This document shows positions 1 to 64,000 of a DNA stretch of 64,000 nt, piece by piece. Numbering within the stretch: the first letter of the stretch is position 1; every line of letters begins with the position of its first letter. Source of the DNA: Naegleria gruberi (taxonomy: Eukaryota). A program made the translations under genes and the position numbers. The stretch lies in the NCBI GenBank assembly GCA_000004985.1, contig GG738857.1. One strand, given 5' to 3'. Under the pieces are notes generated by a model that saw only the letters and a list, made by a program, of their open reading frames with translations, did no database searches and had not been told where the DNA came from.

Positions 1-330
1 AAACCCAAACCCAAACCCAAACCCAAACCCAAACCCAAACCCAAACCCAAAGCCAAACCCAAACCCAAACCCAAACCCAAACCCAAACCCAAACCCAAAC
101 CCAAACCCAAACCCAAACCCAAACCCAAACCCAAACCCAAACCCAAACCCAAACCCAAACCCAAACCCAAACCCAAACCCAAACCCAAACCCAAACCCAA
201 ACCCAAACCCAAACCCAAACCCAAACCCAAACCCAAACCCAAACCCAAACCCAAACCCAAACCCAAACCCAAACCCAAACCCAAACCCAAACCCAAACCC
301 AAACCCAAACCCAAACCCAAACCCAAACCC
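1..330. repeat. Telomere-like hexamer array (AAACCC)n, C-rich strand on top as expected at a left chromosome end
   Basis: About 55 perfect tandem AAACCC units run from base 1, with a single A>G variant near position 51. The G-strand reads TTTGGG. The array ends abruptly at ~330 and passes into AT-rich unique sequence. Confidence 0.9.
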
Positions 331-1083
331 AGAACTAAAAATAGAATTCTTCTAAACCCAACCTTCAAACCCTAGCCCAAAATTATAAACTTATTCAAAT
401 ATCATTAAATTTTATATCATTCGATCGGAAATGATGAGTAGAACAACGTAGTATATTTAGTTTTTCAATTTATAAAATATTAACTTTGTAAATAATATCA
501 GATTAAAATTTCATAAATGAAACCATAGGAAGAATGATAATTTCAAAATCCTTTAATGAGATTATATAGTTTATATCATCATAAACAGTATTCATCATTA
601 GGTTCACATGAAATTTCAAAAGTTCAAGTCTGTAGGTATAAAAGTATAGAGTGAAAAGGGAAGTTGTGAGGTACAATAGGTCAACAATAACTTTTGAGTT
701 TCTCATCAAAACATATTAAATCCTGATATGAAAATGTTCCATTTGATGATTATACATCGAATATCAAATTTATTTTAACTTTCATATTTAGAGATTTCTT
801 CCCTCAATCACACATGGTCTACTTTGATGAAAAGGATGAAATCTTGAAAAAGGACCACCTATTGAAACTTTACCAACATGATGTAGATGATATATAATGA
901 TATAGAATTCATTTTCTTATCATAAAAATCAGAAATGGTACCATGGGAAGGTAAATGTTGATATTTTATGGTTGACTTTAGAGAAAGACAAGTCAGACCA
1001 ACTCTATCAAATATATCACTTGCATCAACAATATATACATGAAAATGCTCCATTCGATGAGTAGAGATAGAATATTAAGTTTA
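331..1083. repeat. Subtelomeric telomere-associated element, copy A (cut off by the gap at 1084)
   Basis: The stretch beginning 'caaaccctagcccaa...atcattcgat...gtagaacaa...tttagtttttcaatttataaaatattaactttgt...' recurs at 8281-8886 with about 85-90% identity. Both copies sit directly after a telomere-repeat tract. I see no convincing coding ORF. Confidence 0.8.
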
Positions 1084-2666
1084 NNNNNNNNNNNNNNNNN
1101 NNNNNNNNNNNNNNNNNNNNNNNNNNNNNNNNNNNNNNNNNNNNNNNNNNNNNNNNNNNNNNNNNNNNNNNNNNNNNNNNNNNNNNNNNNNNNNNNNNNN
1201 NNNNNNNNNNNNNNNNNNNNNNNNNNNNNNNNNNNNNNNNNNNNNNNNNNNNNNNNNNNNNNNNNNNNNNNNNNNNNNNNNNNNNNNNNNNNNNNNNNNN
1301 NNNNNNNNNNNNNNNNNNNNNNNNNNNNNNNNNNNNNNNNNNNNNNNNNNNNNNNNNNNNNNNNNNNNNNNNNNNNNNNNNNNNNNNNNNNNNNNNNNNN
1401 NNNNNNNNNNNNNNNNNNNNNNNNNNNNNNNNNNNNNNNNNNNNNNNNNNNNNNNNNNNNNNNNNNNNNNNNNNNNNNNNNNNNNNNNNNNNNNNNNNNN
1501 NNNNNNNNNNNNNNNNNNNNNNNNNNNNNNNNNNNNNNNNNNNNNNNNNNNNNNNNNNNNNNNNNNNNNNNNNNNNNNNNNNNNNNNNNNNNNNNNNNNN
1601 NNNNNNNNNNNNNNNNNNNNNNNNNNNNNNNNNNNNNNNNNNNNNNNNNNNNNNNNNNNNNNNNNNNNNNNNNNNNNNNNNNNNNNNNNNNNNNNNNNNN
1701 NNNNNNNNNNNNNNNNNNNNNNNNNNNNNNNNNNNNNNNNNNNNNNNNNNNNNNNNNNNNNNNNNNNNNNNNNNNNNNNNNNNNNNNNNNNNNNNNNNNN
1801 NNNNNNNNNNNNNNNNNNNNNNNNNNNNNNNNNNNNNNNNNNNNNNNNNNNNNNNNNNNNNNNNNNNNNNNNNNNNNNNNNNNNNNNNNNNNNNNNNNNN
1901 NNNNNNNNNNNNNNNNNNNNNNNNNNNNNNNNNNNNNNNNNNNNNNNNNNNNNNNNNNNNNNNNNNNNNNNNNNNNNNNNNNNNNNNNNNNNNNNNNNNN
2001 NNNNNNNNNNNNNNNNNNNNNNNNNNNNNNNNNNNNNNNNNNNNNNNNNNNNNNNNNNNNNNNNNNNNNNNNNNNNNNNNNNNNNNNNNNNNNNNNNNNN
2101 NNNNNNNNNNNNNNNNNNNNNNNNNNNNNNNNNNNNNNNNNNNNNNNNNNNNNNNNNNNNNNNNNNNNNNNNNNNNNNNNNNNNNNNNNNNNNNNNNNNN
2201 NNNNNNNNNNNNNNNNNNNNNNNNNNNNNNNNNNNNNNNNNNNNNNNNNNNNNNNNNNNNNNNNNNNNNNNNNNNNNNNNNNNNNNNNNNNNNNNNNNNN
2301 NNNNNNNNNNNNNNNNNNNNNNNNNNNNNNNNNNNNNNNNNNNNNNNNNNNNNNNNNNNNNNNNNNNNNNNNNNNNNNNNNNNNNNNNNNNNNNNNNNNN
2401 NNNNNNNNNNNNNNNNNNNNNNNNNNNNNNNNNNNNNNNNNNNNNNNNNNNNNNNNNNNNNNNNNNNNNNNNNNNNNNNNNNNNNNNNNNNNNNNNNNNN
2501 NNNNNNNNNNNNNNNNNNNNNNNNNNNNNNNNNNNNNNNNNNNNNNNNNNNNNNNNNNNNNNNNNNNNNNNNNNNNNNNNNNNNNNNNNNNNNNNNNNNN
2601 NNNNNNNNNNNNNNNNNNNNNNNNNNNNNNNNNNNNNNNNNNNNNNNNNNNNNNNNNNNNNNNNNN
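1084..2666. other. Assembly gap (N run)
   Basis: 1583 consecutive N. Confidence 1.
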
Positions 2667-3083
2667 TCCAAACCCAAACCCAAACCCAAACCCAAACCCA
2701 AACCCAAACCCAAACCCAAACCCAAACCCAAACCCAAACCCAAACCCAAACCCAAACCCAAACCCAAACCCAAACCCAAACCCAAACCCAAACCCAAACC
2801 CAAACCCTAACCCAAACCCAAACCCAAACCCAAACCCAAACCCAAACCCAAACCCAAACCCAAACCCAAACCCAACCCAAACCCAAACCCAAACCCAAAC
2901 CCAAACCCAAACCCAAACCCAAACCCAAACCCAAACCCAAACCCAAACCCAAACCCAAACCCAAACCCAAACCCAAACCCAAACCCAAACCCAAACCCAA
3001 ACCCAAACCCAAACCCAAACCCAAACCCAAACCCAAACCCAAACCCAACCCAAACCCAACCCAACCCAACCTAAACCCAACCA
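2667..3083. repeat. Second telomere-like (AAACCC)n tract, degenerating at its 3' edge (CCCTAACCC and CCCAACCC variants)
   Basis: Perfect hexamers start immediately after the gap. Variant units CTAACCC, AACCCAACC and CCTAAACCCAACC appear at 2808-3083 before unique sequence begins. Confidence 0.9.
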
Positions 3084-3801
3084 GATATTCCTAGTTATTG
3101 AGATATGCGAAGAAAACCTAACTTTTTTTTCATCGAGTACCTATTATCTCTAGAACCACTTTGAGTTTTTATTAGCATATAACAGTTTGTCGATAAAATT
3201 GTACCCTGATTAACATATATAAGATCCAAGTTTTGAATATTAGCCATTAATAAAATGGTAATGGGTTTTCGCCATACCCAAACCCAGACCCAACAATTTG
3301 ACTTTTATTCATCTTAATTCATTATCTCAATAAATACTCATTATAAATCAATATATTATATATCAATATACTCCAAATTGACTATATAATTATATAATAA
3401 CATAATATTTCATCGTTATAATAACTTATATAAGTTAATTTCATATAATAGATTAGACAATTAGAAAATCAATAAAAACATTTCAAAAACATTTCAAATC
3501 AATATATCACCTTATTAATCATGTTAATAACAATATATATCAATTTCAAATACTTTGGTATCATTTCAAGAAATTTACTATTCAACTTGTCAACTGACCT
3601 ATACTAACATTGAAGATAGAAATCTATACCACTTCAATTCACTTCCAATACATCTATATATGTTAATGAAATACAATAATATCAATTTGACATTCATCCA
3701 TATCATACATGGTACATGGCTGATCAACTTGATATCTACAGGGATGTAACTATGACATGTACTATACAGATCATCATGAAAATGATACAGTACCTTACTA
3801 A

Positions 3802-5543
3802 NNNNNNNNNNNNNNNNNNNNNNNNNNNNNNNNNNNNNNNNNNNNNNNNNNNNNNNNNNNNNNNNNNNNNNNNNNNNNNNNNNNNNNNNNNNNNNNNNNN
3901 NNNNNNNNNNNNNNNNNNNNNNNNNNNNNNNNNNNNNNNNNNNNNNNNNNNNNNNNNNNNNNNNNNNNNNNNNNNNNNNNNNNNNNNNNNNNNNNNNNNN
4001 NNNNNNNNNNNNNNNNNNNNNNNNNNNNNNNNNNNNNNNNNNNNNNNNNNNNNNNNNNNNNNNNNNNNNNNNNNNNNNNNNNNNNNNNNNNNNNNNNNNN
4101 NNNNNNNNNNNNNNNNNNNNNNNNNNNNNNNNNNNNNNNNNNNNNNNNNNNNNNNNNNNNNNNNNNNNNNNNNNNNNNNNNNNNNNNNNNNNNNNNNNNN
4201 NNNNNNNNNNNNNNNNNNNNNNNNNNNNNNNNNNNNNNNNNNNNNNNNNNNNNNNNNNNNNNNNNNNNNNNNNNNNNNNNNNNNNNNNNNNNNNNNNNNN
4301 NNNNNNNNNNNNNNNNNNNNNNNNNNNNNNNNNNNNNNNNNNNNNNNNNNNNNNNNNNNNNNNNNNNNNNNNNNNNNNNNNNNNNNNNNNNNNNNNNNNN
4401 NNNNNNNNNNNNNNNNNNNNNNNNNNNNNNNNNNNNNNNNNNNNNNNNNNNNNNNNNNNNNNNNNNNNNNNNNNNNNNNNNNNNNNNNNNNNNNNNNNNN
4501 NNNNNNNNNNNNNNNNNNNNNNNNNNNNNNNNNNNNNNNNNNNNNNNNNNNNNNNNNNNNNNNNNNNNNNNNNNNNNNNNNNNNNNNNNNNNNNNNNNNN
4601 NNNNNNNNNNNNNNNNNNNNNNNNNNNNNNNNNNNNNNNNNNNNNNNNNNNNNNNNNNNNNNNNNNNNNNNNNNNNNNNNNNNNNNNNNNNNNNNNNNNN
4701 NNNNNNNNNNNNNNNNNNNNNNNNNNNNNNNNNNNNNNNNNNNNNNNNNNNNNNNNNNNNNNNNNNNNNNNNNNNNNNNNNNNNNNNNNNNNNNNNNNNN
4801 NNNNNNNNNNNNNNNNNNNNNNNNNNNNNNNNNNNNNNNNNNNNNNNNNNNNNNNNNNNNNNNNNNNNNNNNNNNNNNNNNNNNNNNNNNNNNNNNNNNN
4901 NNNNNNNNNNNNNNNNNNNNNNNNNNNNNNNNNNNNNNNNNNNNNNNNNNNNNNNNNNNNNNNNNNNNNNNNNNNNNNNNNNNNNNNNNNNNNNNNNNNN
5001 NNNNNNNNNNNNNNNNNNNNNNNNNNNNNNNNNNNNNNNNNNNNNNNNNNNNNNNNNNNNNNNNNNNNNNNNNNNNNNNNNNNNNNNNNNNNNNNNNNNN
5101 NNNNNNNNNNNNNNNNNNNNNNNNNNNNNNNNNNNNNNNNNNNNNNNNNNNNNNNNNNNNNNNNNNNNNNNNNNNNNNNNNNNNNNNNNNNNNNNNNNNN
5201 NNNNNNNNNNNNNNNNNNNNNNNNNNNNNNNNNNNNNNNNNNNNNNNNNNNNNNNNNNNNNNNNNNNNNNNNNNNNNNNNNNNNNNNNNNNNNNNNNNNN
5301 NNNNNNNNNNNNNNNNNNNNNNNNNNNNNNNNNNNNNNNNNNNNNNNNNNNNNNNNNNNNNNNNNNNNNNNNNNNNNNNNNNNNNNNNNNNNNNNNNNNN
5401 NNNNNNNNNNNNNNNNNNNNNNNNNNNNNNNNNNNNNNNNNNNNNNNNNNNNNNNNNNNNNNNNNNNNNNNNNNNNNNNNNNNNNNNNNNNNNNNNNNNN
5501 NNNNNNNNNNNNNNNNNNNNNNNNNNNNNNNNNNNNNNNNNNN
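3802..5543. other. Assembly gap (N run)
   Basis: 1742 consecutive N. Confidence 1.
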
Positions 5544-5650
5544 TACACTCCTCTTGATAAGGAGAACAATCTGACAAAGTTTTACATTGATGGCTCTGTA
5601 TCTTACAGTCAACCAATATACCTTAGAATATAGTTTACATTCCATCTCAA
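5544..5650. repeat. ~110-bp dispersed subtelomeric boundary repeat, copy 1 (5' end truncated by gap)
   Basis: 'tacactcctcttgataaggagaacaatctga.aaagtttt.acattgatggctc.gtatcttacagtcaaccaatataccttagaatatagtttacattccatctcaat' recurs almost identically at 11303-11410. Confidence 0.8.
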
Positions 5651-6857
5651 TCATTTCAAAGAGTTATTGATCAATTCCAACACCAGTATGTTACTCACAC
5701 ATTATAGTACAATTCATATTTCAAGAGTGATTTCTAAGATAAAGTTGATGGAAGTGAGTGCCAAATGGCACATTCACTTCCAATATAGTAGTAAGCTTTG
5801 TTAATCCTTTCGATTCTGAGCCATTTTCACATCAACTTGAATCTATTTTTAACTTTTCCGCGCGTTTTTCGGTTTGATCAACCGGCAAAAATACTTTTGA
5901 TCAAGTGATTTTATTACCACTAGCCACCATCATAACTTGATATATATAAATATTTAACAATTTCACATCAGCCGTATATTGTGCCCCATTACAATCACCA
6001 TCTTTTGACATCATTTGTGATATATATTGTTAATGTATTTAAGGAGAAAAGCTTAATAAATAGGGGTTGACATGGGATCCAAAACCCTGAGTTCTGCATC
6101 TCAAATAAAGTGTAATTTCATCAAATTATATAATTTCATTTCAAGAAATGCATTCAGTAGATAGTACATGGTGATATTTCAAGAGAATGGCTGAAAATCT
6201 GAAAGATATAGAAACAACTACATTTTCACTGAAATTGATATCATGGTATGTAGACACTCTAATTAGCATATGGTATCAATTTCATGAATATTGGCTCAGT
6301 ACATGTTGAGATATCAACTCTATCACTGTACTATAGACATTTGACATGATATCATAGATTAAACTCCAACTCACTCATTTTACGTACAATCAGTATAGAA
6401 ATGATGCTAAATAATCTACACATCTATAAAATACATCTACAATAGTTTAAAAACGTTTCAAACTACTTTCATAAAATTAATCAGTAAATGTTCAATGTCA
6501 ATCCTAGGTATACCATAGTGAACACTTCATCTCAGTGAAAGTACATCCAATCATCCTATAACTTTACCAGATACGTCTAATCACACTATTGTACATATTG
6601 TATTAATTTTAGATATTCTGAATAGAAATTAACTTGATAATAATAACAATCTGTCAAAAAAGTAACTTTTCAATATATAGAATACGCTCTAGCTCATTCA
6701 GTTTGTATAATATCAAACAAGTATGAAACATGAACACATTCCTATTGGTGATAGGTACAATCTGAGAAAGATTCATTGTGAAGTAGTTGGGACTTGTCAT
6801 CATACAAGAATTGAATCAAGTATCCATTTACTTGGATTGAACTTTACATAAGCACCC

Positions 6858-7827
6858 CGGGTTTGAGCCACACCAAGCTCATTTGAGAAAGTGTAATTTA
6901 ATTTTACGACGGGTTTGAGCCACACCATGTTCATTTGAAACAATTTCAAGTCGTTTTTACATCGGGTTTGACGACAACCACTGTTTTAAAGATAACATTT
7001 GTGAAAAATCGACTGATCTCAATCATTATTAAGAATTTGAGTATACTCCAATGGAATGTTACCATCTACATACAGTTTAGAACATTTTCCATCCCCTTGT
7101 AAAAATTCCTTAATAATTTTGAACTATTCAAAGTTCAGTAAGAATGCAAAAATTTTAATTTGTTGTATAGTATAATACAGTATCATCAAAAAGTTGGATA
7201 ACTCATTCTTTTGAAAAGAAGCAACGGGTTTGAGCCACTCCACGTTCATTTGAAACAATTTCAAAAAGTTTTTACATCGGGTTGGATGACAACCATTGTT
7301 TTAAAGATTACAGTTGTGAAAAATCGACTGATCTCAATCATTTCTGAGAATTTAAGTATACTGTAAAGGACTGGTACCATTTCTATCGAGTTTTGAACAT
7401 TTTCCATCTACTTGAAAAAATTCCTTACTAATTGTGAAGTAAGAAAAGTTCAGTAAGAATGTAAAAATTTTAATTTGTTGTATAGTATAATACAGTCTTG
7501 TCAAAAGGTTGGATACGTCACTCTTTCGAAAAGAAGCAACGGGTTTGAGCCACTCCACGTTCATTTGAAACAATTTCAAACAGTTTTTACATCGGGTTGG
7601 ATAACAACCATTGTTTTAAAGATTACAGTTGTGAAAAAATGGCAAATCTCAATCATTTTTGAGAATTTAACTATACTGTAAAAGACTGTCACCATTTCCA
7701 TCGAGTTTTGAACATTTTCCAATCACTTGTAAAAAATTCTTAATAATTGTGAACTACTCAAAGTTCACTAAGATAGAAATATTTCATAAACTTATAGTTC
7801 CTTATGTAAGGAATTGTCAAAAGGTCT
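6858..7827. repeat. 315-bp satellite array A, about 3 units, truncated by the gap at 7828
   Basis: The motif 'gggtttgagccac.cca.g.tcatttgaaacaatttcaa..gtttttacatcgggtt.ga..acaacca.tgttttaaagat.aca.ttgtgaaaaa' recurs at 6911, 7226 and 7541, an exact 315-bp period. A shorter partial unit sits at 6858. Confidence 0.85.
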
Positions 7828-7877
7828 NNNNNNNNNNNNNNNNNNNNNNNNNNNNNNNNNNNNNNNNNNNNNNNNNN
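7828..7877. other. Assembly gap (N run)
   Basis: 50 N. Confidence 1.
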
Positions 7878-8190
7878 ACCCAACCCAAACCCAAACCCAA
7901 ACCCAAACCCAAACCCAAACCCAAACCCAAACCCAAACCCAAACCCAAACCCAAACCCAAACCCAAACCCAAACCCAAACCCAAACCCAAACCCAAACCC
8001 AAACCCAAACCCAAACCCAAACCCAAACCCAAACCCAAACCCAAACCCAAACCCAAACCCAAACCCAAACCCAAACCCAAACCCAAACCCAAACCCAAAC
8101 CCAAACCCAAACCCAAACCAAAACCATACCCAAACCCAAACCCAAACCCAAACCCAAACCCAAACCAAAACCAAACCCAAACCCAACCAA
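7878..8190. repeat. Third telomere-like (AAACCC)n tract
   Basis: Perfect hexamers begin at the gap edge. Variants CCAAAACCATACCC and CCAAAACC appear near 8115-8170. Confidence 0.9.
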
Positions 8191-8280
8191 AAACCTAAAA
8201 ACCCAAACCTAAAAACCCAAACCTAAAAACCCAAACCTAAAAACCCAAACCTAAAAACCCAAACCTAAAAACCTAAAAAT
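8191..8280. repeat. 14-bp (CCTAAAAACCCAAA)n telomere-derived micro-array
   Basis: 'cctaaaaacccaaa' occurs 5 times in tandem, followed by 'cctaaaaacctaaaaat'. It lies at the junction between tract 3 and subtelomeric element copy B. Confidence 0.8.
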
Positions 8281-8886
8281 ATTTAAGTCCAGACCCAATG
8301 TTTCAAAGTTCAAACCCTAGCCCAATTTATTGATTATTATATCATTCGATTGTAAATGATGAATAGAACAATGTATTATATTTAGTTTTTCAATTTATAA
8401 AATATTAACTTTGTTAATAGTGTCAGATTAAAATTTGTAAAATGAAACTATAGGAAGAATGATAATTTCAAAATCCTTTAATGAGATTATATAGTATATA
8501 TCATCATTAACAACATCTATAATCACTCTCATATCAAATTTCAAAAGTTCAAGTCTGTAGATATAAAAGTATAGAGGGAAAAGGGAAGTTGTGAGGTAAA
8601 AGAGGTCAACTATAACTTTTGAGTTTCTCATCAAAACATATTAAATCCTGACATGTAAATGTTCCATTTGATGAGTAAACATCGAATATCAAATTTATTT
8701 TAACTTTCATATTTACAGATTTCTTCCCTCAACCATCATGGTCAACTATGATGAAAAGGATGAAATCTTGAAAAAGAACCACCTATTGAAACTTTACCAT
8801 AATAATGTAGATGATATATAATGATATAGAATTCAATTTCATATCATAAGAATCAGAAATGGGGCCATGGGAATGTAAATGTTGAT
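8281..8886. repeat. Subtelomeric telomere-associated element, copy B (cut off by the gap at 8887)
   Basis: Alignable to 331-1083 with the same landmark strings, for example 'tttagtttttcaatttataaaatattaactttgt' and 'ggaagaatgataatttcaaaatcctttaatgagattatatagt'. Confidence 0.8.
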
Positions 8887-8936
8887 NNNNNNNNNNNNNN
8901 NNNNNNNNNNNNNNNNNNNNNNNNNNNNNNNNNNNN

Positions 8937-9860
8937 TTACGTAAGCACACCGGGTTTGAGCCACACCAAGCTCATTTAAGAAAGTTTAATTTAATTTTAC
9001 AACGGGTTTGAGCCAGTCCATGGAGTTGTTAGTAAAGAGTGGTTGGATGAAATCACTGTTTCAAAGATAACAGTTGTGAAAAATCGACTAATCTCAATCA
9101 TTATTAAGAATTTGAGTATAGTTCAATGGAATTATACCATCTATAGCCAGTTTTGAACATTTTCCATCGACTTGTAAAAATTCCTTAATAATTAGGATGA
9201 AGGAAAAGTTCACTAAGAAAAGACAATGTTAATTTGTTGAACAGTATTGTACAATCCCCACCTAAAGGTTGAATAAGTCACTCTTTTGAGAAGAAGCAAC
9301 GGGTTTGAGCAACTCCAAGCTCATTTGAAACATTTTCAAAAAGTTTTTACATCGGGTTGGATGACAACCACTGTTTTAAAGATTACAGTTGTGAAAAATA
9401 GACTGATCTCAATCATTATTGAGAATTTAAGTACACTTTAAAGGACTGCCACCATTTCCATCGATTTTGGAACATTTTCCATCTACTTGAAACAATTCCT
9501 TAATAATTGTGAAGTAAGAAAAGTTCAGTAAGAAAAAATAAATTTCAGTTTGTTGTATAGTTAATACATTCTCATTCAAAAGGTTGGATAAGTCTCTTTT
9601 TTGAAAAGAAGCAACGGGTTTGAGCCACTCCAAGCTCATTTGAAACAATTTCAAACAGTTTTTACATCGGGTTGGATAACAACCATTGTTTTAAAGATTA
9701 CAGTTGTGAAAAAATGGCAAATCTCAATCATTTCTTAGAATTTAACTATGCTGTAACGGAATGTTACCATCTACAGCAATTTTAGAACACTTTCCATCTA
9801 CTTGAAACAATTCCTTAATAATTATGATGCAAGCAAAGTTCACTAAGAAAAGAATATTTC
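8937..9860. repeat. 315-bp satellite array B, 3-4 units, same family as 6858-7827
   Basis: 'gggtttgagcc' anchors at 8952, 9004, 9301 and 9616. The 9301 to 9616 spacing is 315 bp and the unit sequence is about 90% identical to array A. Confidence 0.85.
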
Positions 9861-11295
9861 AAAAACTTATTGTTGGTGGAATGATTCTGCACAACTATAG
9901 AGCATCTCCTTGTTCTGATATTGTACATGTGGATATTAGTAAAAAAACCACCTATAACAAAATTTTTTGTTTTGGTCCAACAGATGATGAGAAATGGCAC
10001 TTGTAAATGTTGAAAATAATGTTATACCAATTCTGCACCATACACAACTTGGCTACTTATCCATCAGTTACAAAATGATGATACAATTGAAATAAATATC
10101 ATATCTCAATTTAAATATAGAGATGGTCAATTAAGGTACCTCAATAGGGAAGTACCCTAAGGACAATGAGATTCATTACCAAATTGATACAATATGTTAA
10201 TAACATCATATAATGAGGTTTCTATCAATTTCGTATCATTTGGACATCATTCAGTATTCATGCCATTTAACCATGTCACTAACTACTCATGATAATATGA
10301 CAAGTCAATATCAAGATGTTCAACAAGATAGAATATCATTCAAATACTCTTATAATTGATATTCATAACGTATTTGAGTGATACAAATCAATATCTATAT
10401 AATTGGACTATCTGTCAAGCTACTGTCCTAATTGACAAAAAGGTAACATTCTTACATGTCATGAATGGTAATAATCAACACCAATTCAATACTATCATGT
10501 TATAATCATCAAATACTCTCATCGAATCAATTTTGGAATGATTTCAATATCATCTTAGATAGTTATCATATGACAAAGTTACTACCTTAGTGAACTACCC
10601 ACGTCATTAATAAATGTCTAAAACCAAATCTTTCAATTATATATTCATATATATATCAATTATAGTGTATAATATCAGTTTTATAATATATAATCAATTA
10701 TTGGTATGATCGCAATATTTCAATTAAACATTGACATTGCAACATTTCTCAAATTGGAAATATAGGTCATAACATCATGATATTCAACATTTAGTGATAA
10801 AGTAAAACGATGACATATATTATCCAATAAAATATTCAGATCCCTTTAAAAGTGTTAACCACATCAAAAGCTCCCCTATTGCCATCCAAGTTGACTTCCA
10901 AAAGTCTCAAAATGGATACAATCATGATTTTTTCAGTGATATATGATTACCATTCATATTCACTACTGTATTTATCAGTATTATTGAATTTTATTGTGTT
11001 TCCATATTATAGGTCAACATCTTGATCAATTAATCATTTACTAGTAGAAAAGCTACAAGGAAATGTTTCTCTCTAGTCACCACCCAATAACCTCCTCTTC
11101 ATGAAGAAGAGTTCCAAATCAACCTTGTTCACTTTCAATATGTTGAATTAATGCAACCACTTTCCCATTCTTCTATCAAGTGTTGTCACAATAAGAAGCT
11201 TCTGATTCGTATCAACAATAAACAATTTCAAAATCTTAAATCAATAAGAGATTGGAGTAAGAGGTATCCGAGGTTCTCCTAACCAAACCCAATAT

Positions 11296-11410
11296 GAATA
11301 CACTCCTCTTGATAAGGAGAACAATCTGAGAAAGTTTCACATTGATGGCTCAGTATCTTACAGTCAACCAATATACCTTAGAATATAGTTTACATTCCAT
11401 CTCAATTGTA
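11296..11410. repeat. ~110-bp dispersed subtelomeric boundary repeat, copy 2
   Basis: Near-identical to 5544-5650. It lies at the transition from gene-free subtelomere to the first gene. Confidence 0.8.
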
Positions 11411-11575
11411 GTAGATCTCGTCTCTCATGTCTTTACGATACAAGAGACGATAATAAATATTACAATTTATTTTTTAGAATAGTTGTAATTTATTAACTAG
11501 ACATATTCAATGAATAATTCTTAATTTCAGCAAAGTAGTCTGATTTGCAATATTCAAGATAATTCTTTAAGTTAG

Positions 11576-13003
11576 TCAATTATTAGTTTGTGGCACATCC
11601 TCCGCAAAAAGAATCTCTAAATCTTTAGATATTCCATTAACGAGTTGGAACGCCTTTCTACTAGCTCCACTTTCCGTACCTGGATTGTAGTAATAATCTC
11701 GAATGTAAAAGAGTTTCTTACTACAGCCCGTTAGGTATTGAAACAAAAAATCCACAAGCACTTCAGCATCATTGGTTCCATGACCTAATATTTTCTCAAT
11801 CTGTTCGAGATAGTTTGTATCAAATGTGAGATAGAGTGTTTTTGAATTTTTTGGATTGTCGAAATATAAGGATAAATCTCCATCAACGAATGGATTATCT
11901 CCATTAAAGTATTCCCATTTGTATTTCAAATAAAAAAATTCAAACTGTTCTTCAAGATTTCCCCTTATTTTGAGTGTAAATTCGACCATTTCGTAATACT
12001 CTACTCCCCTAAAAACTCGAATGACATCCACTTTAGAACATGGAGTAATGTCGTTGGAAATAGGTAAGGGTTTTCTCTTCTTTTGGTTGATCTCTGCTAT
12101 TCTCATACAGGACAAGTTTTTGGCACTTGATTGAATGAATTCCAATATTGAAATGATTGATGCAACGTTAGTTATCTTTTCAATCATTTGCGATCCAAAG
12201 TTGATTCCTTTCATACTATTCGCATTTGTGCACCATCCAAACCTGTTGAGCTCTATACTGCCAGTTCCTCCATTTAAATATTTCATAATGATAAATGCAA
12301 TGTTCTGATGATGCTCTCTTGGAAGAAGAGTGGTAATAAATTCTTTCACATTCTTATTGGATCCAAAAAGAGTTTCACTAAATACCTGATCTATTTCGTG
12401 TTTTTGGACATACACTATATTTCTAGATTGGCCAACTGTTTCAAAATGAATAAGAACTGTGCCATTACAAGAAACCACAATCTTTTTAAGATTTGTAGAT
12501 TGAAAATGTGTCAAGTCGATATTAATCAATACACATTCATCTGAATCTCTTTTGGGAAACTTTAAAACATATGCAAAAAAAGAAGAATTTCCAGTGTTGG
12601 CTTCATCTTTACAAAATATGGACCGCAAAAGATTCCTCTCCATTAATTCATTGCTGTTCCAGAAATCAATTTCAGCATTCAATCTATAAATAATACCATA
12701 CAGGAAATTCCTCTTATCCACTTCAGAATCAAACTCATCACATGCATTTTTCATTAAAACAACATTTTTCCTAGAATGATGATGATATTCAAAATTACAA
12801 CTGCTATCCATAATATCTTGTATTGATTTACATGTGGCATACAATGAGCATTGATCAGCCAAAGTGGAAAAGCTACAAATTTCATCTAAAATTCCTAATT
12901 CTATCGGAAAGCAATTTATCACCGCTGTTGTGCTGTATGATGATTCATTTGAAACCTTCCGAATTTTCTGTCCTTCATATTTGCCAGCTTTGTCTTCTTT
13001 CAT
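11576..13003 (-). CDS. F-box-like domain protein (475 aa), function unknown
   Basis: Uninterrupted 475-codon ORF with AT-biased third positions. The N-terminal region carries an F-box-like motif, 'FPIELGILDEICSFSTLADQCSLYATCKSIQDIM'. I recognise nothing else in it. Confidence 0.6.
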   Translation of the reverse strand: MKEDKAGKYEGQKIRKVSNESSYSTTAVINCFPIELGILDEICSFSTLADQCSLYATCKSIQDIMDSSCNFEYHHHSRKNVVLMKNACDEFDSEVDKRNFLYGIIYRLNAEIDFWNSNELMERNLLRSIFCKDEANTGNSSFFAYVLKFPKRDSDECVLINIDLTHFQSTNLKKIVVSCNGTVLIHFETVGQSRNIVYVQKHEIDQVFSETLFGSNKNVKEFITTLLPREHHQNIAFIIMKYLNGGTGSIELNRFGWCTNANSMKGINFGSQMIEKITNVASIISILEFIQSSAKNLSCMRIAEINQKKRKPLPISNDITPCSKVDVIRVFRGVEYYEMVEFTLKIRGNLEEQFEFFYLKYKWEYFNGDNPFVDGDLSLYFDNPKNSKTLYLTFDTNYLEQIEKILGHGTNDAEVLVDFLFQYLTGCSKKLFYIRDYYYNPGTESGASRKAFQLVNGISKDLEILFAEDVPQTNN

Positions 13004-13309
13004 TTTTTTATTAATTTAAAAATATGAATTGGAATTGCATATGGTATGGTATGAGTTATTTACATGGTGGAAAGGATAATGATTAACAGTTGATTTCGAA
13101 TATTTTGAACTTATCAATGCAGAGATTTAAAACCAGGAAATATTCTACTATCCAATGAATTTAACACCAAAATTGCTGACTTTGGTTGATCAACTCTTGA
13201 ATCAAAGCTCTCTATTGTTTATTCCAAAATTGATTTCTGAAGAATTACATGTATCAGTAACTGTCCAAATAATATTTCATTTAGAGGACGAAAATTGAAA
13301 TGACGAGAC

Positions 13310-14962
13310 TTAGTGAGTTTTTATTGAAATATCAGAGAATTGTCTTTCCTTTGATAATATCAATAACTTAGCATATTTGGTGGCTTCATCTCTAAATTTA
13401 AAGTAAAATCTAAAGCTTTGTCCATGTGTGTGGATCTTTTCTACTGTTGATAATAAATAATTGAGAATTACATGAGTTTCTGGAAAGCAGAAATGAACTT
13501 GAAATAGTTCTGGATTTTCTGGAAATGGTCTAAATGAGAAAAGCTTGGTATTGGCTAATTTGCACTTTTCTGGGTATGGAATTAGTGAGGTTGGTTTTTG
13601 GTCAATCAATGGTTCAAAAAGAGAAGAGGAACCATTTGCATAATCTTTCAAGTCACTTGAATGAATATTTGATGGTTTGATTTCACTGAGCAGTGCTGGG
13701 TCACTATAACCTCCATTCAAATCACCATCTGGAAATACAGTATCATTTCCAATTCTACCTCTTCTAACCTTTTTCTTAACTGTAATAAAATCATCAGATT
13801 TACTGGTCAGGTTGGCCAAATCATAAACTCTTGGATAAACTCTTTTAACTCTTCTTTCATTCAAATCAACTAGTAACCATATGATTCTCTTAGTGAATAA
13901 AGTTTGGTAAGTGGTGGTTCTTTGTTGAGTATTCGTCGAAATGAATATCAAATATTTGGTGTCTGTTAATGGACATGTAATGACTGAATTATTCTCATCA
14001 TATGGCATGAATTGATCATAATTTTCGAATGGAACTTGGTCAATTTGATGAGGAATTATTGAATCTGAAAATTCCATCTTTGTTGATGGTGTTACTTTGT
14101 AAAATCCATGCTTTTTCCCACCATAATTCATTATAAAGATGTCATTACTATTCTGATTGACCAACAAGCTGGATTGTCCACTTACACAACCCTTAGCTTC
14201 AATGGTGTCAGTAATTGTTTGCACCTCATTCTCATATTGGAAAAAGCAAATGTTAGATTGTAATCCATATGGATTATATCTAAACTGACTATTATACAAA
14301 ATATTTGTTCTACCATTTCTGTTAATTTGTGGTGAGATTGATGTTGATTCAAATGCTGTATTGCCATTATAGGGAATATGAGCACTAATTAAAGTATCTC
14401 CAATTTGTTTAGAATGAATCATAGTATTTTCAATATCTTCCTGACACAATTCAATCTTCAACCTCATTAACCAATAAAAATCAGAATAAACCAATTCTAA
14501 ACAAGTAGAATTAGAACATTCTTGAATTGAAATAACAGGTTCTCCTTCATAATACGAATCATCTCTTCTCACCATCTCTCCATTAACATTTTCCATTATT
14601 TTCAATGGAACACACTTTGATTTATCCAAAATACTTCCCAATTTTCCTAACCGAATCAAACCGAATCTAGAACGACTTCTATAATCCTCAGTCTCTTGCA
14701 AATGAACAAGAATATACCTAGGAAAACTATTCCTCGGACAAACTTCTCTCAAACTTGTATGAAATATAAATTTCCTTTCCTCCTCCGAATAGAGAATCAA
14801 TGCAACAGGAACAGCCCTTCGGATAACATCCAAAAAATAGGAATAATCATAATACATCATTTCTGTATATCTGTGAATATTCGGATTGTTTCTCTCTTGA
14901 TCCTGAATGTAGGACATGTGAGAGTTGTCCTTGATATATTCCTTTGGATTGTGTTTTGGCAT
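13310..14962 (-). CDS. Hypothetical protein (550 aa)
   Basis: Long uninterrupted ORF with compositional bias like neighbouring genes. I recognise no domain. Confidence 0.55.
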   Translation of the reverse strand: MPKHNPKEYIKDNSHMSYIQDQERNNPNIHRYTEMMYYDYSYFLDVIRRAVPVALILYSEEERKFIFHTSLREVCPRNSFPRYILVHLQETEDYRSRSRFGLIRLGKLGSILDKSKCVPLKIMENVNGEMVRRDDSYYEGEPVISIQECSNSTCLELVYSDFYWLMRLKIELCQEDIENTMIHSKQIGDTLISAHIPYNGNTAFESTSISPQINRNGRTNILYNSQFRYNPYGLQSNICFFQYENEVQTITDTIEAKGCVSGQSSLLVNQNSNDIFIMNYGGKKHGFYKVTPSTKMEFSDSIIPHQIDQVPFENYDQFMPYDENNSVITCPLTDTKYLIFISTNTQQRTTTYQTLFTKRIIWLLVDLNERRVKRVYPRVYDLANLTSKSDDFITVKKKVRRGRIGNDTVFPDGDLNGGYSDPALLSEIKPSNIHSSDLKDYANGSSSLFEPLIDQKPTSLIPYPEKCKLANTKLFSFRPFPENPELFQVHFCFPETHVILNYLLSTVEKIHTHGQSFRFYFKFRDEATKYAKLLILSKERQFSDISIKTH

Positions 14963-15119
14963 TTTTTTTTAAATGATTTTTGCATTGTGATTAATAATAA
15001 ACAAGCATTTTAACATGTTGTTCAATGTGAATGTTCAATTTCATGTTCCACCACAGTACCTTAAAGTTGACGACACTGAAGCTCCAACTCAGAAATTTTG
15101 AAAATTCAATTTGTAAAGA

Positions 15120-15870
15120 AAAATTTCAAAAATATTGGAACAACCAGTCCATCACGACTCTGTTGATTCTTGGAGTAGTTTCACATCTATTAACTCCAAG
15201 AATTTCACCACATCATCTCATCATCATTTAAATAATAGTATTAATAGTAATTTTTGGAATTTAGTCCTTCATCATGATTTGGAAATTATTTTATTATTTG
15301 GAAAAATTCAAGTTGATAAACCAGCATCGGAACAACTACCAACCATCATCATTGTTATTTTCCATCATTATAATAGTAATATTTGTGGACTATAAATCTG
15401 ATAATAGTAATATTTTAGTGAAATTCAATATTTTCACTAAAATCATCATCACTGCCAGATTTATATGATAATTTGGAAAACTTTCAATCTAGTATTGTTC
15501 AGCATGGTCGATTTCATCAGGTAAAATCACTTCCTACCATTTTCCTATTGATTATCATCATGATAATTTTTGAACCATATCTCAACATGTACTTCACCAA
15601 CTTGGAAAATGTCTTTCATCAACTATTCAAATACATAATAACAATATATTTATTATCAGATTTTCATCATTTTGTTGTTTTACCAACTTCCGAAAATTCA
15701 TGGTCGCCAATCATGATTCATGCCAAAAGTACACAACCAATCATCTTGAAACATTAATAAACTGTTATTAGTATTAATGTAGATGCAACACCAATTATTT
15801 CGTTTTAATTGGTTGAAATCATAAAGATATTAATTTTTCTGTTTTTAATTTAAATTTCACATCACCTACA
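15120..15870. repeat. ~750-bp dispersed non-coding repeat, copy 1 (second copy at 23770-24510)
   Basis: The two copies are about 90% identical over ~700-750 bp. Landmarks: 'ttaactccaagaatttcaccacatcatctcatcatcatttaaataatagtattaa' and 'cagcatggtcgatttcatcaggtaaaatcacttcc'. Only short ORFs without coding periodicity are present. Confidence 0.8.
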
Positions 15871-15955
15871 CCAAGTATTAAAACCAGTCGAGTTGAAGGT
15901 ATGTAAACAATCTATGGTTGTTTATTAATATAATTTATTAATTTTCCATTTATAT

Positions 15956-16438
15956 CTACGAACTTCCGTAGCAAATATAGTAAATGTATCCATTACTCAT
16001 GCAAACAAAGCACTGATCGTTTCCACTATTTCTGGTCATAATACATTTTCCAAACTTGACAGGTAATCCTTCAAATGTTTTAATCTTGGATTTGGCAGGT
16101 TTTAATTCCTCCAATTCAACATGATGCATCATTTCTAACATTTTCAGCAACTCCAAACTGTCAAATTCCATTCTTTCATCATCTCTCACAGTATTTTCAT
16201 CAAGGAATTTAGCAATGAAATCCTCAGGTGAATGGACACCATATCTTTCACCAATTGGAATCATGTAAATTGTTAATTCCCAATCTCCATAACTTTTCAA
16301 TCTTAGGGCACCATTTGATGTAGTTTCCCTTCCAATACCAAATTTGTGAACACAGAAATTATGGAATGTTAAAGGTTGTTGCTGAGCTGCTGCTTGAGTG
16401 TTATTATTGTTTGTTTGTTGTTGTTTCTTATTGACCAT
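15956..16438 (-). CDS. Small hypothetical protein (160 aa) with N-terminal poly-Q/N tract
   Basis: The ORF begins 'MVNKKQQQTNNNNTQAAAQQQ'. The rest is a compact, non-repetitive domain with C-terminal cysteines. Confidence 0.5.
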   Translation of the reverse strand: MVNKKQQQTNNNNTQAAAQQQPLTFHNFCVHKFGIGRETTSNGALRLKSYGDWELTIYMIPIGERYGVHSPEDFIAKFLDENTVRDDERMEFDSLELLKMLEMMHHVELEELKPAKSKIKTFEGLPVKFGKCIMTRNSGNDQCFVCMSNGYIYYICYGSS

Positions 16439-16664
16439 TTTTATTTGTTTTGTTGAAGAGATTAGTTTGAAATTCGATGAAAATTTAAAGCATTTTGGAA
16501 CTGTTCCATGCAGAATGCAGAGATACTATTTATAAAAAATTAGGAGGTTACTTGAAGAAATAGAAGATTCCAGCATGTTGTTTCGCGAGTTAGTAATCTT
16601 TGTTTGTAACAAAGTTAATTTTGAAATTTCCTTTTTAAATTAATATTAAAATAAATAAAAAAAA

Positions 16665-17474
16665 ATGGATATTCAAGTTGATGAAAATGATTTGAAAGAG
16701 ATGGGACTTTCCATAGAGGAATATTTACAAATGGTTTCCGATATGAATGATCAGCTATTAAAATATCAAAGTAATATTGACATGGAAACAAAAGCAACAG
16801 ATGATGCAATAGTGAGCGATGGTGATGAGAAAGTATCCCAAGAATTGGATAATGATTTAAAGGATCATTCCGAACCAAATAATCTAAAACTAAACCTTTC
16901 AAAAAAAGCCAGAAAGAGAAAGGAGAAGAAACTAAACCTTTCTAATATTACAACTCCTTTGGATTTCACAAACCCGACACAGTTTTGGCCAAATTATGAG
17001 GAAATTATTAGAACGAGAATAACCAAGTATTTCCCAGTAGAAATTCAAATTGTAAAAATTACAAACATAACAAATCAAAAATTATTGAAACGATTCAAGT
17101 CAACCATTGAATCTGAAACACTAAGAGTGAAAAAGGAAAAAAGTGGAATTAACATCATGAAGAGTATTGAACTAGGCCTTCACGGAACAGAATCTTCAAA
17201 TATTCAAAACATTATTGATAATGGATTATTAATTCCAGGTCAAGGAAATGATCTTTCAATAAGGAATGGTCAAGCGAGTGGATTTGGAATTTACATATCT
17301 CTTACAGATCCATCTGAATCGATTCATTATTGTAAAGGAGGTGGGAAAATGTTGGCATGTGCTGTGTTATTATCGAGTCGATATATTGCTTCACATTTCA
17401 ATGATTATGCAGTGATTAGAGATGAATCATTTGTCTTGCCTTGTTTTTTAATTGAGTTTACAGAAAAGTGGTGA
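16665..17474 (+). CDS. PARP-type ADP-ribosyltransferase catalytic-domain protein (269 aa)
   Basis: 'LHGTESSNIQNIIDNGLLIPG...SGFGIYISL' matches the PARP signature (H-G-S/T, then G-x-G-I-Y-F). The N-terminus is acidic and low-complexity. Confidence 0.6.
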   Translation: MDIQVDENDLKEMGLSIEEYLQMVSDMNDQLLKYQSNIDMETKATDDAIVSDGDEKVSQELDNDLKDHSEPNNLKLNLSKKARKRKEKKLNLSNITTPLDFTNPTQFWPNYEEIIRTRITKYFPVEIQIVKITNITNQKLLKRFKSTIESETLRVKKEKSGINIMKSIELGLHGTESSNIQNIIDNGLLIPGQGNDLSIRNGQASGFGIYISLTDPSESIHYCKGGGKMLACAVLLSSRYIASHFNDYAVIRDESFVLPCFLIEFTEKW

Positions 17475-17503
17475 CGCTTCTATAAATTGAGGTGAATATT
17501 TAA

Positions 17504-20500
17504 TTACAATTTAAAGTTTCCTGTGTTTGTAAATAATTTTTGAATCATTAATTTTACAATAGCTGGTGGAAGAGTTGCCAAAAGAGAATAAAACCATGCC
17601 TGATACATTGTCTGATCAATAACAACATATAAAAATCCATTAATATCAAATCTACATCCAAATATATTCCTCATTCTTGTTTTCTCACTCCAAAATTGTA
17701 TATACTGGAAGGATTGCAATAATTTTGGAAGGGCTTGAGTCGTTGCCTTATCCTGTTCATGATTTTGAATTGCTCCTTGAATTTTAACTCTTTCCTCAAA
17801 CACTAAAATGCAATTTCTCCAACAAAAGTAATATAAAGTTGCTGCAGGGTCAACTACAAGGAATAATACAGCAATGTCTAATCCCAAGATGATGTACATT
17901 GGTTGAATGGTTTGGGCAGTGAATTCAATATTTGTAAAGAGGGAAATTAAGGATAAGACTACGGAACCTGCCTTTGTTAAGACGAAAGCAATCTATTGTA
18001 TTTGAATTAATATGAAAATTTGAATATTGAGCTAACTTACAATTAAATTATTCTTCAAATAAACCATTTTGGCATCGACAATCTTTTGAATATATTTCAT
18101 TCTCTTGTGCCAAACGATGGCAAAGTCCTTATCGAGTATGTAGCACTTATTTCTTGATAAATTAATCTTAATTTGAGTATTAGTATCATAAGAGATGGTA
18201 TCTGCATTATCATAGACTTTGAATTTCGTTTCTGTCTCTTCTAATAGTACAATAAATTCCTTTAGAGAGGCTGTAACTGATTGATTAATATCCATCCAAG
18301 TAGCTAATTCCAAAATAATTTTAGTCAATTGAGAAAAATCATAACTTACAAATTAATGGATAAAACATTAAAAATCCAAAAACGAAATTACAAGAAACAA
18401 TTAAGAAAGTATATGGATTGGTAATGGTTGGCATTCCTTTGAGTTGAAACCATGAGAAAATTTGAGGAATCAAGAAGAAGCCACAATAGTACAAGACAAT
18501 GTACATCATAAAATTCAATCCTGGTCTAATAGCTCTAATATATTTCAAGTATCTCTCATTTCTGTAAATGCTACTGAACTTGCTCTTCTTCACAAAGACA
18601 GTTCCGTTTGTAATTGGAGTGAACGAATATTCCTTATCATTGAAATTGTCTAAAAATTCTCTTGAATTCAAATATTCCACATAGGCTTCTCTGTTCTCAA
18701 ATGTTTTAACATTGACACGATCTGTGTTCTTTTCAATTAGAATTTCCTCGTGTGGGAAAATTCGATCATCCTTTGCTGTAACAATGATAAATTCATTCTT
18801 CTTTCTTTCCAATTCTTCGAATTGAGTTGAATTGAATTCTGGATCTTCATTGAGAGATGGAGTATTTTGTAGTGGTTGGTCAATGTCATTGTAAGCTACA
18901 TAATAACTATCAACATTGTGATCACCATTATCGAGGAGTTCAATTTCATTATCATCCTCCTTCTTGTTCTTTTCTCTCAGTTCAGCAAGTTCATATAATT
19001 TACCGAAAACTTTTCCTGCTTGTGAGGTGTCTCCTAATTGAGTGGATCGTTTGTCTCTTCTCTTATTCTTCAATTCTAGTAACTCAGTTTCATGTTTAAA
19101 GAAAGAATAGGTACAATTTGGCATTCCCTTGATTGTGGAATAGGCACTGTCAAAAATCAAATCAAACATCTTTCTAGTCCACTTGAAAATATGTAATCCA
19201 ACAAATTTCAAAAATGCAGACTTGTAAACAAAATAATAAGTGAAAATGAAAATAGCAAACATTGATGGAAGAAAAACAATTTCGACAGGATGAGAGTTTT
19301 GTCTAGTACTTGGTTGAGTTGACTCATAAATTGCAATTAAAACAGTTGGAACACCAGAAACACAAACCACAAACAAGAACAAGTTAAGACTCATCATTAA
19401 ATCAACTGGCCATGTCAGAATTGAACCTAAATACAAGATCCAGGATCTTCCTCTATCTCTAAATCGTTCTCCAAGTGATGGTTTTGAGAATAAATGTGAA
19501 GGATCGAATCTTTCATCTGTTGGATCATCACTTTTTACACTTTCTTCTCCTTGTTGATGATTTTCAATTATTCTATTATCAGAATTTCTACTTTTTTGAA
19601 CCATGTATTTGAAATCAAAATATGAAAGTAATAAAAAGAAACCAAACATGGCAAATGAAAGGGCAATTACCAAAACAGCAGTAATAATCATCAAATCATA
19701 ATTGAAACTTGTACTCGAGTGGTAGACACGAGCAGCTTCCTTAACAATTGAAACAACTGCAAACCAAGTCATGAATCTAATTCCACTAAACTCTGTTTGC
19801 TCATAGAAAATACTGTACAAGTAATGTAGATATTTAGGTACGTTTCCTGACATGTTTCTCTTCAATTTCAACGCCTTTTCCTCAATCTCTCTCTTATTCT
19901 TAATGGAAAAGTAATATTTTGGAATGAGATAGGTCGAGCATGTACAGATTGAAACACCAATGGCATATAGGAATGTCACCACGTTGAGAATGAAATCGTA
20001 CAATGGAACGTCATCTGGAATTTCAGTAACATAAAAGAAGGAGCAACTAATTGATACGATCATTCCAATACAAAGAAAAACCACTCTAAATTTGAGTCTG
20101 AATGATTTTGAAATCTTCTCTGCTGTTGTTGTGGTTGAAGTTGAGTTGAAGGCCTTATTGTGAATGAGCGTCTTTTTGTGTTCTTTCAATTCTCTCAATT
20201 GAATGGCAGTCTTTTTAGAGGCCTTTGATTGACCTCCTTGATCCAATATAGCTCCACATAATGGTAGGGTGACCAGAATAATAAATTGAATAGCTAGACC
20301 GAGAGAAATTGCATCGTTTCTACTCGAGTCAACAATTTGGCTCCAATACGTGCCACCAGTTTCCATTGGAGTCAACTGAACTCCAAATCTGAATAAGCAA
20401 GTCATTAGTAAGACAAATATCATCATGACAATGTAGAGAATATTTCTAGTGACAGCATCTAGGAATTTTCTTGAGAATTTCTCATTAGATTTTGAGTTAA

Positions 20501-21383
20501 CTAAACCTTTCTTTACAATAAAGTCAATATCCTTTTGAATTGCCAAATTTGATCTCAACAAATTATGATTATTCTGCAAATATTGATAAACTTCCAAACT
20601 ACAGTAAGAACCAATTGAAATGACAATCAAGGCACCAATAAGTAATGATATTTGCAATACCTGATCCAAACTAATCCAATCCTGAAGTGAAATAATCTTA
20701 TCGAAAGCAAACTTGAACGGATGTGAAGTCAAAGCAAATCCAATAATGATTCCAGGACTCGATTCAACTGTTTCACACATTTCTGCCAATAATTTATAAG
20801 CACACAACTCGTGAATGGCCAAAGCAACACCATACATGGCTCTAAACACATAAATTGTTTGTGAAACTTCTGAAAATTTTGTAAAATCAGACAAGGAAAA
20901 GTAAAATACCAAAATGCAAACATATTCCATCAAGACAGCCATTCCCAATCCAACCAGAGTTCCAAAATGCAACGTATAATGCACTCCTGTATAAATACTC
21001 TTTCTAATCAATGAATACCAAGCTAGCAAAATTAATCCAAACAGAAATGCAACTCCAAAAGTTACCAAATGTGCAATTCTCATTGAAAAATTGAAAATAT
21101 AATCAAAATGCTCCATTTCCTCTTGTGTTGAATTAATTCTCACAGTTACGTATTGTGAAGGATTAACAGCATCTAAAGCAAATAATGCAAAACTGAGTGA
21201 ACACCACAACATTCCTAAATTGTAAGATTTGTAAAGTGAATATTTGGATTGACCTTTCTTTTTGAAACTGTCCTTGTAGAGTTTGTATGGATCGGAGGGA
21301 ATTTCATCAGAATCTAATTTCAATTTTTTGGAGGGAGCCATCTTTTCGATGGTTTTTAATTCTTCAAATGACATTTTTGACAA
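17504..21383 (-). CDS. Large polytopic membrane protein, 3 exons (~1270 aa), function unknown
   Basis: The exons are 21383..18350, 18303..18041 and 17992..17504. The introns, 18304-18349 (46 bp) and 17993-18040 (48 bp), both start GTAAGT and end AG. They join the 1014-aa ORF in frame with the downstream ORFs 18032..18328 and 17504..17899. The product has more than 20 predicted hydrophobic helices. Confidence 0.7.
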
Positions 21384-21592
21384 GTGAAGTTATTTGTTGA
21401 TGTGTATTTTTGTATTTGATGAAATTTGATGAAGGAATTAAAGTGAGTATTTGATCATCACGTTGTTGATTTTTTTTGTCTTTTGAAAATCAATTATTAT
21501 TCACACAATGACAGTTGACGTGATTTTCGTAACCAACAATTTTCATTGATAAAAGAACTCTTTATTACACATTTACAATCCAATACCATCCT

Positions 21593-23089
21593 TCATAAAA
21601 TCATTTCCTTCTCACTTTCTTCCTTACTTTCCAACAACTTTGCCGATTTCTCCTTAAAATAATCCGAACCTATCTGAATCAACACTCCAACAGTTATGAT
21701 AACAATAGCTCCACCAGTATACCAACTAAACTCATCCATCCCCAAAATAAAGAACAAAATATCAGTTGCCGGTGCCACAAATGAATTAATCAAAATCAAG
21801 GTAATGCTCGAAGTCATTTTCAATAGAATTGCAGTGAAAGCGTAGGTGCCGACGTATCCCATGATGAATACGAAAGTGTCCAAGCTGGCCATGCCACAGC
21901 CATCGAGGGAGGTTGGTTGGGTGGTGTTGGAAGAGGAATAGTTGGAAAATTGGAAGGTTTGATTGAGATTAGTATAGTTTCCGATTGGAGATGTTTGATT
22001 TTGATTGAAGAGACAACCGAAACCACGATCGAACATGTTACCTAAATCGCTCAAGTTGTGAATGCCAACACCTGGAACAACCATATTGAACCAGAATGAA
22101 CTAGCATCGACTACAATCTGATAAATGCTGACCCACAAGAGTAAATGCAAATAATCAAGTTTTTGATGTTGTTTCGAATAGAGTTCTTGGACGACTGACA
22201 TTAAGGAGCCAGGAATAATACCTACTAAAAAGATCAAGGACCAGAAAACTGAACCGTCCATTGATTTTGGATCATTGGCAATTTTGATGAAAACTGGAAT
22301 TAAGGTGACAATGACACCTGCCAAAACAATCAATGCAGCAAGCAATTCCAACGAAAAGAATTTCAAGGTATGTTTCCAATAAGACTTATTCTCAGAAAAT
22401 GGTCTCTTTTTCAACATGATTGGTAAGTGAATCAAAATATAAGCCATGACAAATGTCATTGGCACAGCACTTTGTGACAGGATAGGTTGCAAAGCAGCTG
22501 GCGTGGCATGTGCAGCAAACAAGACGAGTAAACCATTCATGGAATCCAAGGCACCAATAACGAAGAGAGACCGATGGGAAAGTCTTCCTCTCTTGACTGG
22601 TTTCTTCTCAATTTCTTCAACGTCATTCGATTCTTGTTCATTTTCCAAAGCATTAAGTGAAGAGTTTGATTGATCCAATCCAGAGGAAACAGAATCACCC
22701 TTCAACAATGAACTATTCTCTTGATGTTTACCATTACGAAGTGCCTTTCTTCTCATCAAGAACTTTTTGTAAACTTTTCCAATAAAAGCATTTATATGTA
22801 CTTCCAAATATTTCTCATAAACATCTCTCACAACCAAACAAACTCCAAATACAACCACAAAACTAGCAGAACAAGTGACCAAAATGAAATAAGGTCCACT
22901 TGGCATGTCATCAGCCATTTTCTTAAAGAAAACTCCTTGAACACAATTTGACACAAACAATCCAACACAACACAATGTTAAAATGATAAAGTACAAAACC
23001 AAATGATTGGTTTTAAAGGTAGCCCATCCAACATCGCTTCCAATGCTAGTCATTGCACGAGATTCTTGTTTATCTTGCTTTTCAGACAT
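21593..23089 (-). CDS. CRT-like (chloroquine-resistance-transporter-like / drug-metabolite transporter superfamily) transporter, 498 aa
   Basis: About 10 predicted TM helices with the CRT-family pattern: a hydrophilic Ser/Asn/Glu-rich loop after TM2 and 'DSMNGLLVLFAAHATPAALQPILSQSAVPMTFV'. Confidence 0.6.
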   Translation of the reverse strand: MSEKQDKQESRAMTSIGSDVGWATFKTNHLVLYFIILTLCCVGLFVSNCVQGVFFKKMADDMPSGPYFILVTCSASFVVVFGVCLVVRDVYEKYLEVHINAFIGKVYKKFLMRRKALRNGKHQENSSLLKGDSVSSGLDQSNSSLNALENEQESNDVEEIEKKPVKRGRLSHRSLFVIGALDSMNGLLVLFAAHATPAALQPILSQSAVPMTFVMAYILIHLPIMLKKRPFSENKSYWKHTLKFFSLELLAALIVLAGVIVTLIPVFIKIANDPKSMDGSVFWSLIFLVGIIPGSLMSVVQELYSKQHQKLDYLHLLLWVSIYQIVVDASSFWFNMVVPGVGIHNLSDLGNMFDRGFGCLFNQNQTSPIGNYTNLNQTFQFSNYSSSNTTQPTSLDGCGMASLDTFVFIMGYVGTYAFTAILLKMTSSITLILINSFVAPATDILFFILGMDEFSWYTGGAIVIITVGVLIQIGSDYFKEKSAKLLESKEESEKEMIL

Positions 23090-23769
23090 TTTTTAAGTGT
23101 GTGTGGAATGAGTTGTGTTTGATCGTGGCGATATTTATAGTGAATGAAGAGTGTGATAATGCTGTTAAGAAGGACACAAGAATAGAATGAGTAAGGACAA
23201 CTTTGTGGAGTTCTCCTTACTATGTCCATTTTAGAAGTGTTAATTAATTTGGACATTTGACTCCGCATTTTAATGGCACGCTCCCAAATATTCCCCATAA
23301 GAAAAGAATCAAAAGTGAATATGCACTTTGTAATCAATGGATCTGATTAATAATACGCACTCATGAGTGAAAATAATGTGCACTTCAAATGTGCAGTGGA
23401 GTTTCAACTATTTTTCGCTCCGTTGCTTTTCAAACTCCGAACAAAGATTGTTGGCGTTTTTACAAACAAGCGTTTCATAATATGATGTGGCATTATGAGA
23501 ATAATTGTAAATTATTAAGGAAACCCTCTGTGAATTGATTGGCAATTTAGGAGTAAATGAATTAAATCTTGGAGCATTGAAAGAAGGTATTCCAGATTGT
23601 GATTTACAACCTTGAGAATCAATAGACAGCTCAATAAGACAAGCATATTTTTAATAATGATGTTATGCGCCAATATTAATCACACAGTAGCCATTCCAAT
23701 TTTCACCACTTACCTTTTTTGAGGTTATTAAAGGACATGGAAATATTTCTTAAAAATATTAGATCAACA

Positions 23770-24510
23770 TCAGGTATATCATGCCTGTGTTGATTCTTGG
23801 TGTAATTTCACATGTATTAACTCCAAGAATTTCACCACATCATCTCATCATCATTTAAATAATAGTATTAACAGTAATTTTTGGAATTTAATCCTTCATC
23901 ATGATTTGGAAATAATTTTATTATTCGGAAAAATTCAAGTTGGTACATCATCATCGGAACAACTACCAACCATCATCATTGTTATTTATCATCATTATAA
24001 TAGTAATATTTGTGGACTATAAATCTTATAATAGTAATATATTAGTGAAATTCAATACTAAAATCATCATCACTGCCAGATTTATATGATAATTTGGAAA
24101 ACTTTCAATCTAGTATTGCTCAGCATGGTCGATTTCATCAGGTAAAATCACTTCCGAACATTTCCCTATTGATTATCATCATGATAGGTACATGTATATT
24201 TTCAAAATGTACTTGAACCATATCTCAACATGTACTTCACCAACTTGAAAAATGTCTTTATCACTACTATTCAAATACATAATAACAATATATTTATTAT
24301 CAGATTTTCATCATTTTGTGTTTTTGTCAACTTCGGGTTATTCATGGTCACCAATCATGATCCATGCCAAAAGTACACAGCCAATCATCTTGAAACATTA
24401 ATAAACTTTTATTAGTATTATTGTAGATGTACCATATCAATTATTTCGTCTTGTCAAGATTTGGATTTTTCTGTTTTTCATTAAATTTCACATCACCTAC
24501 ATTGTCTCCT
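23770..24510. repeat. ~750-bp dispersed non-coding repeat, copy 2
   Basis: See the 15120-15870 entry. Same orientation, intergenic. Confidence 0.8.
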
Positions 24511-24788
24511 ATGATGAAAAGTATATAGGTAGGACGTAAGCAATACATAGTCGATACTCTATTCATTGTTTGCTGTTTTATGGTGTATTCGAGATTTTGA
24601 AATCTTGAGAAATATCCAGAGGTCATTCACTGAATAATTATAATTCCTCTTTCAATGGAAAGGAATAAAATTGGCATGAGCTTGCAACAAATGAGTTTCC
24701 ATAACAATATGTTTTGCATAAGCAATTATTAGTTTAAATTCCAACTTAAAGGTTGATTTCTAAAAATAAGGTGCTGTTGTATACCTTG

Positions 24789-25259
24789 TTATTCATTAGG
24801 TTGAATTTGTTGAGATTCTTGTGAGATTAGTCTAGTTTCCACACTCGTCACCTCTTCAATTCCCATACCACAAATAGTATTTACATAAAATTCCATATTC
24901 GATTCACAGCCAGTCATTAATATTTCCACAATTTTATCATTCTTCACCATAAATTCCACAATTTCTCCTTCATTATTCGAAACTTTCACGTAATGCCATT
25001 CCTCCTCCGAATATAAACTTTCAAATTTATAATTTTTCTTCTCCACAACCGGCACATACTGTGTTGTTTTTGCTAATTGAATTGTTTCATATGTATCTCC
25101 AGTGAAAATATCAACTCCGCATAAATATGCTTTTTTGGTTCCGTGTCTTCCTGTTTTTTGAAAAAAACAAGTCAATATTTTGCAAGGATTTCCATTGATG
25201 AGAAGATAACTTCCCTTTTTGATTTTATCTGATTCGATGGTGTGAGTGTAAGATTTCAT
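24789..25259 (-). CDS. Translation initiation factor eIF5A paralogue 1, with hypusine-site Lys replaced by Arg
   Basis: Over most of its length the DNA is near-identical to copy 2. It has the conserved eIF5A core, 'NGNPCKILTC..KTG(K/R)HGTKKAYLCGVDIFTGD'. Here the hypusination codon reads AGA (Arg), 'TGRHG', and there is a one-residue insertion 'FFQ'. I take the start as the internal Met 'MKSYTH'. The upstream in-frame Met at 25310 seems unlikely. Confidence 0.75.
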   Translation of the reverse strand: MKSYTHTIESDKIKKGSYLLINGNPCKILTCFFQKTGRHGTKKAYLCGVDIFTGDTYETIQLAKTTQYVPVVEKKNYKFESLYSEEEWHYVKVSNNEGEIVEFMVKNDKIVEILMTGCESNMEFYVNTICGMGIEEVTSVETRLISQESQQIQPNE

Positions 25260-25336
25260 TTTTTTTTGATTGTTTTTTTGTAAATTGCAAATTGAAAATT
25301 GCATCAACAAGTGTTATCAAGTAACAATGAATTCAT

Positions 25337-25386
25337 NNNNNNNNNNNNNNNNNNNNNNNNNNNNNNNNNNNNNNNNNNNNNNNNNN
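25337..25386. other. Assembly gap (N run) between the two eIF5A copies
   Basis: 50 N. Confidence 1.
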
Positions 25387-25522
25387 ATCTGAATCAATGA
25401 ACAATTTAGAAGCAAATGAATCTTGGAGCATTGAAAGAAGGTATTCCAGATTGTGATTTACCATCTTGAGAATAAATAGACCTGTTAATGGGTTGATTTA
25501 AAAATACCTAAATTTCAATTTG

Positions 25523-25990
25523 TTATTCATTTGTTTGAATTTGTTGAGCTTCTTGTGAGATTAGTCTAGTTTCCACACTCGTCACCTCTTCAATTCCCAT
25601 ACCACAAATAGTATTTACATAAAATTCCATATTCGATTCACAGCCAGTCATTAATATTTCCACAATTTTATCATTCTTCACCATAAATTCCACAATTTCT
25701 CCTTCATTATTCGAAACTTTCACGTAATGCCATTCCTCCTCCGAATATAAACTTTCAAATTTATAATTTTTCTTCTCCACAATCGGCACATACTGTGTTG
25801 TTTTTGCAAATTGAATTGTTTCATATGAATCTCCGGTGAAAATATCAACTCCACATAAATAAGCTTTTTTGGTTCCGTGTTTTCCTGTTTTTTGTAAACA
25901 AGTCAATATTTTGCAAGGATTTCCATTGATGAGAAGATAACTTCCCTTTTTGATTTTATCTGTTTCGATGGAGTGAGTGTAAGATTTCAT
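25523..25990 (-). CDS. Translation initiation factor eIF5A (155 aa), canonical
   Basis: Full eIF5A signature including the hypusine loop 'KTGKHGTKKA' (AAA Lys codon) and the C-terminal OB-fold region. Single exon. Confidence 0.9.
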   Translation of the reverse strand: MKSYTHSIETDKIKKGSYLLINGNPCKILTCLQKTGKHGTKKAYLCGVDIFTGDSYETIQFAKTTQYVPIVEKKNYKFESLYSEEEWHYVKVSNNEGEIVEFMVKNDKIVEILMTGCESNMEFYVNTICGMGIEEVTSVETRLISQEAQQIQTNE

Positions 25991-26208
25991 TTTCAGTTTC
26001 GAATTTTTTTTTGATTGTTTTTTGAAAAATGCAAATTGAAAATTACATCATCAATACGTGTGACAATCTTGAAACTCCACTCTTGCCAATTGCTCTTCAT
26101 GAATTTTAACACCAAACATTTTGAATTTCTTTGAACTGTTAGTATTCGATAAATTAGTATGTTAATTTAACAAAAATTTCCCGCTCAATTCCAAACATCC
26201 AAAAAAAA

Positions 26209-29200
26209 ATGTCTCTCCAAATCAAAGCCCTCACACGCTCACTGCATGTTCTGATGATGTTATGTTTGATAATGATGATCATTGTGATGGAGGGCAATTT
26301 TATTTCCTCCGAATTATTACTGAACAATGATAAATTTCGAATACGTGATGATCACGAAAATGTACTAAATTATATGAGGAGGAAAGCCTTGAGTAGTTGG
26401 GAAAATGATGATCAAATGATGATGGAAAATTCAAATCAAATATTGTTGAATGATTCCGATGCCAGTGGTGTTGTTATTAGTAATAACAGCAGCACTATTC
26501 CAAATATATTTTATTTAAATACTAATATTCCGACCATTAATAATGCATCATCTTTAAATTGTAATAATATTTCGAATCCTTGTACGAAAGGATCACAAAT
26601 TTTAAATTATTTCTATGAAAATTTAGTTTACAAGACGGATAGTATTGATGTTTATGTGATTGGCAATTTGACAGATTGTTTTGATGGGACTGACAGATCG
26701 AATTCCTCCACAAGTAATTTATTAACAATGCGGCTGATAGGTCAAGATCCTAATCAATATTCCTATATGAATTGCAACATGAGATTATTATTTACAAATG
26801 TCTATTTTCATTACTTTAACCTTTACAAATATGATGTGAAAAATTTGAATACAGTAGGATTTGTGAATTGTAACATTAATTCAGTGAATGGAGATGAAAA
26901 AATTGAAACTGGAAAGTTAGTAATACGAAACTCAATTTCTAGGAACTCTAATTTTGAGACTACTAGTGTAGTGGATATTGACAAATTTGTCATGATTGAA
27001 AGTGATTTGAAAGTTTTCTTTCATGATCTGTATTTTTGGAAATCAAGATTTCTGACAGTTAATACTCTTAATAATTCTTTATTTGTGGATAGTTCAATAG
27101 AGTTGAATAGATTGTCAATGGTAGCAGTTGAAAATAGCAGATTCGAGAGATCTCAATTAACTGCTGTTTACCTATCCGCTTTGGAAATCAATAATTGTAC
27201 AGTATACGAAACTGTGAGATGGCTACGATTGAAAGGAACTATTCTCTTATCTCTAGAGAACAGTGTCATTAGTGAGAGTCCATACGACTCATCGAGTAAG
27301 GGAATTATAGAATCAATATTATCGAGCTATATTCACATTAACCAGTGTAAATTTCTTTCCAATAACAATATAGCAGTTTATGTGGACGAAACTGGTTTCT
27401 TCCATACGAGAAAATCGTTATTTAGTAATAATTTGGGGGCTGTATATATTGGAGAAATAGTTAACTTGGGAGATGTATTAACTGGAGTCCATATTATATC
27501 ATCCACATTTTCAAGAAACTTTGGAGTAAATGGTGGTGCCATAACTCTTCCCAACACAACTAGTGAAATATTTCGTTGTGAATTTTATGCAAATATTGCT
27601 CAAGCAGGAGGTGCAATTTTTTCCACTTCTGGTGAATTGAACATACTCAACAGCATCTTTGAAGAAAATCATGCTTTTTATTCTCCTTCATGTCCCACTC
27701 CATTTTGTGGAAGAGGAGGAGCCATCTATGCTCAAAACCCAATTCTTTTAAATATTGACTCTAAAAACACTTTCCGTAGAAACTATGCAAGAGATGGAGG
27801 CGCAATTTATGTTGATATTTATGATGACAATGAATTCTGGAAATCATGGATTTTAGTACTGAACTGTTTAGAAAACTCTGCAACCTTTTATGGAGATTGT
27901 TTTTATTCGAAACAAGATATGAAAGAACATGATTTTCTAAAAATTTTAAAGAACTCTCCAAATGCATTAGGTTCTTCTAAATTAACAATTGTGGACGTCA
28001 AACCAAGCTCCCTTGAAGTATATCCAGGTCAGAAAGCATCCATAGCTTTGACTATTATGGATGGGTTCAATAATACTTTACAAAAGCTGCAAACACAACC
28101 AGTAATAGCGAGCTCAGATCCTGGAGTAGCATTTCAGACATTTTTTGAAAATACCACATTCACCATCTCTCTACAAGTTACTAATCACAATACCACCTCA
28201 GCTGTGGCTTCATTTTATGTTGGAGAAGCAAATGTTAACATTACTGTCAAAATCATACCATGCCCAGATGGCTATTCATTAGTTAATTATTCTGCATCAG
28301 AAACAAGCAAGAGATTGTGCCTCAAAAATCCTGATCCACCACTCCATATCATTTTACCAGCTATTTTTTCAAGTATAATATTGTTCATTGTTGGAATCTT
28401 GTTGGGAATTTTAATAATATATCTAGGTTGGAATATTAATGAAAAGTTGAAACGTCTCAAGAAAAAGGAGAAGGCTGAAAAGAACTTGGCTCAGCGTCTT
28501 GTTGATAAGCAAGTTATCTTTTCAGAAAACAATGAGTTGAATCCATCAACAGATCTAAAGACGTCACTATTGGGAAGCTATTATGCCAACAGTCAAGGAT
28601 CCTCTTCATCTGGAAAGAATAGAAAAATTAAGGAGAAAATTAGGATGCAAGCAGAGCAAAACTATTTAATTCCAATAGAAAATATTGATATTGTTCGAAA
28701 AATTGCTGAAGGAGCAAATGGCATCGTATACCTCGGGAAATGGCTTGGCACTGAAGTTGCTATGAAGAGCTTGAAATTGGAATATGTTACGGAAGAGGAG
28801 AATGAGGAATTTGAAAAGGAGGCAGCATTATTGAAATCCCTTAAACACCCAAATATTGTCACCAGTTTTGGCGTTTGTATGAGTGGAAATATTAAATACA
28901 TGATTGTGGAATACATGCCAAGAGGAAGCTTGGACAGGGCAATTTATCAATCTAGAACTGGAGCTCAAATACTCAAATTGAAACAAAAAGTGAATATCCT
29001 TCTTGGAGTTGCAAACGGTATGAACTATTTACACTCTCTTAAACCATATAGTATCATACATAGAGATTTGAAACCTGGAAACATTTTGCTTGATCATAAT
29101 TTATCAAGTAAGGTAACAGATTTTGGACTCTCCAAAATTATAGGAGGAAATTCTACCAACACAATGACTACAGCACTGGGAACTTTATTTTACATGAGGT

Positions 29201-29658
29201 GAGTTGTTTAATTTAACTTTGGTTATAAGAATAACAATAGTCCTGAGATTCTAGGTGCAGACAGTCCAAGTGAATTCTCAACCAAGCTCGATGTCTATAG
29301 TTTTGCAATCATCATGTACGAGCTGATGTTTGAAGAATCTCCTTATTTAAATCACAAATCGCAAAAGATTTACAGATTCATCACACCCAATACTAACACT
29401 GAAAATCCTTTCAATATTCCAACTAAAGTGGTAAAGGGATTGAGACCTACCATTCCATTTTCATCCCTAGAAGAGCAGTATATTTGGATAGAGGAATTTG
29501 TTCTTCCTAGAGAACCAGAGATGGATGTTCAAATTGTTTCGAACGTATTTTCATTATTTATCGATTTGATGATTGAATGTTGGAGTGGAAAAGCTCAAGA
29601 AAGGCCAGATTTTGGAGAAATTTCCGAAAGATTAGGTGAAATGTTGAGAACATTATAG
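26209..29658 (+). CDS. Receptor-like Ser/Thr protein kinase: signal peptide, PMP/β-helix-repeat ectodomain, TM helix and kinase domain (2 exons)
   Basis: Exon 1 is 26209..29198 and exon 2 is 29241..29658. The 42-bp intron, 29199-29240, runs GTGAGT...AG and splits the kinase 'SPE' (APE) motif. Splicing restores '...GTLFYMSPEILGADSPSEFSTKLDVYSF'. The ectodomain has repeated 'GGAI(Y/F)' motifs (PMP-type right-handed β-helix repeats). The TM helix is 'ILPAIFSSIILFIVGILLGILIIYLGW'. The kinase motifs are GxGxxG-like 'IAEGANGIVY', 'VAMKSLK', 'HRDLKPGNILLD' and 'DFGLS'. Confidence 0.8.
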
Positions 29659-29698
29659 AGGCTCAATTCACGGGAAAGAAAATAATTTATGAAGAATG

Positions 29699-30487
29699 TT
29701 AAATGTACTTATTCTTCTTAATCAAAGGTTGTGAAAAAACTGGTGTAGAAACCAATTCGTCTTGTTTTCTCTTTTTAGAGCCAGGCGAATCACTATAAAC
29801 TATAGTATCATCCTTAATTCCATAAGTTTGAATAGCTTCAAGAAGAGAAGCATGCTTAGATTGTCTCTGAATAATTTCCACCTCCACAGGAACACTGAAA
29901 TGACTATAATCAATGAATAGGCGAATTAAATCTGTCGATTCAAAGAATTTAGTCGAGGCCAATGACTTGTAATCCTTAAAGAAATCAATCAGAGCTACCT
30001 TGTGTTCCTTTAAGAATCTCTTCTTTCCTGATTGATTAGCACTCGACAATGATGATGATTGTTGATATATAGTCTTTGGTTTTTTTTCCACATCCTTTAT
30101 CATATCCAAAACCGCTTTACTATTTCGATTTCTGAAAATTACTTCATTTGTAATTGTTAATCCATTCATCTTGACAAATATCGAGATCAAGTCATCGGTA
30201 TCAAAGAACTTTTCAACCAATGTAGGATAACTCTCAAAGAAGGCTTTCAATTTATCCTTTACTTCCTTTGTGAATTGAATAACCTTCTTTGGAGCAGTTT
30301 CATCCTCTTGATCATCTTGCTGTGCATTAGAAAGACTTGCCAATTCCGGAGGATAATGTACAGTAACTTTAACTCCCAACAATTCCAATGATGATATTAA
30401 ATTCCTTGCAATGCTAATGGCATTTTGCACGAGGGAAACTGGTTGATGTGATGAAGTGGCTTCCGATGAAGTAGAACTTCGACGCAT
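29699..30487 (-). CDS. Hypothetical protein (262 aa) with two internal ~65-aa repeats
   Basis: Clean ORF. Two homologous halves: '...KLKAFFESYPTLVEKFFDTDDLISIFVKMNGLTITNEVIF' and '...ALIDFFKDYKSLASTKFFESTDLIRLFIDYSHFSVPVEVEI'. Confidence 0.5.
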   Translation of the reverse strand: MRRSSTSSEATSSHQPVSLVQNAISIARNLISSLELLGVKVTVHYPPELASLSNAQQDDQEDETAPKKVIQFTKEVKDKLKAFFESYPTLVEKFFDTDDLISIFVKMNGLTITNEVIFRNRNSKAVLDMIKDVEKKPKTIYQQSSSLSSANQSGKKRFLKEHKVALIDFFKDYKSLASTKFFESTDLIRLFIDYSHFSVPVEVEIIQRQSKHASLLEAIQTYGIKDDTIVYSDSPGSKKRKQDELVSTPVFSQPLIKKNKYI

Positions 30488-31479
30488 TTTTGTGATGACG
30501 GAATTTTTGATTATTTATTATTAATATGTGGTAGTAATTGTTATAATTATTTCTTCTTTGATAATTGCTGAATTTGACATTATATATTCATCATGTGAAG
30601 AGTAGGCGGCGAGACCCTTTGGTATTAGATTTGGTGAATTAACAAATAGACTACGGACATCTTCATGTTAGTAGCATGAGTCTTTTTGTACACCAATAAA
30701 ATAGCCAGTTGATACCTTGCATTGATGATGATGATTGGAACGATATTTGATGAAGTGGTTCTACCAACTGCCAAACGATTATTGTTCTCACATAATACAA
30801 GTTTTTTTTTGAAAATTTTTTAACAGCGGTTGTTCAACATCAAAAAAATACAGCAAAGAATTTATTTGTCTTGTTCCTTTGATGATTTTCAAAGGCAATT
30901 CTTCATCATCGTAAAAACTATTAATTGTACAACATGATAGGATAGTTTGGAAGCAGTGGTATATGAATTTGGAGGATTTGGACTTGAATTGTGGACTTGG
31001 AAAGGCAATGATTAAATTTATATATATTGCAACTTTTGATGAGTTGATGTATAAAAAGCACACATTATCTATATTGCTACAACAATCAAACAGCTGCAAA
31101 CACTTCCTTTCAAGAATAACATCATCAATAATATTAATTTTATTATTTTCATCACGATGAACAGAGATCAAGATGAATGTGTTGATGTTGAACAAGAAAA
31201 CCATGATGAAGGTAATTCTTCTTTAAATCATTACTAATATCATCCGAGAAGGTTCACAGCTTTTCTTCCACAGTACAAGTAGTTGCAGACTTGGAGATAT
31301 GCAAGTATTTCCCTCCTTTCCAAAAAGATAAGAATTGGAAACTCTCTACATTGGACTAATATTAAGGTATGATGAATTTTGAAATGGAAATTGTTGGAAG
31401 TAACATAAACAACATTGTTGTTTGGCCCAGAAGAATGATACAAGTTTCCATTGTCTAATACTTTCAAACTTTTGGACGA

Positions 31480-32637
31480 TTAATACTGATCTAGACAATA
31501 CTCTTTCAATTCTTTCAGTTGTTCATAAATTTCCTTTGCTCCTTCAATTCCAATAGGATTTCCATGAATTCGAAGATGGGTTAATGCTTTCATTGTTGAA
31601 ATGGCTTTTGCTCCTTCGTATCCAATATTATTTGAATAAAGAGAAAGATCTGTTAACTTTTCAAGAGTTATTAGAAACTTGGCTCCTGCATCACCAATAT
31701 TATTTTCACAAAGTTTAAGAATTCTTAATTGTTTCAATTTTTCAGAAATAAACTTGACTCCATGTTCATCAATTCTAGTCGTTTGAAGGGAAAGATTTGT
31801 CAGAGAAATTATTCCACTTATGAATTTGACTCCTTCATTACCTAAATCATTTTGATTCATGTTCAATTCAGTTAATTTTGGTAATTTGCTAATAAATTGA
31901 GCTCCTACATAACTAATACTATTGAATGAAAGGTTTAGAATAGCGAGATTAGGTAAATCACTCACAAACTTGGCTCCTACATCACCAATCGCATTGGTAC
32001 TGATATTTAGTTCGGTCAATTGAGTCATTTTTCTTAATAACATAGCACCCCTGAAACCAATGACATTATTAAAGACACTTAAAGCAGTCAATTTATCCAA
32101 TTTTCTGATATATTGAACTCCTTCCACTCCGAGTTGATTCGTTCCAATGTCAAGTTTAGTCAATTGTTTCATTTCACTTATATATTTAGCTCCTTGTTTT
32201 CCCATTTTATTATTAGCAATATTCAGACTGGTCAACTGATTCAATTCGCTAATAATTTTAGTTCCTTCTAGTCCAATTTGATTGATCTCCAGCTCTGTTA
32301 ATTGTTTCAGTTGACTAATTGCTTTAGCTCCTTCAATTCCAATTCTATTCCAAGATATTACAAGTCTAGTCAATTGTTGCAGTTGATCAATAAATGTAAC
32401 CAATGTAGATGCACCTTGGCCTTTTCCAATAGAACATCCAGTAACATCAAGATCAGTCAACTGTCTCATATTACAAATTGATTTAATGTCCTCTTCATCC
32501 ATTCCAATGTATGCAATGGAAAGAGTTTTCAATTTTTTCATATTCATTAGAATACTGCACCATGGTTTAATTTTCATATTGTGAAACTCTACTTGTTCGA
32601 AACAGTTTAGAAATTGACTTTGGATTCGGTTGACCAT
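31480..32637 (-). CDS. Leucine-rich-repeat protein, RNI-like 24-residue repeats (385 aa)
   Basis: About 11 tandem repeats of the form 'LTxLxIxxNxIGxxGAKxISxLKQ', for example 'LTSLNIANNKMGKQGAKYISEMKQ'. Confidence 0.7.
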   Translation of the reverse strand: MVNRIQSQFLNCFEQVEFHNMKIKPWCSILMNMKKLKTLSIAYIGMDEEDIKSICNMRQLTDLDVTGCSIGKGQGASTLVTFIDQLQQLTRLVISWNRIGIEGAKAISQLKQLTELEINQIGLEGTKIISELNQLTSLNIANNKMGKQGAKYISEMKQLTKLDIGTNQLGVEGVQYIRKLDKLTALSVFNNVIGFRGAMLLRKMTQLTELNISTNAIGDVGAKFVSDLPNLAILNLSFNSISYVGAQFISKLPKLTELNMNQNDLGNEGVKFISGIISLTNLSLQTTRIDEHGVKFISEKLKQLRILKLCENNIGDAGAKFLITLEKLTDLSLYSNNIGYEGAKAISTMKALTHLRIHGNPIGIEGAKEIYEQLKELKEYCLDQY

Positions 32638-33003
32638 TTTACTGTCAATTGAAAGTGAAAATTTTGATCGTTCTTGGATGACTTTTAGGAATTGTTTGGA
32701 TACGAGAGCACAGTTTCTAATAAGAAATTTGGGATTATCGGAAAGAAAGGAAAATATTTCGAAACAAGCATCATCCGAAAATATTTCTAATAATTTTTTT
32801 TAAATATTCACTATCTGAAACAAACCTTCTGAATTTACAAATTCCATTTTGTCGAAAGGTTTCGTCTTGTTTAGTTCCATTTTTTTAAATTTTTTTTACC
32901 AATTAATTAAATTAACAAAGAAATTGTAAACAGATTATGATATTTATTGAAAATGGTTGTAATCAATTTTAACAAGTTAAACTGTCAATAATCACAAAAA
33001 AAA

Positions 33004-34422
33004 ATGTCATCACATCAACTGCCACACATCATCTCACTGTTCTCGATTATAATCCTCATCATATCTTCAATCCACTGCGAACAATTCGTCTTGGGTGGCT
33101 CATTCACCATGAAATCCAGAACATCAGACTCATCTGTCACCAATCACTTTATTAAAAATCTTGCACTGTACAATACAAAAAACAATGAACTGTCAGCATT
33201 TTATAATATCCCACCTGATGGCCCCATTAACGTAATTTATTATGAACCTCGTTGTGATATGATGTTTATCGGAGGAAAATTCACAACCATTGATGGAGTG
33301 AAAAGTGGACCCATTGCTGTGAAATTATTGGCGAGTAGTGGAGGAAACACAACTCAAAATCAGTGGCAATCGTTGGGTGTATTTGATAGAGATATATGTA
33401 TGGGGGAATGGTCGGATGGAGCTGAGATTATGGATATTGAATTGTACTTTTCAAATTTTGTAAAAAGTTGTCAACCAAGTATTGTAATGGTTGGTAAATT
33501 TACAAAGGCAGCTGGTATTAGAAATTTGAATAATATTGTCATGTTGGATACGAAGAGTTTGAAATGGGAAGTGTATGCTGGAGGAAATAATTTGAATGGA
33601 TCTTCGTTTAATGGAATTAGGGCAAATTCATTGAGAGCTGCTCTGTATCATGATGATTCGTATTTGTACGTTGGAGGTGATTTTGATGGATATTTCAAAA
33701 GATATAAGGATCAGAAATGGGAAACTCTTCTTCAGGGACAATTGGATGGTCCAGTAACTACCATTTCAATTCAGAATAATCATATTTATGAGGATATCAT
33801 TGTTGTGGGAGGTCAATTCACAGTTCCTAAGCAGTACATGTTTCTATTCAAGCCATCGAAGAGTGTTAATTATGTGAGACATTTTAAAAAACCAACCAAA
33901 TTGATTGCACCATCAGTTGAATTCCTAACTGCCAATCAGACAAGTAGGAGAGGTGTGAAACAACTTGTGGTGAGTGGAGATCAATTGTTTGCAGGTGGTG
34001 CTTTTTCACATGAATCTGCAACCAATGGAATTTACAATAATTATCTGAGTTTAACTATTGAGGGATATGTAGCAGCCTCTTCTGAAACTTTGAACACTGT
34101 CTTTGAGAATAGTACAGTGTCGTCAATGGGCAAGTGTAAACCTCCATATAGATCTTGTAAGAGAGGATCTGTGGCTATCATCAAGAGGGATTTTATTTAT
34201 TATCCTGAAGAGAAGGGATATTATTATGATCCAGATCTGACATTATGCATTCATAGATCAGTGAATGATATTGACCAATTTAAACTTGCTATTGAAGGTG
34301 AGGAAGATACTGTGAATGATGTCATGTTCTTACCTTATGCTGCATCGAATTGGATTCAATCATCCTTACTGCTAACAGTTTTTTGTTTAATGAATGCATT
34401 GACATTTATTTATACTATATAA
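33004..34422 (+). CDS. Secreted, probably GPI-anchored Kelch-like β-propeller protein (472 aa)
   Basis: N-terminal signal peptide 'MSSHQLPHIISLFSIIILIISSIHC'. Recurrent 'GGxF' blade motifs: 'FIGGKFTTIDG', 'YVGGDFDGYF', 'VVGGQFTV', 'FAGGAFSH'. The C-terminus is a short hydrophobic tail ending at the stop, a GPI-signal-like arrangement. Confidence 0.55.
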   Translation: MSSHQLPHIISLFSIIILIISSIHCEQFVLGGSFTMKSRTSDSSVTNHFIKNLALYNTKNNELSAFYNIPPDGPINVIYYEPRCDMMFIGGKFTTIDGVKSGPIAVKLLASSGGNTTQNQWQSLGVFDRDICMGEWSDGAEIMDIELYFSNFVKSCQPSIVMVGKFTKAAGIRNLNNIVMLDTKSLKWEVYAGGNNLNGSSFNGIRANSLRAALYHDDSYLYVGGDFDGYFKRYKDQKWETLLQGQLDGPVTTISIQNNHIYEDIIVVGGQFTVPKQYMFLFKPSKSVNYVRHFKKPTKLIAPSVEFLTANQTSRRGVKQLVVSGDQLFAGGAFSHESATNGIYNNYLSLTIEGYVAASSETLNTVFENSTVSSMGKCKPPYRSCKRGSVAIIKRDFIYYPEEKGYYYDPDLTLCIHRSVNDIDQFKLAIEGEEDTVNDVMFLPYAASNWIQSSLLLTVFCLMNALTFIYTI

Positions 34423-37400
34423 ACAACATTGGCTTCTTCCAATAATTGTTGTTGAAGAGTGTGAGCCTTATTGAATACTGTATATTCAGAGGTAAAGACA
34501 AATCTAGAGAAGGTATCACCAAGATTGATGAGAATTTGTCGATTCAAGTTTTCAAATGTTTCCTTCACAACCTTTTCTTCAATTTCTATAACTGGAACAG
34601 GAGCATTCTTTGTGGCAACCTTGATATCTTGATCAACAGCTTCAATATCCACAGAGAATAATTCATAAGATTCATTCTTTTTGATAATGCTCTTGTAGAG
34701 GAAGAGGAATGCATTTCTACATTTGGATGGAATATTGACTTCTGTTGGTGCATTCGTCTTGATATAATTGTTATAAATATACTTGGAGAACTTTGGAAGC
34801 CTTTCCAAGTCATTACTATCCAAGAATGATTTGTTTGTTTTGATATCAGTAAAAAGATAAATATTCTCCAATGAGAACTCCTTTTCACAGAAAACTTCAA
34901 AGAGTCCATAACCTTCCTCATTATCCAAAACGACGCTCATATCCTTGTTGATAATTTCATCATTGGATGATTGTCTATTTTCTGGCTCGCTAGCTCTTTC
35001 CGTGTTTCTGACCTTTCCTTTGATCTTGTAGTTTGCCAATACCAACAGAGCATAACCACCAAATGTTAACATGTAGGTGAACACGTACAAAACTTCAAAG
35101 ATGAATGAAACCATATCTGTAACGAGGGCTTTTTGGAACATTTCTTCAGATTGGAATCTGAATGATAAACTACTAAGACCAAGTACTTGATTGAAGAAGA
35201 GGAAAATAAAGCACAAAATGTAGAGCATCATTTCCATTCTGAAATAAAGAGGACCGTCCAATGAAATAAACCATGTATAGAGTTTCTTGAATGGATTTGT
35301 GTAATTTTTCTTAAAGTTAATGGTATTAACATCAAACTCAGATGTTGGCTCCTTACGTTTGCTTGATGCTCTTGCTACTCTTTCCTTTTCTTGTTTATGA
35401 GATCCTACAAAGTCAAATATGGTAACCAGAATAATCATTACACTAAATACAAATACTGTGGTTGTGTAGGAAATAGAAACAATGTAGGTGTAAGCTGCTG
35501 AGCTAATGGCTCCAGTTCTAACTAGGATGACCCATAATGTCCAATAGAGCAAATTGATGCCAGCAAAAACGCAAACAATGGTTACAAATAAAGCAGTAGA
35601 GGTGGTGTAACGAAGCATTTTGAATATTCTTTCGCTCTTCTTTTCGTCTCCTCTTGTCTTGGCAATTAATTGATACAAATATTTCATAAATTGGAATCTG
35701 AATACTTGTAATACATATGAAAGAATAGCCGTCAAATTGAGTGTGTTGACAAGAATAGCAACAATATTAGCAATCACATTAGCAGCTGTATCACCAGCTT
35801 CCCACATTTGAGAATTACCAGAGTAGAGTTGAGATACTAGAACACTTCTTTGGATGATATAAACCAAAACACTTTCAATGATCAAAGCAATCATACCCAA
35901 GTATGGAGTTCCCAAACGAGAGGAAATTGGTTGCTCCTTTCTAAAGATAATTAATAATGTTAGGATGATAGTAGACATTACAAAGTAAAAGATACCGAAT
36001 GCAATTTGAGCACTATACAATCCAGTTACTACCTGCTTAACAATTGGTGTCATCTCTATTGTTTTTTGTTCCAAGAATGTGGAGAACATTGTGGTGTGAG
36101 TACAGGCACAATCAATCATTTGAGTAGCAGGATTATAGCCCACCAATGTACATCCGTCTGTGCTCCAAGCTCCACTACGTTCGTCATAATATCTACATGC
36201 AAAGGTTGATGTATTGGAAGAATAATTGGAAACAGTAGACAAATCCAAGTTCAATTTGAAGGAGAGAATGATTGGAGTTGTCAAGTTAGCCAATGGTAAA
36301 ACGCTTCCCTCTTGTAAGAACTTGAAGTCATTAGCAATAGATGTGGAAGGAGTACTTTCAGTAAAGTTATTGGAGAATGGAAGATTTTGATAGGAAATTA
36401 AAGATGTACCAGCACTCTTTGAGAAACCATCATATTTGGCCAAGATACTGGATATGTCCATTCCAATAGAACTGTCTCCTGATGAGAGAGTTTGATTGCC
36501 TGATGTTGGTCCACTCAATTTGAAGCTAGAAATTGTAATATTGATGAGAGGAGTACTGATTGTTACGGCAGGAAGTTCAGAGGATGATGAGTCCAATACT
36601 GTTGGAACTTGAGAGAGTAAGACAAGTGCGGCCATCTTACTGGTAACCTCTGTCGTTTTATCAGCACCAACACCAGATTGCAGTAAGTTGCCTGAAATTT
36701 CAATTGCTGATTTAACATCATCTTGTGAAATTTTGGATCTAACGTATCCGTACTGCTCAATTTCCTTCTTGTATAAATCTGTAAGAGAATCAGCGAAACT
36801 ACTCATCTTGGTTGTTACTTGGTCAACTACCTTGTCATTAACCGAGTCAGAGGAAGAAGTTAAGGCTTGGAAACTTGACAAAGCAGTAGCAGGATTAGTT
36901 GGATCTATCTTAATGTTTTGGACAATTTGTGAAACCAAATCAGCGTTACCACCACTTCCAGAGGAAGCAACCAAATACGATTGATCGTATGAGGCCACTG
37001 TTACAGCCACTCCTGTTAATTCACCAATTCTAGATGATAATTGAGAAGATGTTCCATTAAATGCAGTTACATTTACAGAAAGAGTCTCAAGTAAATCACT
37101 ATTTCCAAGAGAATCTTTTACATAAACAAGTAATCCAAGAGATCCCACTGTTACTTTCTTGTCTGTACTAATATACGGCAAGTAGGTAGAAATTGTCAGA
37201 TTTGCAGAATACTCAGTCAATCTAATTTGTTTCAAAGAGGTTGGATCAGTAAACCCGATAGCATATTGCAAAGGTTGTAATTGCTCAGCTGCAGCCCACT
37301 GATTAAAGGTAATTGTGAAATAATCAGTGAGTGCATATCCTGATGTTCTATCCAAAGTTACCAAATCACCTTCTGGGGCAGAAGCAGCAGAAATAATTGG

Positions 37401-39891
37401 GATAGTTACAGAACCAGTCATATTCTTGTTAGCAGAATTGAAAATTGCTAAAGAAATAACAACATAAGAACTGCCTGAAATATAGTTGGTTGTACTCAAT
37501 GTAATTGCTGGGGTAAACAATAAGGAATTACCTTGACGTGTATAACCAGTAATAAGACCAGTTGATTTGAAAATATTAGTGAGAGTACTCTTGACCATCA
37601 TTGATACACTCCAAGAGAAAGTCAAGGAAGAAGAACAATTTCCTTCACATCCCAAGAATGATTGAACAATTGATTGATTCAATGCCACTTTAGAAACAAC
37701 AGCCTCAATAGCTTTTCCAGCAGCAAGTTGTTTTCCTACATAAACTGAAGGCAAACCAAAAATGTCCAATGAAGGAACATTTACATCAACAACCGGTACT
37801 ACCAAGACAGTCATATTAAATTTGACAGTGTTGGATACACGACTAGCAAAACCTTTTGGATTAGTATAGAAAACATTAGCCGAGAAAATGTACAAAGCAG
37901 GAGCCTTGAGTTCTGATGGATTAACCATAAGTATTCTATCATTAGTTTGGTTAAATGGAGTTGAAGTGTTTGTATTACCTTGGCAATTTTCACAAATCCA
38001 TTGGTAAACCAGATTGGAGCTGGCGAGAGAGGAAAATTCGTCTGATATTATTTCCAATGAAACAGAAGTAACATTTTGATAGTAAACTCCTGATGATTTT
38101 TTCAAAGAAATAACTAATGGATTGAGGTTGACGCTACAATCGGTAGAAGAGTATCCAGATTGACAGCTACATTCGTTATAAGAAATACAAGTACCCTTAG
38201 ATGAACAAACGTTGCTGGAATTAGATGAAACTGAGTTGCAAGTAGTGAGCTCGCATTTAGTTCCGAAATAGTTTGCATTACATGAACAGATATCATTACC
38301 AGTACATGTTCCCTTTCCATTACAAACAGAGGTGTTGTTAGAATTGATACCAAAACATTTTGTTACTGAACAAGATGGTCCAAACCAATTAGCTGTACAA
38401 TTACAGGTATTGTAGTCCAAACATTTACCATTTCCAGAACAGACTGTGGAGTTCAAATAATTGATTCCATAACAATTGAATTGTGAACATGTGGATCCGT
38501 AATAATTCTTTGAACAATTACAGTTGTTTGGAGAAACACATGAGCCCAATCCGCTACAAACATTGGATGAATTGAATTGAATATCATGGCAAGAGTAACT
38601 TTCACAGTTTGATCCATTGAAACCTGATTTACAGCTACAAATATTTGGCGCAATACAGGAACCATTGCTTGAACAAGCCAAAGAGGAATTAAAGTTGTAT
38701 CCAAAACATGAGAAGCTTTCACAATTAGATCCAGAATATCTTGAGGTACAGTTACATTTGTTTGGTTGAGTGCACGAGCCTCTTCCAGAACAAACATTCT
38801 TATCAGAATAGACGACTGAGTTACAATAATAAGTACCACAGTTTGATCCAGAGTATCCTGCAATGCAAGAACAATTATTTGGTGAAATACAACTTCCTTT
38901 TCCAGAACAAGCTAATGGATCAGAATAATCAAAACCAGAACATTGGTAAGTTTGACAATTGGTGCCATTATATCCAGAGAAACAAGTACAGTTGTTTGGA
39001 GAAGAACATACTCCAAAACCAGAACAAACTGAGGAACTATTCTTTGAAATATTAGAACAATTGTAATTTTCGCATTGTTGTCCATAGTATCCTGAATTAC
39101 ATGAGCAAATATCAGCTCCATTGCATTTACCATTACCAGAACAGACCTTAGAATCATTTGATAACAATCCATAGCATTGGAATTTTTCACAATTATTTCC
39201 ACCATATCCTGCAATGCAAGAACAATTATTTGGTGAAATACAACTTCCTTTTCCAGAACAAACTAATGGATCAGAATAATCAAAACCAGAACATTGATAA
39301 GTTTGACAATTGGTGCCATTGTATCCAGAGAAACAAGTGCAGTTGTTTGGAGAAGAACATACTCCAAAACCAGAACAAACTGAGGAACTATTCTTTGAAA
39401 TATTAGAACAATTGAAATTTTCGCATTGTTGTCCATAGTATCCTGAATTACATGAGCAAATCTCAGCACCATTGCATTTACCATTACCAGAACAAACCTT
39501 AGAATCGTTTGATAACAAACCAAAACATTGGAATTTGTCACAATCATCACCACCATATCCTACAATGCAAGAACAATTATTTGGTGAAACACAGCTTCCT
39601 TTTTCAGAACAAACTCCTGAATTGTTATAGAGTTTTCCATTACAATCATAATTTTCACACATGTTACCATAATAACCTGATTTACATGTGCAAACATTTG
39701 ATGAGGAGCAAACACCATTTCCAGAACATACACCAGTATTATTGTTGAACGTTCCATAACAGTAATAAGTCTGACAACTTTCTCCAGAGTATCCATTTTG
39801 ACAGGAACAATTATTTGGTTTAACACAAGCTCCCTTTCCTGAACATACAGATGAATCATTGTAATAAACGTTGTAACAATTATAATCAGAA
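34410..39891 (-). CDS. Adhesion-type GPCR with C-terminal RGS domain: EGF-like repeat ectodomain, GAIN/GPS, 7TM and RGS. Probably the 3' part of one gene together with 39560..41041.
   Basis: The 1750-aa ORF (34410..39662) stays open in the same frame up to the gap at 39892, and EGF-like repeats continue there ('...CSGKGACVKPNNCSCQNGYSGESCQTYYCYG...'). From N- to C-terminus: more than 20 six-cysteine EGF-like units; a GPS site 'CRYYDERSGAWSTDGCTLVGYNPATQMIDCACTHTTMFSTF' (C-x-C-x-H-T/T-x-F); seven hydrophobic helices; and an RGS box with 'EFSLENIYLF' and 'APTEVNIPSKCRNAFLF'. No signal peptide exists if the protein starts at Met 39662. Confidence 0.8.
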
Positions 39892-40042
39892 NNNNNNNNN
39901 NNNNNNNNNNNNNNNNNNNNNNNNNNNNNNNNNNNNNNNNNNNNNNNNNNNNNNNNNNNNNNNNNNNNNNNNNNNNNNNNNNNNNNNNNNNNNNNNNNNN
40001 NNNNNNNNNNNNNNNNNNNNNNNNNNNNNNNNNNNNNNNNNN
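39892..40042. other. Assembly gap (N run) inside the lectin-EGF-GPCR gene
   Basis: 151 N. Confidence 1.
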
Positions 40043-41041
40043 TGTTATTACAATAATAAGTTCACAGTTAGTTCCGTAGTATCCATTGACACAAGTGCAT
40101 ATATTAGGATTGTAACAAGTTCCATGACCTGAGCAAACATATGAAGTGTTAGTATTTGTAATTCCATTACAAGTCCAATATTCACACAAGGATCCAACAT
40201 AATTGGTGTTGCAAGTACAAGTATTTGGACCACTACAAGTACCTCTACCACTACAAACATTATAACTACCAGCAAGAGTACCGCCACATACGAATGTTTG
40301 ACAATTAGCATTGCCATATCCACTGTTACAATTACAACTATTTGGTGAAGTACAGGTACCATGACCTGAACATACTGCGTCACTGGTTGCATTTACATTA
40401 AAACAAACTGGTGTCTGACAAGTAGAGCCAACATATCCATAATTAGGAGCACTTCCATCAGAATAATCAGTACTCCAACAAACATATCCATCAGAACCAT
40501 ACAAGACTAAATCTCCATTATTTTGAAGAACTAAAGCAAAAGGAGCAGTACCTCCAGTACAAGCTTCTGACAATGTCTTTACAACGTTACCATTGCCATA
40601 AATTGCCAAAGTACCGTTAGTTTCTAATTTCAATTGATATGGAGCTGTTCCCTTCTTATAGGTTCCACTCATCCAACTGGCATAATTGCTGCCAGCACTA
40701 TTATCAAACAATACCAAGTTTCCTGAGGTTTGCATCTGTAAATAGTATTGTCCAAAATAGAGCGAGGAAAAGGTTGCTCCTGCAGTCATGATATTATTCT
40801 GATTTGAAATTAAAGCAGTGGATGTTGTAATATCCAAGCAAGTACATTCATCATCGCCTGTACATAAACCATGTCCAGAACATACACCACTAGTTCCAAT
40901 CTGTGTTGATTCTACTCCTGTACATGTATGTTGAGCATGGCTGGAATGGCTCATACAAATTCCTACAATGATTAGGATAATAAGGTATATACAACTAGTG
41001 CTAGAAAGACGTAACCTAGGGGTTGCTTTCCTATTTGTCAT
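40043..41041 (-). CDS. Signal peptide + bulb-type (B-lectin) mannose-binding lectin domain + EGF-like repeats. Probable 5' part of the adhesion-GPCR/RGS gene.
   Basis: Start Met at 41041 with signal peptide 'MTNRKATPRLRLSSTSCIYLIILIIVGICMSHSSHA'. The B-lectin domain reads 'QNNIMTAGATFSSLYFGQYYLQMQTSGNLVLFDNSAGSNYASWMS...LETNGTLAIYGNGN...LQNNGDLVLYGSDGYVCWST'. EGF-like repeats of the same type as the downstream gene follow and run into the gap. The ORF-track continuation past the gap (39560..39891 in this frame) is out of frame and not real. Confidence 0.7.
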
Positions 41042-41742
41042 TTTGTTGTATAAAGCGTTTCAAAATTTTGGATGACAAGTGAAAGCAAGTGAGTTGTAAC
41101 TTTTTTTCTATTTAGTTTTTACCCAACTTCATATTCTTTGCTTCAGTAAAATGCGCATTTCTGATTCCAGCTGAATTGTCACTAGTCGTTTACAGAGATG
41201 TTAAGAGTGACTTGGGTGAGTGTGGGTGAAGGACCGTAAAGAAATTTCCCGCCAAACAATTCTACAACTGAGATTCAATGTTAATGTCATCACTCATTAA
41301 AAAAGGCATTGTGATTTGGTTATTTTTGATGGAATGAAGGAACTTTAATGTTGGATGACTGAAGAGAGGTGAAATGTCTGTTAAATAAATGTTGTATGAC
41401 TCATTAATAGATATTTTGTTCCGAAATTTGTACTATTGTAGAAAACATATTAGTTTGATGGTTGATGATAATGTTTAACAACAAGGTGTGTATATCAGAT
41501 GCTCATTATGGAAGGTGATAGAGCCAAATAATTTTCTTCCTTGTAAATTATTATTTAATAAAACATATGCTGCTAATTAGCGAAGAGAGGAATTTCCGAG
41601 AGATGCCATCCTGATGGTTTCATCCTTTCACATTTTAATCATTTTTATTTTAAAAGTAATTTTATTTAACATTCCTTCCAAGCGGGAAACTACAGCCACG
41701 TTTCGGATCAAAACGTTTCTCTATTTACAAAAATTCAAAAAA

Positions 41743-42693
41743 ATGTTGGTAACCAACCAAAGCCAAACACTGAAAGAAGAGCTAAACACCATTACTACGC
41801 TCTTTGAGCAACTTCATGCCAAAGCAAATGAAAAAATAGCTCTCTTGGAGAAGAAAGAGAAAGAGTGGAAGATCAGACAAGATCAAATCGAAGAAAATAT
41901 CAAAAAGTGTCCTGATAAAGTAATTTTGAACATTGGAGGAAAAACCTTTGCATCAACCAAAGACACTCTTCTCAGCAAGAAGGATTCCTTTTTCTATGCC
42001 ATGTTGTCGAGTGGTAATTGGTTACCAGATCAAGATGGAACTTATTTCATTGATCGAGATCCAAAATATTTCCGATACTTGTTGAATTACTTGAGAACTG
42101 GAGAACGTCCAGATTTATCTGAATTATCAAAGGTTAAATTGAAGGAATTGCAAAAGGAGGCAAACTTCTATTGTCTTGATGATATGTTCGGAAATGACTC
42201 ATCACTTGAAATATTGGCTATGCCCTCTGTCAAGTCCACAATAATATCACAAAGGAAAGTTTCTATTGTTGGTGATGATAGCAGTGGTACATACATCAAA
42301 ACCTATAACCTCACAAAGTTGGAGAGTGGAACCTTTAGATGGAAGATCAATATTCATTCATTTACTTCATGGCTTGGTATTGGAGTTGTTATGACTGACA
42401 GGGTGGAAAAGAAGATATTCAATGACTTTGTTACTCCATACAAAGAACACGGATGCTACATGGCAAGTGCAAATTGTTACCTGTGGCAAGCAGCTAACGG
42501 TTATTCTGCTAACAGTTTCCCATTAAAAGCTGGAGACGAGATGATGATGGAATTGTCTTGTGAAAGTCAAGTTCTCACCATCACCAATACTTCCACCAAT
42601 GCTCAACTTACAATTCCTAATGTTAGCCTGCCAGCTTTTCCTTGTATTGTTACGAATGGAAAATTCAGCATTGATTTAGAGTGGGTAGCTTAA
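41743..42693 (+). CDS. BTB/POZ (K+-channel-tetramerisation, KCTD-type) domain protein
   Basis: 'VILNIGGKTFASTKDTLLSKKDSFFYAMLSSGNWLPDQDGTYFIDRDPKYFRYLLNYLRTGE' is a canonical T1/BTB domain. I take the start as Met 41743, because the upstream extension of the ORF from 41614 reads like non-coding sequence. Confidence 0.7.
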   Translation: MLVTNQSQTLKEELNTITTLFEQLHAKANEKIALLEKKEKEWKIRQDQIEENIKKCPDKVILNIGGKTFASTKDTLLSKKDSFFYAMLSSGNWLPDQDGTYFIDRDPKYFRYLLNYLRTGERPDLSELSKVKLKELQKEANFYCLDDMFGNDSSLEILAMPSVKSTIISQRKVSIVGDDSSGTYIKTYNLTKLESGTFRWKINIHSFTSWLGIGVVMTDRVEKKIFNDFVTPYKEHGCYMASANCYLWQAANGYSANSFPLKAGDEMMMELSCESQVLTITNTSTNAQLTIPNVSLPAFPCIVTNGKFSIDLEWVA

Positions 42694-42828
42694 CTTTGCA
42701 TTCACAATATAATGGTGAAGGTTGTTGTTTTTCTTTTTGTGATTTTTAACATCCGTGATGAGCGGCAAAAACTACCGTTACACAATAAAAAAAAATCAAG
42801 CCTTTTCTTATTGGCCACATCAGATTTT

Positions 42829-43020
42829 TTATTGCGCCAAACACATTATTGTACAAGCAAAGGCAATAATTGACAATCCAATGAATAAACCAATGGCAAT
42901 AACTGCTATCAAGATTTCTGAACAAGCCTGATGAAATTCTATTCTTGAATTCTGGTTTGTCAATGCCTTCAAGGGCCTTTTGAATATATCTTTTCTCTTC
43001 ACGGACATCATCATGGCCAC
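42829..43020 (-). CDS. Possible small single-TM protein (63 aa)
   Basis: Short ORF with one clear hydrophobic helix, 'ILIAVIAIGLFIGLSIIAFACTI'. No other support. Confidence 0.25.
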   Translation of the reverse strand: MAMMMSVKRKDIFKRPLKALTNQNSRIEFHQACSEILIAVIAIGLFIGLSIIAFACTIMCLAQ

Positions 43021-43374
43021 ACATTATTTAATTATTCAAGAAGTTCGGAACAAATCCAGTTCTAATTTCCATGAATATTACCTTTCGAAAAGTGGTGAAG
43101 AATTCTTCTATTCCATGACTACAAAATGTATTCTATTTAATTATTAATTCATTTTGTGTTTACTTGTTCAGATAAAGAGAGCGTGCTTTCCACTTGTGAT
43201 TTTAATGCTTTTGAAGAGAAAAATTCTCGTTTAATATTCATCTGGCCATTAAGAAGGTTTAAAATACAATTTTGGAAGTCAACCGTCTACGTGATGACAT
43301 GTTTGTAATGTCAAATGGTGAATTACCTTCTCACAAGAGAGAAAGAAAAAAAACAAACGAAACCCTTCAAAATA

Positions 43375-45161
43375 ATGTTGCCTTTCTTACTGTTTCTCTG
43401 TTTGCTTGTGGCAGTTTCGCTTTGGCTCTTGTATTTCAAGTTTTACAAACCATATCTTGATTGTCAAGTATTGCTGGAAGATATTCAAAGTGCAGCAGAT
43501 GAGAAAGTTGAAAGAATTGGAGATACAGCAATAATCCTAGGAGGATCCTTTGCTGGACTGACAAGTGCCATTGTACTGTCAAAATATTACAGAAGGGTAA
43601 TTATTGTGGATCGAACTGTGATGGAGCCACTTGAAACTGTGGCCAAAGCCAGACAGGGAGAACAAGCTCATGCTATTTCATATCGTTCATTATTGGTGTG
43701 GGATCGATTATTGCCAGGATTTTGGTCCGAGTTGGTAGAAATGACAAAAGCTAATCGACTTTCACAATTAATGTTTCCTGCCACCGAAGTCAAATATTTC
43801 TACAGGGAAGGTTATAATTTGAGTGGACATTTTGATTTGAGAAGTAGATCGATTATTACTGCCAGTAGAGGACAGATGGAAACTGCACTCAGAGAAAGGA
43901 TTAGAAAAGATTTGAAGAATATTGAGATATTCGATGGATACAATGTTTCCTCTAATGGAATCAATATTGAAAGAGTACAAGAGAGCAACAATGGAGAGAA
44001 GGTTGTACGTGTCAAATCAGTGACCATTGCAAAGTGTTCACAAGAAAATGATCCAGCAGATCGATTGATAATTGATTGTGATTTGTTTGTCAATTGTGCT
44101 GGTGTAGGATCCAATGTTTTGATGAAAAACATTGAAAATGAAGTTTCACCTCATAAGAAACTATTAACCAAATCTAAGGTAGAAGTCAAGATTAGATATC
44201 AAACTGTTTATTTTGAACCTAAGGATACTTCATACGATAGTGAAGGAAAGGTCGTTCTCTGTCGTGAAGATAGACAAGTGAATGAGAATAGAAAGATTAA
44301 TGATCCATACTATATGATTTATCACTTGTTGACCTACCCAAATACAAAGGGAATGCTCATAATGCCATTCACTGACAATACCATGTTGCTCCTCTTACAC
44401 AATTACAATGAGAAAATTGAGTCATTGACTCCAGAACGTGCAAAGGAGCAAATTTTAGAATTTTGTAAAGATTTCCCAGATATGGAGAAGGACACTTCAC
44501 ATGTATTGGATCTACTCAAAGATGAACCAAAGAGAATAGCTCCAATCTATGAAAAGAATGGCAGCGAATACGTACACTATGAAAATTTAAAGAATGTCAA
44601 AGGATTTATTGCACTCGGTGATGCTGTTGGTAAGTTGTGTGTGGAAAATATTCAATTTAATCCTTTTGCATTCAAACATTAGCTTCTCTCAATCCTATTT
44701 ATGGCCAGGGAATTACCTTGTCTGTAGATTCGGCAGTATTTTTGGATAGCATGATCAAGAAGGAGCTCGAAACATCCAATAAGGCAGTATTTAATGCCAA
44801 GTTTTGTAACAAGTTTCAATTGGCTCTTTCCAAGACCTATTTAGTTCCTTGGATTTTGGGGTCTAGCTCCGATTTGAGATTTGACTTTTCTAAATATTCA
44901 AAGAACCTCTACTTACAAAAATTGGTTGCTCCACTATTGGCTTGGCTCACTGATAGATTATTCATTTCAAGTCACTACTCTGCAGTATCGAGTTATTACT
45001 TTCAAACTGTCTTGATTATGGATGATGGTTTCAGAAAGCAATTGTTAAATCTTCGTTGGTTGCTTGGCTATGTTTTCTGGAGAGAGCTCAAAATGGCCAT
45101 GTGGTGCCTTGCTATCGCCGCTTTGTGTACCTTGGCTGTTGTTGGTGTGGAAAATTATTAA
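43375..45161 (+). CDS. Membrane-anchored FAD-dependent monooxygenase (squalene-epoxidase-like), 2 exons
   Basis: Exon 1 is 43375(or 43315)..44629 and exon 2 is 44683..45161. The 53-bp intron, 44630-44682, runs GTAAGT...TAG. Splicing creates the flavin-monooxygenase fingerprint 'GDAVASLNPIYGQGITL' (GDAxxxxxPxxGQGxN). The N-terminal TM helix and the Rossmann motif 'AIILGGSFAGLTSAIVLSKYYRRVIIVDR' are followed by a C-terminal hydrophobic segment 'MAMWCLAIAALCTLAVVGV'. Confidence 0.7.
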
Positions 45162-45400
45162 GGTATCCTAATTCCGAACGATCGCACACTCCTTTGGAAA
45201 CACTTTTTCACACAATTTACCAAAAATGTTTCTGACACAGCTGTTTCAGTTTGGGTAATAAATAAGGTTGTTCAATGCACACAGTTTGTTGGCTCTGTTT
45301 TTGAAAAAAACAACATACCAACAAACCTCACATCTTTACTGTGGTGGTGGTCAATATCAAATTGTTCTTACTAAGATAATTCACATTAAAAGGGAGAAGA

Positions 45401-45767
45401 ATGGGAACTTGTGCAAGCATTCCAGACCATCATCATTCAGAGACTATTGAGGATGTTCAGGATGTTGCAGCTGGGGATGATAAGGACTCGATTCATGTCT
45501 CCTCAATAAGTGGCTGCTCAGAGAAGGGGAATAACAATAACATCATAGAGGCTGTTGAGACGATAATCTTCTTCTCAAAACAGGAGAGGAGAATAATGCT
45601 ACCTTCTTCATCGACCTCTTCTATTGACAGTAAAGTGTTGAAACCATCATCTGTTATTTTACATTCGGAGGATGGAAAACATTTAGCTAAGGAAATTAAC
45701 ATTCCAGTGAATCAAATTCCAGTCATTAAGGAAATGAGTCCTCAAAATCAAGAAGTTCTGGTCATTG
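45401..45767 (+). CDS. Hypothetical protein with N-myristoylation-type start (MGTCAS...), 3' end lost in gap 45768-45871
   Basis: The ORF begins 'MGTCASIPDHHHSE' and is acidic and Ser-rich. It runs into the N run. Confidence 0.4.
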
Positions 45768-45906
45768 NNNNNNNNNNNNNNNNNNNNNNNNNNNNNNNNN
45801 NNNNNNNNNNNNNNNNNNNNNNNNNNNNNNNNNNNNNNNNNNNNNNNNNNNNNNNNNNNNNNNNNNNNNNNGGAATGAAACACTAGTGTTCAACCTTCAA
45901 CGTAAT

Positions 45907-47112
45907 TTATTGGAAATGATCAATGTAGAGATGACATGTCCTTGCAATAATATCCATACCAACCCGAGCACTCTTTTCCTTAAGGAATTGTGGATCTTTG
46001 AGTTTACCACTTTGCAAATAATATTTCCAATGACTTCCAATACCTAGCACGCAATAACACATCTGGAGAACTATGCAATGTTTGTAGGATTCAAGGAAAC
46101 TCTCCCAACTCAACTTGTTACCACTCAATGATTCAAAGTATTCACGGAGGAGCGACTCTTCCACTGTCCTCCTCTTTTGAATGGATATGCTTTGGGCAGT
46201 AAAATGTGAAAGATCATAGGAGCAAGGACCTTTGCTTAAGGATTGAAAATCAATAAATTTTACAGAATTTCCTTTCTTAATAATATTTTCCAATCTAAAA
46301 TCACCGTGAACGGCAAATGCTTGATCATTTTGGAGGTACGAGAGCGAGTTCTTAATGTTGGCCACCAAATTTGGCAACTCTATTCTTGTGTGAAAATGTT
46401 GCAAAATGGTATCACTGTAAGTAGACCAATCTAGTTCCTTAATAACGTCCAAAAATATTGTCCAGTCCCCCTCAACCTTCGCACAAACAGTTTCCACCAG
46501 ATATTTATCAAGATTTTCCTCCTTTTCTAGTAGCGAGTTAAATTCAAAGAAGAGAACTCCATTTATGAAGGAGTAAAACAAGCTCCTAACATTCAAATCA
46601 GAAAGATTGCTCCCAATTTCGAGTTGGACTCTCTGCCAATGTCTCAATATATTAGATGCATCCTCAATAGAGCAATCACTCAATTGATCCATTTCTCCAA
46701 TTCCACAATCTTCCATTACAATGTAAAATAATTGCTCTTCTTCATTCAAATATCCACTGGCAAATATCTTTGGTAAGCCATCAACTTTTTTCTTCATCAT
46801 CAACCATCTACAAAATTCCACTTCATTTCTGTATTGATTCTTCAATAGAGGTCTCATCTTTCCATTCGTACTAGCCAACTTGACAATCACACTCTCCTCT
46901 CCAACTTGTATTCTCAGCACCACACCACAAAATCCCTTCATTGTATTTACAATATTTCCATTCCTCAAGACCAGTTCCCAGGAAACATCTTCCCTCTTTT
47001 CATTCAATTGATCTTCAACATTCGATACAGATCGCAATGAATCACTCTTCTTGATCAATACCGTGGCATCATCAAGTAAGCCAGCATACAACCGCTCAAT
47101 ACAACTTTCCAT
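45907..47112 (-). CDS. Protein-kinase-like-fold phosphotransferase (APH/choline-kinase-like), 401 aa
   Basis: Catalytic loop 'AVHGDFRLENII' (HGD..N) and metal-binding 'IDFQS' in the expected order, preceded by a lysine-containing β-strand region. No protein-kinase activation-segment motifs. Confidence 0.55.
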   Translation of the reverse strand: MESCIERLYAGLLDDATVLIKKSDSLRSVSNVEDQLNEKREDVSWELVLRNGNIVNTMKGFCGVVLRIQVGEESVIVKLASTNGKMRPLLKNQYRNEVEFCRWLMMKKKVDGLPKIFASGYLNEEEQLFYIVMEDCGIGEMDQLSDCSIEDASNILRHWQRVQLEIGSNLSDLNVRSLFYSFINGVLFFEFNSLLEKEENLDKYLVETVCAKVEGDWTIFLDVIKELDWSTYSDTILQHFHTRIELPNLVANIKNSLSYLQNDQAFAVHGDFRLENIIKKGNSVKFIDFQSLSKGPCSYDLSHFTAQSISIQKRRTVEESLLREYFESLSGNKLSWESFLESYKHCIVLQMCYCVLGIGSHWKYYLQSGKLKDPQFLKEKSARVGMDIIARTCHLYIDHFQ

Positions 47113-47394
47113 TTTTTTTAAGGTTTTTTAAAAAATTGGCGCTCTTAAATTTTAAATTGATCAAAAATCGCCCGCGCTGTAATTGGATTTGGTTCTAAAA
47201 ACAACCTCTTCATACAACAAGACTCAGCTTTGGCAAAAATGAGGCTTCCTTCTAACATATTGATTTTGTAAGCTGCTGTGCTAACAAGAAGCTAGGCTTG
47301 TGTTGTAACAAGAACAAAAGATATTTAAGTGAAGATGGGGTCTCTTCTGTTTCACAAGTGCTATTCAGGTTTATTTACAATTTTAATAATTTAT

Positions 47395-49029
47395 TTACTT
47401 GTTGAGTTTGAATTTCTTTGAAGGTTTGGCATCTTGAATGGCACTTGGTCTGTATTCTCCCGAGATACCAATTCCAACATATCCATTTTGTACACTGAGA
47501 TTGGTATTGTCGATGATTAATCCAGGAAGATAGTTGGCCAAATTGAAGAGTGGAATACCATCAGCAAGTTGAATGTTAAGTTGACGAACAACTCCTCTTG
47601 CTACAACAACATTGACAATGAATGCAAAATTCTTAATATCTATTGGTCCAATCCATGATTGTTTCAAGGTGAGAAGAACTGATGGATTATCAATTTCGGC
47701 AGTCATGTTGATGGTAGTGGCATTATTCTTAAGGGAAATCTTATCCAAAGAGAATTGAGCAGCAACTGAGACAGAGAAGGCATTCACAGTTGAAGAACCA
47801 TTTAAAACTTGGAACAACAATTCACCATTGAAATTGGCATTCATTCCAACAGTTGTAATGTTAAAGTCTGGAACTGGTGCATTACTTGGGTTGCTTGACA
47901 AGACCAATTGGACAAGTTGATTTGGATACTTGTTGTAAAGTTCTGGGAGGTAAATCTTCAAACTTGTAGTATTGAGTTGGATCATTTCAGTTGGAGGGAC
48001 CATTTCAGGAGTAACGACAAATGAAATTTGGTTAGATTGGTGGAGACTGAATAATAAACTCTTTACAACAAAGTCAGTAACGTAAATTTGCAATAAATCA
48101 TTACTAGTTGGGCTGGTTGGCAAATCAACTGGTTCAAATGGTAATTTTTCACCGAGAGACTTGTCGAAGAATCTAACTTGAGAGAAGGCACCAACAGTCA
48201 AATAATCAACAACCTTAAAGATATCAAATCCAAAGTCGATCATTAAACTCATAGTTGATGACAAGTTGATTGGCATGATGAATGGTTGTTGAGCAATGTA
48301 ATCATTGACTTCTTGGATCTTCAAATGAATAGTATCAGAAACAGCATTAGCAATAAGTTTGTTAATAGTTGATGTAAAGAGAGAATCGAGCAAATTAATA
48401 ATCCATCCTTGAATACCACCTTCACTAATATGAATCTTCATGTCATACAATTCCAATCCAACTTGTGACATAAATTGTGGTTTTTCGTCAGGAGTAATTG
48501 ACAATTGAAGTCTCAAACCTCCATAAACACTTTCAGTATTAACATCAGCAATACCAGATCCAGTCAAATATGGGAATGACAATTGCTTGTATTGGAATTT
48601 GGTAGTCAAAACCAAACTTGCTTTGGACATTTTAACATAGAAATAATTACCAGTAGGATCCAATGAAGTTTGAATATCTTGTCCCAAGTCAATTTGTTGA
48701 AGTTTCGTTTCACTAACAACAACTTGAACATCACCAATCACTGAAACATGTTGTGTTACATTAATTTGTGGAATGACAATATGATCCTTTACATATTGTG
48801 CAAATTCGTCCTTATTTTTCTTTATAATTTGATTCAAATAGGAAATGTTTAAAAAGCCTGCAGAGGAAGGCTTTAAAGGAGTTGCTTTTATCTTATTTGT
48901 TATTGTTTTAATATTTCCTCGTAAATTTGATCCGCTAATTAATGATGCACACAAGCCGATGATCATCATACCCACTATCATCATCAGCGAGAGAATAAAA
49001 CTTCTCCCTCTATGATTGAATTTAAACAT
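47395..49029 (-). CDS. Secreted or type-II membrane protein of unknown function (544 aa)
   Basis: N-terminal hydrophobic anchor 'SFILSLMMIVGMMIIGLCASLI'. Long non-repetitive ORF. Confidence 0.55.
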   Translation of the reverse strand: MFKFNHRGRSFILSLMMIVGMMIIGLCASLISGSNLRGNIKTITNKIKATPLKPSSAGFLNISYLNQIIKKNKDEFAQYVKDHIVIPQINVTQHVSVIGDVQVVVSETKLQQIDLGQDIQTSLDPTGNYFYVKMSKASLVLTTKFQYKQLSFPYLTGSGIADVNTESVYGGLRLQLSITPDEKPQFMSQVGLELYDMKIHISEGGIQGWIINLLDSLFTSTINKLIANAVSDTIHLKIQEVNDYIAQQPFIMPINLSSTMSLMIDFGFDIFKVVDYLTVGAFSQVRFFDKSLGEKLPFEPVDLPTSPTSNDLLQIYVTDFVVKSLLFSLHQSNQISFVVTPEMVPPTEMIQLNTTSLKIYLPELYNKYPNQLVQLVLSSNPSNAPVPDFNITTVGMNANFNGELLFQVLNGSSTVNAFSVSVAAQFSLDKISLKNNATTINMTAEIDNPSVLLTLKQSWIGPIDIKNFAFIVNVVVARGVVRQLNIQLADGIPLFNLANYLPGLIIDNTNLSVQNGYVGIGISGEYRPSAIQDAKPSKKFKLNK

Positions 49030-49382
49030 TTTTTTTTGGCTTGATTTATATTTGGCTTGATGGGCAAGATTTTATGGGATTCGAAGTCCGCATTGGAAAT
49101 CATGCCTTTCAGGTTCAACAATAAATGTTATCTAAAACATGTATTATTATAGGTGAATAGGAAGAAGAATCATACCAATAAGACTAATTGCCATTAAAGC
49201 ACAATGCAAATATCATAAAAATTGATTTCATTTTCTTGCATTTTGTAATTTGAATTGCAAAATTAATAATTGTCAAGTACATATTTGTAAGGGTGAATTA
49301 AAATTCTCTCTTTGATATTATTCAAAACTTTTCCCGCCTTCCAGTCTCTACTCGAATGGAAGAGTTTCATAATTAAAAAAAA

Positions 49383-50462
49383 ATGTCTCAACAATCATCA
49401 GTGCAGAGTTTGCTGTTTCCCTTCTTGCAAACTTATCACTGTGGTAATTCGGAATGTAAATACTACAATGAAGAACAATGTCTTGATAGACCTCTCGGGG
49501 AAGAGTTGATAGATTCTGGAATTTCGACATGTTTAAAGTGTTTTTCTTGTGATGATAGTTTACTTCCTTGTGATTGTTGTACACAATTATTTTCAATAGG
49601 TGCTAAAACTTCACCATCATCTAACATGATTAAATTCTGTTCGTATTGTAGCTTTCCGAACGTTTGTCATCCAAAGTGGAGAAGACATGATGGATTTTCA
49701 TTATCGGAACAGGAAAAGCTACAACAAATCAAATACATTCAACTTCAAATTATAGAACATTCATCTGGGGAAGCTACAATTAATCACAGTGAAAAGGAAT
49801 ATGGAAAACACTTGTTGGATAGTTGTCCTAATGATGACCAATTCACAATTGAAATGTTTTACAGATCACCTCTTACTTTTGGTTCTGCTCTGAAAACAAC
49901 ACTTGGAATTTTGACAGAGCCTAAGAAACAATTCTTTGAATCTGATTTTCTCATGCTAAAATCACTCTATGCTAGCTCAATTACTAAAGAGGCTAAATTA
50001 TCGAAACTTTTCGAGAATATTGAAAAACATTTCGTAAAGAACACCTCCCTCCATTCAGTATTGCAGAACATTAACCAATATATTTTAGGCAATGTTAGCT
50101 TTCCACTCCTTCCAAATTGTAGTAAATTGAACACTATCAAAATGATATTTAAGAATCAGTTTTTAATAATGTTGGAAACTCTACGATTGGAATTAACCAC
50201 AAATTTATTACCTAACATAATAGAACCACTCAATGAACACATTACTGAAATATCACAACTAACAAATGAAGGAAAATTGAAAAGTACTACTAAGATACCT
50301 AGACCACTAATCTATCCATTTGGATCCACACCACTAGGAGAAACCAATGAAAGTCAAGAATCTCTGTTTATCAAAAAGTTTGAATTGTGGAGAAGTTTAT
50401 ACTTTCAATTATCCACTATCATTAACTTGCTTTCAACATTCCATCCTTGTACAAGTGTGTAA
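49383..50462 (+). CDS. Hypothetical protein with N-terminal Cys-rich region (zinc-finger-like), 359 aa
   Basis: 'CGNSECKYYNEEQCLD...CLKCFSCDDSLLPCDCC...CSYCSFPNVCH' cysteine clusters. The rest is helical and low-complexity. Confidence 0.5.
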   Translation: MSQQSSVQSLLFPFLQTYHCGNSECKYYNEEQCLDRPLGEELIDSGISTCLKCFSCDDSLLPCDCCTQLFSIGAKTSPSSNMIKFCSYCSFPNVCHPKWRRHDGFSLSEQEKLQQIKYIQLQIIEHSSGEATINHSEKEYGKHLLDSCPNDDQFTIEMFYRSPLTFGSALKTTLGILTEPKKQFFESDFLMLKSLYASSITKEAKLSKLFENIEKHFVKNTSLHSVLQNINQYILGNVSFPLLPNCSKLNTIKMIFKNQFLIMLETLRLELTTNLLPNIIEPLNEHITEISQLTNEGKLKSTTKIPRPLIYPFGSTPLGETNESQESLFIKKFELWRSLYFQLSTIINLLSTFHPCTSV

Positions 50463-50773
50463 ATAATAAAAACTTCTTCCAATGATGCCATTGTACAAGT
50501 CCAATCGACAATGAATGCATGCTTAGCTTCCTTTCTAGTCATTACTTTGAATAGAGTTTCTAATAATTGTTTGCTATCGTTTTGATGATTACCAATTCTA
50601 AATTCCAATCTGTTTGCAAAAGTTTCATTGTGTGAAATTAAATTAGGTGGAATTCCATTTTCATTTTCAACCAATGAGGTTTGAACATAATTTCTAGCAA
50701 CTTCATTATATTCTGTACTTGATGTTTGGACGTATAACTTGTAAATTATCTCATTCTTTTGTCAAGATTGACA

Positions 50774-51775
50774 TTATTCCAGCATTTTTTTCACGAATTC
50801 TTCATCCGCATCTAACCTCTCTTGAATAGTATGTTTTGTCTTTTCACACACCCTCTCTACTTGATAATAAATATTCTTCAATTCCTTTTCTATCCTTGCA
50901 TTATTAGTTTGTTGATTGCTGAATCGTTTTTCCCATTCTTTCAAAAACTGCCTTTTCTCTTCTATCATTTCCTTTAAAAGAATTTCAGATTGCTGACAAT
51001 GCTGTTCCTGTAAATCTTTAATCTGAGCTACAATAGAGCGCTTAGTGTAAGGTCTTCATCAACTCCTTCATCATCTTTTTGAATATTTTCAATAAACTTG
51101 GTTCTAAGGATTTTAGCTTGCTCCACTATTGATTTCGGAACTTTCACAGTTTCATTAGTTTCAAATCTTCTATCCTCTTTGATTTTTGCTAATTTTGCTT
51201 TCGTTTCTGCTGCCATTTCCAGAATCTTATTAAACTTTTGTTCATATAGTGGTGACACAGTGCTGAACTTTCTCTTTTTCTCATTTAGTCTCTCACTTTC
51301 ATTGATCACCTTTACACCTCGTTCATACTCATCAATTAATTCCTGAACAGTATCGTTTTTTGATTTCCTAAACAATGGATTGTAGCCACATTCATCTGAT
51401 TCATTATTTTCAATTTCCAATTCCTTATGATTATTACTCCTCCTAGAATTTAATTCATTTTCCTTTAAATCCTTTTCAATCTCGGAAATATGTTTCCTGA
51501 TTAAATCCAAAGATTTGTGCAATGATTCGATAATCAGTACTCGCCCGAGACTTGTTTGGAAGATCCATTCTCTTCATAGCAGCTATGTACAATCTGCTCA
51601 TATTTGCATGCCATTTAATTAAAACAGAATTTGTTGCATTAGAATTTGCTGGTAAATCAATCACGGTTCCGAGAATTTTCACAAATCTATCAAAATCCAA
51701 ACCGACTGCTTCATTGTTATTATTACTAATATCTTGTGATGATGAAGTTTTCATTCCCGACATTTTTAATTGCAA
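50774..51775 (-). CDS. Coiled-coil protein gene, multi-exon, exon boundaries unresolved
   Basis: Three consecutive minus-strand ORFs (51476..51775, 51028..51522, 50774..50968) overlap out of frame. All encode charged heptad-like sequence. At least one short intron must join them, and a candidate GT...AG lies at ~51480-51535. Confidence 0.4.
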
Positions 51776-51831
51776 ATGTTTTCATCGCAGTGCATTGGTT
51801 GAGTGAAATAAATTACAATAATGGATTTTAA

Positions 51832-52929
51832 TTATTTAAGGTATGGAATAATGTTATCAATGAACCACTGCTCAGTGAATCGAAGATGATCACCATTGCT
51901 TTCTAAAAAGACCAATTTTCCTGCTTTATCCATTTCTTGTAAGCCAAGCCAATCCTCCTTGTAGAGTGGCGATTCTCTTAATGGAACGACACGTTTATCT
52001 TGTCCAGGTTGATAAAATTCAAATTGTTCAGATTCTATTGGTTGTACGAATGAGTCTTGCAAGAATTTCACCATTACAAATTTGTTCAAGCTCTTTAAAT
52101 TAATCTTGTAAGTTTCATTCTTAATTCTTCCATAATTATTAATGTCTGGAAGGAAAATACACTTATCAATATATTCCTGTTCATTGAAAGGATCATGCCA
52201 ATATTCTGCTTGAACAAGAGAATCTTGAACCCAACCCCAATAAACTCCAATATCCAACATTTCTCTTATATATTCGCAAACTGTATGATTGACTCCAATA
52301 CATTTAGGTAAGCCATAAACTCCTTGATGTTGTCCTCCAATACTGATCAAATTATTAACCTTTGGCAAATTGCATCTTTGAACAAAGGCTGCATTATTAA
52401 AATATCACAATAGGTCAGTAATTGGTTTACAATATAAAACAAACCTCTCAAAAATTGAGATCCTTGAGAGAATCCAATAGCATTAAATCCATCCTTCAAA
52501 TTAGGATCCTTCTTCAACATATCACAAGCCATTTGAACTTGTTTGTTGGCATTCATTAGATAACTATTCTCAACATCTTCCTCTATATTATTTCCAATTC
52601 TAATAGAATGAATATATGGTAAATTTGATGAATTAAATTGTGATCTAATCAGTGTTTCAATCTTTCCCATTGACTATTATTCCGATCCAATTAATAATTA
52701 AATTTATTAGAATTTGATCAACAACAATTGAATAATAACATACAAATGGAAAACAGCATGAATCACCCATACCATGCCACAATACAATTGGTTTAATACT
52801 ATCACTTGATGAAGCAGCAACTTGTTGTGATTTTGGATTGATACGAACCGATAATGATTCCACCTCCGTGCTGATCATGAACACACAAATCACAACCAAC
52901 AATACAAACATGAACCGCCTTTCCTTCAT
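51832..52929 (-). CDS. PPT1: Palmitoyl-protein thioesterase 1 (3 exons)
   Basis: The exons are 52929..52744, 52673..52445 and 52388..51832. The 70-bp intron (52674-52743) runs GTATGT...AG and the 56-bp intron (52389-52444) runs GT...AG. The spliced product carries 'PIVLWHGMGDSCCFPFSMG', 'GFSQGSQFLRAFVQRC', 'ISIGGQHQGVYGLP', 'VQAEYWHDP', 'FVMVKFLQDS' and 'FLESNGDHL'. It is collinear with PPT1, including the catalytic Ser (GFSQG), Asp and His. Confidence 0.9.
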
Positions 52930-53309
52930 TTTTCTATTTCTTGATTTAATTCTATTAAAAGATCACCTCATGATGATCAATAATAGTAACTATCAGCAAT
53001 CAAGCCTTTTATTGCAAATTTTTGTTCTAATAACTGAATGAGATTTCATTAAGCGAAAAGCAATAATTAATTCCTTGATGATATTTTTGTTTTTTAAATT
53101 TTAAAAAAAACAAACAAATATGATTATAAAGTAAAGCATTATTAAAATTTGCTCTTTTATTAAGGAAGTAATGTCAATGGGTCACTGAGAACAAGAGTGT
53201 CTGAATAACAGCAAAACTCCTCACCCAGACATTAATTTTAAGAAATCCATTCGTTCTGAACGTTATGAGAAAGGATATCTAATCCAAAAGTCCGTCACAC
53301 GAAAAGAAA

Positions 53310-55910
53310 ATGATTGGTTGTTTTCTTCGTCATCATCATGATGGATCATCTCTGCTGGTGATCCTTTCTGTGATGATAATTTCTTCATTATTAATAATTA
53401 TTAATTCATCTGATGCTGCAATAATTTCTCTGAATAATAATCAAACAATTAATCATCAACATCATAACCAACAACAAGAATATATTTCACAATTTTGGAT
53501 GAATAGTAATGTTATTCCTTCCTTATTACCTTCTCATAAATCAAGAGCCTCTCGTTTCTATTATTCCAATCATCATCAACAACAGCAAGAGAAAAAGGCT
53601 ATTAGAAATAATCATCATCATGAAATTGTGAAGGAGTTGCCAAGTGAAAAGAAGATTTACAAGGGATTTGCAACAATCGACTCACAAATCAGAGAAAATG
53701 TTTATTCAAAAGGGGCTGCAGCAACTTCACAAGATTTCCTTCTTCCACGACCAAAGATGTACTCTGGTATTCAAACAAAGGATTCGGATCCATTATACTT
53801 TGGTATTGCTTGGAATGAATATGATAATCAACAGTGGAATATCAAAGTGAGAGAAAATGTTTACACTGAAGATATTCAATTTAATTGTTTGAAAGTGGAA
53901 CGTGCTGATCCCTTGACATTCTCCAAGGTTATTGTTGTGGATCAATATTTGACCAATGTTCGTCTGAATATCACAACTGTAAAATATGGAGGTGTGAAGA
54001 ATAATGCATTTGCTGTGAAAATTACAGGTGAATCAATGTATGATCCAAGAAAGAAGGAGAAGGTTGATGATCACATTGCTGTTTATTTGTACACTGGTGT
54101 AACTAAGGGAGAGGTTTATGATATGAAGACTGATTCAAATGGACAATTGGTATTACAAGGAGTTGACGACAGTTCTTATGGTAGTTTTAGAATGAGAACT
54201 AGCTCTGTGAAGGGTGCCAATACAGAAAAAACCAAGTGGAGATATGATAATGCGCTTGAATCATTCTACTTTGTAAATGAAACTGACAGACCATATTATG
54301 CCAAGCAAATAATTACTGACACGATCAGCTCTGGAGTTGGAAATGACTATAACAATAATCCAGCCTGTTGTCAAAATGGTGGAAATCACTTTAATTTATT
54401 GCCAAATAAGAAAATGTCACAAAAGAGTAATATTGGTATTATTCAAAAGGTTCTTAAAACACCTTTCGAATGGGTTATTACCTTTGATAATCCTAATGCC
54501 AATCCTCTCACTGATCTTGAATCATCGCCTGCCTATATTGACCACCTCTATGAAAAGTACAAACAAGAGTTTGAACAAAAGTTTGATGATAGATTCCCTG
54601 TCACTAATTTCATTAATACAAATACTCAAAAAGCTTCTGCTCAAGATTACAGAGAGTTTGGTATGCAAGTTGTTAGCAGTTTAATGTTTGGATTGAGTTA
54701 TTTTGAAGGTTCAGGATATTTCAAGAATATGAGTGATCCAGCGAATCCAATTATTGTCATGAAGAATAGAAAATTATTATCTCTCATTCCCAACAAACAA
54801 TCCTTCCCTCGTCCATTCTATTGGGATGAAGCATTCATGGAAATGGTTCAAGTGAGATGGAATAGAGAAGTATTTGAAGAAGTAACTAGAAATTGGCATT
54901 TTGATGCAATTCTTGATGATATCACTGGATGGATCGATAGAGAACAATTTATTGGAGAAGAGGCTAGATACCAACAACCCCAATGGGCTTGGTATGGCTT
55001 ATCAAATCAAATGAATCCACCAGTTTACTTTATCACTTTGGAGAGATATTGCAGAATGTATGACAAGAATGTTGTTATTGATTATTTTAACAGAACTGGT
55101 CTCTTTGAAAGATTACAAAAGATCCTTGCTTGGTATTTGAAGAATCTTCAAGCTGCTGGAAGTGAAGAGTATACTTACAGATGGGGAGGAAGAGTTTTTG
55201 ATGTTTCTCTAGATAGTGGTCTTGATGATTATCCAAGATTTATGAAGGTTCTACCAGGAGAGAGCAATGTAGATCTTCAAGCATGGATTGCTAAAGCAGC
55301 TCAAGTTATGAGCGACTTGTCTCAAATGTTATCCAAGCCAAAAGATCTCATTGATTACTATGCCTCCATATCCAATATTATTTCCAAGAATTTACATGAT
55401 TTGTTCTGGAATGAATCAATTGGATTTTATGTTGACAGATCAAAAACTCTTGGATTTGCCAACCACATTGGATACATTGGAATGTTACCTGTTTGTCTTG
55501 GAATTGAAACTAACATGACTCGTGTGGAAAAAACAATTGAAAAAATGTCAAACTCTGACTATTTATGGTATGAAGAGGGTGGTATCATTTCTCTCTCCTA
55601 TGAAGATATTACATTTGAAAGATCAGGTCAGTATTGGAGAGGAGCATTGTGGGCACCTTTTCAATATCAATGTGCTAGAGGACTTGCCTTTTATGAGAAT
55701 AATTACAAGTTGAACTCTGCCAAAATAATGAGAAAGAAAATTCAAACTGCCTACGTTAACAATGTTGTAAAGCATTACCACGTTAATGATAATTCCATTG
55801 GTGCAATCTATGAGACATACCATCCAACTGATGGAAGAGGTTTCAATAATCATCCTTTCACTGGTTGGTCAGCTCTAGTTGTTTTATTAATGTCTGAGGA
55901 TTATCAATAA
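53310..55910 (+). CDS. Mannosyl-oligosaccharide glucosidase (glucosidase I, GH63), type-II membrane protein, 866 aa
   Basis: The N-terminal signal anchor is followed by the GH63 hallmark 'SFPRPFYWDEAFMEMV' (vertebrate 'FFPRGFLWDEGFH'). The C-terminal (α/α)6 region carries 'RWGGR...DDYPR'. Single uninterrupted ORF. Confidence 0.8.
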   Translation: MIGCFLRHHHDGSSLLVILSVMIISSLLIIINSSDAAIISLNNNQTINHQHHNQQQEYISQFWMNSNVIPSLLPSHKSRASRFYYSNHHQQQQEKKAIRNNHHHEIVKELPSEKKIYKGFATIDSQIRENVYSKGAAATSQDFLLPRPKMYSGIQTKDSDPLYFGIAWNEYDNQQWNIKVRENVYTEDIQFNCLKVERADPLTFSKVIVVDQYLTNVRLNITTVKYGGVKNNAFAVKITGESMYDPRKKEKVDDHIAVYLYTGVTKGEVYDMKTDSNGQLVLQGVDDSSYGSFRMRTSSVKGANTEKTKWRYDNALESFYFVNETDRPYYAKQIITDTISSGVGNDYNNNPACCQNGGNHFNLLPNKKMSQKSNIGIIQKVLKTPFEWVITFDNPNANPLTDLESSPAYIDHLYEKYKQEFEQKFDDRFPVTNFINTNTQKASAQDYREFGMQVVSSLMFGLSYFEGSGYFKNMSDPANPIIVMKNRKLLSLIPNKQSFPRPFYWDEAFMEMVQVRWNREVFEEVTRNWHFDAILDDITGWIDREQFIGEEARYQQPQWAWYGLSNQMNPPVYFITLERYCRMYDKNVVIDYFNRTGLFERLQKILAWYLKNLQAAGSEEYTYRWGGRVFDVSLDSGLDDYPRFMKVLPGESNVDLQAWIAKAAQVMSDLSQMLSKPKDLIDYYASISNIISKNLHDLFWNESIGFYVDRSKTLGFANHIGYIGMLPVCLGIETNMTRVEKTIEKMSNSDYLWYEEGGIISLSYEDITFERSGQYWRGALWAPFQYQCARGLAFYENNYKLNSAKIMRKKIQTAYVNNVVKHYHVNDNSIGAIYETYHPTDGRGFNNHPFTGWSALVVLLMSEDYQ

Positions 55911-55987
55911 ATTCAAAACAAAGAAAACTTTAGTGAGACAGCAACTGCACATAAGAAATGAGTAAACCCTTGATTTATTCTGAACTA

Positions 55988-57949
55988 TTACCAAGAGGAT
56001 TCTTCATGAATCTTTTTACGCCAATCATCCTTCAAACAGACAAATGTAATTTCTGGGTGTGCATTTCTCAACTCATCCCAAGAAACAAATTGTTTAGGTT
56101 TGCTTCCATTTCTTTCTCTTCCATACTCCATATCTGACTCATTTGGTTCGTAATATTCAACAAGTTTAAGGGATGGTGGATGATTGATAAATGGGTCCTT
56201 AGTAAACATGCACACAACCAAACTCAAAGATTCCAATTCAGTCAAACTCTTCAACATGAGTTCTAATTCTTCTCCTTGAACAAAGTTTGGCATTCGTTGC
56301 CTTAATTCAAATCTCTTTAGTCCTGGATTGTTATTGGAAATTTGTTTGGAAATTGAATTGTCAAACTCCTCAACAGCAACAACTTTCAAGTTTTTGAATT
56401 TCTCTAAACAATAACCAGTAAAAGTTACAGAAGTATCATAAGTACCATATCCATAATTGTAAGTGAGAGGTATCCAAATATTGGAAGCAGAGTTCAATAG
56501 AGAATTATTGAGTGCATTATGAATAAATTCCCTGTAGGTTAATCGATGATTTGGAAGGAATATCTTGCCCATCTTACCTCTTGGATCCTCCACTTTTGCC
56601 TTAATATCATGTGTTAAACTATCAATGGAAACTTGTACTTGAAAGTTCTGTAAATATTTCACAATGACCTTTCTCCAAACTTTTCCACTTGCAGCTGAAG
56701 TAATCAATGTTCTTGTGGGGAGGAACGATAATACATTAAATAGAGTATCATCATCCAAAAGTCTAATATGAAATGCCGAAATTTGACTTGAAAATGGATT
56801 AATAAACTTGGCCTTTCTTTCATCGTCTGCTTTCTCCTTATTCAAACCTAATCTTCCATATGCACAAGCTCTCATCAAATAGGTCTGTTCTCGTTGTCTA
56901 GTGAGTGGCATTAAGGAAATTGATTGTGTGAAATCCTCAATAGCATACTTGACAAGATCCTTAGACAAGTAATAATAACAAAGTCCTCTATTGTAATAAG
57001 TAGATTCCAACAAATCAGAATCATAAACTAATCCAATAGAGATGGCATTATTAAAGAGAGTAATGGCCTTCTCATAACGAGCTGAATTATAATAGGAAAT
57101 ACCAGCCCTTACATATAATAATTCGAGTGAAATCAAAGTTTTTGGTTTTTCCTTAAGAATTGGCTTTGTTGTGTCCAATTTCAAATTGTGATTGAAAAAG
57201 TTCTTGACGTTATTGTTGAAATTTGAGGAAAATCTTGAAAAGTTTTGAGAAACTGTAATCATAGTTCGCTCAATTGGTTTTTTAGAATTAATTTGTAATT
57301 CAACAAATTCCTTTTCCAATTCTAGAATTTCATCTTCGGTTAATGGTTGATTATTCGAATTGACCAAAGTTTCTCTCAAATGAATTGAACTAAAGAATGA
57401 ATCACCAGCCGATTGGAAATCACCATTAGCATATTCAATAGAACCCTTCAAATACATTGTGAGATAACTGTCTCTAACAGCTGACACCTCCAAAGCTTCC
57501 AATAAACTCCAAGCTTCCTTCAAATCTGCATTCGATTCTTCCAATCTAGAATCTTCCAAACGAATCGTTGCTCTCTTTAACAATAATCTTGCCAATTCTT
57601 CATTAGAAACTTTTGTTTCCCTCTTCATAGCTTCAACTGCCATCGTTGTTTCTTGATCCAACTCGAGAGCTCTTTCCATTCGTTTCTTCTTCTCTGATTC
57701 CTTCATCATGTCCAAAATCTTTTCATTATTTCCACGAATGGAATGATCAATCGACTCGGCCAGTCTTTTCACACCCGCAGCAGCACCAACTACCAAGATC
57801 AATGGTAATAAAAACATTGGAGGATTATAACTATTGGAAACCAGTTCATCAATTTTAAGCAATATTTCACACAATTTCACACACACACGAATATTAAGGT
57901 AAATTTTCATCATCATTTTAGCAACATCATCATGAGAACCCGAAGACAC
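55988..57949 (-). CDS. TPR + F-box-like + LRR-like protein (653 aa)
   Basis: TPR-like helical repeats ('YYNSARYEKAITLFNNAISIGLVY...'). F-box-like 'LLDDDTLFNVLSFLPTRTLITSAASGKVWRKV'. C-terminal Leu-rich region. Possible N-terminal TM segment. Confidence 0.55.
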   Translation of the reverse strand: MSSGSHDDVAKMMMKIYLNIRVCVKLCEILLKIDELVSNSYNPPMFLLPLILVVGAAAGVKRLAESIDHSIRGNNEKILDMMKESEKKKRMERALELDQETTMAVEAMKRETKVSNEELARLLLKRATIRLEDSRLEESNADLKEAWSLLEALEVSAVRDSYLTMYLKGSIEYANGDFQSAGDSFFSSIHLRETLVNSNNQPLTEDEILELEKEFVELQINSKKPIERTMITVSQNFSRFSSNFNNNVKNFFNHNLKLDTTKPILKEKPKTLISLELLYVRAGISYYNSARYEKAITLFNNAISIGLVYDSDLLESTYYNRGLCYYYLSKDLVKYAIEDFTQSISLMPLTRQREQTYLMRACAYGRLGLNKEKADDERKAKFINPFSSQISAFHIRLLDDDTLFNVLSFLPTRTLITSAASGKVWRKVIVKYLQNFQVQVSIDSLTHDIKAKVEDPRGKMGKIFLPNHRLTYREFIHNALNNSLLNSASNIWIPLTYNYGYGTYDTSVTFTGYCLEKFKNLKVVAVEEFDNSISKQISNNNPGLKRFELRQRMPNFVQGEELELMLKSLTELESLSLVVCMFTKDPFINHPPSLKLVEYYEPNESDMEYGRERNGSKPKQFVSWDELRNAHPEITFVCLKDDWRKKIHEESSW

Positions 57950-58779
57950 TTCTACTTACGCACCACCACACATTTTTTTTATATTTGTTGTGTGAAAAGA
58001 TGGTTTTTTTCAGTTAGTACTGTTTTTGCTTAGTAGAACTTCATCTCTTTCCAAATATGAATTTTAACGCAAGTTCATTAAGGACTCTGTTTGACTATTG
58101 CATGAAACTTTATACTCAACCAAATATATATACAAATGAAAATGGTGATGTAAAAGTAATCAATCTGATAATTGTTGAACAACAACCTAAATGTTCTGAA
58201 AGCCAAAACCAAATCAATATATTGAATGATAATCATCAAAATTATTGCATTCAAAAACAATCACTGCAATATATAGAAAACAATCATTTGGTAATAGAGA
58301 AAGAAGACTCTCTTATACAATAATTGAGATGACACAAATTAAAGTTCACTGTTATCTGTGCTTTGATAAGAAAGGGTTTGCATTTTCGTATTTTTTGAAT
58401 TCCTCTTACTCCTTGCATGCACGTTATCCAAACACATATTGTTGTATGACCTTCCTTTTAAAGAATTTATACCGAATTTTGAATTAATTGCTATATTGGT
58501 ATATTGAATAGTTTTGGTGATGACCGAATTCATAAGATAATCAACACAAAATCATTGTAAACTACCAGCAGCACTGCATTCAGTCAATTTGTGCAATTTA
58601 TTAGAAATGAAACTCTTCTTCCTTTTGTCCCTTCCCTTTCGAATAACAATTTGGCAAAACGAAACAAATTTTGGCGATACCTCCAGTTCACTCATCAGAA
58701 GATTTCAACATGAAAAACTGACAATCTCTTTACAACCGTCTAAAACAGCAAAATAAATATTGTCGTTGAAGAATTTCAA

Positions 58780-60009
58780 ATGTTCCAGCACAAGTTCAGT
58801 ATTATTTTGAGTGACATTTGGCAGGACAGTGATGCATTCTTACAACCAAAGCATGTACCCACTTCCTTCAGAAAATCATCTAAAATCTTCTTGTGCTCTC
58901 ATTCTTCTTTATCAATAAACGAAACAGACGAATCTTGCCGATTTCACCCGATTTGCAATACAAAAAAAATGCTCAAGAATACACTCTCACTGCATCCATC
59001 AGTTTCCACCACCACAGAATTAATCTATTGCACTTCTCCCCCAACTCCAACTAGACCATTTTCACTTTCGTCCACACTTTCGTCTCCTTTATCCAACCAC
59101 CAAATTCCTTCCTCCAACACGACCATGAACAATATTCATACCAATAATAACAATAATCCATATCTTCACTTTCACAACAACACCATCAACAATACTTCCA
59201 TTCCATCTTCAAACTCTTCCAGCACCAGCTCAACTTCCACAACCTCTTCAACTACCATATTTAGCAGCAATCGATTTAGTTTCAATCTCACAAATCTCTT
59301 CACCACCTTCTTCACCTTGTTTCTCTTCAGTTGTTACTTTTTTTCAGTGACTTATCATTGGTTAAATTTATATCCAAATTCAGTTGGTTTTCCTTTGGGT
59401 TTAAAATTTTTATTTTTGAATCAGGAACCTGAGAATGTTTTTTCATTGATTGATCAGATGCAACAGTTTGGAAGGGATCATCAGAAAAGTTTGGATTTTA
59501 TTCATGTTTTTGTGACAATTCCACTTTTTACATGTTTTGTGTTGGGATTGTGGTTTGATTCGTTTTTGAGTTCAAATTCGAATCATTATTCGAATCATCA
59601 TAATTCATACCTGATGAAAATTGGTGTTTGTTTCATGATTGGATTGCAATTGTTACTGTCTTGGATGGAAAAGATAATGATTATGGTCTTGTTGGAGAAA
59701 CATCCATTCGATGTTCGAATCATTGGAAAGAATCCACTGATGAGAGCTGTGAAAGATGTTGAAATTTTAAATTTAACATCAAAAGCTTCATTCATATTGG
59801 GTTTCTTGTTGGTTTTGGGTGGATTCTTGTCTATTCATTATAAGAATAATCAACAGCAACAATATTCAGATTCGTCTAGTTTATTTAATCATTCATTAGC
59901 ATACGAAAGTGTCAATTCATCATCACAGAAGGGATCTAATTTTCTAAATTTTGCAAATACTAGATTTCGTTCTGCTAGTGCTCATCAACAGTACAAAGAT
60001 ATTCTCTAA
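58780..60009 (+). CDS. Low-complexity Ser/Thr/Asn-rich multi-TM protein (409 aa)
   Basis: Long Ser/Thr/Asn tracts are followed by at least 4 hydrophobic helices. Confidence 0.45.
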   Translation: MFQHKFSIILSDIWQDSDAFLQPKHVPTSFRKSSKIFLCSHSSLSINETDESCRFHPICNTKKMLKNTLSLHPSVSTTTELIYCTSPPTPTRPFSLSSTLSSPLSNHQIPSSNTTMNNIHTNNNNNPYLHFHNNTINNTSIPSSNSSSTSSTSTTSSTTIFSSNRFSFNLTNLFTTFFTLFLFSCYFFSVTYHWLNLYPNSVGFPLGLKFLFLNQEPENVFSLIDQMQQFGRDHQKSLDFIHVFVTIPLFTCFVLGLWFDSFLSSNSNHYSNHHNSYLMKIGVCFMIGLQLLLSWMEKIMIMVLLEKHPFDVRIIGKNPLMRAVKDVEILNLTSKASFILGFLLVLGGFLSIHYKNNQQQQYSDSSSLFNHSLAYESVNSSSQKGSNFLNFANTRFRSASAHQQYKDIL

Positions 60010-60459
60010 TTCTTCAGTTGCAACAAGAAGGTCATTTGGATTACTCGAGTTTCGAATAGATAGTTAACATGATTTCGGGAACAAGTGCATCATCAATTCT
60101 CACAATCTTCTAATTAATAGACCGACTCTTTGGAGGTTTACAAACATCGAGTTGCAACACCGATGTAACTTTCTAATAAAATTTAAATGATTATAATAGT
60201 CAATAATAATTGTATTTACAAAATCTTTGAAATTTACAGTTTTTTGTGGAGGTCACCAAATTAATCCATTAAAGATGTTGAATATTTGAATATTCGAATG
60301 TGGTATCCTATTCCTGTAGTTGATTTCACTTCGACTTTTTACACAAATATTTGTTTACAAAACTGCTAGAAAAGTATGATTTGGAATAATTGGTTATCAT
60401 GTACTGCTATGTTAAAAGTTTTATGGGAAGTTTACAATTCATCTCTCAAAAATCATAAA

Positions 60460-61011
60460 ATGTCAAATTCAAAAAACACAAACGAACAATCTGTTGGGAA
60501 CAGTCGGTGCAGGAACCATCGGAGCAACAGTTGCAGGAGCCACGACCTATGTAGGTGTGCCACTCGTTGTTTCATCATTGGGTTTTGGATCGGGTGGAGT
60601 GGTGGCTGGAACGACAGCAGCTGGCATGATGAGTGCTGCAGGAAATGTGGCTGCTGGTAGTTTGGTGGCTGGATTGCAGTCAGTTGGTGCTACAGGTAAG
60701 TTTAAATTATTTGTTTGTTTGATTGATTGAATTTGTTTGAATTATATAATTGGGTTGACGAATTTCGATTTGGATGAATAGGAGCTGTGGCTCTTGGAAC
60801 GACTGTTTTGCCAGTTACATTGGTGGTTGGTGCTGGAGTGGCAGTTGGATATCATTATTGGAATAAGAAGGGTGACAACACATCATCATCAACAACAATT
60901 GATGAAAATAAGACAAATGAAGAGAATGATAAGTTTGGTGGATCAACCAATGAAGAGAATGATAATAGTAATAATGGAAATTCGAGCAAACCATGGTGGA
61001 AAGTATGGTAA
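60460..61011 (+). CDS. IFI6/IFI27 (ISG12)-family small membrane protein, 2 exons, with apparent +1 frameshift just after the ATG
   Basis: 'GVVAGTTAAGMMSAAGNVAAGSLVAGLQSVGATG' matches the Ifi-6-16 signature ([40 protein letters not shown]). The 86-bp intron, 60696-60781, runs GTAAGT...AG. The only ATG (60460, 'MSNSKN...') is offset by +1 from the domain frame, and an A6 run (60471-60476) lies between them. Confidence 0.6.
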
Positions 61012-61167
61012 TTGGTCTAATCTCTTTGAAATAATCTCTGTACATTAAATATATTCTTGTATTATTAAAATTATTGGAATAGGATAAAAAGAAACTATTC
61101 CATATTCATTATACTTGACTAGACATGACCACTCAAATATTATGACTCCATACATATATCCAAAAAG

Positions 61168-62157
61168 TTATAGGATAAACAATAGGAAGAATTCAGAAAG
61201 TGACAACAAGTTATTTCTCATCTTGGGGAAATAAATATTTCCCATCTTTTCACTTGCTAAAATGTCAGGCTTATTGAGGAATTGTTTCATGAGATCTACG
61301 TCTTGTTTACTGAATTTTTCATCTTCAGTTCTTTGTAGAGCTTGTTCAATGGCTGATTGAATAACGGATTTTTGAAATTCATTTGCAAAACTTATTTGAA
61401 TTGGAAATCTTTGGAATGGAACTTCAAATAGAATGGAAGATTCATTACAATAATTTGCTAATTGTACGAATATTTCAATTAAACTTTCAGTGTCCATGTA
61501 CTTGATGATGAGAACATCGTGTTCTTGTGTTGAATGACCTTTGAACCATTGCCAGACATCCATTTCACTAATTGGAATCATTTTCATTGGAAGAAGAATA
61601 TTGGAAAAGTCTTCCTTGGCCTTTTCCATATATTCTATTGCTTTCGAATATTCCAATCTTCTATTATTGAACTCGTTCAATGTCTTGACATTGGAACAAT
61701 ACAATTTTTTCGACAATTCACTATGAATACCATATCCAAAACAATCATAACTTGGATAAATTGAAAATAATGTTTTGTACAATCCAGGTTGTCTAATAAT
61801 CTTTCCATCACATTTTCTATGAATAATAATTGGTAAATATTTCATTTCCAACTGATTGTCCAATGTTAATTCCTTCGGATTGTTTCCAAATAGCTTTAAC
61901 GAATCAAAAGCAGCACTTGTTATTGCATCATACTTTCCACACCATGAACTATTCCAAAATTGTTTAAATTGACGATTAGGATTTAATCTCTTCATCATAT
62001 TTTCTGTAGAATTATTGGATTGTTGTTGTTGTTCATTTACTGATGATAGAATAGTTGTTGTAGAAAATGATCGGAAATTCTTGATCAAGAAAAATTGATT
62101 GGAAAAAAATTGATTTTTCGAGAGATGAGAAAATGGGAGGGGTCTGAGTTTTTGCAT
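61168..62157 (-). CDS. Hypothetical protein (329 aa), possible mitochondrial presequence
   Basis: Clean ORF. The N-terminus is 'MQKLRPLPFSHLSKNQFF...RSFSTTTILSS', Arg/Ser/Phe-rich with no acidic residues. Confidence 0.5.
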   Translation of the reverse strand: MQKLRPLPFSHLSKNQFFSNQFFLIKNFRSFSTTTILSSVNEQQQQSNNSTENMMKRLNPNRQFKQFWNSSWCGKYDAITSAAFDSLKLFGNNPKELTLDNQLEMKYLPIIIHRKCDGKIIRQPGLYKTLFSIYPSYDCFGYGIHSELSKKLYCSNVKTLNEFNNRRLEYSKAIEYMEKAKEDFSNILLPMKMIPISEMDVWQWFKGHSTQEHDVLIIKYMDTESLIEIFVQLANYCNESSILFEVPFQRFPIQISFANEFQKSVIQSAIEQALQRTEDEKFSKQDVDLMKQFLNKPDILASEKMGNIYFPKMRNNLLSLSEFFLLFIL

Positions 62158-62266
62158 TTTTTTCTATCTTAAAAAAAGATCTCTAATTAAGATATTTAAA
62201 TTCTATCAATACAAATCAAAATGGAAGTTCCAAAATATTTGATATGAAAATAATCAATGTAAAAGA

Positions 62267-62340
62267 TGCCTCCCTTGGGAATCGAACCCAAGACCTCTGT
62301 CTTACTAGGACAGCGCTACTGCCAACTGAGCTAGGAAGGC
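62267..62340 (-). tRNA. tRNA-Thr (anticodon AGU)
   Basis: The reverse complement reads GCCTTCCTAGCTCAGTTGGCAGTAGCGCTGTCCTAGTAAGACAGAGGTCTTGGGTTCGATTCCCAAGGGAGGCA. It has a 7-bp acceptor stem with one G-U pair, an anticodon stem CTGTC/GACAG around loop CTAGTAA, a T-arm TTGGG/CCCAA with a TTCGATT loop, and discriminator A. Confidence 0.9.
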
Positions 62341-62507
62341 CACATTCATTAAAAATCCCTTAATGAAATTGTGCTAACCATCATTAACAAAGATTAGAAT
62401 TTAAAGAATACGTATTTGTCTTAAATTGTGTTTTTGTTTTTAATCAAGTCTTTCAATGGTTGAGAATGTTCATTATTTCGTTTGGAACTTTTCAAAACTC
62501 AAAAAAA

Positions 62508-64000
62508 ATGCAACACCCACTCACAGATGTCAAATTTTCATTTCTTGTTGATGAAACATCAACAATAGGAAACTCGCATGATGACCTGATGGGAAAGTTT
62601 CATGATACTTTAAATTATTCCTTCCGATCCCATAAAAATCGTGCCTATCAACTTGAATGTGAATTGTTGGAGATTTTACTTCACGGAAATTATCATAATC
62701 ATGTTATGAAGAATAGTTTTGAGATTGCAGATCCGTATCGATCAGTAATAATTCAATTGATTTCAAAGTGTAATATTGGTAGTGGTTGTGTGAAATTTTT
62801 ATCGGATCGATGGAAGAGAGATCGAGAATTAATGAAAATTGCACTGAGTGTTAACGGTTATCAATTTGATGAAATGTTGCCAGAATTCCAGAAAGATAGA
62901 GAGTTGATTTTGATGGCAATTAGAAATGAGAAGCAATCGCTGGTAGACAAACACTCTCCAGAGAAAATTATCACACAAATATTGAGCGATTTTAGTGAAG
63001 ATATAGAGCTTATGATGGAATGTTGTAAGAAGAAAAGACTTTGCTTTTATTATCTCAGTGAAAAATTGAGAGATAATGAAGAGTTTGCTGCATTTTGCTT
63101 TTCTGAATGGTGCGGTACGTCTGAAATGGATAGTCTTTCTGAGAGATTGAAAAACAACCGAGAATTCATCTCAAAAATTATTGAAATCAACCCAGAGATA
63201 GTGACCAGATGTGGAAAAGAAATTGTGGATGATGAATTAATGTTAAAAGCACTCAAATATGGTCTTTCTTTGGATCACTTGTATAACTCTCCCCTTTTGA
63301 CAAGAGAGCTAGCATTAGAATATTCCAAAACAAATCATTGGTCCTATATTCCTAAACGATTTGCCAAAGACAAAGAAATCTGTTTAAATATTGTTGAAAA
63401 ATATGGTTCCAGATTAACAAATCTGGATAGTGAAATGCAATATGATATGGATGTTGTTAAGGTTGCAGTGAAGAACTATCCGCACGTTTTTAAAGACCTA
63501 CCAGAAGAAGTGAAGTTACAATTTGCTAAATCTTGCCGTGAAACAATCATTGATATTGTACATAATGATTCAAACTATCATCTTTATAACTATTTCAAGA
63601 ATTACATGGGAGAGGACATTGATTTTTATGTTTTTGCCTATACCAAAGACTGTAATTGCAATCCTCCAGCATCTTTATTAGAAAATAGAGAATTCACTTT
63701 GAAATGTCTGCTACAAAATCATTTACGGATCAAAGTACCAGCTCAATATAAAACAGATACAGAAATCATCAATGCCTATTGGAATTGTAAAAAAAATCCA
63801 ACAAGGAGAATCGAATGGGATTGGGAGATTATTCTTCAAAATTCTGAAATCACAATGGAAGCTTTAGAAAGTTGGTCCAATGAAGAAAAATTTGATTTAG
63901 AAGTTACCCAATTTGAAAATGCCTCTCTAGATATATTATCAAATAGAAAAATCATTCTATTGGCAGCCAAGAATGAATTACTTTCCAATATTTCAATTCT
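62508..64000 (+). CDS. DUF4116-repeat protein (3' partial, ≥497 aa, runs off the window)
   Basis: Open frame from ATG 62508 to the window end with no stop. Repeated ~35-aa modules of the form 'DREL(M/I)xxA(L/I)xxNGxx(F/L)...(D/E)ExxxDxE(L/I)xLxA(I/V)', for example 'DRELMKIALSVNGYQFDEMLPEFQKDRELILMAIRNE'. It is absent from the ORF track because the end is not reached. Confidence 0.65.
   Translation, partial: MQHPLTDVKFSFLVDETSTIGNSHDDLMGKFHDTLNYSFRSHKNRAYQLECELLEILLHGNYHNHVMKNSFEIADPYRSVIIQLISKCNIGSGCVKFLSDRWKRDRELMKIALSVNGYQFDEMLPEFQKDRELILMAIRNEKQSLVDKHSPEKIITQILSDFSEDIELMMECCKKKRLCFYYLSEKLRDNEEFAAFCFSEWCGTSEMDSLSERLKNNREFISKIIEINPEIVTRCGKEIVDDELMLKALKYGLSLDHLYNSPLLTRELALEYSKTNHWSYIPKRFAKDKEICLNIVEKYGSRLTNLDSEMQYDMDVVKVAVKNYPHVFKDLPEEVKLQFAKSCRETIIDIVHNDSNYHLYNYFKNYMGEDIDFYVFAYTKDCNCNPPASLLENREFTLKCLLQNHLRIKVPAQYKTDTEIINAYWNCKKNPTRRIEWDWEIILQNSEITMEALESWSNEEKFDLEVTQFENASLDILSNRKIILLAAKNELLSNISI

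Follow-up and report, generated by a model that had tools for sequence, protein, structure and literature searches.

Three telomere repeat tracts at the start of a Naegleria gruberi scaffold: a probable case of stacked chromosome termini

The window analyzed here, a stretch of 64,000 nucleotides, is the start of a 573-kb (573,072-bp) scaffold of Naegleria gruberi. An open reading frame (ORF) in the window that encodes a glycosyl hydrolase of family 63 was 100% identical, in a protein comparison, to NAEGRDRAFT_57460 from the 573,072-bp scaffold. The distal part of the window is a mosaic of telomere repeats, subtelomeric blocks and runs of N, some of which have counterparts in an external contig, L001 (GCA_006365155.1). 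From the left end to the first protein-coding gene, for which paralogues exist, the features are as follows.

1..330, plus strand: telomere tract 1, (CCCAAA)n, which opens the scaffold; 53 perfect units and one variant, at 52
331..1083, plus strand: subtelomeric element A, copy 1; AT-rich, core 91% identical to 8281-8886 and 93% identical to L001
1084..2666, no strand: sized scaffold gap, a run of 1583 N
2667..3083, plus strand: telomere tract 2, first in its contig, right after the gap; degenerate units at its right edge
3084..3801, plus strand: sequence B, adjacent to tract 2 and unrelated to A; holds a 24-bp telomere relic (3271-3294)
3802..5543, no strand: sized scaffold gap, a run of 1742 N
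5544..5651, plus strand: repeat D, distal copy, which starts its contig; 97% identical to 11299-11406
5652..6843, plus strand: block X; its part 6091-6405 recurs to the right of the A element in L001
6844..7827, plus strand: 65-bp leader and 2.7 copies of a 315-bp satellite (Tandem Repeats Finder); 85% identical to 8937-9874
7828..7877, no strand: floor-size gap, a run of 50 N
7878..8190, plus strand: telomere tract 3, first in its contig, right after the gap
8191..8280, plus strand: telomere-derived 14-bp variant array, five copies of CCCAAACCTAAAAA (array 8198-8270), at the telomere/subtelomere boundary
8281..8886, plus strand: element A, copy 2 (A'); the contig stops where the other two copies run on
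8887..8936, no strand: floor-size gap, a run of 50 N
8937..9874, plus strand: 65-bp leader and 2.6 copies of the 315-bp satellite; the contig is homologous to 6844 onward from its very first base
11281..11292, plus strand: short telomere relic, AACCAAACCCAA, directly distal to repeat D
11299..11406, plus strand: repeat D, proximal copy; the first gene is 170 bp away
11576..13003, minus strand: first protein-coding gene of the scaffold; its product matches, at 100% identity, a predicted protein of N. gruberi from the 573,072-bp scaffold

Across the whole window, exact (CCCAAA)n runs are confined to the three long tracts, and the exact-run search returned no runs of TTTGGG, CCCCAA or CCCTAA. Tandem Repeats Finder delineated period-6 arrays at 1-331 (55 copies, 99% matches), 2668-3080 (70 copies, 97% matches) and 7878-8269 (64 copies, 88% matches). 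Both searches thus bear out the first-pass annotation, which had placed (AAACCC)n tracts at 1-330, 2667-3083 and 7878-8190, all with the C-strand on top; in tract 1, the G-strand accordingly runs 5' to 3' toward the left end. With at most one mismatch allowed, the telomere 12-mer matches the window 167 times, against 0.86 matches expected from shuffled sequences. As in a terminal telomere, the repeat is short, tandem, strand-asymmetric and far more abundant than expected by chance; tracts 2 and 3 begin their contigs with the same polarity as tract 1 at the scaffold start; and the distal repeats are homogeneous, with variant units concentrated at the right-hand (centromere-side) edges. The share of perfect units is 96% in tract 1 and 88% in each of tracts 2 and 3, and the tracts measure 313-417 bp within their contigs. 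The inner edges follow different variant patterns in the three tracts. Tract 1 ends abruptly: perfect units continue through position 330, and older relics lie 20-50 bp farther inward; tract 3 grades into the 14-bp variant array, which is homologous to a short relic in L001. The decayed edge variants had been taken as a sign of old interstitial telomeric DNA; the variants are real but do not discriminate between the readings discussed below, because the inner part of a genuine terminal telomere shows such variants just as typically.

The TTTGGG hexamer is, as had been noted, an uncommon telomere type, yet it has been published for this species: it was proposed as the N. gruberi telomere repeat in 2013 from assembly termini only, and its terminal position was, according to the authors, still to be confirmed experimentally (Fulneckova et al. 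2013, PMC3622300). Nanopore data and a re-assembly of the N. gruberi genome have been published (PMC12695648); telomeres are not mentioned in the N. fowleri nanopore assembly paper or in the Naegleria pangenome paper.

The claim that a common element lies behind tracts 1 and 3 held up. Positions 1-962 align with 7887-8886 at 87% identity when the telomere repeats are included and at 91% in the non-telomeric core, and identity among the three copies of element A, the one in L001 included, is 91-94%. The element has a degenerate internal tandem period of about 310 bp. Whereas A' stops at 8886, A extends at least 120 bp beyond the corresponding point in the first contig of the scaffold and about 530 bp beyond it in L001, where X-type sequence follows (X 6091-6405 is 88% identical to L001 over 315 bp). 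In L001, the telomere of the A element is reduced to about 18 bp (1144-1161), and 1.1 kb of non-telomeric DNA that contains D (D-like sequence at 2-53) lies distal to the decayed telomere-A junction. Element A thus occurs both at a terminus and internally, and the decayed telomere within L001 indicates that former telomeres do become internal in this lineage. Sequence B (3084-3801) has no match to A in the self-comparison of the window and is distinct from the element that follows tracts 1 and 3. BLAST comparison of blocks B, X, Y and A under relaxed scoring yielded AT-rich noise only, scans for Rfam families and tRNAs were negative for the subtelomeric part of the window and for L001, and neither a 38-mer from element A nor a 27-mer from the 315-bp satellite had a match in the genome and viral collections.

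All three long tracts lie at the extreme left edge of their own contigs, none of the contigs in the window ends on the right with telomere repeats, and no non-telomeric base is seen to the left of any long tract. The first-pass annotation held that every tract abuts an N gap, which is correct for tracts 2 and 3, with N directly to the left of each (1084-2666 and 7828-7877), but not for tract 1, which begins the scaffold. The window has seven gaps, three of which consist of exactly 50 N, a value that looks like a floor, and the tract-3 contig, 1009 bp long, is set between two such gaps. Tracts at contig edges that face gaps, together with minimum-size gaps on both sides of an inserted contig, are the marks of a scaffolding or collapsed-homologue artefact. 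Non-telomeric DNA is seen to be contiguous on both sides only for the short relics (3271-3294, 11281-11292 and L001 1144-1161). The two relics in the window have the orientation of the tracts and lie within continuous sequence, and the one at 11281-11292 is the only exact match to the telomere 12-mer outside the tracts. Telomere-like motifs are restricted to the first 11.3 kb of the window and to one direction, with the exception of a short match at 58199 that is probably due to chance.

On balance, these observations suggest that a real N. gruberi NEG-M chromosome end lies at the start of the window and that the three tracts are true termini of different molecules stacked by the scaffolder, a reading that we consider probable, if by no means secure. 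Each long CCCAAA tract would then be the inner few hundred bases of a terminal (TTTGGG)n array, synthesized by telomerase and with its G-strand directed to the left. The source molecules could be structurally different homologues of a single end in a tetraploid, heterozygous strain or, alternatively, paralogous ends that have subtelomeric blocks A, X, the 315-bp satellite and D in common. Strain NEG-M has been described as tetraploid, and Naegleria as heterozygous with frequent aneuploidy, so that up to four different tips per chromosome end are possible. Every contig composed of telomere and subtelomere would be linked by paired ends to the same inner sequence, and a scaffolder that builds one consensus path would order these contigs by distance from the inner anchor, which is expected to produce tracts of the same orientation at left contig edges, each facing a gap.

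The spacing around the tract-3 contig points in the same direction. If the gap to its left truly were 50 bp or less, reads should have merged the two contigs; if it is larger than 50 bp, the scaffold distances are wrong. The contig at 8937 begins exactly where homology to 6844 begins, so the homology probably extends leftward into X-like sequence; together with the continuation of A beyond 8886, this predicts about 1.3 kb of DNA for a scaffold slot of at most 50 bp. Reads of Sanger length should have crossed an internal tract of 313-417 bp. These are arguments from read length and assembler behavior in general rather than from the reads of this particular assembly. The different variant patterns at the inner edges are what would be expected of independent telomeres and not of copies of one unit.

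Several observations run against stacking and would fit instead a layout that is real, with long internal telomere tracts in series on one chromosome end, that is, stacked telomere-capped modules; we regard this as possible but distinctly less probable. Such a series could originate if a capped end were extended by subtelomere capture, through break-induced replication or end fusion, with a tract left behind each time. The same-orientation relics at 3271-3294 and 11281-11292 within continuous sequence are compatible with such a history, as is L001, where D-type DNA lies distal to a decayed telomere-A junction whose relic is homologous to the 14-bp variants of tract 3. The concentration of telomere-like motifs in one direction within the first 11.3 kb, apart from 58199, is also in its favor, and the sized gaps (1583 and 1742 N) imply that the clone links agree with one another, as a true serial order would have it. 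However, the proven internal relics are 12-24 bp long and decayed, whereas the long tracts measure 313-417 bp and are 88-96% perfect; the left flank of every long tract lacks any non-telomeric base; and telomere repeats are missing from the right end of the contig that precedes tract 3, despite a gap set at no more than 50 bp. The units that follow the tracts are unlike as well (A, B and A', about 2.7, 5.2 and >3 kb), with A after tracts 1 and 3 and the unrelated B after tract 2, and with three units that vary in both length and content, there is no support for a simple tandem repetition of a single unit, of the kind formed by Y' elements. The first-pass annotation had offered a genuine array and chromosome-end contigs scaffolded head-to-tail as alternatives and made no choice between them; either may hold, and the evidence leans toward scaffolding or collapsed homologues given the left-edge tracts, the floor-size gaps, the insufficient space after the tract-3 contig and tetraploidy.

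Two further explanations appear much weaker. A culture could contain a mixture of shortened versions of one end, with breaks healed by new telomeres and the versions merged by the assembler; tetraploidy and long clonal culture would provide the opportunity for such variants, and the abrupt junction of tract 1, with older relics 20-50 bp inward, also speaks for it. We nevertheless consider this scenario improbable: tracts 2 and 3 pass gradually into degenerate units and the 14-bp array, which indicates old junctions rather than fresh healing, element A meets tracts 1 and 3 at homologous positions, a match that would not arise from random breakage, and B beside tract 2 is not seen running on from any longer version. 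It is more doubtful still, to the point of being hardly credible, that element A, perhaps like B, is mobile and targets telomeres, carrying or acquiring telomere repeats at one end, so that units of tract and element accumulate head-to-tail. Element A is conserved and multi-copy, with 91-94% identity among its three copies, and is found in both terminal and internal positions, but A, B and L001 contain no ORF longer than 84 amino acids, whereas a telomere-specific retrotransposon would be recognized by a reverse-transcriptase or Gag ORF or, in a non-autonomous copy, by a poly(A) tail. A spurious ORF in A had the ORF of L001 itself as its sole relative in the protein collection; on a plain reading of the sequence, as distinct from a systematic search, neither a poly(A) tail nor terminal repeats were apparent; and the degenerate tandem structure of A, with its period of about 310 bp, is what satellite-like subtelomeric DNA typically shows.

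If the tracts are stacked termini, a local error is flagged at the start of a reference scaffold, and caution is called for when internal telomere blocks are counted in the N. gruberi assembly. If, conversely, the serial order is true, N. gruberi chromosome ends would consist of stacked modules, each with several hundred bases of near-perfect telomere repeat. Capped ends would then have been extended often and recently through the capture of subtelomeres, or the ends of this tetraploid amoeba would be maintained by recombination. This would amount to unusually active chromosome-end remodeling in a heterolobosean, of moderate interest for telomere biology and no new kind of system. The analysis also provides a first sketch of the parts of a Naegleria subtelomere, namely element A, the 315-bp satellite, repeat D and telomere relics.

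Among known systems, the telomeres of Paramecium are mixed TTGGGG/TTTGGG and have the TTTGGG unit in common with the tracts in the window; unlike in Paramecium, the tracts contain no CCCCAA units, and the window has long ORFs in the standard genetic code. A ciliate origin, to which the TTTGGG unit might point, was rejected, since the ORF statistics agree with the standard code and the protein match is to N. gruberi. With the candidate N. gruberi telomere itself, the window shares the species, the assembly, the hexamer, and the terminal position and polarity at a scaffold end; that survey reported the motif alone and described neither adjacent elements nor scaffolds with several tracts (PMC3622300). 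As at the boundaries of yeast Y' arrays and human subtelomeric duplicons, head-to-tail tracts of one polarity separate subtelomeric blocks, and the short decayed relics at those boundaries have counterparts at 3271, at 11281 and in L001. The internal tracts of yeast and human are short or degenerate with both flanks present, whereas the long tracts here lack a left flank in the sequence, and what separates them is not a set of copies of one element. A serial arrangement would be comparable to human subtelomeric telomere islands and to the tracts between yeast Y' elements. Stacked termini would instead resemble the stacked haplotype contigs of heterozygous or polyploid scaffolds, in which alternative versions follow in succession, separated by minimum-size gaps, with breaks at repeats and, as proposed here, a common orientation imposed by mate-pair anchors. 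Stacked haplotypes are usually recognized by near-identical duplicated flanks, whereas the pieces stacked at this scaffold start would be divergent alternative termini, A and A' being 91% identical.

Three period-6 CCCAAA arrays, at 1-331, 2668-3080 and 7878-8269, were identified by reading the sequence of positions 1-12000 and by Tandem Repeats Finder, in agreement with the three telomere-repeat tracts reported in the first-pass annotation. Across the whole 64 kb, exact CCCAAA runs are limited to these tracts, and there are no runs of TTTGGG, CCCCAA or CCCTAA anywhere. With at most one mismatch allowed, the telomere 12-mer yields 167 matches against 0.86 expected; all telomere-like motifs lie within the first 11.3 kb, except for a single short match at 58199 that is probably due to chance. 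The share of perfect units is 96% in tract 1 and 88% in each of tracts 2 and 3; variant units are concentrated at the right-hand edges, and the three tracts differ from one another in the variant patterns at their inner edges. Tract 3 grades into a 14-bp derivative, CCCAAACCTAAAAA, present in five copies at 8198-8270. Short relics of the same polarity occupy 3271-3294 and 11281-11292; the second lies immediately on the distal side of a copy of the 108-bp repeat D.

The scaffold start consists of five contigs delimited by N runs:

C1, 1-1083: tract 1 and the AT-rich subtelomeric element A
C2, 2667-3801: tract 2 and sequence B
C3, 5544-7827: repeat D, block X and 315-bp satellite
C4, 7878-8886: tract 3 and element A', the second copy of A
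C5, 8937-25336: 315-bp satellite, block Y, repeat D and genes

The gaps are, in order, 1583, 1742, 50 and 50 N; given that a gap of exactly 50 N is seen three times in the window, this size looks like a floor value. Each long tract sits at the far left edge of its contig; within 1-12000 no contig carries telomere repeats at its right end. Contrary to the first-pass annotation, tract 1 does not abut an N gap but opens the scaffold.

The previously noted association of tracts 1 and 3 with copies of one element was confirmed: C1 1-962 aligns with C4 7887-8886, with 91% identity in the non-telomeric core, element A. Similarly, C3 6844-7799 aligns with C5 8937-9874 at 85% identity over a 65-bp leader and the 315-bp satellite. 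The two satellite arrays (6909-7773 and 9041-9856; 2.6-2.7 copies each, 82-87% matches) both begin after this common leader, and the tract-3 contig sits between them. The copies of D, at 5544-5651 and 11299-11406, are 97% identical; a weaker third copy is located within block X, at 6727-6775, and 170 bp separate the first gene from the proximal copy (11299-11406), which is preceded by the 12-bp telomere relic. Sequence B, the 718 bp following tract 2, matches neither A, nor the 315-bp satellite, nor D; the three tract units therefore do not represent repeats of a single unit.

When metagenome contigs were scanned with a 37-mer taken from A, a single one matched, L001 (VFQN01031297.1, assembly GCA_006365155.1; 2627 bp). 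Its left end holds D-like sequence at 2-53, together with another match to the left part of C3. After ~1.1 kb of different DNA come two short telomere relics (TAACCAAACCC and TTAACCAAACCCAAACC) and an A element that shares 93-94% identity with each window copy; ~410 bp separate this element from a stretch 88% identical to window 6091-6405. The presence of D-like, A and X-type blocks in one contig points to an amoeba of the N. gruberi complex in the sequenced sample. The 14-bp variant repeats adjoining tract 3 align with the relic in L001. From these alignments it follows that A is a conserved multi-copy family that normally extends well beyond the point where C4 stops and is followed by X-type sequence, and that a former telomere beside A can turn internal and decay.

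The two alternatives put forward earlier, an interstitial array or scaffolded chromosome ends, stand, with the balance tilting toward an assembly effect: on indirect grounds, it appears somewhat more probable than the opposite that the three tracts are separate chromosome termini stacked in one scaffold. The left-edge position of the tract in each contig, the lack of contigs ending in telomere repeats and the differing inner-edge variants of tracts 1-3 all count for stacking. Sanger-length reads should have bridged the 313-bp tract 3 plus a gap of at most 50 bp between C3 and C4; if that gap is larger, the scaffold distances are unreliable. Furthermore, C4 stops where A runs on in C1 and L001, and homology to C3 sets in with the very first base of C5, so that an A extension plus X-like DNA totalling ~1.3 kb is predicted where the scaffold leaves at most 50 bp. 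NEG-M has been described as tetraploid, and Naegleria as heterozygous with aneuploidy; thus, a single chromosome end can have several coexisting tips of different structure, and clone mates would anchor all of them to one and the same inner sequence.

A true series of tracts on one chromosome end is possible but rather unlikely: the short relics do lie in series, L001 provides a precedent for an internalised telomere, and the two sized gaps imply consistent clone links, but the relics proven to be internal measure 12-24 bp and are decayed, whereas the disputed tracts span 313-417 bp and are nearly perfect. Heterogeneity of one end generated by breakage and healing seems improbable. A telomere-associated mobile element is highly improbable, considering that A, B and L001 contain no ORF longer than 84 aa and that A has a satellite-like structure with a period of about 310 bp.

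The end structure we propose combines the observed polarity, layout and homologies of the tracts and blocks with telomerase synthesis and an exchange mechanism drawn from general telomere biology. Tract 1 would represent the inner portion of a (TTTGGG)n array synthesised by telomerase, with the G-strand toward the left end, and tracts 2 and 3 probably have the same origin; inner units would not be renewed, so that variants build up. The AT-rich, non-coding blocks adjoining the tracts (A, X, the 315-bp satellite and D) may be common to chromosome ends and reshuffled among them, and the short relics could mark sites where an older tip gained another subtelomere.

The window has a G+C content of 33%, long ORFs under the standard code and ordinary eukaryotic domains; the first gene (11576-13003) encodes an N. 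gruberi predicted protein, and the ORF at 53310-55910, a glycosyl hydrolase of family 63, shows 100% identity to NAEGRDRAFT_57460 of Naegleria gruberi, located on a contig of 573,072 bp. The window therefore opens a scaffold of the published draft of strain NEG-M. Direct repeats at 24786-25310 and 25520-26054 (93.5% identical over ~530 bp) flank the floor-size 50-N gap at 25337-25386 and may represent either tandem paralogues or a single region assembled in two uncollapsed versions next to each other. Another direct repeat, of ~750 bp (15118-15870 and 23740-24501, 87% identical), encloses ~7.9 kb with a PARP-domain ORF, a 1014-aa ORF without a Pfam match and a CRT-like transporter gene. A very large ORF (34410-41041, minus strand) combines many EGF-like repeats with an RGS domain at the C-terminus; a 351-bp tandem repeat (38854-39728) lies within this ORF and a 151-N gap (39892-40042) splits it, so the repeat number is probably misassembled. 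The 997-aa ORF at 26209-29202 (plus strand) carries a protein kinase domain at the C-terminal end and, in its N-terminal part, a weak match to the Chlamydia polymorphic membrane protein repeat. A tRNA-Thr (AGT; 62267-62340, minus strand) is the sole Rfam or ARAGORN match in the window.

The published NEG-M draft comprises 1977 contigs in 784 scaffolds, and a nanopore data set already exists for N. gruberi. Our search for literature on Naegleria telomeres or subtelomeres found nothing besides Fulneckova et al. 2013 (PMC3622300), who noted that internal blocks also occur in many genomes and that a terminal location has to be proven by experiment. Using public assemblies, the same authors named TTTGGG as an unexpected candidate telomere repeat of N. 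gruberi; hence, the hexamer itself is not new.

What the first reader, a model, noticed from the sequence alone, without database searches (positions are those of the whole stretch)
24789..25990. Tandem eIF5A paralogues; one has lost the hypusine lysine (AAA>AGA, K>R)
The two adjacent minus-strand genes share long identical DNA stretches, so the duplication is recent. Copy 2 has the universal hypusination loop 'KTGKHG'. Copy 1 reads 'FFQKTGRHG', with Arg in place of the lysine that deoxyhypusine synthase modifies, plus a one-residue insertion beside it. The rest of the ORF is intact, with no stops or frameshifts. Hypusine is needed for all known eIF5A functions. An intact but unmodifiable paralogue is therefore one of three things: a very young pseudogene, a dominant-negative regulatory variant, or a neofunctionalised protein. 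A 50-N gap separates the copies, so the local assembly needs confirmation.
Basis: partly seen in the sequence, partly recalled or inferred. Interest (0 to 1): 0.75.

Follow-up and report, generated by a model that had tools for sequence, protein, structure and literature searches.

The report
Divergent eIF5A-like tandem pair, Naegleria
Two adjacent genes near a chromosome end of the amoeba Naegleria gruberi encode fast-evolving, highly divergent relatives of translation factor eIF5A, and one copy has very recently swapped the lysine that normally carries the hypusine modification for arginine, which is most likely drift in a spare copy and not a proven new function.

Summary
Two intact minus-strand ORFs lie either side of a 50-N gap: 25523-25990 (155 aa, KTGKHG) and 24789-25259 (156 aa, KTGRHG, AGA at 25146-25148). 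They are 94% identical. The window is Naegleria gruberi. The Arg copy is XP_002679544.1 ('predicted protein'); the Lys copy is unannotated.

They are not ordinary eIF5A:
- They are about 31% identical to the canonical Naegleria eIF5A (PDB 7N4D).
- They score below the TIGR00037 cut-off and give no Pfam C-domain hit.
- They have lost 23 of 46 conserved columns.
- They are not syntenic with the canonical locus.
- The predicted fold is still full-length eIF5A.

An environmental contig 97% identical to copy 1 and its flanks keeps Lys (AAG), so K>R is a very young change or an uncorrected base call. The indel polarity is reversed: the Lys copy has a one-residue deletion, and the Arg copy has the canonical spacing. 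A 233-bp identical tract indicates gene conversion, not a recent duplication. The N-domain evolves nearly neutrally (omega 0.6-1.2), while the C-domain has no amino-acid change.

Most likely this is a subtelomeric, lineage-restricted eIF5A-like pair in which K>R is drift or incipient loss in a redundant copy. I found no canonical eIF5A named as N. gruberi; this is unresolved.

The parts
25523..25990 (-). Copy 2: eIF5A-like ORF, 155 aa, loop 'TC-LQKTGKHGTKK' with Lys37. It has a one-residue deletion in the strand leading into the loop. It is not present in the protein collection, so it is unannotated.
24789..25259 (-). Copy 1: eIF5A-like ORF, 156 aa, loop 'TCFFQKTGRHGTKK' with Arg38. It is identical to XP_002679544.1 / EFC46800.1 / NAEGRDRAFT_32007, 'predicted protein' of Naegleria gruberi.
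25146..25148 (-). AGA (Arg) codon at the hypusine-site position of copy 1. The changed base is G at 25147.
   Evidence: the orthologous codon in L001 is AAG
25880..25882 (-). AAA (Lys) codon at the hypusine-site position of copy 2.
25337..25386 (.). 50-N scaffold gap between the copies. L001 carries 162 more bases upstream of copy 1 that match nothing in the window, so the real gap probably hides more than 160 bp.
24816..25048 (-). 233-bp tract of copy 1 that is identical to 25550-25782 of copy 2: a putative gene-conversion tract covering the C-terminal domain.
   Evidence: (P about 8e-4)
25550..25782 (-). The partner of that 233-bp identical tract, in copy 2.
25260..25310 (-). Conserved 5' flank of copy 1, homologous to 25991-26054 of copy 2. 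It contains an in-frame upstream ATG at 25304 that L001 shares.
25991..26054 (-). Conserved 5' flank of copy 2. It has a 13-nt insertion just before the ATG, and its upstream 'ATGATGTAA' is closed by a stop codon.
25402..25481 (-). 85-bp block 42 bp downstream of copy 2. It is 88% identical to 23543-23627, which lies 1.16 kb downstream of copy 1. It is a remnant of a larger original duplication unit.

Best explanation
The locus is a tandem pair of lineage-restricted, highly divergent eIF5A-like genes. It lies about 25 kb from a telomere-like scaffold end of Naegleria gruberi. It is not the housekeeping eIF5A. Both proteins keep the two-domain eIF5A fold, the basic N-domain and acidic C-domain charge pattern, and the loop core K-T-G-x-H-G...K. 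They have lost half of the residues that canonical eIF5As conserve. The duplication predates the split between the reference strain and an environmental relative. The copies stay similar through gene conversion over the C-terminal domain. The N-terminal, hypusine-loop domain accumulates changes at a nearly neutral rate. Against that background, copy 1 of the reference strain acquired a single A>G transition (AAA>AGA, Lys>Arg) at the hypusine-acceptor position. Inferred: Arg cannot accept the aminobutyl group, so copy 1 cannot be deoxyhypusinated, whatever the status of copy 2. Inferred: the change is most likely tolerated drift, that is, incipient loss of the hypusine-dependent activity in a redundant copy, and not an evolved regulatory or new function.
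For: Identity: copy 1 is XP_002679544.1 of N. gruberi.

Homology and fold: PF21485 scores 62-64 bits. phmmer aligns residues 3-138 to eIF5A structures, best to 7N4D of N. fowleri. The AlphaFold2 model has pLDDT 90.7 and superposes on eIF5A structures with TM 0.80-0.89 at 1.8-2.2 A. Net charge is +5 for the N-domain and -10 for the C-domain, as in N. fowleri eIF5A.

Not canonical: TIGR00037 gives 60.8 and 61.0 bits, below the 75.45 cut-off, against 150 for N. fowleri. There is no PF01287 hit (against 83.5 bits). Only 23 (copy 2) and 22 (copy 1) of 46 columns conserved at 85% or more are kept, and residues invariant in all 112 canonical sequences are lost. There is no synteny with the conserved Ank-lipase | eIF5A | DHHC | kinase locus of N. 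fowleri and N. lovaniensis.

Restricted distribution: the next-best hit among 1.84 billion representatives is only 37% identical. JGI metagenomes and IMG/VR gave nothing.

Young K>R: metagenome contig L001 is 97.2% identical without gaps to 24647-25334, including both copy-1 flanks, and reads SKTGKHG with AAG.

Gene conversion and relaxed N-domain: the 233-bp identical tract has P about 8e-4. N-domain omega is 0.61-1.21. Twelve of 71 N-domain codons vary at the amino-acid level, against 0 of 77 C-domain codons (Fisher P = 9e-5). Copy 1's private changes (3 non-synonymous, 2 synonymous) are similar in number to those of copy 2 and L001.

Subtelomeric setting: (AAACCC)n arrays lie at 1-331, 2668-3080 and 7878-8269.

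Chemistry: K50R prevents hypusine formation (PMC10084858). The loop 46-SKTGKHGHA-54 enters the DHS active-site tunnel (PMC10042821). N. gruberi has a DHS, EFC43118.1 (PMC3663545).
Against: No expression, modification or read-level data could be examined, so 'tolerated drift' is an inference from sequence alone. Redundancy is assumed. Copy 2 has its own lesion, a one-residue deletion in the loop arm. I could not find a canonical eIF5A named as N. gruberi: it is absent from the top 120 hits to N. fowleri eIF5A, and its conserved DHHC neighbour also has no N. gruberi hit. The C-domain shows 0 non-synonymous against 2 synonymous differences to L001, so the genes are under selection, and copy 1 is not a classical pseudogene. 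The loop core KTGKHG plus the downstream Lys survived about 69% overall divergence, which argues that the loop mattered for most of the family's history. The counts are small: 13-17 substitutions per comparison.
Confidence: 0.5

Rival explanations
1. The whole family has moved to a hypusine-independent function carried mainly by the C-terminal OB domain. This is analogous to fungal HEX-1, an eIF5A-fold protein with a structural role. On this reading Lys or Arg at the old acceptor site is functionally neutral and both copies work.
For: Short-term constraint is inverted relative to canonical eIF5A. Twelve of 71 N-domain codons vary, against 0 of 77 C-domain codons. N-domain omega is 0.6-1.2, even between the two Lys-bearing sequences, copy 2 and L001 (1.21). 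The loop arm differs in all three sequences (TC-LQ, TCFFQ, SCVFS) and includes an indel. Residues invariant in 112 canonical eIF5As on both sides of the loop are lost. HEX-1 structures are recovered as distant fold matches. Rare natural precedents exist: P0073 reads SRTGRHG and P0035 lacks the loop.
Against: KTGKHG and the downstream Lys are retained despite only 40% N-domain and 17% C-domain identity to canonical eIF5A. This implies long-term selection on the loop. Among 149 loops in diverse eIF5A-like representatives, 148 have Lys. The charge pattern that suits DHS and ribosome binding is unchanged. There is no C-terminal PTS1-like signal and no other sign of a HEX-1-type role.
Confidence: 0.2
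2. The Arg codon or the tandem arrangement is an artefact of the draft assembly. Either a base-call error occurred near a contig end, or sequences were mis-joined across the 50-N gap.
For: The AGA codon is 189 bases from the contig end that abuts the gap. It is a single-base difference from AAA. The assembly is a gapped draft with seven N runs in this window. No second data set for this strain was reachable: the exact-product look-ups found no record.
Against: Copy 1 is a distinct locus with its own flanks, and an independent metagenome assembly recovered those flanks. Copy 1's other private changes are ordinary substitutions, two of them synonymous, and are similar in number to the private changes of copy 2 and L001. 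There are no indels or ambiguous bases as would be expected from a poor read end. The two copies differ in their flanks, so they are not collapsed alleles.
Confidence: 0.1
3. The Arg copy is a selected regulatory variant. It would be an unmodifiable decoy that binds DHS or the ribosomal E site and tunes hypusination or translation. This would mirror the 'dead paralogue' logic already known for DHS in trypanosomatids and Entamoeba.
For: The ORF is intact, the 5' flank is conserved with copy 2, and the fold and charge pattern are preserved. Apart from Arg, the loop is unchanged and copy 1 has the canonical loop-arm length. Dead paralogues do regulate this pathway (PMC3663545, PMC7909649). Distinct effects of unhypusinated eIF5A have been proposed (PMC11869520, abstract seen).
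Against: The Arg state is not shared by the nearest orthologue, so there is no sign that it has been maintained. Copy 1's branch shows no distinctive selection signal. Whether the family binds DHS at all is untested.
Confidence: 0.07
4. N. gruberi has lost the canonical eIF5A locus and this pair is its only eIF5A. Copy 2 would then be the sole possible hypusine acceptor.
For: No N. gruberi protein appears among the 120 best hits to N. fowleri eIF5A; the lowest listed hit scores 171 bits. The neighbouring DHHC gene is adjacent to eIF5A in N. fowleri, N. lovaniensis, Willaertia and contig L002. It also has no N. gruberi hit. N. gruberi keeps a DHS.
Against: Canonical eIF5A is identical between N. 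fowleri and N. lovaniensis. This family instead changes 10 or more residues between strains only 2.8% apart, with near-neutral N-domain evolution. Both reference copies carry lesions at the loop, and residues invariant in 112 canonical sequences are lost. Annotation is demonstrably incomplete here, since copy 2 itself is unannotated, and the assembly is gapped. One missing region would explain the loss of both adjacent genes.
Confidence: 0.03

Closest known systems
Canonical eIF5A (for example N. fowleri eIF5A PDB 7N4D, human EIF5A1/2, yeast Tif51A/B)
   Same: The two-domain fold is the same, an SH3/KOW-like N-domain plus an OB C-domain (TM 0.80-0.89). The loop core KTGKHG, the downstream Lys, the DIFTG motif and the Pro-Cys motif are shared, as is the charge pattern.
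   Different: Identity is only about 31% (40% in the N-domain, 17% in the C-domain). Scores fall below the TIGR00037 equivalog cut-off, and PF01287 is not detected. Twenty-three or 24 of 46 conserved columns are changed, including residues invariant in 112 sequences. The genes are intronless single ORFs, while the N. fowleri gene spans 817 bp for 157 aa. The genomic context differs. Copy 1 has Arg at the acceptor site and copy 2 has a shortened loop arm.
Engineered eIF5A K50R (human, mouse) and the equivalent yeast Lys-to-Arg mutant
   Same: It is the same substitution at the same structural position. It is expected to abolish deoxyhypusine and hypusine formation (PMC10084858; PMC7909649, section 21).
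   Different: Those are laboratory mutations in the essential housekeeping factor. This is a natural change in a divergent, duplicated, probably dispensable paralogue.
HEX-1, the Woronin body major protein of Pezizomycotina
   Same: It is an eIF5A-domain protein that took on a different role, so it is a precedent for eIF5A-derived paralogues that do not act as translation factors (PMC5656841). It was recovered as a distant sequence and fold match.
   Different: The fold match is weak (TM 0.44-0.47 at about 6 A, E = 0.03-0.1 by sequence). HEX-1 is fungal and peroxisome-targeted, and it is not specifically related to this pair. The Naegleria proteins keep the hypusine loop core.
Giant-virus IF5A homologues (Tupanvirus, Klosneuvirus, Orpheovirus; metagenomic P0006 and P0007)
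   Same: They are divergent, intronless eIF5A-fold proteins (TM 0.76-0.82). The best-scoring full-length relatives of the pair, P0006 and P0007, sit on giant-virus-like contigs carrying MutS, an RNA polymerase subunit, ankyrin, a mitochondrial carrier and UCH. P0006 shares the KTGKHGT variant.
   Different: Identity is no higher than to cellular eIF5A: 18-33%, and the BLOSUM distance is 0.69 to both N. fowleri eIF5A and P0006. The neighbour-joining placement is unstable: the sister is P0108 in 38%, P0006 in 25% and P0106 in 13% of replicates. The neighbouring genes in the window look cellular. IMG/VR gave no hit.
Catalytically dead paralogues in the hypusine pathway (T. brucei DHSp, Entamoeba DHS2)
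   Same: They are duplicates in the same pathway that have lost the key lysine yet are retained and functional as regulators (PMC3663545, PMC7909649).
   Different: Those are enzyme paralogues, conserved across species and experimentally shown to be essential. Here the substrate-like protein has lost the lysine, and only in one strain, with no functional evidence.

Membership tests
Canonical eIF5A (translation factor) | N-terminal IF5A-like domain (Pfam PF21485) | tested here: met
   The copies score 62.3 and 64.2 bits against a cut-off of 27.1.
Canonical eIF5A (translation factor) | C-terminal eIF-5a OB-fold domain (Pfam PF01287) detectable by sequence | tested here: not met
   Neither copy gives a PF01287 hit at E <= 1. 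N. fowleri eIF5A scores 83.5 bits. The OB fold is predicted structurally, but the model's alignment consisted of canonical eIF5As.
Canonical eIF5A (translation factor) | Equivalog-level score to TIGR00037 (eIF_5A) | tested here: not met
   The copies score 60.8 and 61.0 bits against a cut-off of 75.45. The control, N. fowleri and N. lovaniensis eIF5A, scores 150.1 bits.
Canonical eIF5A (translation factor) | Hypusination loop SKTGKHGHA with the acceptor Lys and canonical spacing | tested here: not met
   Copy 1 reads QKTGRHGTK, with Arg at the acceptor. Copy 2 reads QKTGKHGTK, with Lys present, but its loop arm is one residue short (7 against 8 in 112 of 112 canonical sequences). His53 and Ala54, invariant in 112 sequences, are replaced in both copies.
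Canonical eIF5A (translation factor) | Positional orthology with the conserved Naegleria/Willaertia eIF5A locus (eIF5A next to a DHHC palmitoyltransferase) | tested here: not met
   A tblastx comparison of the N. fowleri and N. lovaniensis loci (+/-10 kb) with the 64-kb window matches only the eIF5A-like ORFs themselves.
Canonical eIF5A (translation factor) | Modification by DHS and DOHH, and E-site binding that relieves ribosome stalling | not testable with these tools
   This needs biochemistry. N. gruberi does encode a DHS, EFC43118.1 (PMC3663545).
Processed or decaying pseudogene | Disabled reading frame, or neutral evolution over the whole gene | tested here: not met
   Both ORFs are intact. 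Whole-gene omega is 0.48-0.54. The C-domain has 0 non-synonymous and 2 synonymous differences to L001. Only the N-domain is near-neutral.
HEX-1 / Woronin body protein | Close sequence or fold similarity to HEX-1, and a peroxisomal targeting signal at the C-terminus | tested here: not met
   Sequence E-values are 0.03-0.1 and TM is 0.44-0.47. The C-termini read ...QTNE and ...QPNE, which is not a PTS1-type tripeptide (the PTS1 consensus is from general knowledge).
Bacterial EF-P / EfpL | Three-domain architecture and family-level score | tested here: not met
   TIGR00038 gives 18.4 bits against a cut-off of 185.8. The model has two domains.
Giant-virus-derived IF5A (endogenised viral gene) | Specific phylogenetic affinity to viral IF5A, and viral genes in the neighbourhood | tested here: inconclusive
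   The top full-length hits lie on virus-like contigs. However, distances to cellular and viral homologues are equal, bootstrap placement is unstable, there is no IMG/VR hit, and the neighbours in the window are a CRT-like transporter, a PMP-repeat receptor kinase and an LRR protein.

The most novel reading that the evidence does not exclude
N. gruberi maintains a lineage-specific eIF5A-derived protein family whose selected function now lies in the C-terminal domain. In this family the old hypusine hairpin is being remodelled: Arg in one copy, a shortened arm in the other. The Arg form would then be a working hypusine-independent protein or a DHS/ribosome decoy, which would be the first natural case outside fungal HEX-1. 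The more extreme variant is that the pair is the organism's only eIF5A. The evidence disfavours that variant but does not formally exclude it, because I found no canonical eIF5A named as N. gruberi.
Probability: 0.15. Interest if true: 0.7.

Novelty: new variant of a known kind. Interest (0 to 1): 0.4.

Why it matters
[quoted passage not shown] A natural eIF5A-fold protein with Arg at that site, next to a Lys-bearing twin, would be a ready-made contrast for two questions: what an unmodifiable eIF5A-like protein does, and what DHS needs to recognise its substrate. As it stands, the Arg state is confined to one reference assembly, in a fast-evolving, probably accessory, subtelomeric paralogue. 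Its main present value is therefore as a documented example of how eIF5A duplicates diverge and as an annotation correction: the Lys copy is unannotated and the Arg copy is labelled 'predicted protein'. The side observation may be the more useful lead. I could not find the canonical eIF5A, or its conserved DHHC neighbour, among N. gruberi proteins. That is probably an assembly or annotation hole, and it is cheap to check.

Tried and rejected
Leads that gave nothing:
- Exact-product look-ups for copy 1 and P0001 in the contig index found no record.
- A JGI metagenome scan with the family alignment matched 600 patterns but no relatives.
- An IMG/VR scan found no relatives.
- Literature searches for the accessions (NAEGRDRAFT_32007, XP_002679544, D2V8F6, EFC46800) and for the ENA project of L001 found no papers.
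- Searches for Naegleria with eIF5A or hypusine found only incidental mentions.
- The afdb50 fold library was unavailable.
- The sigma-70 promoter and terminator scan does not apply to a eukaryote and was ignored.

Ideas rejected:
- Collapsed alleles mis-assembled in tandem. The flanks outside the 539-bp unit do not align, and L001 matches only the copy-1 flanks.
- Positional orthologue of canonical eIF5A. There is no synteny.
- Classical pseudogene. The ORFs are intact and the C-domain is constrained.
- HEX-1 or EF-P membership.

Ideas left unresolved:
- Giant-virus origin. Distances to viral-like and cellular homologues are equal, and the neighbour-joining bootstrap is unstable, with long-branch attraction likely. 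One of the alternating 'sisters', P0106, is encoded in a eukaryotic genome.
- Whether contig L002, which carries a canonical eIF5A 78% identical to that of N. fowleri, comes from the N. gruberi clade. Its DHHC neighbour hit N. lovaniensis (72%) and Willaertia (60%) but no N. gruberi protein.
Full report
1. WHAT IS IN THE SEQUENCE

Read on the minus strand, the region holds two intact ORFs separated by a 50-N run at 25337-25386.
- Copy 2 is 25523-25990, 155 aa, and reads ...NPCKILTCLQKTGKHGTKKAYLCGVDIFTG...
- Copy 1 is 24789-25259, 156 aa from the ATG that aligns with copy 2, and reads ...NPCKILTCFFQKTGRHGTKKAYLCGVDIFTG...

The critical codon is AAA at 25880-25882 in copy 2 and AGA at 25146-25148 in copy 1. 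The proteins are 146/156 identical. The repeated DNA unit is 539 bp at 93.5% identity: the CDS plus about 65 bp upstream and 3 bp downstream. The window contains no further copy.

2. ORGANISM AND ANNOTATION

Copy 1 is residue-for-residue XP_002679544.1 / EFC46800.1 / NAEGRDRAFT_32007, a 'predicted protein' of Naegleria gruberi. The exact copy 2 protein is not in the 15-billion-protein collection, so it appears to be unannotated. The window starts with (AAACCC)n arrays at 1-331, 2668-3080 and 7878-8269. The pair therefore sits about 25 kb from a telomere-like scaffold end. From general knowledge, such regions favour duplication, ectopic conversion and lineage-specific genes.

3. ARE THEY eIF5A?

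They are homologues. PF21485 (IF5A-like_N) scores 62-64 bits. phmmer aligns residues 3-138 to solved eIF5A structures, with the best match to 7N4D. One search identifies 7N4D as the eIF5A-family protein of N. fowleri. An AlphaFold2 model (pLDDT 90.7) superposes on eIF5A structures over both domains, with TM 0.80-0.89 at 1.8-2.2 A. One caveat applies: the model's alignment consisted of canonical eIF5As. Net charge is +5 for the N-domain and -10 for the C-domain, the same as in N. fowleri eIF5A.

They fail every test of being the canonical factor:
- They are about 31% identical to N. fowleri eIF5A.
- TIGR00037 gives 60.8 and 61.0 bits against a cut-off of 75.45. The N. fowleri and N. lovaniensis protein P0272 scores 150.
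- Neither copy gives a PF01287 hit, against 83.5 bits for P0272.
- Of 46 columns conserved at 85% or more in 112 canonical eIF5As, copy 2 keeps 23 and copy 1 keeps 22. Residues that are 100% invariant are replaced in both. These include the His and Ala that follow KTGKHG, and the Lys after the DIFTG motif (...DIFTGKK in canonical sequences).
- The canonical gene in N. fowleri and N. lovaniensis has introns and lies between an ankyrin-lipase gene and a DHHC palmitoyltransferase. Nothing in the 64-kb window except the two ORFs matches that locus.

Among 1.84 billion cluster representatives, the next-best relative is only 37% identical. The family is so far known only from this locus and one metagenome contig.

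4. THE ENVIRONMENTAL ORTHOLOGUE

The 90% cluster of copy 1 contains one other protein, P0002. It is encoded on an 850-bp ENA metagenome contig, L001. L001 matches window 24647-25334 at 97.2% identity without gaps and includes both copy-1 flanks. It matches copy 2 only over the 539-bp unit, at 93%. L001 is therefore the orthologue, or a divergent allele, of copy 1. It reads ...SCVFSKTGKHG... with AAG.

Two conclusions follow. First, Lys>Arg arose on the reference-strain lineage after it separated from a relative only 2.8% different, or it is an uncorrected base call. Second, the one-residue length difference predates that split.

5. POLARITY OF THE INDEL

All 112 canonical eIF5As have exactly 8 residues between the invariant Cys and the first loop Lys. 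Copy 1 and L001 also have 8; copy 2 has 7. The Lys-bearing copy is therefore the one with a derived one-residue deletion in the strand that leads into the hairpin. The Arg copy has the canonical spacing. In the reference strain each copy carries its own lesion at the hypusine hairpin.

6. EVOLUTIONARY PATTERN

Whole-gene Nei-Gojobori omega is 0.54 (copy 1 against copy 2), 0.50 (copy 2 against L001) and 0.48 (copy 1 against L001). The changes are very unevenly placed:
- The copies are identical over 233 bp (24816-25048 = 25550-25782). The probability under uniform placement is about 8e-4. L001 differs from both copies there by only two synonymous changes.
- Twelve of 71 N-domain codons vary at the amino-acid level, against 0 of 77 C-domain codons (Fisher P = 9e-5).
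- N-domain omega is 0.61, 1.21 and 0.89 in the three comparisons.

Site patterns in the CDS are nearly star-like: 7 sites support copy 1 + L001, 8 support copy 1 + copy 2, and 5 are private to copy 1. The flanks, however, clearly unite copy 1 with L001.

An 85-bp block 42 bp downstream of copy 2 recurs 1.16 kb downstream of copy 1. The original duplicated unit was therefore larger and has since been rearranged. Together these points indicate an older duplication kept similar by gene conversion, not a very recent duplication.

Copy 1's private changes are K38R, S56T, I71V and two synonymous changes. They are similar in number to those on the other two lineages, so nothing marks copy 1 as being under a different regime.

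One point remains unexplained. Over the long term the N-domain is the better conserved: it is 40% identical to canonical eIF5A against 17% for the C-domain, and the figures for canonical against canonical are 69% and 40%. Among the three family members the pattern is reversed.

7. HOW UNUSUAL IS ARG?

In 112 canonical sequences the acceptor is always Lys. Among the 149 most similar cluster representatives, 148 GxHG loops have Lys. One, P0073, reads SRTGRHGHTK and is a 406-aa fusion protein. A few others lack the motif, including P0035, a triple eIF5A-like repeat. Loss of the Lys is rare but not unprecedented in eIF5A-like proteins.

8. MECHANISTIC READING

Established points:
- DHS transfers the aminobutyl moiety of spermidine to Lys50. 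The loop 46-SKTGKHGHA-54 enters the DHS active-site tunnel, and almost the whole N-domain is needed for modification (PMC10042821).
- K50R prevents hypusine formation (PMC10084858), and the yeast Lys-to-Arg mutant causes growth arrest (PMC7909649, section 21).
- N. gruberi has a DHS, EFC43118.1 (PMC3663545).

Inferred points:
- Copy 1 cannot be deoxyhypusinated.
- Copy 2 and the L001-type protein keep 6 of the 9 loop residues and the Lys, and might still be substrates. The shortened arm of copy 2 and the loss of His53 and Ala54 make this uncertain.
- The Arg state is young and unshared, and the N-domain of the whole family is drifting. I therefore judge the change to be most likely tolerated loss of a hypusine-dependent activity in a redundant copy (confidence about 0.5).

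Four rivals remain: a family-wide hypusine-independent function (0.2), an assembly or base-call artefact (0.1), a selected decoy or regulator (0.07), and the pair being the only eIF5A (0.03).

9. THE OPEN SIDE ISSUE

A search with N. fowleri eIF5A returned the N. fowleri/N. lovaniensis cluster, an unnamed metagenome protein (P0153, 78% identical), Willaertia (71%) and then generic eukaryotes. No protein named N. gruberi appeared among the best 120 hits, the lowest of which scores 171 bits. The DHHC gene lies next to eIF5A in N. fowleri, N. lovaniensis, Willaertia and contig L002. It likewise returned no N. gruberi protein.

The simplest reading is that this locus is missing from the gapped draft assembly or from its annotation. 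Copy 2 shows that the annotation is incomplete. I could not test the genome directly, so this is the first thing to check. The family changes 10 or more residues between near-identical strains, while canonical eIF5A is identical between N. fowleri and N. lovaniensis. That rate argues strongly against the pair being the housekeeping factor.

10. ORIGIN

The pair is intronless. The best-scoring full-length relatives, P0006 and P0007, lie on giant-virus-like metagenome contigs. Giant-virus IF5As share the fold. Against this, distances to N. fowleri eIF5A and to P0006 are equal at 0.69. Neighbour-joining bootstrap placement wanders among long-branch sequences. IMG/VR has no relative, and the neighbouring genes look cellular. 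Whether the family arose by intragenomic duplication or retroposition, or by viral transfer, is unresolved.

11. VERDICT

These are eIF5A-like genes, not eIF5A proper, and the Lys>Arg is a strain-level event with no evidence of selection.

Novelty: a new variant of a known kind. This is a divergent, lineage-restricted eIF5A-like tandem pair, not described in the searched literature.

Interest: moderate, 0.4. It would rise sharply if the Arg allele proved to be fixed and expressed, or if N. gruberi truly lacked a canonical eIF5A.

Noticed in passing
window 1-331, 2668-3080, 7878-8269: Hexamer arrays (AAACCC)n of 55-70 copies, interrupted by large N runs (1084-2666, 3802-5543), in a stretch of 19% G+C with strong GC skew. 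The window seems to begin at a telomere-like chromosome or scaffold end.
   Followed up: partly
window 6909-7773: A 315-bp tandem repeat, 2.7 copies at 87% identity, lies between the telomere-like arrays.
   Followed up: no
window 25523-25990 (-): The Lys-bearing copy 2 is absent from the protein collection, while its neighbour copy 1 is annotated. It is probably a missed gene model next to the assembly gap.
   Followed up: yes
outside the window: N. gruberi proteome; loci L002, L003, L004: I found no protein named N. gruberi for canonical eIF5A or for the DHHC palmitoyltransferase next to it. The eIF5A|DHHC pair is conserved in N. fowleri, N. lovaniensis, Willaertia magna and metagenome contig L002. 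This is either a hole in the assembly or annotation, or a real loss.
   Followed up: partly
window 25304 (-) and L001 193-237: Copy 1 and L001 share an in-frame upstream ATG that would add 15 residues (MQFSIC[N/I]LQKNNQKK). In copy 2 the equivalent 'ATGATGTAA' is closed by a stop codon, and a 13-nt insertion precedes the main ATG.
   Followed up: partly
window 26209-29202 (+): A 997-aa ORF is transcribed divergently from copy 2. It has Chlamydia-PMP-type repeats (GGAI/FxxN), a transmembrane segment and a protein kinase domain cut off at profile position 164 of 263, so an intron probably follows. It looks like a receptor-like kinase.
   Followed up: partly
window 24300-24501 vs 15656-15870; 25402-25481 vs 23543-23627: There are dispersed repeats around the pair: a roughly 200-bp element at 81.6% identity downstream of copy 1, and an 85-bp block at 88% identity found downstream of both copies at different distances.
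   Followed up: partly
proteins P0073, P0035, P0003, P0004, P0005 (deep-search hits): Other unusual eIF5A-like proteins turned up in public data. P0073 is a 406-aa fusion that reads SRTGRHGHTK, with Arg at both loop lysines. P0035 is a triple eIF5A-like repeat without the loop. P0003, P0004 and P0005 are double or triple tandem eIF5A domains.
   Followed up: no
loci L005-L010: The divergent IF5A genes P0006 and P0007 lie on compact, intron-free metagenome contigs. Their neighbours include MutS, an RNA polymerase subunit, ankyrin, thioredoxin, a mitochondrial carrier, UCH and lipase genes, which is typical of giant viruses.
   Followed up: partly
window 21593-23089 (-), 31480-32637 (-): The neighbouring genes include a CRT-like (chloroquine-resistance-transporter-like) membrane protein and a leucine-rich-repeat protein. 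The 1014-aa ORF at 18339-21383 has no Pfam match.
   Followed up: no

Follow-up and report, generated by a model that had tools for sequence, protein, structure and literature searches.

A two-exon gene of Naegleria gruberi, annotated as two models, is predicted to encode a TKL-like receptor kinase with PMP-type β-helix coils in its ectodomain

Positions 26209..29658 (+) of the 64,000-nucleotide stretch of Naegleria gruberi DNA analyzed here (the window) form, as read from reading frames and homologs, a single two-exon gene, and two RefSeq models are parts of it. We put the probability at about 85% that this two-exon gene encodes an 1135-amino-acid (aa) TKL-type, type I receptor-like Ser/Thr kinase with a PMP-coil β-helix ectodomain, and that its annotation is split. 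Overall, the result corrects a gene model and adds a variant, restricted to one lineage, to the known protist receptor kinases. A reading-frame check of the window placed an open reading frame (ORF) of 997 aa at 26209..29202 (+), and its stop codon, TGA at 29200–29202, lies inside the sequence GTGAGT. The public model XP_002679420.1 (NAEGRDRAFT_65139) matches this ORF exactly and has a truncated kinase, while the adjacent, separate model XP_002679421.1 (NAEGRDRAFT_65140, 114 aa) matches the ORF at 29314..29658 exactly. When the 42 nt at 29199..29240 were removed, a 3408-nt ORF of 1135 codons ending with TAG at 29658 was obtained, which reads ...GTLFYMSPEILGADSPSEFSTKLDVYSFAIIMYEL... across the junction. 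Exon 1 (26209..29198, +) is a continuous ORF for aa 1–996 plus 2 nt of codon 997, and it contains the signal peptide, ectodomain, transmembrane (TM) helix, juxtamembrane segment, and kinase subdomains I–VIII up to ...GTLFYM. Exon 2 (29241..29658, +) supplies 1 nt of codon 997, aa 998–1135, and the stop, and carries the APE motif and the C-lobe; its last 114 codons are the part annotated as XP_002679421.1. The public annotation thus splits the gene in two because the 42-nt intron was missed. The ORF and intron coordinates given in an earlier note on this DNA, and its statement that the TGA arises only inside the intron, proved exact on rechecking, and the splice into the downstream ORF that it proposed yields the full C-lobe. 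The spliced 1135-aa sequence was not found in a collection of approximately 15 billion proteins.

The putative spliceosomal intron (29199..29240, +; phase 2; GTGAGTTGTTTAATTTAACTTTGGTTATAAGAATAACAATAG) runs from GTGAGT to AATAG, with canonical GT..AG ends, and its removal restores the conserved reading frame. The Pkinase score was 173.9 bits with the intron removed versus 125.3 bits for the unspliced sequence, a gain of 48.6 bits. Moving the acceptor to 29264, 29270, or 29300 lowered the score to 158.6, 152.0, and 134.2 bits, respectively; these acceptors and that at 29375 were rejected, as the kinase scores were lower and residues of the APE motif and subdomain IX were lost. The spliced protein aligned without gaps through the junction with both the full-length N. 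gruberi paralog XP_002675069.1 (NAEGRDRAFT_69813) and CTR1, and the N. fowleri homolog has the identical junction peptide, LGTLFYMSPEILG, encoded by uninterrupted genomic DNA. The intron has a GC content of 24%, versus 35–36% in the flanking exons, and its donor, GTRAGTT, is common to two further candidate introns of the window, which are also short (53 and 46 nt). Removal of the 53-nt candidate (44630..44682) restores a GD..P..GQG FAD-monooxygenase motif, a second case in the same window that points to the N. gruberi annotation missing introns of approximately 40–55 nt. In a sequence scan, the junction 38-mer was, as expected, not found in metagenome contigs. We also considered a second intron within the C-lobe insert (for example, an in-frame 33-nt GTATAT...CCTAG) and rejected it: paralog P0062 and the N. 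fowleri homolog both retain the insert (EE..IWIEEF...) at the protein level, so it is coding.

The opposite reading is that the public annotation is right and the locus is not spliced, so that it encodes a dead, truncated kinase-like receptor (...FYMR*) and an independent 114-aa protein, or is a decaying pseudogene. Two separate GenBank/RefSeq models do exist for the locus, the intron length is divisible by 3, so that a retained intron would merely truncate the protein, and the N. fowleri homolog seems damaged, its genomic DNA having a frameshift after HPSIV and a TAA stop in frame (IWISE*). However, the 114-aa ORF begins in the middle of subdomain IX, and the 24 codons 5' of its ATG encode, in frame, subdomains VIII–IX (SPEILG...DVYSFAII). 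Each of the two exons has an open frame whose conservation with the paralog extends as far as subdomain XI, and the gain in Pkinase score, the canonical intron ends, and the GC content below that of the exons also speak against an unspliced locus, which we consider very improbable. Homology strongly argues for splicing at 29198/29241 and, with it, for the earlier note's proposal of one gene with a 42-bp intron passing through the APE motif.

The predicted kinase domain (28687..29658, +; aa 827–1135) is interrupted by the intron. After splicing, it matched Pkinase (PF00069) with 173.9 bits (cutoff, 31.7) over profile positions 3–256 of 263, and PK_Tyr_Ser-Thr (PF07714) with 182.8 bits. All catalytic motifs were found (VAMK850, HRDLKPGN951, DFG971, SPE997, DVYSF1014, CW1110, and RPDF1118), in agreement with the complete Ser/Thr kinase described previously. 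This copy has Ala in place of the first Gly of the Gly-rich loop (AEGANG), where the homologs have GEGANG or GEGSNG, and a family-specific insert of approximately 40 aa precedes subdomain XI in the C-lobe. The best relatives in the PDB were CTR1 (2e-38), B-Raf/Raf-1, MAP3K12, Pto, and SYMRK, nearly all of which are TKL kinases; judged by these best matches to solved structures, the kinase is probably TKL-like.

The PMP-type β-helix coils occupy 27334..27852 (+) and comprise two degenerate coils (aa 376–414) and four canonical FxxN...GGA[IV] coils at aa 434–458, 459–483, 484–521 (with a Cys-containing insert), and 522–548, with lengths of 25, 25, 38, and 27 aa. Four GGA[IVL] motifs, each preceded by FxxN, are present where 0.015 were expected, and none of 20,000 shuffles reached four. 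The coil positions are conserved in the three homologs. The earlier note had ascribed such GGAI and F..N motifs to the whole extracellular region of approximately 700 aa; the motifs are real and beyond chance, but they are confined to aa 434–548, and the canonical motifs cover only about 115 of the approximately 685 ectodomain residues. The match to Chlam_PMP (PF02415) was marginal, with a score of 20.6 that exactly equals the gathering threshold (20.6); scores of 20.7 and 28.6 were obtained for the N. gruberi paralog and the N. fowleri homolog, respectively. For POMP_repeat (TIGR01376; cutoff, 15), the three family members scored 21.4, 20.5, and 17.8. Of the profile checks suggested in the earlier note, Chlam_PMP came out at threshold and Pkinase well above its cutoff. 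An exhaustive phmmer search with the ectodomain returned 450 matches at E<1e-3; the matches inspected outside Naegleria were PMP-repeat proteins, which aligned with query residues ~340–540 (protein aa ~370–570). Of 120 matches listed from an ectodomain profile search, almost all contained PF02415 and/or PF13229, and the inspected PF02415 matches in a library of 1.8 billion proteins shared approximately 36–39% identity over about 100 aa, with E-values down to 2e-21. No Pfam match to the PMP middle domain or the autotransporter β-barrel was found in the protein, whose C-terminal part is instead the TM helix and kinase; it is therefore not a full-length chlamydial Pmp autotransporter, and the repeat type alone is shared.

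The AlphaFold (AF2) model of the PMP-coil part of the ectodomain matched right-handed parallel β-helices only. This model is biased toward a β-helix, since PMP proteins supplied the alignment behind it, and it is unreliable outside aa ~300–545 (mean pLDDT, 53). A single-sequence AlphaFold model of the ectodomain had a pLDDT of 29 and was unusable, and a Foldseek search of the alignment-based model against the PDB returned nothing at E≤0.001. Alternatively, the ectodomain could be a generic glycan-cleaving enzyme of the pectin-lyase fold or an unrelated β-solenoid, with a PMP match due to low complexity or compositional coincidence. This appears very improbable, because four FxxN...GGA[IV] pairs occur at fixed spacing where 0.001 were expected, the independent second model TIGR01376 was above its cutoff in all three homologs, the inspected sequence matches were PF02415 proteins, and no catalytic-site pattern was identified in the ectodomain. 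On the modeled structure, then, the extracellular part is predicted to contain a right-handed parallel β-helix made at least partly of PMP-type coils, and we infer that the ectodomain beyond these coils may also be β-helical.

In a Kyte-Doolittle scan, a predicted signal peptide was located at 26209..26292 (+; approximately aa 1–28, with a hydrophobic core at aa 7–33 and a putative cleavage site), and the only TM segment was found at 28336..28440 (+; aa ~710–744), with a hydropathy maximum of 3.08. The hydrophobic peaks at aa 7–33 and 710–744, with the kinase C-terminal of the TM helix, fit a predicted type I single-pass receptor-like kinase architecture, and the order noted earlier, one TM helix followed by a kinase, was recovered. 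Between the coils and the membrane lies a β-rich module with a Cys-pair stalk (27976..28332, +; aa ~590–708; PGQ..S motif, C685-P-x-G ... C704), which has invariant columns across the three Naegleria proteins, matched no Pfam family, and was modeled by AF2 with low to moderate confidence. The idea that the module and Cys stalk are a cassette common to other eukaryotic PMP receptors (the 7TM protein P0281 and the multi-TM protein P0066) was unsupported: pairwise BLASTP of the module was not significant, as the match in P0281 (E=0.014) lay in a region that does not correspond to the module and that in P0066 had E=6.3. On the cytoplasmic side, a charged, conserved juxtamembrane segment (28441..28530, +; LKRLKKKEKAEKNLAQRLVDKQVIFSE) has invariant columns in the family alignment at E754, A756, E757, K758, L760, L764, D766, K767, I770, and F771.

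Among the sequences retrieved, the combination of a PMP ectodomain with a eukaryotic kinase was found in three Naegleria proteins only, namely, the protein described here, the N. gruberi paralog XP_002675069.1, and the N. fowleri homolog; none of the other eukaryotic kinase matches from the protein search had a PMP ectodomain, which bears out the description of this architecture as unusual. A literature search on Naegleria with PMP and on Naegleria receptor kinases found nothing relevant. The N. gruberi and N. fowleri proteins share approximately 30% identity, and the frameshift and stop in the N. fowleri copy suggest that the family may be dispensable. The gene had also been placed beside other rapidly evolving surface genes, which is not supported: its immediate neighbors are two eIF5A-like genes, a gene for an unknown 262-aa protein, and a gene for an LRR_6 protein, and the nearest surface-type genes, encoding a Rax2-like protein and then an EGF-repeat/RGS receptor, begin approximately 3.3 kb away.

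A close parallel in architecture is offered by the transmembrane kinases (TMKs) of Entamoeba histolytica (for example, PATMK and EhTMKB1-9). In these type I proteins, one TM helix connects an ectodomain to a Ser/Thr kinase that is TKL-like, and PATMK has a role in phagocytosis (PMC2211552, PMC2880585). Both this family and the Naegleria protein thus combine these parts in an amoeboid protist, and the Entamoeba kinase P0004 was among the best kinase-domain matches (37% identity); however, the Entamoeba ectodomains are Cys-rich (CXXC/Gal-lectin-like) without homology to the Naegleria PMP β-helix, and the hosts belong to Amoebozoa and Heterolobosea, respectively. FxxN and GGA[I/L/V] β-helix coils are shared by the Naegleria protein, the trichomonad Pmp-like proteins (PMC6701047), and the chlamydial Pmps (PMC11166332, PMC10715098). 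The trichomonad proteins, which are also eukaryotic, likewise have one TM helix C-terminal of the repeats, but no kinase, their cytoplasmic part being only a short tail that carries endocytic motifs (PMC6701047), whereas the chlamydial Pmps have many more repeats than the four canonical coils in Naegleria, and in addition a middle domain and a β-barrel of the autotransporter type (PMC11166332, PMC10715098). The plant RLK/Pelle proteins (LRR-RLK and CRK) follow the same receptor-kinase logic with unrelated ectodomains. In the kinase domain, the plant RLKs and Raf-like TKL kinases (CTR1, at 2e-38, B-Raf, Pto, SYMRK, and many plant RLKs) are the nearest sequences, a likeness drawn from best matches; the Naegleria kinase resembles them as an RD kinase with CW...RP.F in subdomain XI and differs in its C-lobe insert. 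PMP repeats are also joined to a signaling module in two metagenomic proteins: P0281 has a PMP/Beta_helix ectodomain with a 7tm_3 class-C GPCR module, and signals via a 7TM module rather than a kinase, and the bacterial-looking P0052 has the reverse order, with a bacterial-type Hanks kinase at the N terminus and PMP repeats at the C terminus. The Naegleria membrane-proximal module has no detectable similarity to P0281 or P0066.

As a possible mode of action, a face of the β-helix would bind a ligand or surface outside the cell, the most plausible targets being a glycan or the surface of a cell or of prey, in line with how PMP-type and other β-helix adhesins act. This contact would then induce clustering or dimerization of the receptor, the RD-type kinase domains would trans-phosphorylate their own Ser/Thr-rich activation loops, and the activated receptor would act on the cytoskeleton or phagocytic machinery, by analogy with the Entamoeba TMKs. 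That Naegleria has wired a PMP β-helix of the bacterial-adhesin type, possibly acquired horizontally, to a TKL kinase, and so gained a lineage-specific receptor for pattern recognition or adhesion that would sense bacterial prey or cell surfaces and set off phagocytic or motility signaling, is a tentative proposal that we regard as doubtful; if it holds, the rapid divergence of the N. gruberi and N. fowleri proteins and the apparent decay in N. fowleri may be signs of arms-race-like turnover among surface receptors.

These results correct an error in the reference genome, in that XP_002679420.1 and XP_002679421.1 are, on the homology presented here, one gene, and they define a small family of receptor kinases, restricted to Naegleria, with a PMP β-helix-type ectodomain, a type previously known in eukaryotes from trichomonad adhesin-like proteins without a signaling domain. 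Should the ectodomain prove to bind the surface of prey or of a host, these proteins would be candidate recognition receptors in the genus of the brain-eating N. fowleri, although the N. fowleri copy itself appears defective.

The 997-aa ORF at positions 26209–29202 was 100% identical to a reference protein on a 573-kb scaffold (EFC46676.1/XP_002679420.1, NAEGRDRAFT_65139, "predicted protein"), and the 114-aa ORF at 29314–29658 was annotated as a separate gene (EFC46677.1/XP_002679421.1, NAEGRDRAFT_65140). The TGA that ends the first ORF (29200–29202) forms bases 2–4 of a GTGAGT donor, which opens a 42-nt segment (29199–29240) with AG at its 3′ end. When this segment was removed, a 3408-nt ORF of 1135 codons ending at 29658 was obtained, with ALGTLFYM followed by SPEILGADSPSEFSTKLDVYSFAIIMYELMFEESPY at the junction. 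The coordinates given in the earlier note were exact on recheck. No entry for the spliced 1135-aa protein was found in a collection of about 15 billion proteins; thus, the proposal would fuse two neighboring reference models into one gene.

The earlier note had proposed that a 42-bp intron through the APE motif joins the two ORFs; five lines of evidence from homology and sequence, each independent of the others, support this. Between the acceptor and the start codon of the "114-aa gene" lie 24 in-frame codons for kinase subdomains VIII–IX, and that ORF starts in the middle of subdomain IX. In a phmmer search against PDB sequences, Arabidopsis CTR1 aligned over the junction with no gap (E = 2e-38), pairing GTLFYMSPEIL with GTPEWMAPEVL and then DVYSFAIIMYEL with DVYSFGVILWEL. 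The N. gruberi paralog XP_002675069.1 reads GTVLYMAPEVI...DVYSFAIIMYELFFEEAPF...CWTQNPSERPTF over the same region. Furthermore, LGTLFYMSPEILG, the very peptide predicted for the N. gruberi junction, is encoded without interruption by the homologous gene on a genomic contig of N. fowleri type (L002). Against Pfam Pkinase, the unspliced kinase region scored 125.3 bits (profile 3–164 of 263), and removal of the 42 nt raised the score to 173.9 bits (profile 3–256); the other frame-preserving acceptors, at 29264, 29270, and 29300, gave only 158.6, 152.0, and 134.2 bits and were rejected. The GC content of the segment is 24%, compared with 35–36% in the flanking exons (31% for the window). From these comparisons, we put the probability that 29199–29240 is a genuine intron above 0.9. 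Read without splicing, as in the separate annotation, the locus would yield a truncated pseudokinase and an orphan peptide, which is very unlikely.

Mean intron lengths in Naegleria are 126–203 bp according to the N. fowleri genome paper, in which the minimum intron length for mapping N. fowleri reads was 30 bp (PMC8296547). A scan of the window for GTRWGT...AG segments whose removal rescues a long ORF gave two more short candidates, and introns this short are not exceptional in the window. One (44630–44682, + strand, 53 nt, GTAAGTT...TAG) was missed in the gene at 43315–45160; once it is spliced out, a 455-aa ORF grows to 597 aa and regains a GD..P..GQG motif of the FAD-monooxygenase type (ALGDAV joined to ASLNPIYGQGI). 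The other (18304–18349, − strand, 46 nt, GTAAGTT...TTAG) lies at the 3′ end of a 1014-aa multi-transmembrane (TM) ORF (18339–21383), and removing this putative intron would add 89 codons.

The spliced protein contains the single TM helix and complete Ser/Thr kinase described in the earlier note. Hydropathy indicated an N-terminal signal-like segment (aa 7–33) and one strong TM helix (aa ~710–744), directly inside of which lies a charged juxtamembrane segment, LKRLKKKEKAEKNLAQRLVDKQVIFSE, with 10 positions invariant among the three family members described below. The kinase domain (aa 827–1135) carries all of the catalytic signatures, namely VAMK850, HRDLKPGN951 (Ser/Thr-type, RD), DFG971, SPE997, DVYSF1014, and CW...RPDF1118, the sole deviation being an Ala in place of the Gly-rich loop's first Gly. 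Its nearest solved relatives are almost all of the TKL group (CTR1, B-Raf/Raf-1, MAP3K12/DLK, Pto, and SYMRK), and the top full-length database matches are plant RLKs and one Entamoeba kinase; as a best-hit statement, the kinase is TKL-like. An insert of ~40 aa ahead of subdomain XI (...EEQYIWIEEFVLPREPEMD...) is kept in the paralog and N. fowleri and is therefore coding sequence rather than another intron. Contamination or a bacterial origin of the locus was excluded because of the intron, the 573-kb eukaryotic scaffold, and the eukaryotic TKL kinase.

The repeated GGAI and F..N motifs reported for the ectodomain are real, but they are local to aa 434–548 rather than spread over ~700 aa. Four canonical FxxN...GGAI units occur at aa 434–458, 459–483, 484–521 (with a Cys-containing insertion), and 522–548, all at positions kept in the paralog and the N. 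fowleri homolog, and two degenerate units (FLSNN..AVY and LFSNN.GAVY) lie upstream (aa 376–414). The expected number of GGA[IVL] motifs in the ectodomain was 0.015, and none of 20,000 shuffles reached four. With Pfam Chlam_PMP, the window protein scored 20.6 bits, exactly the gathering cutoff, the paralog 20.7, and the N. fowleri protein 28.6; the independent NCBIfam model TIGR01376 (POMP_repeat, cutoff 15) gave 21.4, 20.5, and 17.8 in the three. Because both cutoffs were reached, with no margin for Pfam, the repeats did not fail the β-helix profile thresholds. When the ectodomain was searched exhaustively with phmmer against 1.84 billion representatives, 450 matches had E < 1e-3, and those inspected, apart from the two Naegleria homologs, were multi-repeat polymorphic membrane protein (PMP) proteins, such as the retrieved protein P0056. 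The PMP matches cover query residues ~340–540 (protein aa ~370–570), typically at 30–40% identity, with E down to 2e-21. When a profile built from the ectodomains of the Naegleria trio was searched, nearly all listed matches had PF02415 and/or PF13229 (Beta_helix), among them Methanobrevibacter adhesin-like proteins, "predicted outer membrane repeat proteins," and proteins from a sponge and from a eukaryotic transcriptome. It is improbable that the ectodomain is a generic or an enzymatic β-helix instead of a PMP-type one. The helix may plausibly continue through residues ~115–375, which show conserved Cys, an N-cap-like PC..l.qAL.y helix, and NS-rich strand patterns. Residues ~590–708 form a module conserved within the family (a PGQ..S..f.i.D.fGN motif and a C685-P-x-G...C704 stalk), for which no Pfam match or confident fold was found.

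As the earlier note stated, a PMP ectodomain on a eukaryotic kinase is unusual. Of all 318 proteins that the searches retrieved, only three combine a PMP-type ectodomain, a TM helix, and a eukaryotic kinase: the window gene product, the paralog, and the N. fowleri homolog (CAG4708412.1 with metagenome and Logan twins), at pairwise identities of only 29–35%. The paralog (NAEGRDRAFT_69813, 1095 aa, P0062), recovered full-length by the exhaustive ectodomain search, is co-linear from the N-terminal cap through the last kinase subdomain. The N. fowleri homolog (L002, 894–4470; also contig L001, 6001–8964) has a probable 5′ signal-peptide exon at L002 552–752. Its introns, at 3352–3426 in the Gly-rich loop and from 3803 (~130 nt) after ANILL, sit where the N. 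gruberi gene is continuous, so intron positions differ between the homologs. A 1-nt frameshift right after HPSIV (~3570), which an ENA assembly shares and the NCBI model CAG4708412.1 mirrors, and an in-frame TAA at 4303–4305 (IWISE*) suggest that this homolog may be a pseudogene. Literature searches on PMP or receptor kinases in Naegleria yielded nothing of relevance.

In chlamydial Pmps, FxxN/GGA repeats form β-helix coils (PMC11166332, PMC10715098). Among eukaryotes, the sources searched describe Pmp-like proteins for trichomonads, in which FxxN/GGA repeats at the N-terminus precede one TM helix and a short tail carrying endocytic motifs but, unlike in the Naegleria trio, no kinase (PMC6701047). 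In the metagenomic protein P0281, probably eukaryotic, the PMP/Beta_helix ectodomain is joined to a class-C GPCR 7tm_3 module instead of a kinase; therefore, PMP-type β-helices also serve as 7TM-receptor ectodomains. P0052 differs in that its PMP repeats come after an N-terminal Hanks kinase of bacterial appearance.

The gene was said to sit beside other rapidly evolving surface genes, which did not hold: no cluster of related genes was found in its neighborhood. Upstream are two tandem eIF5A-like genes (24789–25310 and 25523–25990, − strand; Pfam IF5A-like_N, 3.7e-17 for the one scanned), a CRT-like transporter, and a large multi-TM protein. Both eIF5A-like genes keep the GxHG hypusine-site core (TGKHG and TGRHG), and their C-terminal halves are divergent. 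Downstream are a convergent 262-aa gene without assigned function, 40 bp off, and an LRR_6 protein. Surface-type genes begin about 3.3 kb off with a Rax2-like protein that is secreted or anchored. Next to it is a 1750-aa receptor (34410–39662, − strand) in which EGF repeats of the teneurin type, dozens of them, are combined with a multi-pass membrane region and an RGS domain at the C-terminus. The ORF upstream of this receptor (39560–41041, − strand), with EGF and bulb-lectin-like sequence and broken by an assembly gap, is probably part of the same gene. Runs of N occur at ~1100–2700, ~3800–5500, and ~40000–40200, the first adjoining a coding-looking (PN)n/(TQ)n dipeptide microsatellite (~2750–3100).

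The domain order, the topology signals, the completeness of the catalytic motifs, and, for part of the ectodomain, a β-helix/PMP nature are shown. The earlier finding was correct in its essentials, and merging the two models is a useful gene-model repair. The gene is a lineage-restricted variant of the protist receptor-like kinase and not categorically new; within the sources searched, its type of ectodomain had not been linked to a eukaryotic kinase before. Surface proteins with a β-helix, those of PMP type included, serve as adhesins or bind glycans. In single-pass TKL receptor kinases, signaling proceeds through clustering induced by the ligand and phosphorylation of the activation loop. 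Entamoeba TMKs are such single-pass TKL receptor kinases, and one of them, PATMK, functions in phagocytosis (PMC2211552). Because of these analogies, the window protein would most likely be a surface receptor that recognizes an external surface or a glycan and couples this to Ser/Thr phosphorylation within the cell.

Follow-up and report, generated by a model that had tools for sequence, protein, structure and literature searches.

A Naegleria gruberi surface-receptor gene joining lectin, EGF, REJ and GAIN/GPS domains to seven transmembrane helices and an RGS box

The locus and its gene model

The window analysed here is a 64,000-nucleotide stretch of Naegleria gruberi contig GG738857.1 (assembly GCA_000004985.1), whose minus strand carries at 34410-41041 one surface-receptor gene, broken by an assembly gap of 151 N (an N run at 39892..40042). 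In the public annotation the locus is NAEGRDRAFT_57455 (XP_002679547.1; UniProt D2V8G1), a model of 2075 aa (P0006) that matches the window protein identically on either side of the gap. From the N- to the C-terminus, the protein consists of a putative signal peptide, an EGF unit, a bulb-type lectin domain, at least 18 EGF units, a REJ domain, a GAIN/GPS region, a seven-transmembrane (7TM) domain and a cytosolic RGS box. The ORF of 1750 aa at 34410-39662 (minus strand), from which the earlier note had started, is present as described. It ends with a stop codon at 34410..34412 (minus strand), and its 3' tail shares 13 nt with a convergent ORF (33004-34422).

The gene had been placed about 35 kb from the telomere, among other surface and signalling genes. 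The telomeric location is borne out by an (AAACCC)n tract of about 330 bp at the start of the window, the distance being only approximate because two long N gaps intervene, and the neighbours are indeed a receptor-like kinase, an LRR protein and a borderline Rax2-like propeller. No GPS motif was found in the neighbouring receptor kinase, the sole GPS motif of the window being the one at about 36110.

The gap falls within the EGF array. Three EGF units reach it from the N-terminal side (40043..40417, minus strand; Pfam EGF_2 in three stretches, the best at residues 300-326), and 15 units, spaced strictly 39 residues apart with their motifs at positions 28+39k, follow it (38130..39891, minus strand; Pfam EGF_2 164 bits, EGF_TEN 138 bits). 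The methionine at 39662 is internal to an EGF repeat and has no signal peptide of its own, and the frame upstream of it is open to the gap over 76 further codons up to 39891, reading SDYNCYNVYYNDSSVCSG..., all of which agrees with the earlier note. Over the final 18-20 bases ahead of the gap the frame is lost: NCELIIVIT is read in the EGF frame, whereas the -1 frame gives TYYCNN, the sequence expected of the repeat, which points to a 1-nt error where the contig ends. The gap adjoins a tandem repeat of 351 bp (three EGF units) at 38854-39728, whose best-matching copies (38854-39615) are 95% identical; this near-identical repeat is a likely cause of the assembly break at 39892-40042. If the 39-residue period holds strictly, the gap would hide 33+39n residues (roughly 33, 72 or more) of EGF sequence. 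The public model joins the two sides by an intron and splices out residues 268-333, which are gap-proximal EGF sequence; this intron removes in-frame EGF repeats and is probably artefactual. Owing to the different splicing, an exact search with the 1750-aa ORF matched no database entry. What the locus gains is thus a corrected gene model, in which the in-frame EGF repeats missing from the 2075-aa version are restored.

The gap also raises the question of whether two genes, or one broken gene, lie here, with the lectin-EGF piece being a secreted protein or a pseudogene fragment and the receptor beginning past the gap. A real frameshift or stop could be hidden in the missing sequence, there is the one-base shift of frame some 20 nt before it, and in N. 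lovaniensis the counterpart, for which three genes are annotated, lies in several frames. Against this, the downstream frame runs open into the gap and offers no start codon of its own apart from the methionine within an EGF unit, EGF units of the same type stand at both gap edges, and in each of the three species the same lectin piece precedes this receptor. In the case of N. fowleri, the homologue (P0151; 2720 aa) is one uninterrupted model with lectin, EGFs and RGS, its lectin being 54% identical to that of the window (E 2e-55). The GPS-7TM part was detected on its cluster mate P0007, which is 58% identical in the family alignment and matches the GPS-7TM profile at E 4.7e-204. That the N. 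fowleri homologue carries lectin, EGFs, GPS-7TM and RGS without interruption favours a single gene. In N. lovaniensis the locus is collinear, all parts lying on one strand with the lectin piece upstream, and the identity is 43% over 1267 residues. The public N. gruberi model, too, spans the gap. The single gene proposed in the earlier note therefore stands, and a division into two genes, or a broken gene, appears very improbable.

Domains of the encoded protein

As had been claimed, the coding sequence upstream of the gap (40043-41041) begins with a signal-peptide-like N-terminus and also contains the lectin and EGF repeats. The start codon and N-terminus (MTNRKATPRLRLSSTSCIYLIILIIVGICMSHSSHA; 40934..41041, minus strand) are the same in the public model, and the sequence reads as a basic n-region, a hydrophobic core and S-H-A preceding the predicted cut. 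The first EGF-like unit follows at 40835..40933 (minus strand), N-terminal to the lectin, and its pattern CxG..VCSGHGLCxxxDxCxC is kept in N. lovaniensis (41% identity) and N. fowleri.

The bulb-type (GNA-like, beta-prism II) lectin domain occupies 40460..40807 (minus strand). A phmmer search of the PDB matched it to SCAfet (9e-12), to gastrodianin and curculin (5e-9) and to garlic and snowdrop lectins (3e-8 to 4e-5; snowdrop GNA 3.6e-5), and by these sequence matches the domain is homologous to the beta-prism II lectin fold. The Pfam B_lectin score of 25.9 bits is below the gathering score of 32.4, a word-indexed homology search with the lectin segment as query returned no match, and a single-sequence AF2 model was unusable (pLDDT 44). 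All three QxDxNxVxY mannose-binding motifs are degenerate (QTSGNLVLF, ETNGTLAIY and QNNGDLVLY; 0/3 intact in the window lectin), which makes glycan binding doubtful. One canonical motif, QADGNLVIY, is present in the lectin of N. lovaniensis.

Between the EGF array and the GAIN domain lies a REJ domain (37074..38129, minus strand) that the earlier note had overlooked. A profile of 22 family members was aligned by hhalign with an alignment of five REJ domains, each scoring 103-200 bits on Pfam REJ (PF02010), giving a probability of 98.5% and E 2.9e-15 over 268 columns. On Pfam REJ, for which the gathering score is 25, the homologue from N. lovaniensis reaches 40.4 bits. A Pfam REJ scan of the window protein alone gave no match, so that the assignment rests on evidence at the profile level.

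The GAIN domain, including the GPS motif, extends over 36066..37073 (minus strand). The GPS motif itself (36081-36200, minus strand) reaches 30.3 bits in Pfam against a gathering score of 22.5 and covers ...CACTHTTMFS, in agreement with the earlier assignment. When the family profile was compared with the PDB, the matches at GAIN/GPS were adhesion-GPCR GAIN/GPS chains only (best E 1.5e-6), and hhalign aligned the region with adhesion-GPCR GAIN sequences at a probability of 98.9% (E 4e-17, 213 columns). An AF2 model has six helices followed by 13 strands and two short helices, with low confidence in the beta part (pLDDT 28-59). The predicted cleavage site, H-T|T (36090-36098, minus strand), is followed by the strand TMFSTFLEQ. 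The histidine, the second threonine (P1') and the F..F pair are invariant across 22 paralogues; autoproteolysis is nevertheless uncertain because the predicted P1 residue is Thr instead of the usual Leu.

The 7TM domain (35028..36032, minus strand) comprises seven hydrophobic segments at ORF residues 1211-1542, as judged by hydropathy, so that the seven helices reported earlier are present. Its core has a generic GPCR fold, the fold search not being class-specific. Pfam 7tm_2 did not match the ORF even at E<=10, and the PDB matches of the family profile end at TM1, with none across the 7TM core. An hhalign comparison with three 7tm_2 domains gave a probability of 2%, a value obtained with a thin template (3 sequences) that leaves room for very remote homology; the same procedure gave the 98.9% for the GAIN region. 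Thus, at the level of sequence, the 7TM has no detectable similarity to the adhesion/secretin 7tm_2 domain and is not shown to be a class B domain.

The C-terminal cytosolic RGS box (34449..34934, minus strand) scores 40.6 bits in Pfam (gathering 23.9), as the earlier note would predict, and has an insert of roughly 40 residues, estimated by eye, before its last helices. The motifs that contact G-alpha (EFSxEN / EVN / D..R) are conserved; an RGS domain was found in 22 of the 22 family members scanned, and the contact motifs are invariant among them. Of the profile searches that the earlier note had proposed, those for GPS and RGS exceeded their thresholds and that for EGF matched the repeats, whereas B_lectin remained below its threshold and 7tm_2 found nothing.

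The 7TM RGS family and comparable receptors

Homology that spans GAIN-B, 7TM and RGS links the protein to Naegleria family members (E 1e-80 to 1e-151). The family profile search returned 88 cluster representatives with E<1e-30, and those whose source was checked belong without exception to Naegleria, Willaertia or environmental contigs. What the analysis shows is the domain content, the structure as a single gene (by way of the relatives), the family membership and the conservation of key GPS and RGS residues.

The earlier note regarded the combination of lectin, EGF, GAIN, 7TM and RGS as undescribed, which is incorrect: 28 '7TM RGS' proteins have been reported in N. fowleri, a number of them with GPS motifs and several with EGF repeats and lectin domains (Bosch et al. 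2022, PMC9283941). They resemble the N. gruberi gene in family sequence and in having lectin, EGF and GPS outside, a 7TM and a C-terminal RGS. The figure legend for them names GPS, EGF and RGS and no REJ, which was found in the N. gruberi gene (PMC9283941). The isolated RGS domains of Nf 7TM RGS2-4 are GAPs that speed GTP hydrolysis on Nf G-alpha 2/3/5/7 (PMC9283941), a measured activity, whereas the N. gruberi copy is known here from its sequence. The published N. fowleri picture is left unchanged by our results.

Several known systems share parts of this architecture. Metazoan adhesion GPCRs (latrophilin/ADGRL, CELSR) likewise have lectin and/or EGF domains in the ectodomain, then a homologous GAIN, a C-x-C-x-H-x-T/S site with a hydrophobic strand after it, and a 7TM of GPCR fold. 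The N. gruberi receptor differs from them in that its 7TM has no detectable relation to 7tm_2, its C-terminus carries a fused RGS box, the lectin is of the bulb type and not SUEL or pentraxin, and P1 is Thr, not Leu. Polycystin-1, PKDREJ and the sea-urchin REJ proteins also have REJ directly before GAIN/GPS, ahead of the first TM helix; beyond that point they have a PLAT domain together with 11 TM helices and/or a channel-like region, in contrast to the seven helices and RGS found here. In the GPR158/GPR179-RGS7-G-beta-5 system, the RGS is a separate, non-covalently bound protein and not a fusion. RGS fusions are unmentioned in a paper on choanoflagellate GPCRs (eLife 2025).

AtRGS1 of Arabidopsis has seven TM helices and a C-terminal RGS box, a likeness by architecture, and is without the large ectodomain and the GAIN/GPS, EGF, lectin and REJ domains of the N. 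gruberi receptor. The established model for 7TM-RGS proteins, taken from AtRGS1, is that of a receptor-GAP. As summarised in PMC9283941, AtRGS1 is a membrane GAP for a self-activating G-alpha, and signalling occurs by removal of the GAP.

Proposed function

We consider NAEGRDRAFT_57455 to be a member of the heterolobosean '7TM RGS' receptor family that most likely functions as a receptor-GAP (probability about 0.8). Its large ectodomain would contact a surface or a glycan ligand; the GAIN domain would probably self-cleave at H-T|T, with the strand TMFSTFLE kept in place as a tether or a tethered peptide. A change in the ectodomain may be relayed through the 7TM bundle to the C-terminal RGS box and affect how accessible this box is, where it is located or how it is endocytosed; the box itself would speed GTP hydrolysis on Naegleria G-alpha subunits. 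Because several N. fowleri G-alpha subunits self-activate without a receptor, the level of signalling would depend on whether the GAP is removed or engaged, as it does for AtRGS1 in plants.

The earlier note had pictured the protein as a self-regulating receptor, which presupposes a 7TM that activates a G protein. In full, this would be a self-limiting true GPCR, a pulse generator in which the 7TM is a tethered-agonist-activated exchange factor for G-alpha, as in an adhesion GPCR, and the fused RGS shuts off the same G protein. The strong GAIN homology, the resemblance of the post-cleavage strand T-x-F-x-x-F-L to adhesion-GPCR tethered agonists and the GPCR fold of the 7TM are compatible with that idea, and 7TM RGS domains also bind those N. 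fowleri G-alpha subunits whose slow exchange would call for an exchange factor (PMC9283941). The lack of a detectable relation of the 7TM to 7tm_2, by hhalign as well as in the Pfam and PDB profile searches, speaks against it. Moreover, from the AtRGS1 literature we know of no 7TM-RGS protein for which exchange-factor activity has been reported, and we think this version unlikely. It is scarcely credible that the protein serves mainly in adhesion or as matrix, with the 7TM-RGS part as a mere membrane anchor bearing a vestigial RGS fold: the very large and repetitive ectodomain and the degenerate sugar-binding motifs would suit such a role, but all 22 paralogues retain an RGS with invariant G-alpha contact motifs, and GAP activity has been demonstrated for RGS domains from the N. 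fowleri members of the family (PMC9283941).

In summary, the receptor-GAP reading is the one that we prefer, and the details that are new at this locus are the REJ-GAIN tandem, the 7TM without detectable 7tm_2 similarity and the degenerate mannose-binding motifs of the lectin. Because an adhesion-type sensor (lectin, EGF, REJ and GAIN) is joined to an RGS output, the Naegleria family is well suited for asking whether a GAIN/tethered-peptide switch controls a GAP. That such a switch acts here on a 7TM with no relation to class B, or a very distant one, and with a GAP instead of an exchange factor as its output, is a tentative idea that we hold to be rather doubtful. If true, GAIN-controlled 7TM signalling would predate the adhesion-GPCR family and be more modular than it, this receptor could both activate and terminate its own G protein, and REJ-GAIN would be an ancient sensor cassette held in common with polycystin-1.

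A probable single receptor gene across an assembly gap

The receptor reading frame lies on the (-) strand and comprises 1750 aa, from the Met codon at 39662 to the stop at 34410-34412. As the earlier note had described, this Met falls within an EGF repeat, and the frame stays open upstream for 76 further codons, up to base 39891, where it adjoins a run of 151 N (39892-40042). The extra codons (SDYNCYNVYYNDSSVCSGKGAC...) encode an EGF-type repeat like those of the remaining array. Also in agreement with that note, the far side of the gap carries a frame (40043-41041, (-) strand) that supplies a signal-peptide-like start, a lectin-like segment and EGF repeats; it is open from an ATG, and one EGF-like unit precedes the lectin-like segment and three follow it. 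The last ~20 bases of this upstream piece before the gap contain a one-base shift: the EGF frame reads ...YYGTNCELIIVIT, whereas the neighbouring frame reads TYYCNN, the expected continuation of the EGF repeat (compare GTYYCNS further downstream). Adding an A to 'gaactt' would restore the EGF frame at the gap edge, and we infer that the shift is a contig-end error. Directly adjoining the gap is a 351-bp tandem repeat corresponding to three EGF units (38854-39728), with 95% identity between its best-matching copies (38854-39615); it is a plausible cause of the assembly break. On the downstream side, the array of 15 EGF units keeps a strict 39-residue period, and, if the gap conforms to it, 33+39n residues would be missing.

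The proposal that the lectin-EGF piece and the receptor ORF belong to one gene is supported by sequence comparison with relatives. The public N. gruberi protein NAEGRDRAFT_57455 (P0006; XP_002679547.1, EFC46803.1, UniProt D2V8G1; 2075 aa), which was recovered by the profile search and is named only 'predicted protein', agrees with the window protein both upstream and downstream of the gap. The N. fowleri homologue FDP41_005437 (P0151) is a single uninterrupted model of 2720 aa whose lectin is 54% identical to that of the window (E 2e-55), and which contains numerous EGFs as well and ends in an RGS domain; the GPS-7TM match is carried by its cluster mate, P0007. The N. lovaniensis locus (L002, PYSW02000021.1) contains, on one strand and in the same order, the lectin piece (41% identical), EGF array, REJ, GPS, 7TM and RGS, and shares 43% identity with the window ORF over 1267 residues. 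Hence, both the single N. fowleri model and the collinear N. lovaniensis locus support the single-gene reading. The latter (4380-11452) has been annotated as three genes, and its coding sequence is split into at least five ORF pieces in several frames, with one frame break falling within TM1; the broken frames could reflect assembly error (indels) or decay of the copy.

The public model XP_002679547.1 joins the two halves through a GT...AG intron (~40240 to 39839) that swallows the gap together with ~85 residues of in-frame EGF sequence (66 on the upstream and 19 on the downstream side). Since this includes the best Pfam EGF_2 stretch of the upstream piece, the intron is probably an artefact of gene prediction, a device to span the gap, and the real protein is probably longer than the public model, with ~2160 residues plus the gap content.

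Domains of the ectodomain and the membrane core

The GPS motif proposed in the earlier note passes the Pfam gathering score (30.3 bits versus 22.5), and the homology to GAIN domains extends, at the sequence level, past this short motif. A PDB search with a profile of five family members matched only adhesion-GPCR GAIN/GPS chains (best E 1.5e-6), and when the 22-member family profile was aligned with four adhesion-GPCR GAIN domains by hhalign, the probability was 98.9% (E 4e-17, 213 columns). This match reaches from the end of subdomain A through the whole of subdomain B and the GPS to the strand past the cleavage site. The predicted cleavage site has Thr rather than Leu at P1. The invariant His and Thr at this site (H1189 and T1191 in ORF numbering) and the conserved hydrophobic strand that follows point to selection on the GAIN module.

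For the lectin, the B_lectin score is below the Pfam threshold (25.9 versus 32.4), but a PDB sequence search retrieved bulb-type lectins (SCAfet, 9e-12; curculin, 5e-9; GNA, 3.6e-5). All three QxDxNxVxY motifs are degenerate (QTSGNLVLF, ETNGTLAIY and QNNGDLVLY), so that mannose binding cannot be assumed; the N. lovaniensis lectin keeps one canonical motif, QADGNLVIY, which the N. gruberi copy does not have. The named parts of the receptor are present, but a REJ domain at ORF residues 512-870 had been overlooked. It emerged when the family profile was compared by hhalign with five strong REJ domains (98.5%, E 2.9e-15, 268 columns); the Pfam REJ model gave no match with the window protein alone, and scores 40.4 bits with the N. 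lovaniensis homologue.

No relationship of the membrane core to 7tm_2 was detected. This Pfam model has no match in the window protein even at E<=10, the family-profile matches in the PDB end at TM1, and the hhalign procedure that found the GAIN domain gave only 2% probability against three 7tm_2 domains. The 7TM core is therefore not detectably class B, carrying no sequence signal of the secretin/adhesion family.

The receptor family and the chromosomal surroundings

The GPS-7TM profile search yielded 88 cluster representatives with E<1e-30, mostly of 1200-2700 aa; those looked up all came from N. gruberi (at least five paralogues), N. fowleri, N. lovaniensis, Willaertia magna or environmental contigs. 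Among the 22 members scanned, RGS is present in all, Pfam GPS is passed by 11, EGF repeats occur in about 15-18, and NHL repeats with teneurin-like EGF in five; the window gene alone has a weak B_lectin match. The family alignment contains invariant columns in the GPS (C..W..GC....C.C.H.T.F..F) and the RGS box (E..EN, EVN, D..R). The parts of the receptor, their order and their conservation are shown directly. The paralogue ectodomains vary widely, with ephrin-receptor-like domains in one member and NCD3G cysteine-rich domains in one, and the GAIN-7TM-RGS core is constant despite this variety.

More distant matches share the GAIN/GPS part only; true adhesion GPCRs are among them, as are REJ-GPS proteins from other protists. 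Five of these distant matches (P0102, P0109, P0113, P0122 and P0141, from Rhodelphis, MMETSP transcriptomes and environmental contigs) have strong REJ and GPS matches followed by multi-pass membrane regions without a Pfam match; they look polycystin-1-like, suggesting that the REJ-GAIN cassette is widespread outside animals. Another, Protostelium P0125, combines Chlam_PMP, GPS and a kinase in one protein, unlike the receptor-like kinase ORF at 26209-29202, which has Chlam_PMP repeats, one TM helix and a kinase domain, and in which no GPS motif was found. Its kinase domain ends at profile position 164 of 263, and the gene probably continues after an intron.

At its 3' end the receptor ORF shares 13 nt (34410-34422) with the 3' end of the convergent ORF 33004-34422. 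The latter has an N-terminal signal-like segment, a hydrophobic tail and a borderline match to the Rax2-like beta-propeller family (28.3 bits versus 28.8). Positions 1-330 contain ~55 copies of AAACCC, with one AAAGCC variant near base 51, indicating that the chromosome ends here in a telomere of the TTTGGG type. The subtelomere next to it is interrupted by two long N gaps (1084-2666 and 3802-5543), and its low GC values are in part artificial, owing to these N runs.

A proposed receptor-GAP

The gene was already annotated and its architecture published for the sister species N. fowleri. In that species, 28 proteins have been described that combine seven TM helices with an RGS domain at the C-terminus; GPS motifs occur in a number of them, and the N-terminal part of several (Nf 7TM RGS2-4) contains lectin domains and EGF-like repeats (Bosch et al. 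2022, J Biol Chem, PMC9283941). Moreover, 7TM-RGS architectures are present in many eukaryotic lineages (De Mendoza et al. 2014, PMC3971589). Given these descriptions, the lectin-EGF-GAIN-7TM-RGS arrangement cannot be regarded as undescribed, as the earlier note had it. When isolated, N. fowleri RGS domains bind particular Nf G-alpha subunits, some of them self-activating, and speed GTP hydrolysis on these (PMC9283941).

We infer that the window protein is most likely a receptor-GAP, a 7TM protein with RGS output, and not a classical GPCR. A self-limiting GPCR, in which a 7TM domain with exchange-factor activity is fused to an RGS domain, seems improbable, as it needs that activity from a 7TM domain without detectable relation to class B receptors. 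In a receptor-GAP, a contact at the ectodomain would be relayed via the GAIN domain, with putative cleavage at the predicted site, and the 7TM bundle, and would alter how or where the RGS box acts on G-alpha. Such a working would parallel that of AtRGS1, where removal of the GAP lets self-activating G-alpha signal (PMC9283941). To what was known of these receptors, the present analysis adds a REJ domain, a 7TM core not detectably of class B, the degeneracy of the lectin sites and a probable mistake in the public gene model.

Follow-up and report, generated by a model that had tools for sequence, protein, structure and literature searches.

How did a stretch of 351 bp come to stand twice, nearly unchanged, in the coding region of a receptor ectodomain, and is its copy number still changing? 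The question is raised by a locus of Naegleria gruberi in the 64,000-nt stretch of DNA analyzed here (hereafter, the window). We conclude that the gene NAEGRDRAFT_57455 very probably underwent an in-frame tandem duplication of a cassette of three EGF domains (351 bp, 117 aa) by unequal exchange in its ectodomain. The duplication itself was confirmed in the sequence and is far beyond chance.

The host gene and its protein

The duplication is coded on the minus strand, within a gene whose product (EFC46803.1) is annotated as 'predicted protein'. The main piece of the gene is a single ORF of the minus strand, running from 39890 to 34410 and open for 5.4 kb. The encoded protein has a signal-peptide-like start, a bulb-lectin-like region, the EGF array, a GPS motif, seven helices, and a C-terminal RGS domain, in this order (Table 1). 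In Pfam scans, the EGF array matched EGF_2 in 13 stretches (E = 2.1e-56) and also matched EGF_TEN (E = 2.2e-45) and EGF_Teneurin, and the N-terminal piece matched EGF_2 with E = 3.3e-12. The bulb-lectin-like region reached 23.8 bits for B_lectin, which is under the Pfam cut-off of 32.4. The GPS motif reads ...CACTHTTMFSTF (36084-36110), directly ahead of the first membrane helix. The number of helices is that of a hydropathy scan, and the Pfam scans gave no match to 7tm_2 in NAEGRDRAFT_57455.

Table 1. Positions of the gene, its domains, the EGF units, the two copies, and the assembly gap in the window.
Feature	Position	Strand	Description
NAEGRDRAFT_57455, whole gene (EFC46803.1 / D2V8G1)	34410..41041	minus	100% identity to the public model P0001
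N-terminal piece	40043..41041	minus	signal-peptide-like start, bulb-lectin-like region, three complete EGF units and the start of a fourth
Assembly gap	39892..40042		151 N, inside the EGF array, 277 bp from the repeat
EGF array E1-E15	38124..39878	minus	15 EGF-like units, uninterrupted, each exactly 117 bp / 39 aa with 6 Cys
E3, upstream recombination partner	39528..39644	minus	exact 27-bp tract TTTCACCAAATAATTGTTCTTGCATTG at 39563-39589
E6, chimeric junction unit	39177..39293	minus	positions 0-82 E9-like, positions 89-116 E3-like
E9, downstream recombination partner	38826..38942	minus	27-bp tract at 38861-38887
Period-351 similarity, full extent	38854..39615	minus	Tandem Repeats Finder: 2.2 copies, 95% match, 0% indels
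Copy A, truly duplicated	39207..39557	minus	last 30 bp of E3, E4, E5, and first 87 bp of E6, codon-aligned
Copy B, truly duplicated	38856..39206	minus	last 30 bp of E6, E7, E8, and first 87 bp of E9
GPS motif	36081..36200	minus	PF01825, 30.2 bits (cut-off 22.5), E = 6.4e-7, region scanned alone
Putative 7TM core	35037..35999	minus	seven hydrophobic segments, seven separate peaks in Kyte-Doolittle 19-residue windows
RGS domain, C-terminal	34644..34934	minus	PF00615, 38.4 bits (cut-off 23.9), E = 1.8e-9

N. fowleri has 28 7TM RGS genes, and 7TM RGS proteins in which EGF repeats occur together with lectin domains and GPS motifs have been reported from it (Bosch et al., J Biol Chem 2022; PMC9283941); intragenic duplications were not described for them (PMC9283941). 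Proteins of the 7TM-RGS type occur in many eukaryotes (PMC3971589). AtRGS1-type members and NAEGRDRAFT_57455 presumably work alike, in that the receptor would regulate the acceleration of GTP hydrolysis by G-alpha subunits that activate themselves (PMC9283941, PMC3971589). NAEGRDRAFT_57455 is a member of this published, adhesion-GPCR-like class of Naegleria, since RGS domain, 7TM core, GPS motif, EGF array, and orthology (see below) all place it there.

Chromosome position and assembly

A telomere-type array, (AAACCC)x55, occupies positions 1-331 of the window, and more AAACCC arrays were found at 2668-3080 and 7878-8269, together with two arrays of a 315-bp repeat. NAEGRDRAFT_57455 lies 34-41 kb from the telomere-repeat array. 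It is separated from the subtelomeric repeats by about ten genes of ordinary appearance, among them genes for a kinase and an LRR protein.

The window contains seven N gaps, one of which falls inside the EGF array. The contig flanking it on the N-terminal side shows an apparent 1-nt frameshift and breaks off where an EGF unit has just begun (C-N-N...); the contig on the C-terminal side opens with the last Cys of such a unit. At least one EGF unit must thus be hidden in the gap (roughly 96 + 117k bp), and the total of at least 19 EGF units is a lower bound. The public model P0001 crosses the gap by an artificial intron, in which ...CSGRG is joined to KGACVKPNN..., and the public gene model is thus wrong around 39892-40042.

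A single contig contains the whole duplication, with unique sequence on both sides: upstream, E2 and the 5' portion of E3; downstream, the 3' portion of E9 and E10. Exact look-ups of a neighboring ORF, the public model, and the 1750-aa ORF found only the reference as N. gruberi sequence of the locus. Protein-database queries with the cassette region and the N-terminal piece gave no non-reference N. gruberi match, in searches that were word-indexed rather than exhaustive and left P0001 itself unlisted. Metagenome scans by protein and by exact 29-mer gave no second N. gruberi sequence. The cassette copy number is that of one draft assembly; a nanopore assembly of N. gruberi exists (PMC12695648).

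The original prediction had placed the cassette in the ectodomain of a subtelomere-proximal receptor and had warned of the assembly. The placement agrees with the frame, the Pfam matches (EGF_2, GPS, RGS), and the seven hydrophobic helices; 'subtelomere-proximal' is a fair term given the telomere-type array at the window start; and the caution was reasonable in view of the gap with its hidden unit or units so close to the repeat. The term 'ligand-facing', also used there, describes a putative role of this part.

Extent and identity of the duplication

Unit pairs in E1-E15 showed a DNA identity of 54 ± 5% (maximum 68%) when the five top-scoring pairs, all among E3-E9, were left out. The duplicated pairs reached 93% (E4/E7), 97% (E5/E8), and 86% (E6/E9). 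When the sequence was compared with itself at a lag of 351, identity rose from ~55% to 88-100% over 39620 to 39205 and then went back down. A blastn search of one unit against the 64-kb window gave 94.6% identity over 351 bp to the adjoining copy and, where a third unit seems to start, 98.3% over another 60 bp. No further copy of the 351-bp unit was detected by blastn over the window; the distant matches (65-70%) were all EGF units of NAEGRDRAFT_57455 itself. The period equals 3 x 117 bp, and the copies stand head-to-tail with no spacer and 0 indels. Copies A and B differ at 16 of 351 positions (95.4% identity).

We conclude that the true duplication covers 2.0 x 351 bp, with no third copy. 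The extra ~60 bp of similarity at 39615-39558 reflects an older resemblance between E3 and E9, the substrate of the exchange, and it is this stretch that raised the Tandem Repeats Finder estimate to 2.2 copies. Tandem Repeats Finder and blastn thus bore out the near-identical 351-bp tandem duplication of the original prediction, and the 117-aa peptide quoted there is exactly E6-E7-E8. The DNA identity, given there as 97%, is actually about 95% (95% by Tandem Repeats Finder, 94.6% by blastn, 95.4% over the true copies). That each unit encodes the same three-EGF module holds overall, except that the N-terminal half of the upstream E3 differs (CNGKLYNNSG...). What had been taken for the start of a third unit is the older similarity of the recombined units E3 and E9.

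The chimeric unit at the junction

In a three-way comparison of E3, E6, and E9, E6 proved to be chimeric (Fisher p = 6e-7). Its informative sites agree with E9 before position 83 (20 of 21) and with E3 after position 88 (13 of 15). The switch is located at unit positions 82-89, giving a crossover interval of about 39204-39211. E9 and E6 have one difference in the first 89 bp, and the 3' end of E9 is unique. E3 and E9 share an exact 27-bp match, which is the longest in-register match between non-duplicated units (the next is 17 bp). This tract stops just ahead of the crossover, so that the switch sits at its 3' edge. A switch at such a shared tract is the signature of unequal exchange. It should be mentioned that the three-EGF cassette brings seven N-x-S/T motifs, three of which overlap a cysteine.

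Proposed origin

We infer an ancestral unit order X-Y-Z-W, in which X (now E3) and W (now E9) would have been paralogous 117-bp units, three apart, with a common 27-bp identical tract. Mispairing of X and W and exchange at the 3' edge of the tract, by unequal crossing-over or template switching, would yield X-Y-Z-[W5'/X3']-Y-Z-W, which corresponds to the observed E3-E4-E5-E6-E7-E8-E9. The exchange would have added three EGF domains to the ectodomain, and the reading frame and the six-cysteine pattern would have survived it because every unit is exactly 117 bp. Subsequently, gene conversion between the copies would have homogenized their 3' two-thirds. The sequence does not distinguish between unequal crossover, replication slippage, and template switching. 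The additional EGFs may alter ligand reach or binding.

An ectopic donor of the cassette was also considered and rejected. Within the 64-kb window, the unit is confined to NAEGRDRAFT_57455 (blastn), and elsewhere in N. gruberi the best other protein match to E2-E10 was 49% identical.

Selection and uneven divergence of the copies

Copies A and B gave dS 0.137, dN 0.026, and dN/dS 0.19 over 351 bp (Nei-Gojobori), with a significant excess of synonymous differences (binomial p = 0.0018). In a wider comparison over 411 bp, third codon positions held 13 of the 21 differences. These values indicate that purifying selection has acted on both copies ever since they were duplicated, which in turn argues that the longer protein is probably made and used. 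Positive selection on the copies was rejected, given an omega of 0.19.

The differences are distributed unevenly. The first 96 bp contain 11 of them (dS 0.42) and the remaining 255 bp contain five (dS 0.058). The Fisher test of this split gave p = 0.0005 for a boundary picked post hoc, and a change-point permutation, which corrects for that choice but uses only 16 differences, gave p = 0.007. The dN/dS ratios of the two parts were alike (0.16 and 0.17). One simple event alone does not predict uneven divergence, and an extra step is required. We infer that this step was most likely a later gene conversion between the copies, judging from the few sites available. At dS of 0.06-0.4, the duplication is not very recent.

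The N. fowleri orthologue and the receptor family

The N. fowleri orthologue (FDP41_005437 / CAG4715528.1) is 63% identical over the C-terminal 1200 aa (E = 0) and has 30 EGF units. It harbors EGF duplications of its own, with periods of three and five units, and these are older (69-86% aa identity). No counterpart of the doubled cassette was found in this orthologue, whose best unit matches were 57-69% without collinearity. For the same reason, one-to-one orthology between E3-E9 and the N. fowleri EGF units was rejected, and the duplication can be dated no finer than 'after the gruberi/fowleri split'. Because a collinear cassette is missing from the orthologue, the duplication is specific to the N. 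gruberi lineage and postdates this split.

Four N. fowleri assemblies showed no EGF copy-number difference in the orthologue and were identical from residue 130 onward, except for variable position 661 in the array. Strain copy-number variation in N. fowleri was rejected as the source of the different protein lengths (2504, 2632, and 2720 aa), which differ only at the N-terminal gene-model start.

We surveyed 80 relatives, comprising 77 proteins with phmmer E of ~1e-30 or better from a library of 1.84 billion proteins and P0001-P0003. At least four recognizable EGF units were present in 21 of the 80. Unit pairs at least 75% identical occurred in 8 of these 21, and pairs at least 90% identical occurred in five: NAEGRDRAFT_57455, N. 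gruberi 73289, 71475, and 73134, and N. lovaniensis C9374_008645. In the latter four, such pairs stand at lags of 2-7 units. Across the surveyed relatives, the periods of EGF duplication ranged from one to seven units. Separately, P0004, an unrelated EGF protein of N. gruberi, was found to have a period-3 EGF duplication. From the 5 of 21 relatives with pairs at least 90% identical, together with the duplications in N. fowleri and P0004, cassette duplication is a recurrent growth mode of these EGF arrays.

These data bear on the words 'recent' and 'ongoing', with which the original prediction had described the expansion. For this locus both words are overstated: dS is 0.14 (0.42 and 0.06 in the two parts), dN/dS is 0.19, and the copy number of the N. 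fowleri orthologue is constant in four assemblies. 'Ongoing' can be kept at the family level only (5 of 21).

Discussion

Could the doubled cassette be a product of the assembly, with two alleles stacked, reads mis-joined, or copies collapsed, so that the locus truly has one cassette or some other number? The surroundings invite the suspicion: the 151-N gap is 277 bp off in the same array, the adjoining contig end carries an apparent 1-nt frameshift, seven N gaps lie across the window, the gap has already led to a distorted public gene model, and a second N. gruberi sequence of the locus was not found in the database and metagenome searches. The repeat, however, sits in a single contig between unique flanks, and stacking would need a false join in a tract of 27-34 bp that yields a clean in-frame chimera. 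Moreover, 16 of 351 sites differ between the copies (11.5% in the first 96 bp), which we take to be far above the allelic variation in the sequenced N. gruberi strain, and young duplications are also present in other family members, including one from an independent N. lovaniensis assembly. An artefact is thus quite improbable. Another possibility, which we take seriously although we lean against it, is that the duplication is old and that repeated gene conversion (concerted evolution) has kept the copies alike, so that 95% identity would record homogenization rather than age. The contrast in dS between 96 bp (0.42) and 255 bp (0.058), with a permutation p of 0.007, fits this, as do the similar dN/dS ratios (0.16 and 0.17), since age and not constraint would then differ between the parts. 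Nevertheless, a single conversion-like tract is visible, the estimates are coarse with 16 differences in all, and the event is still specific to the N. gruberi lineage since N. fowleri has no recognizable doubled cassette. This alternative alters the dating of the duplication, not its nature, and overlaps with unequal exchange followed by conversion.

It may also be asked whether the cassette was selected for altered ligand specificity, in an adaptive, diversifying expansion of a fast-evolving subtelomeric repertoire. The purifying signature (dN/dS 0.19 with a significant synonymous excess) opposes this, as do the mere two copies, the constant copy number of the N. fowleri orthologue in four assemblies, and the roughly ten ordinary-looking genes that separate the receptor gene from the subtelomeric repeats. 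We regard such an expansion as very improbable, even though the gene is 34-41 kb from the telomere-repeat array, the EGF arrays of the family have been remodeled repeatedly, and the family has many members (28 7TM RGS genes in N. fowleri; PMC9283941). A broader reading is that recombination drives a fast turnover of the family's EGF arrays, which would serve as a recognition repertoire, and that multi-EGF cassettes are so frequently duplicated, converted, and lost as to be polymorphic between N. gruberi strains. It would include that proximity to the chromosome end favors turnover and that NAEGRDRAFT_57455 is an allele of variable copy number, whose copies may outnumber those in the assembly. 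We consider this reading unlikely; if it were true, a variable cassette count would tune what the amoeba senses or adheres to.

The preferred explanation, duplication of the cassette by unequal exchange, makes this an ordinary, textbook domain duplication in a receptor class that is already published. The finding will not surprise a specialist and raises no new question. Its value is that of a clean, datable case of ectodomain growth by repeat domains, in which one can still read off the parental units, the chimera at the junction, and the identity tract used for the exchange, and it shows that this large family of Naegleria 7TM-RGS receptors has had its EGF arrays remodeled repeatedly.

Comparison with known systems

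Yeast FLO/adhesin genes contain intragenic tandem repeats, and their length changes by recombination. NAEGRDRAFT_57455 resembles them only loosely, in having an in-frame, long-period repeat in an exposed part, near a chromosome end and probably generated by unequal recombination. Unlike them, it has only two copies, which are 5% diverged and under purifying selection, and with two diverged, constrained copies, high instability is not expected. Similarly, hypervariable (contingency-type) repeats have many near-identical copies, whereas here there are two with 95.4% identity.

At the level of single modules, the six-cysteine spacing of the EGF arrays of WIF-1, teneurin, and tenascin matches that of the NAEGRDRAFT_57455 units, and the best sequence match among solved structures was the WIF-1 EGF array (2ygq, E = 3.4e-8). 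This likeness is one of fold or module only, the surrounding proteins being unrelated. AtRGS1-type proteins of plants and protists share with NAEGRDRAFT_57455 the seven helices followed by a cytoplasmic RGS box; to our knowledge, AtRGS1 has no large ectodomain, EGF array, or GPS motif.

Metazoan adhesion GPCRs (CD97/EMR, CELSR) also have an EGF array N-terminal to a GPS and 7TM core, and in them as in NAEGRDRAFT_57455, how long the ectodomain is and what it is composed of depend on the number of EGF modules. The latter differs in that it has no Pfam 7tm_2 match and carries a C-terminal RGS (GAP) domain; we know of no adhesion GPCR with an RGS domain. In addition, Thr would precede the putative GPS cleavage site of NAEGRDRAFT_57455 (H-T↓T), compared with the usual Leu of adhesion GPCRs. 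The N. fowleri orthologue has the same domain order as NAEGRDRAFT_57455, that is, a lectin-like region, EGF array, GPS, seven helices, and RGS box. Its EGF units number 30 versus at least 19 in NAEGRDRAFT_57455, and both receptors contain internal multi-unit EGF duplications.

Gene model of the receptor and the assembly gap

The public model of the receptor gene NAEGRDRAFT_57455 (P0001, 2075 aa) was spliced over the 151-N assembly gap at 39892-40042, such that ...VCSGRG is joined to KGACVKPNN.... Through this splice, about 84 residues of genuine gap-flanking EGF sequence are missing from P0001, and an apparent 1-nt frameshift lies at the contig end (about 40043-40060). The true NAEGRDRAFT_57455 protein is longer than the public model. 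A word-indexed protein search queried with P0001's own EGF and N-terminal parts missed P0001 itself, so that negatives obtained there from repeat-rich queries are not exhaustive.

Three-EGF periodicity

Inside the array of 117-bp EGF units (E1-E15, 38124-39878), a faint, older period-3 similarity was found at the DNA level (E1/E9, 68%; E2/E7, 67%; E8/E12, 59%). Units F11, F14, and F17 of the N. fowleri orthologue were 69-71% identical at the amino acid level, and in NAEGRDRAFT_48621, an unrelated EGF protein of N. gruberi, units 3/6 and 4/7 were 77-80% identical. A three-EGF periodicity recurs in all three proteins.

Chromosomal context

The ORFs neighbouring the receptor gene are ordinary gene content, not a repeat-only subtelomere. 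The convergent 472-aa neighbour shares 13 bp (34410-34422) with the receptor 3' end. Its product has a signal-peptide-like start and a hydrophobic C-terminal tail, and gave a borderline match to the Rax2 beta-propeller (28.3 bits vs a cut-off of 28.8).

Features of the window around the receptor gene
Feature	Position	Strand	Remarks
AAACCC hexamer array	1-331		55 copies, 99% match
AAACCC hexamer array	2668-3080		70 copies, 97% match
AAACCC hexamer array	7878-8269		64 copies, 88% match
315-bp tandem repeat, two arrays	6909-7773 and 9041-9856		2.6-2.7 copies, 82-87% match
Protein kinase	26209-29202	+	Pfam; long N-terminal region ahead of kinase
LRR protein	31480-32637	-	Pfam
Convergent neighbour gene	33004-34422	+	472 aa; overlaps receptor 3' end
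GPS motif C-A-C-T-H-T-T-M-F	36084-36110		Receptor gene
BTB_2 (K-tetra) protein	41614-42693	+	Pfam
EcKL/APH-type kinase-like protein	45907-47112	-	Pfam
LBP/BPI/CETP C-terminal domain protein	47395-49029	-	Pfam

The window opens with the first telomere-type AAACCC array, whose C-rich strand runs 5' to 3' inward, the orientation expected of a chromosome end. N gaps border both internal AAACCC arrays, which could be either true interstitial arrays or scaffolding artefacts. The arrays of the 315-bp repeat lie in the stretch that separates the telomere-type arrays from the first ordinary genes; this repeat is a candidate for a subtelomeric family.

GPS motif of the receptor

In the usual GPS motif, Leu precedes the cleavage site, whereas the receptor GPS has Thr at this position (H-T/T, the slash marking the putative cleavage site).
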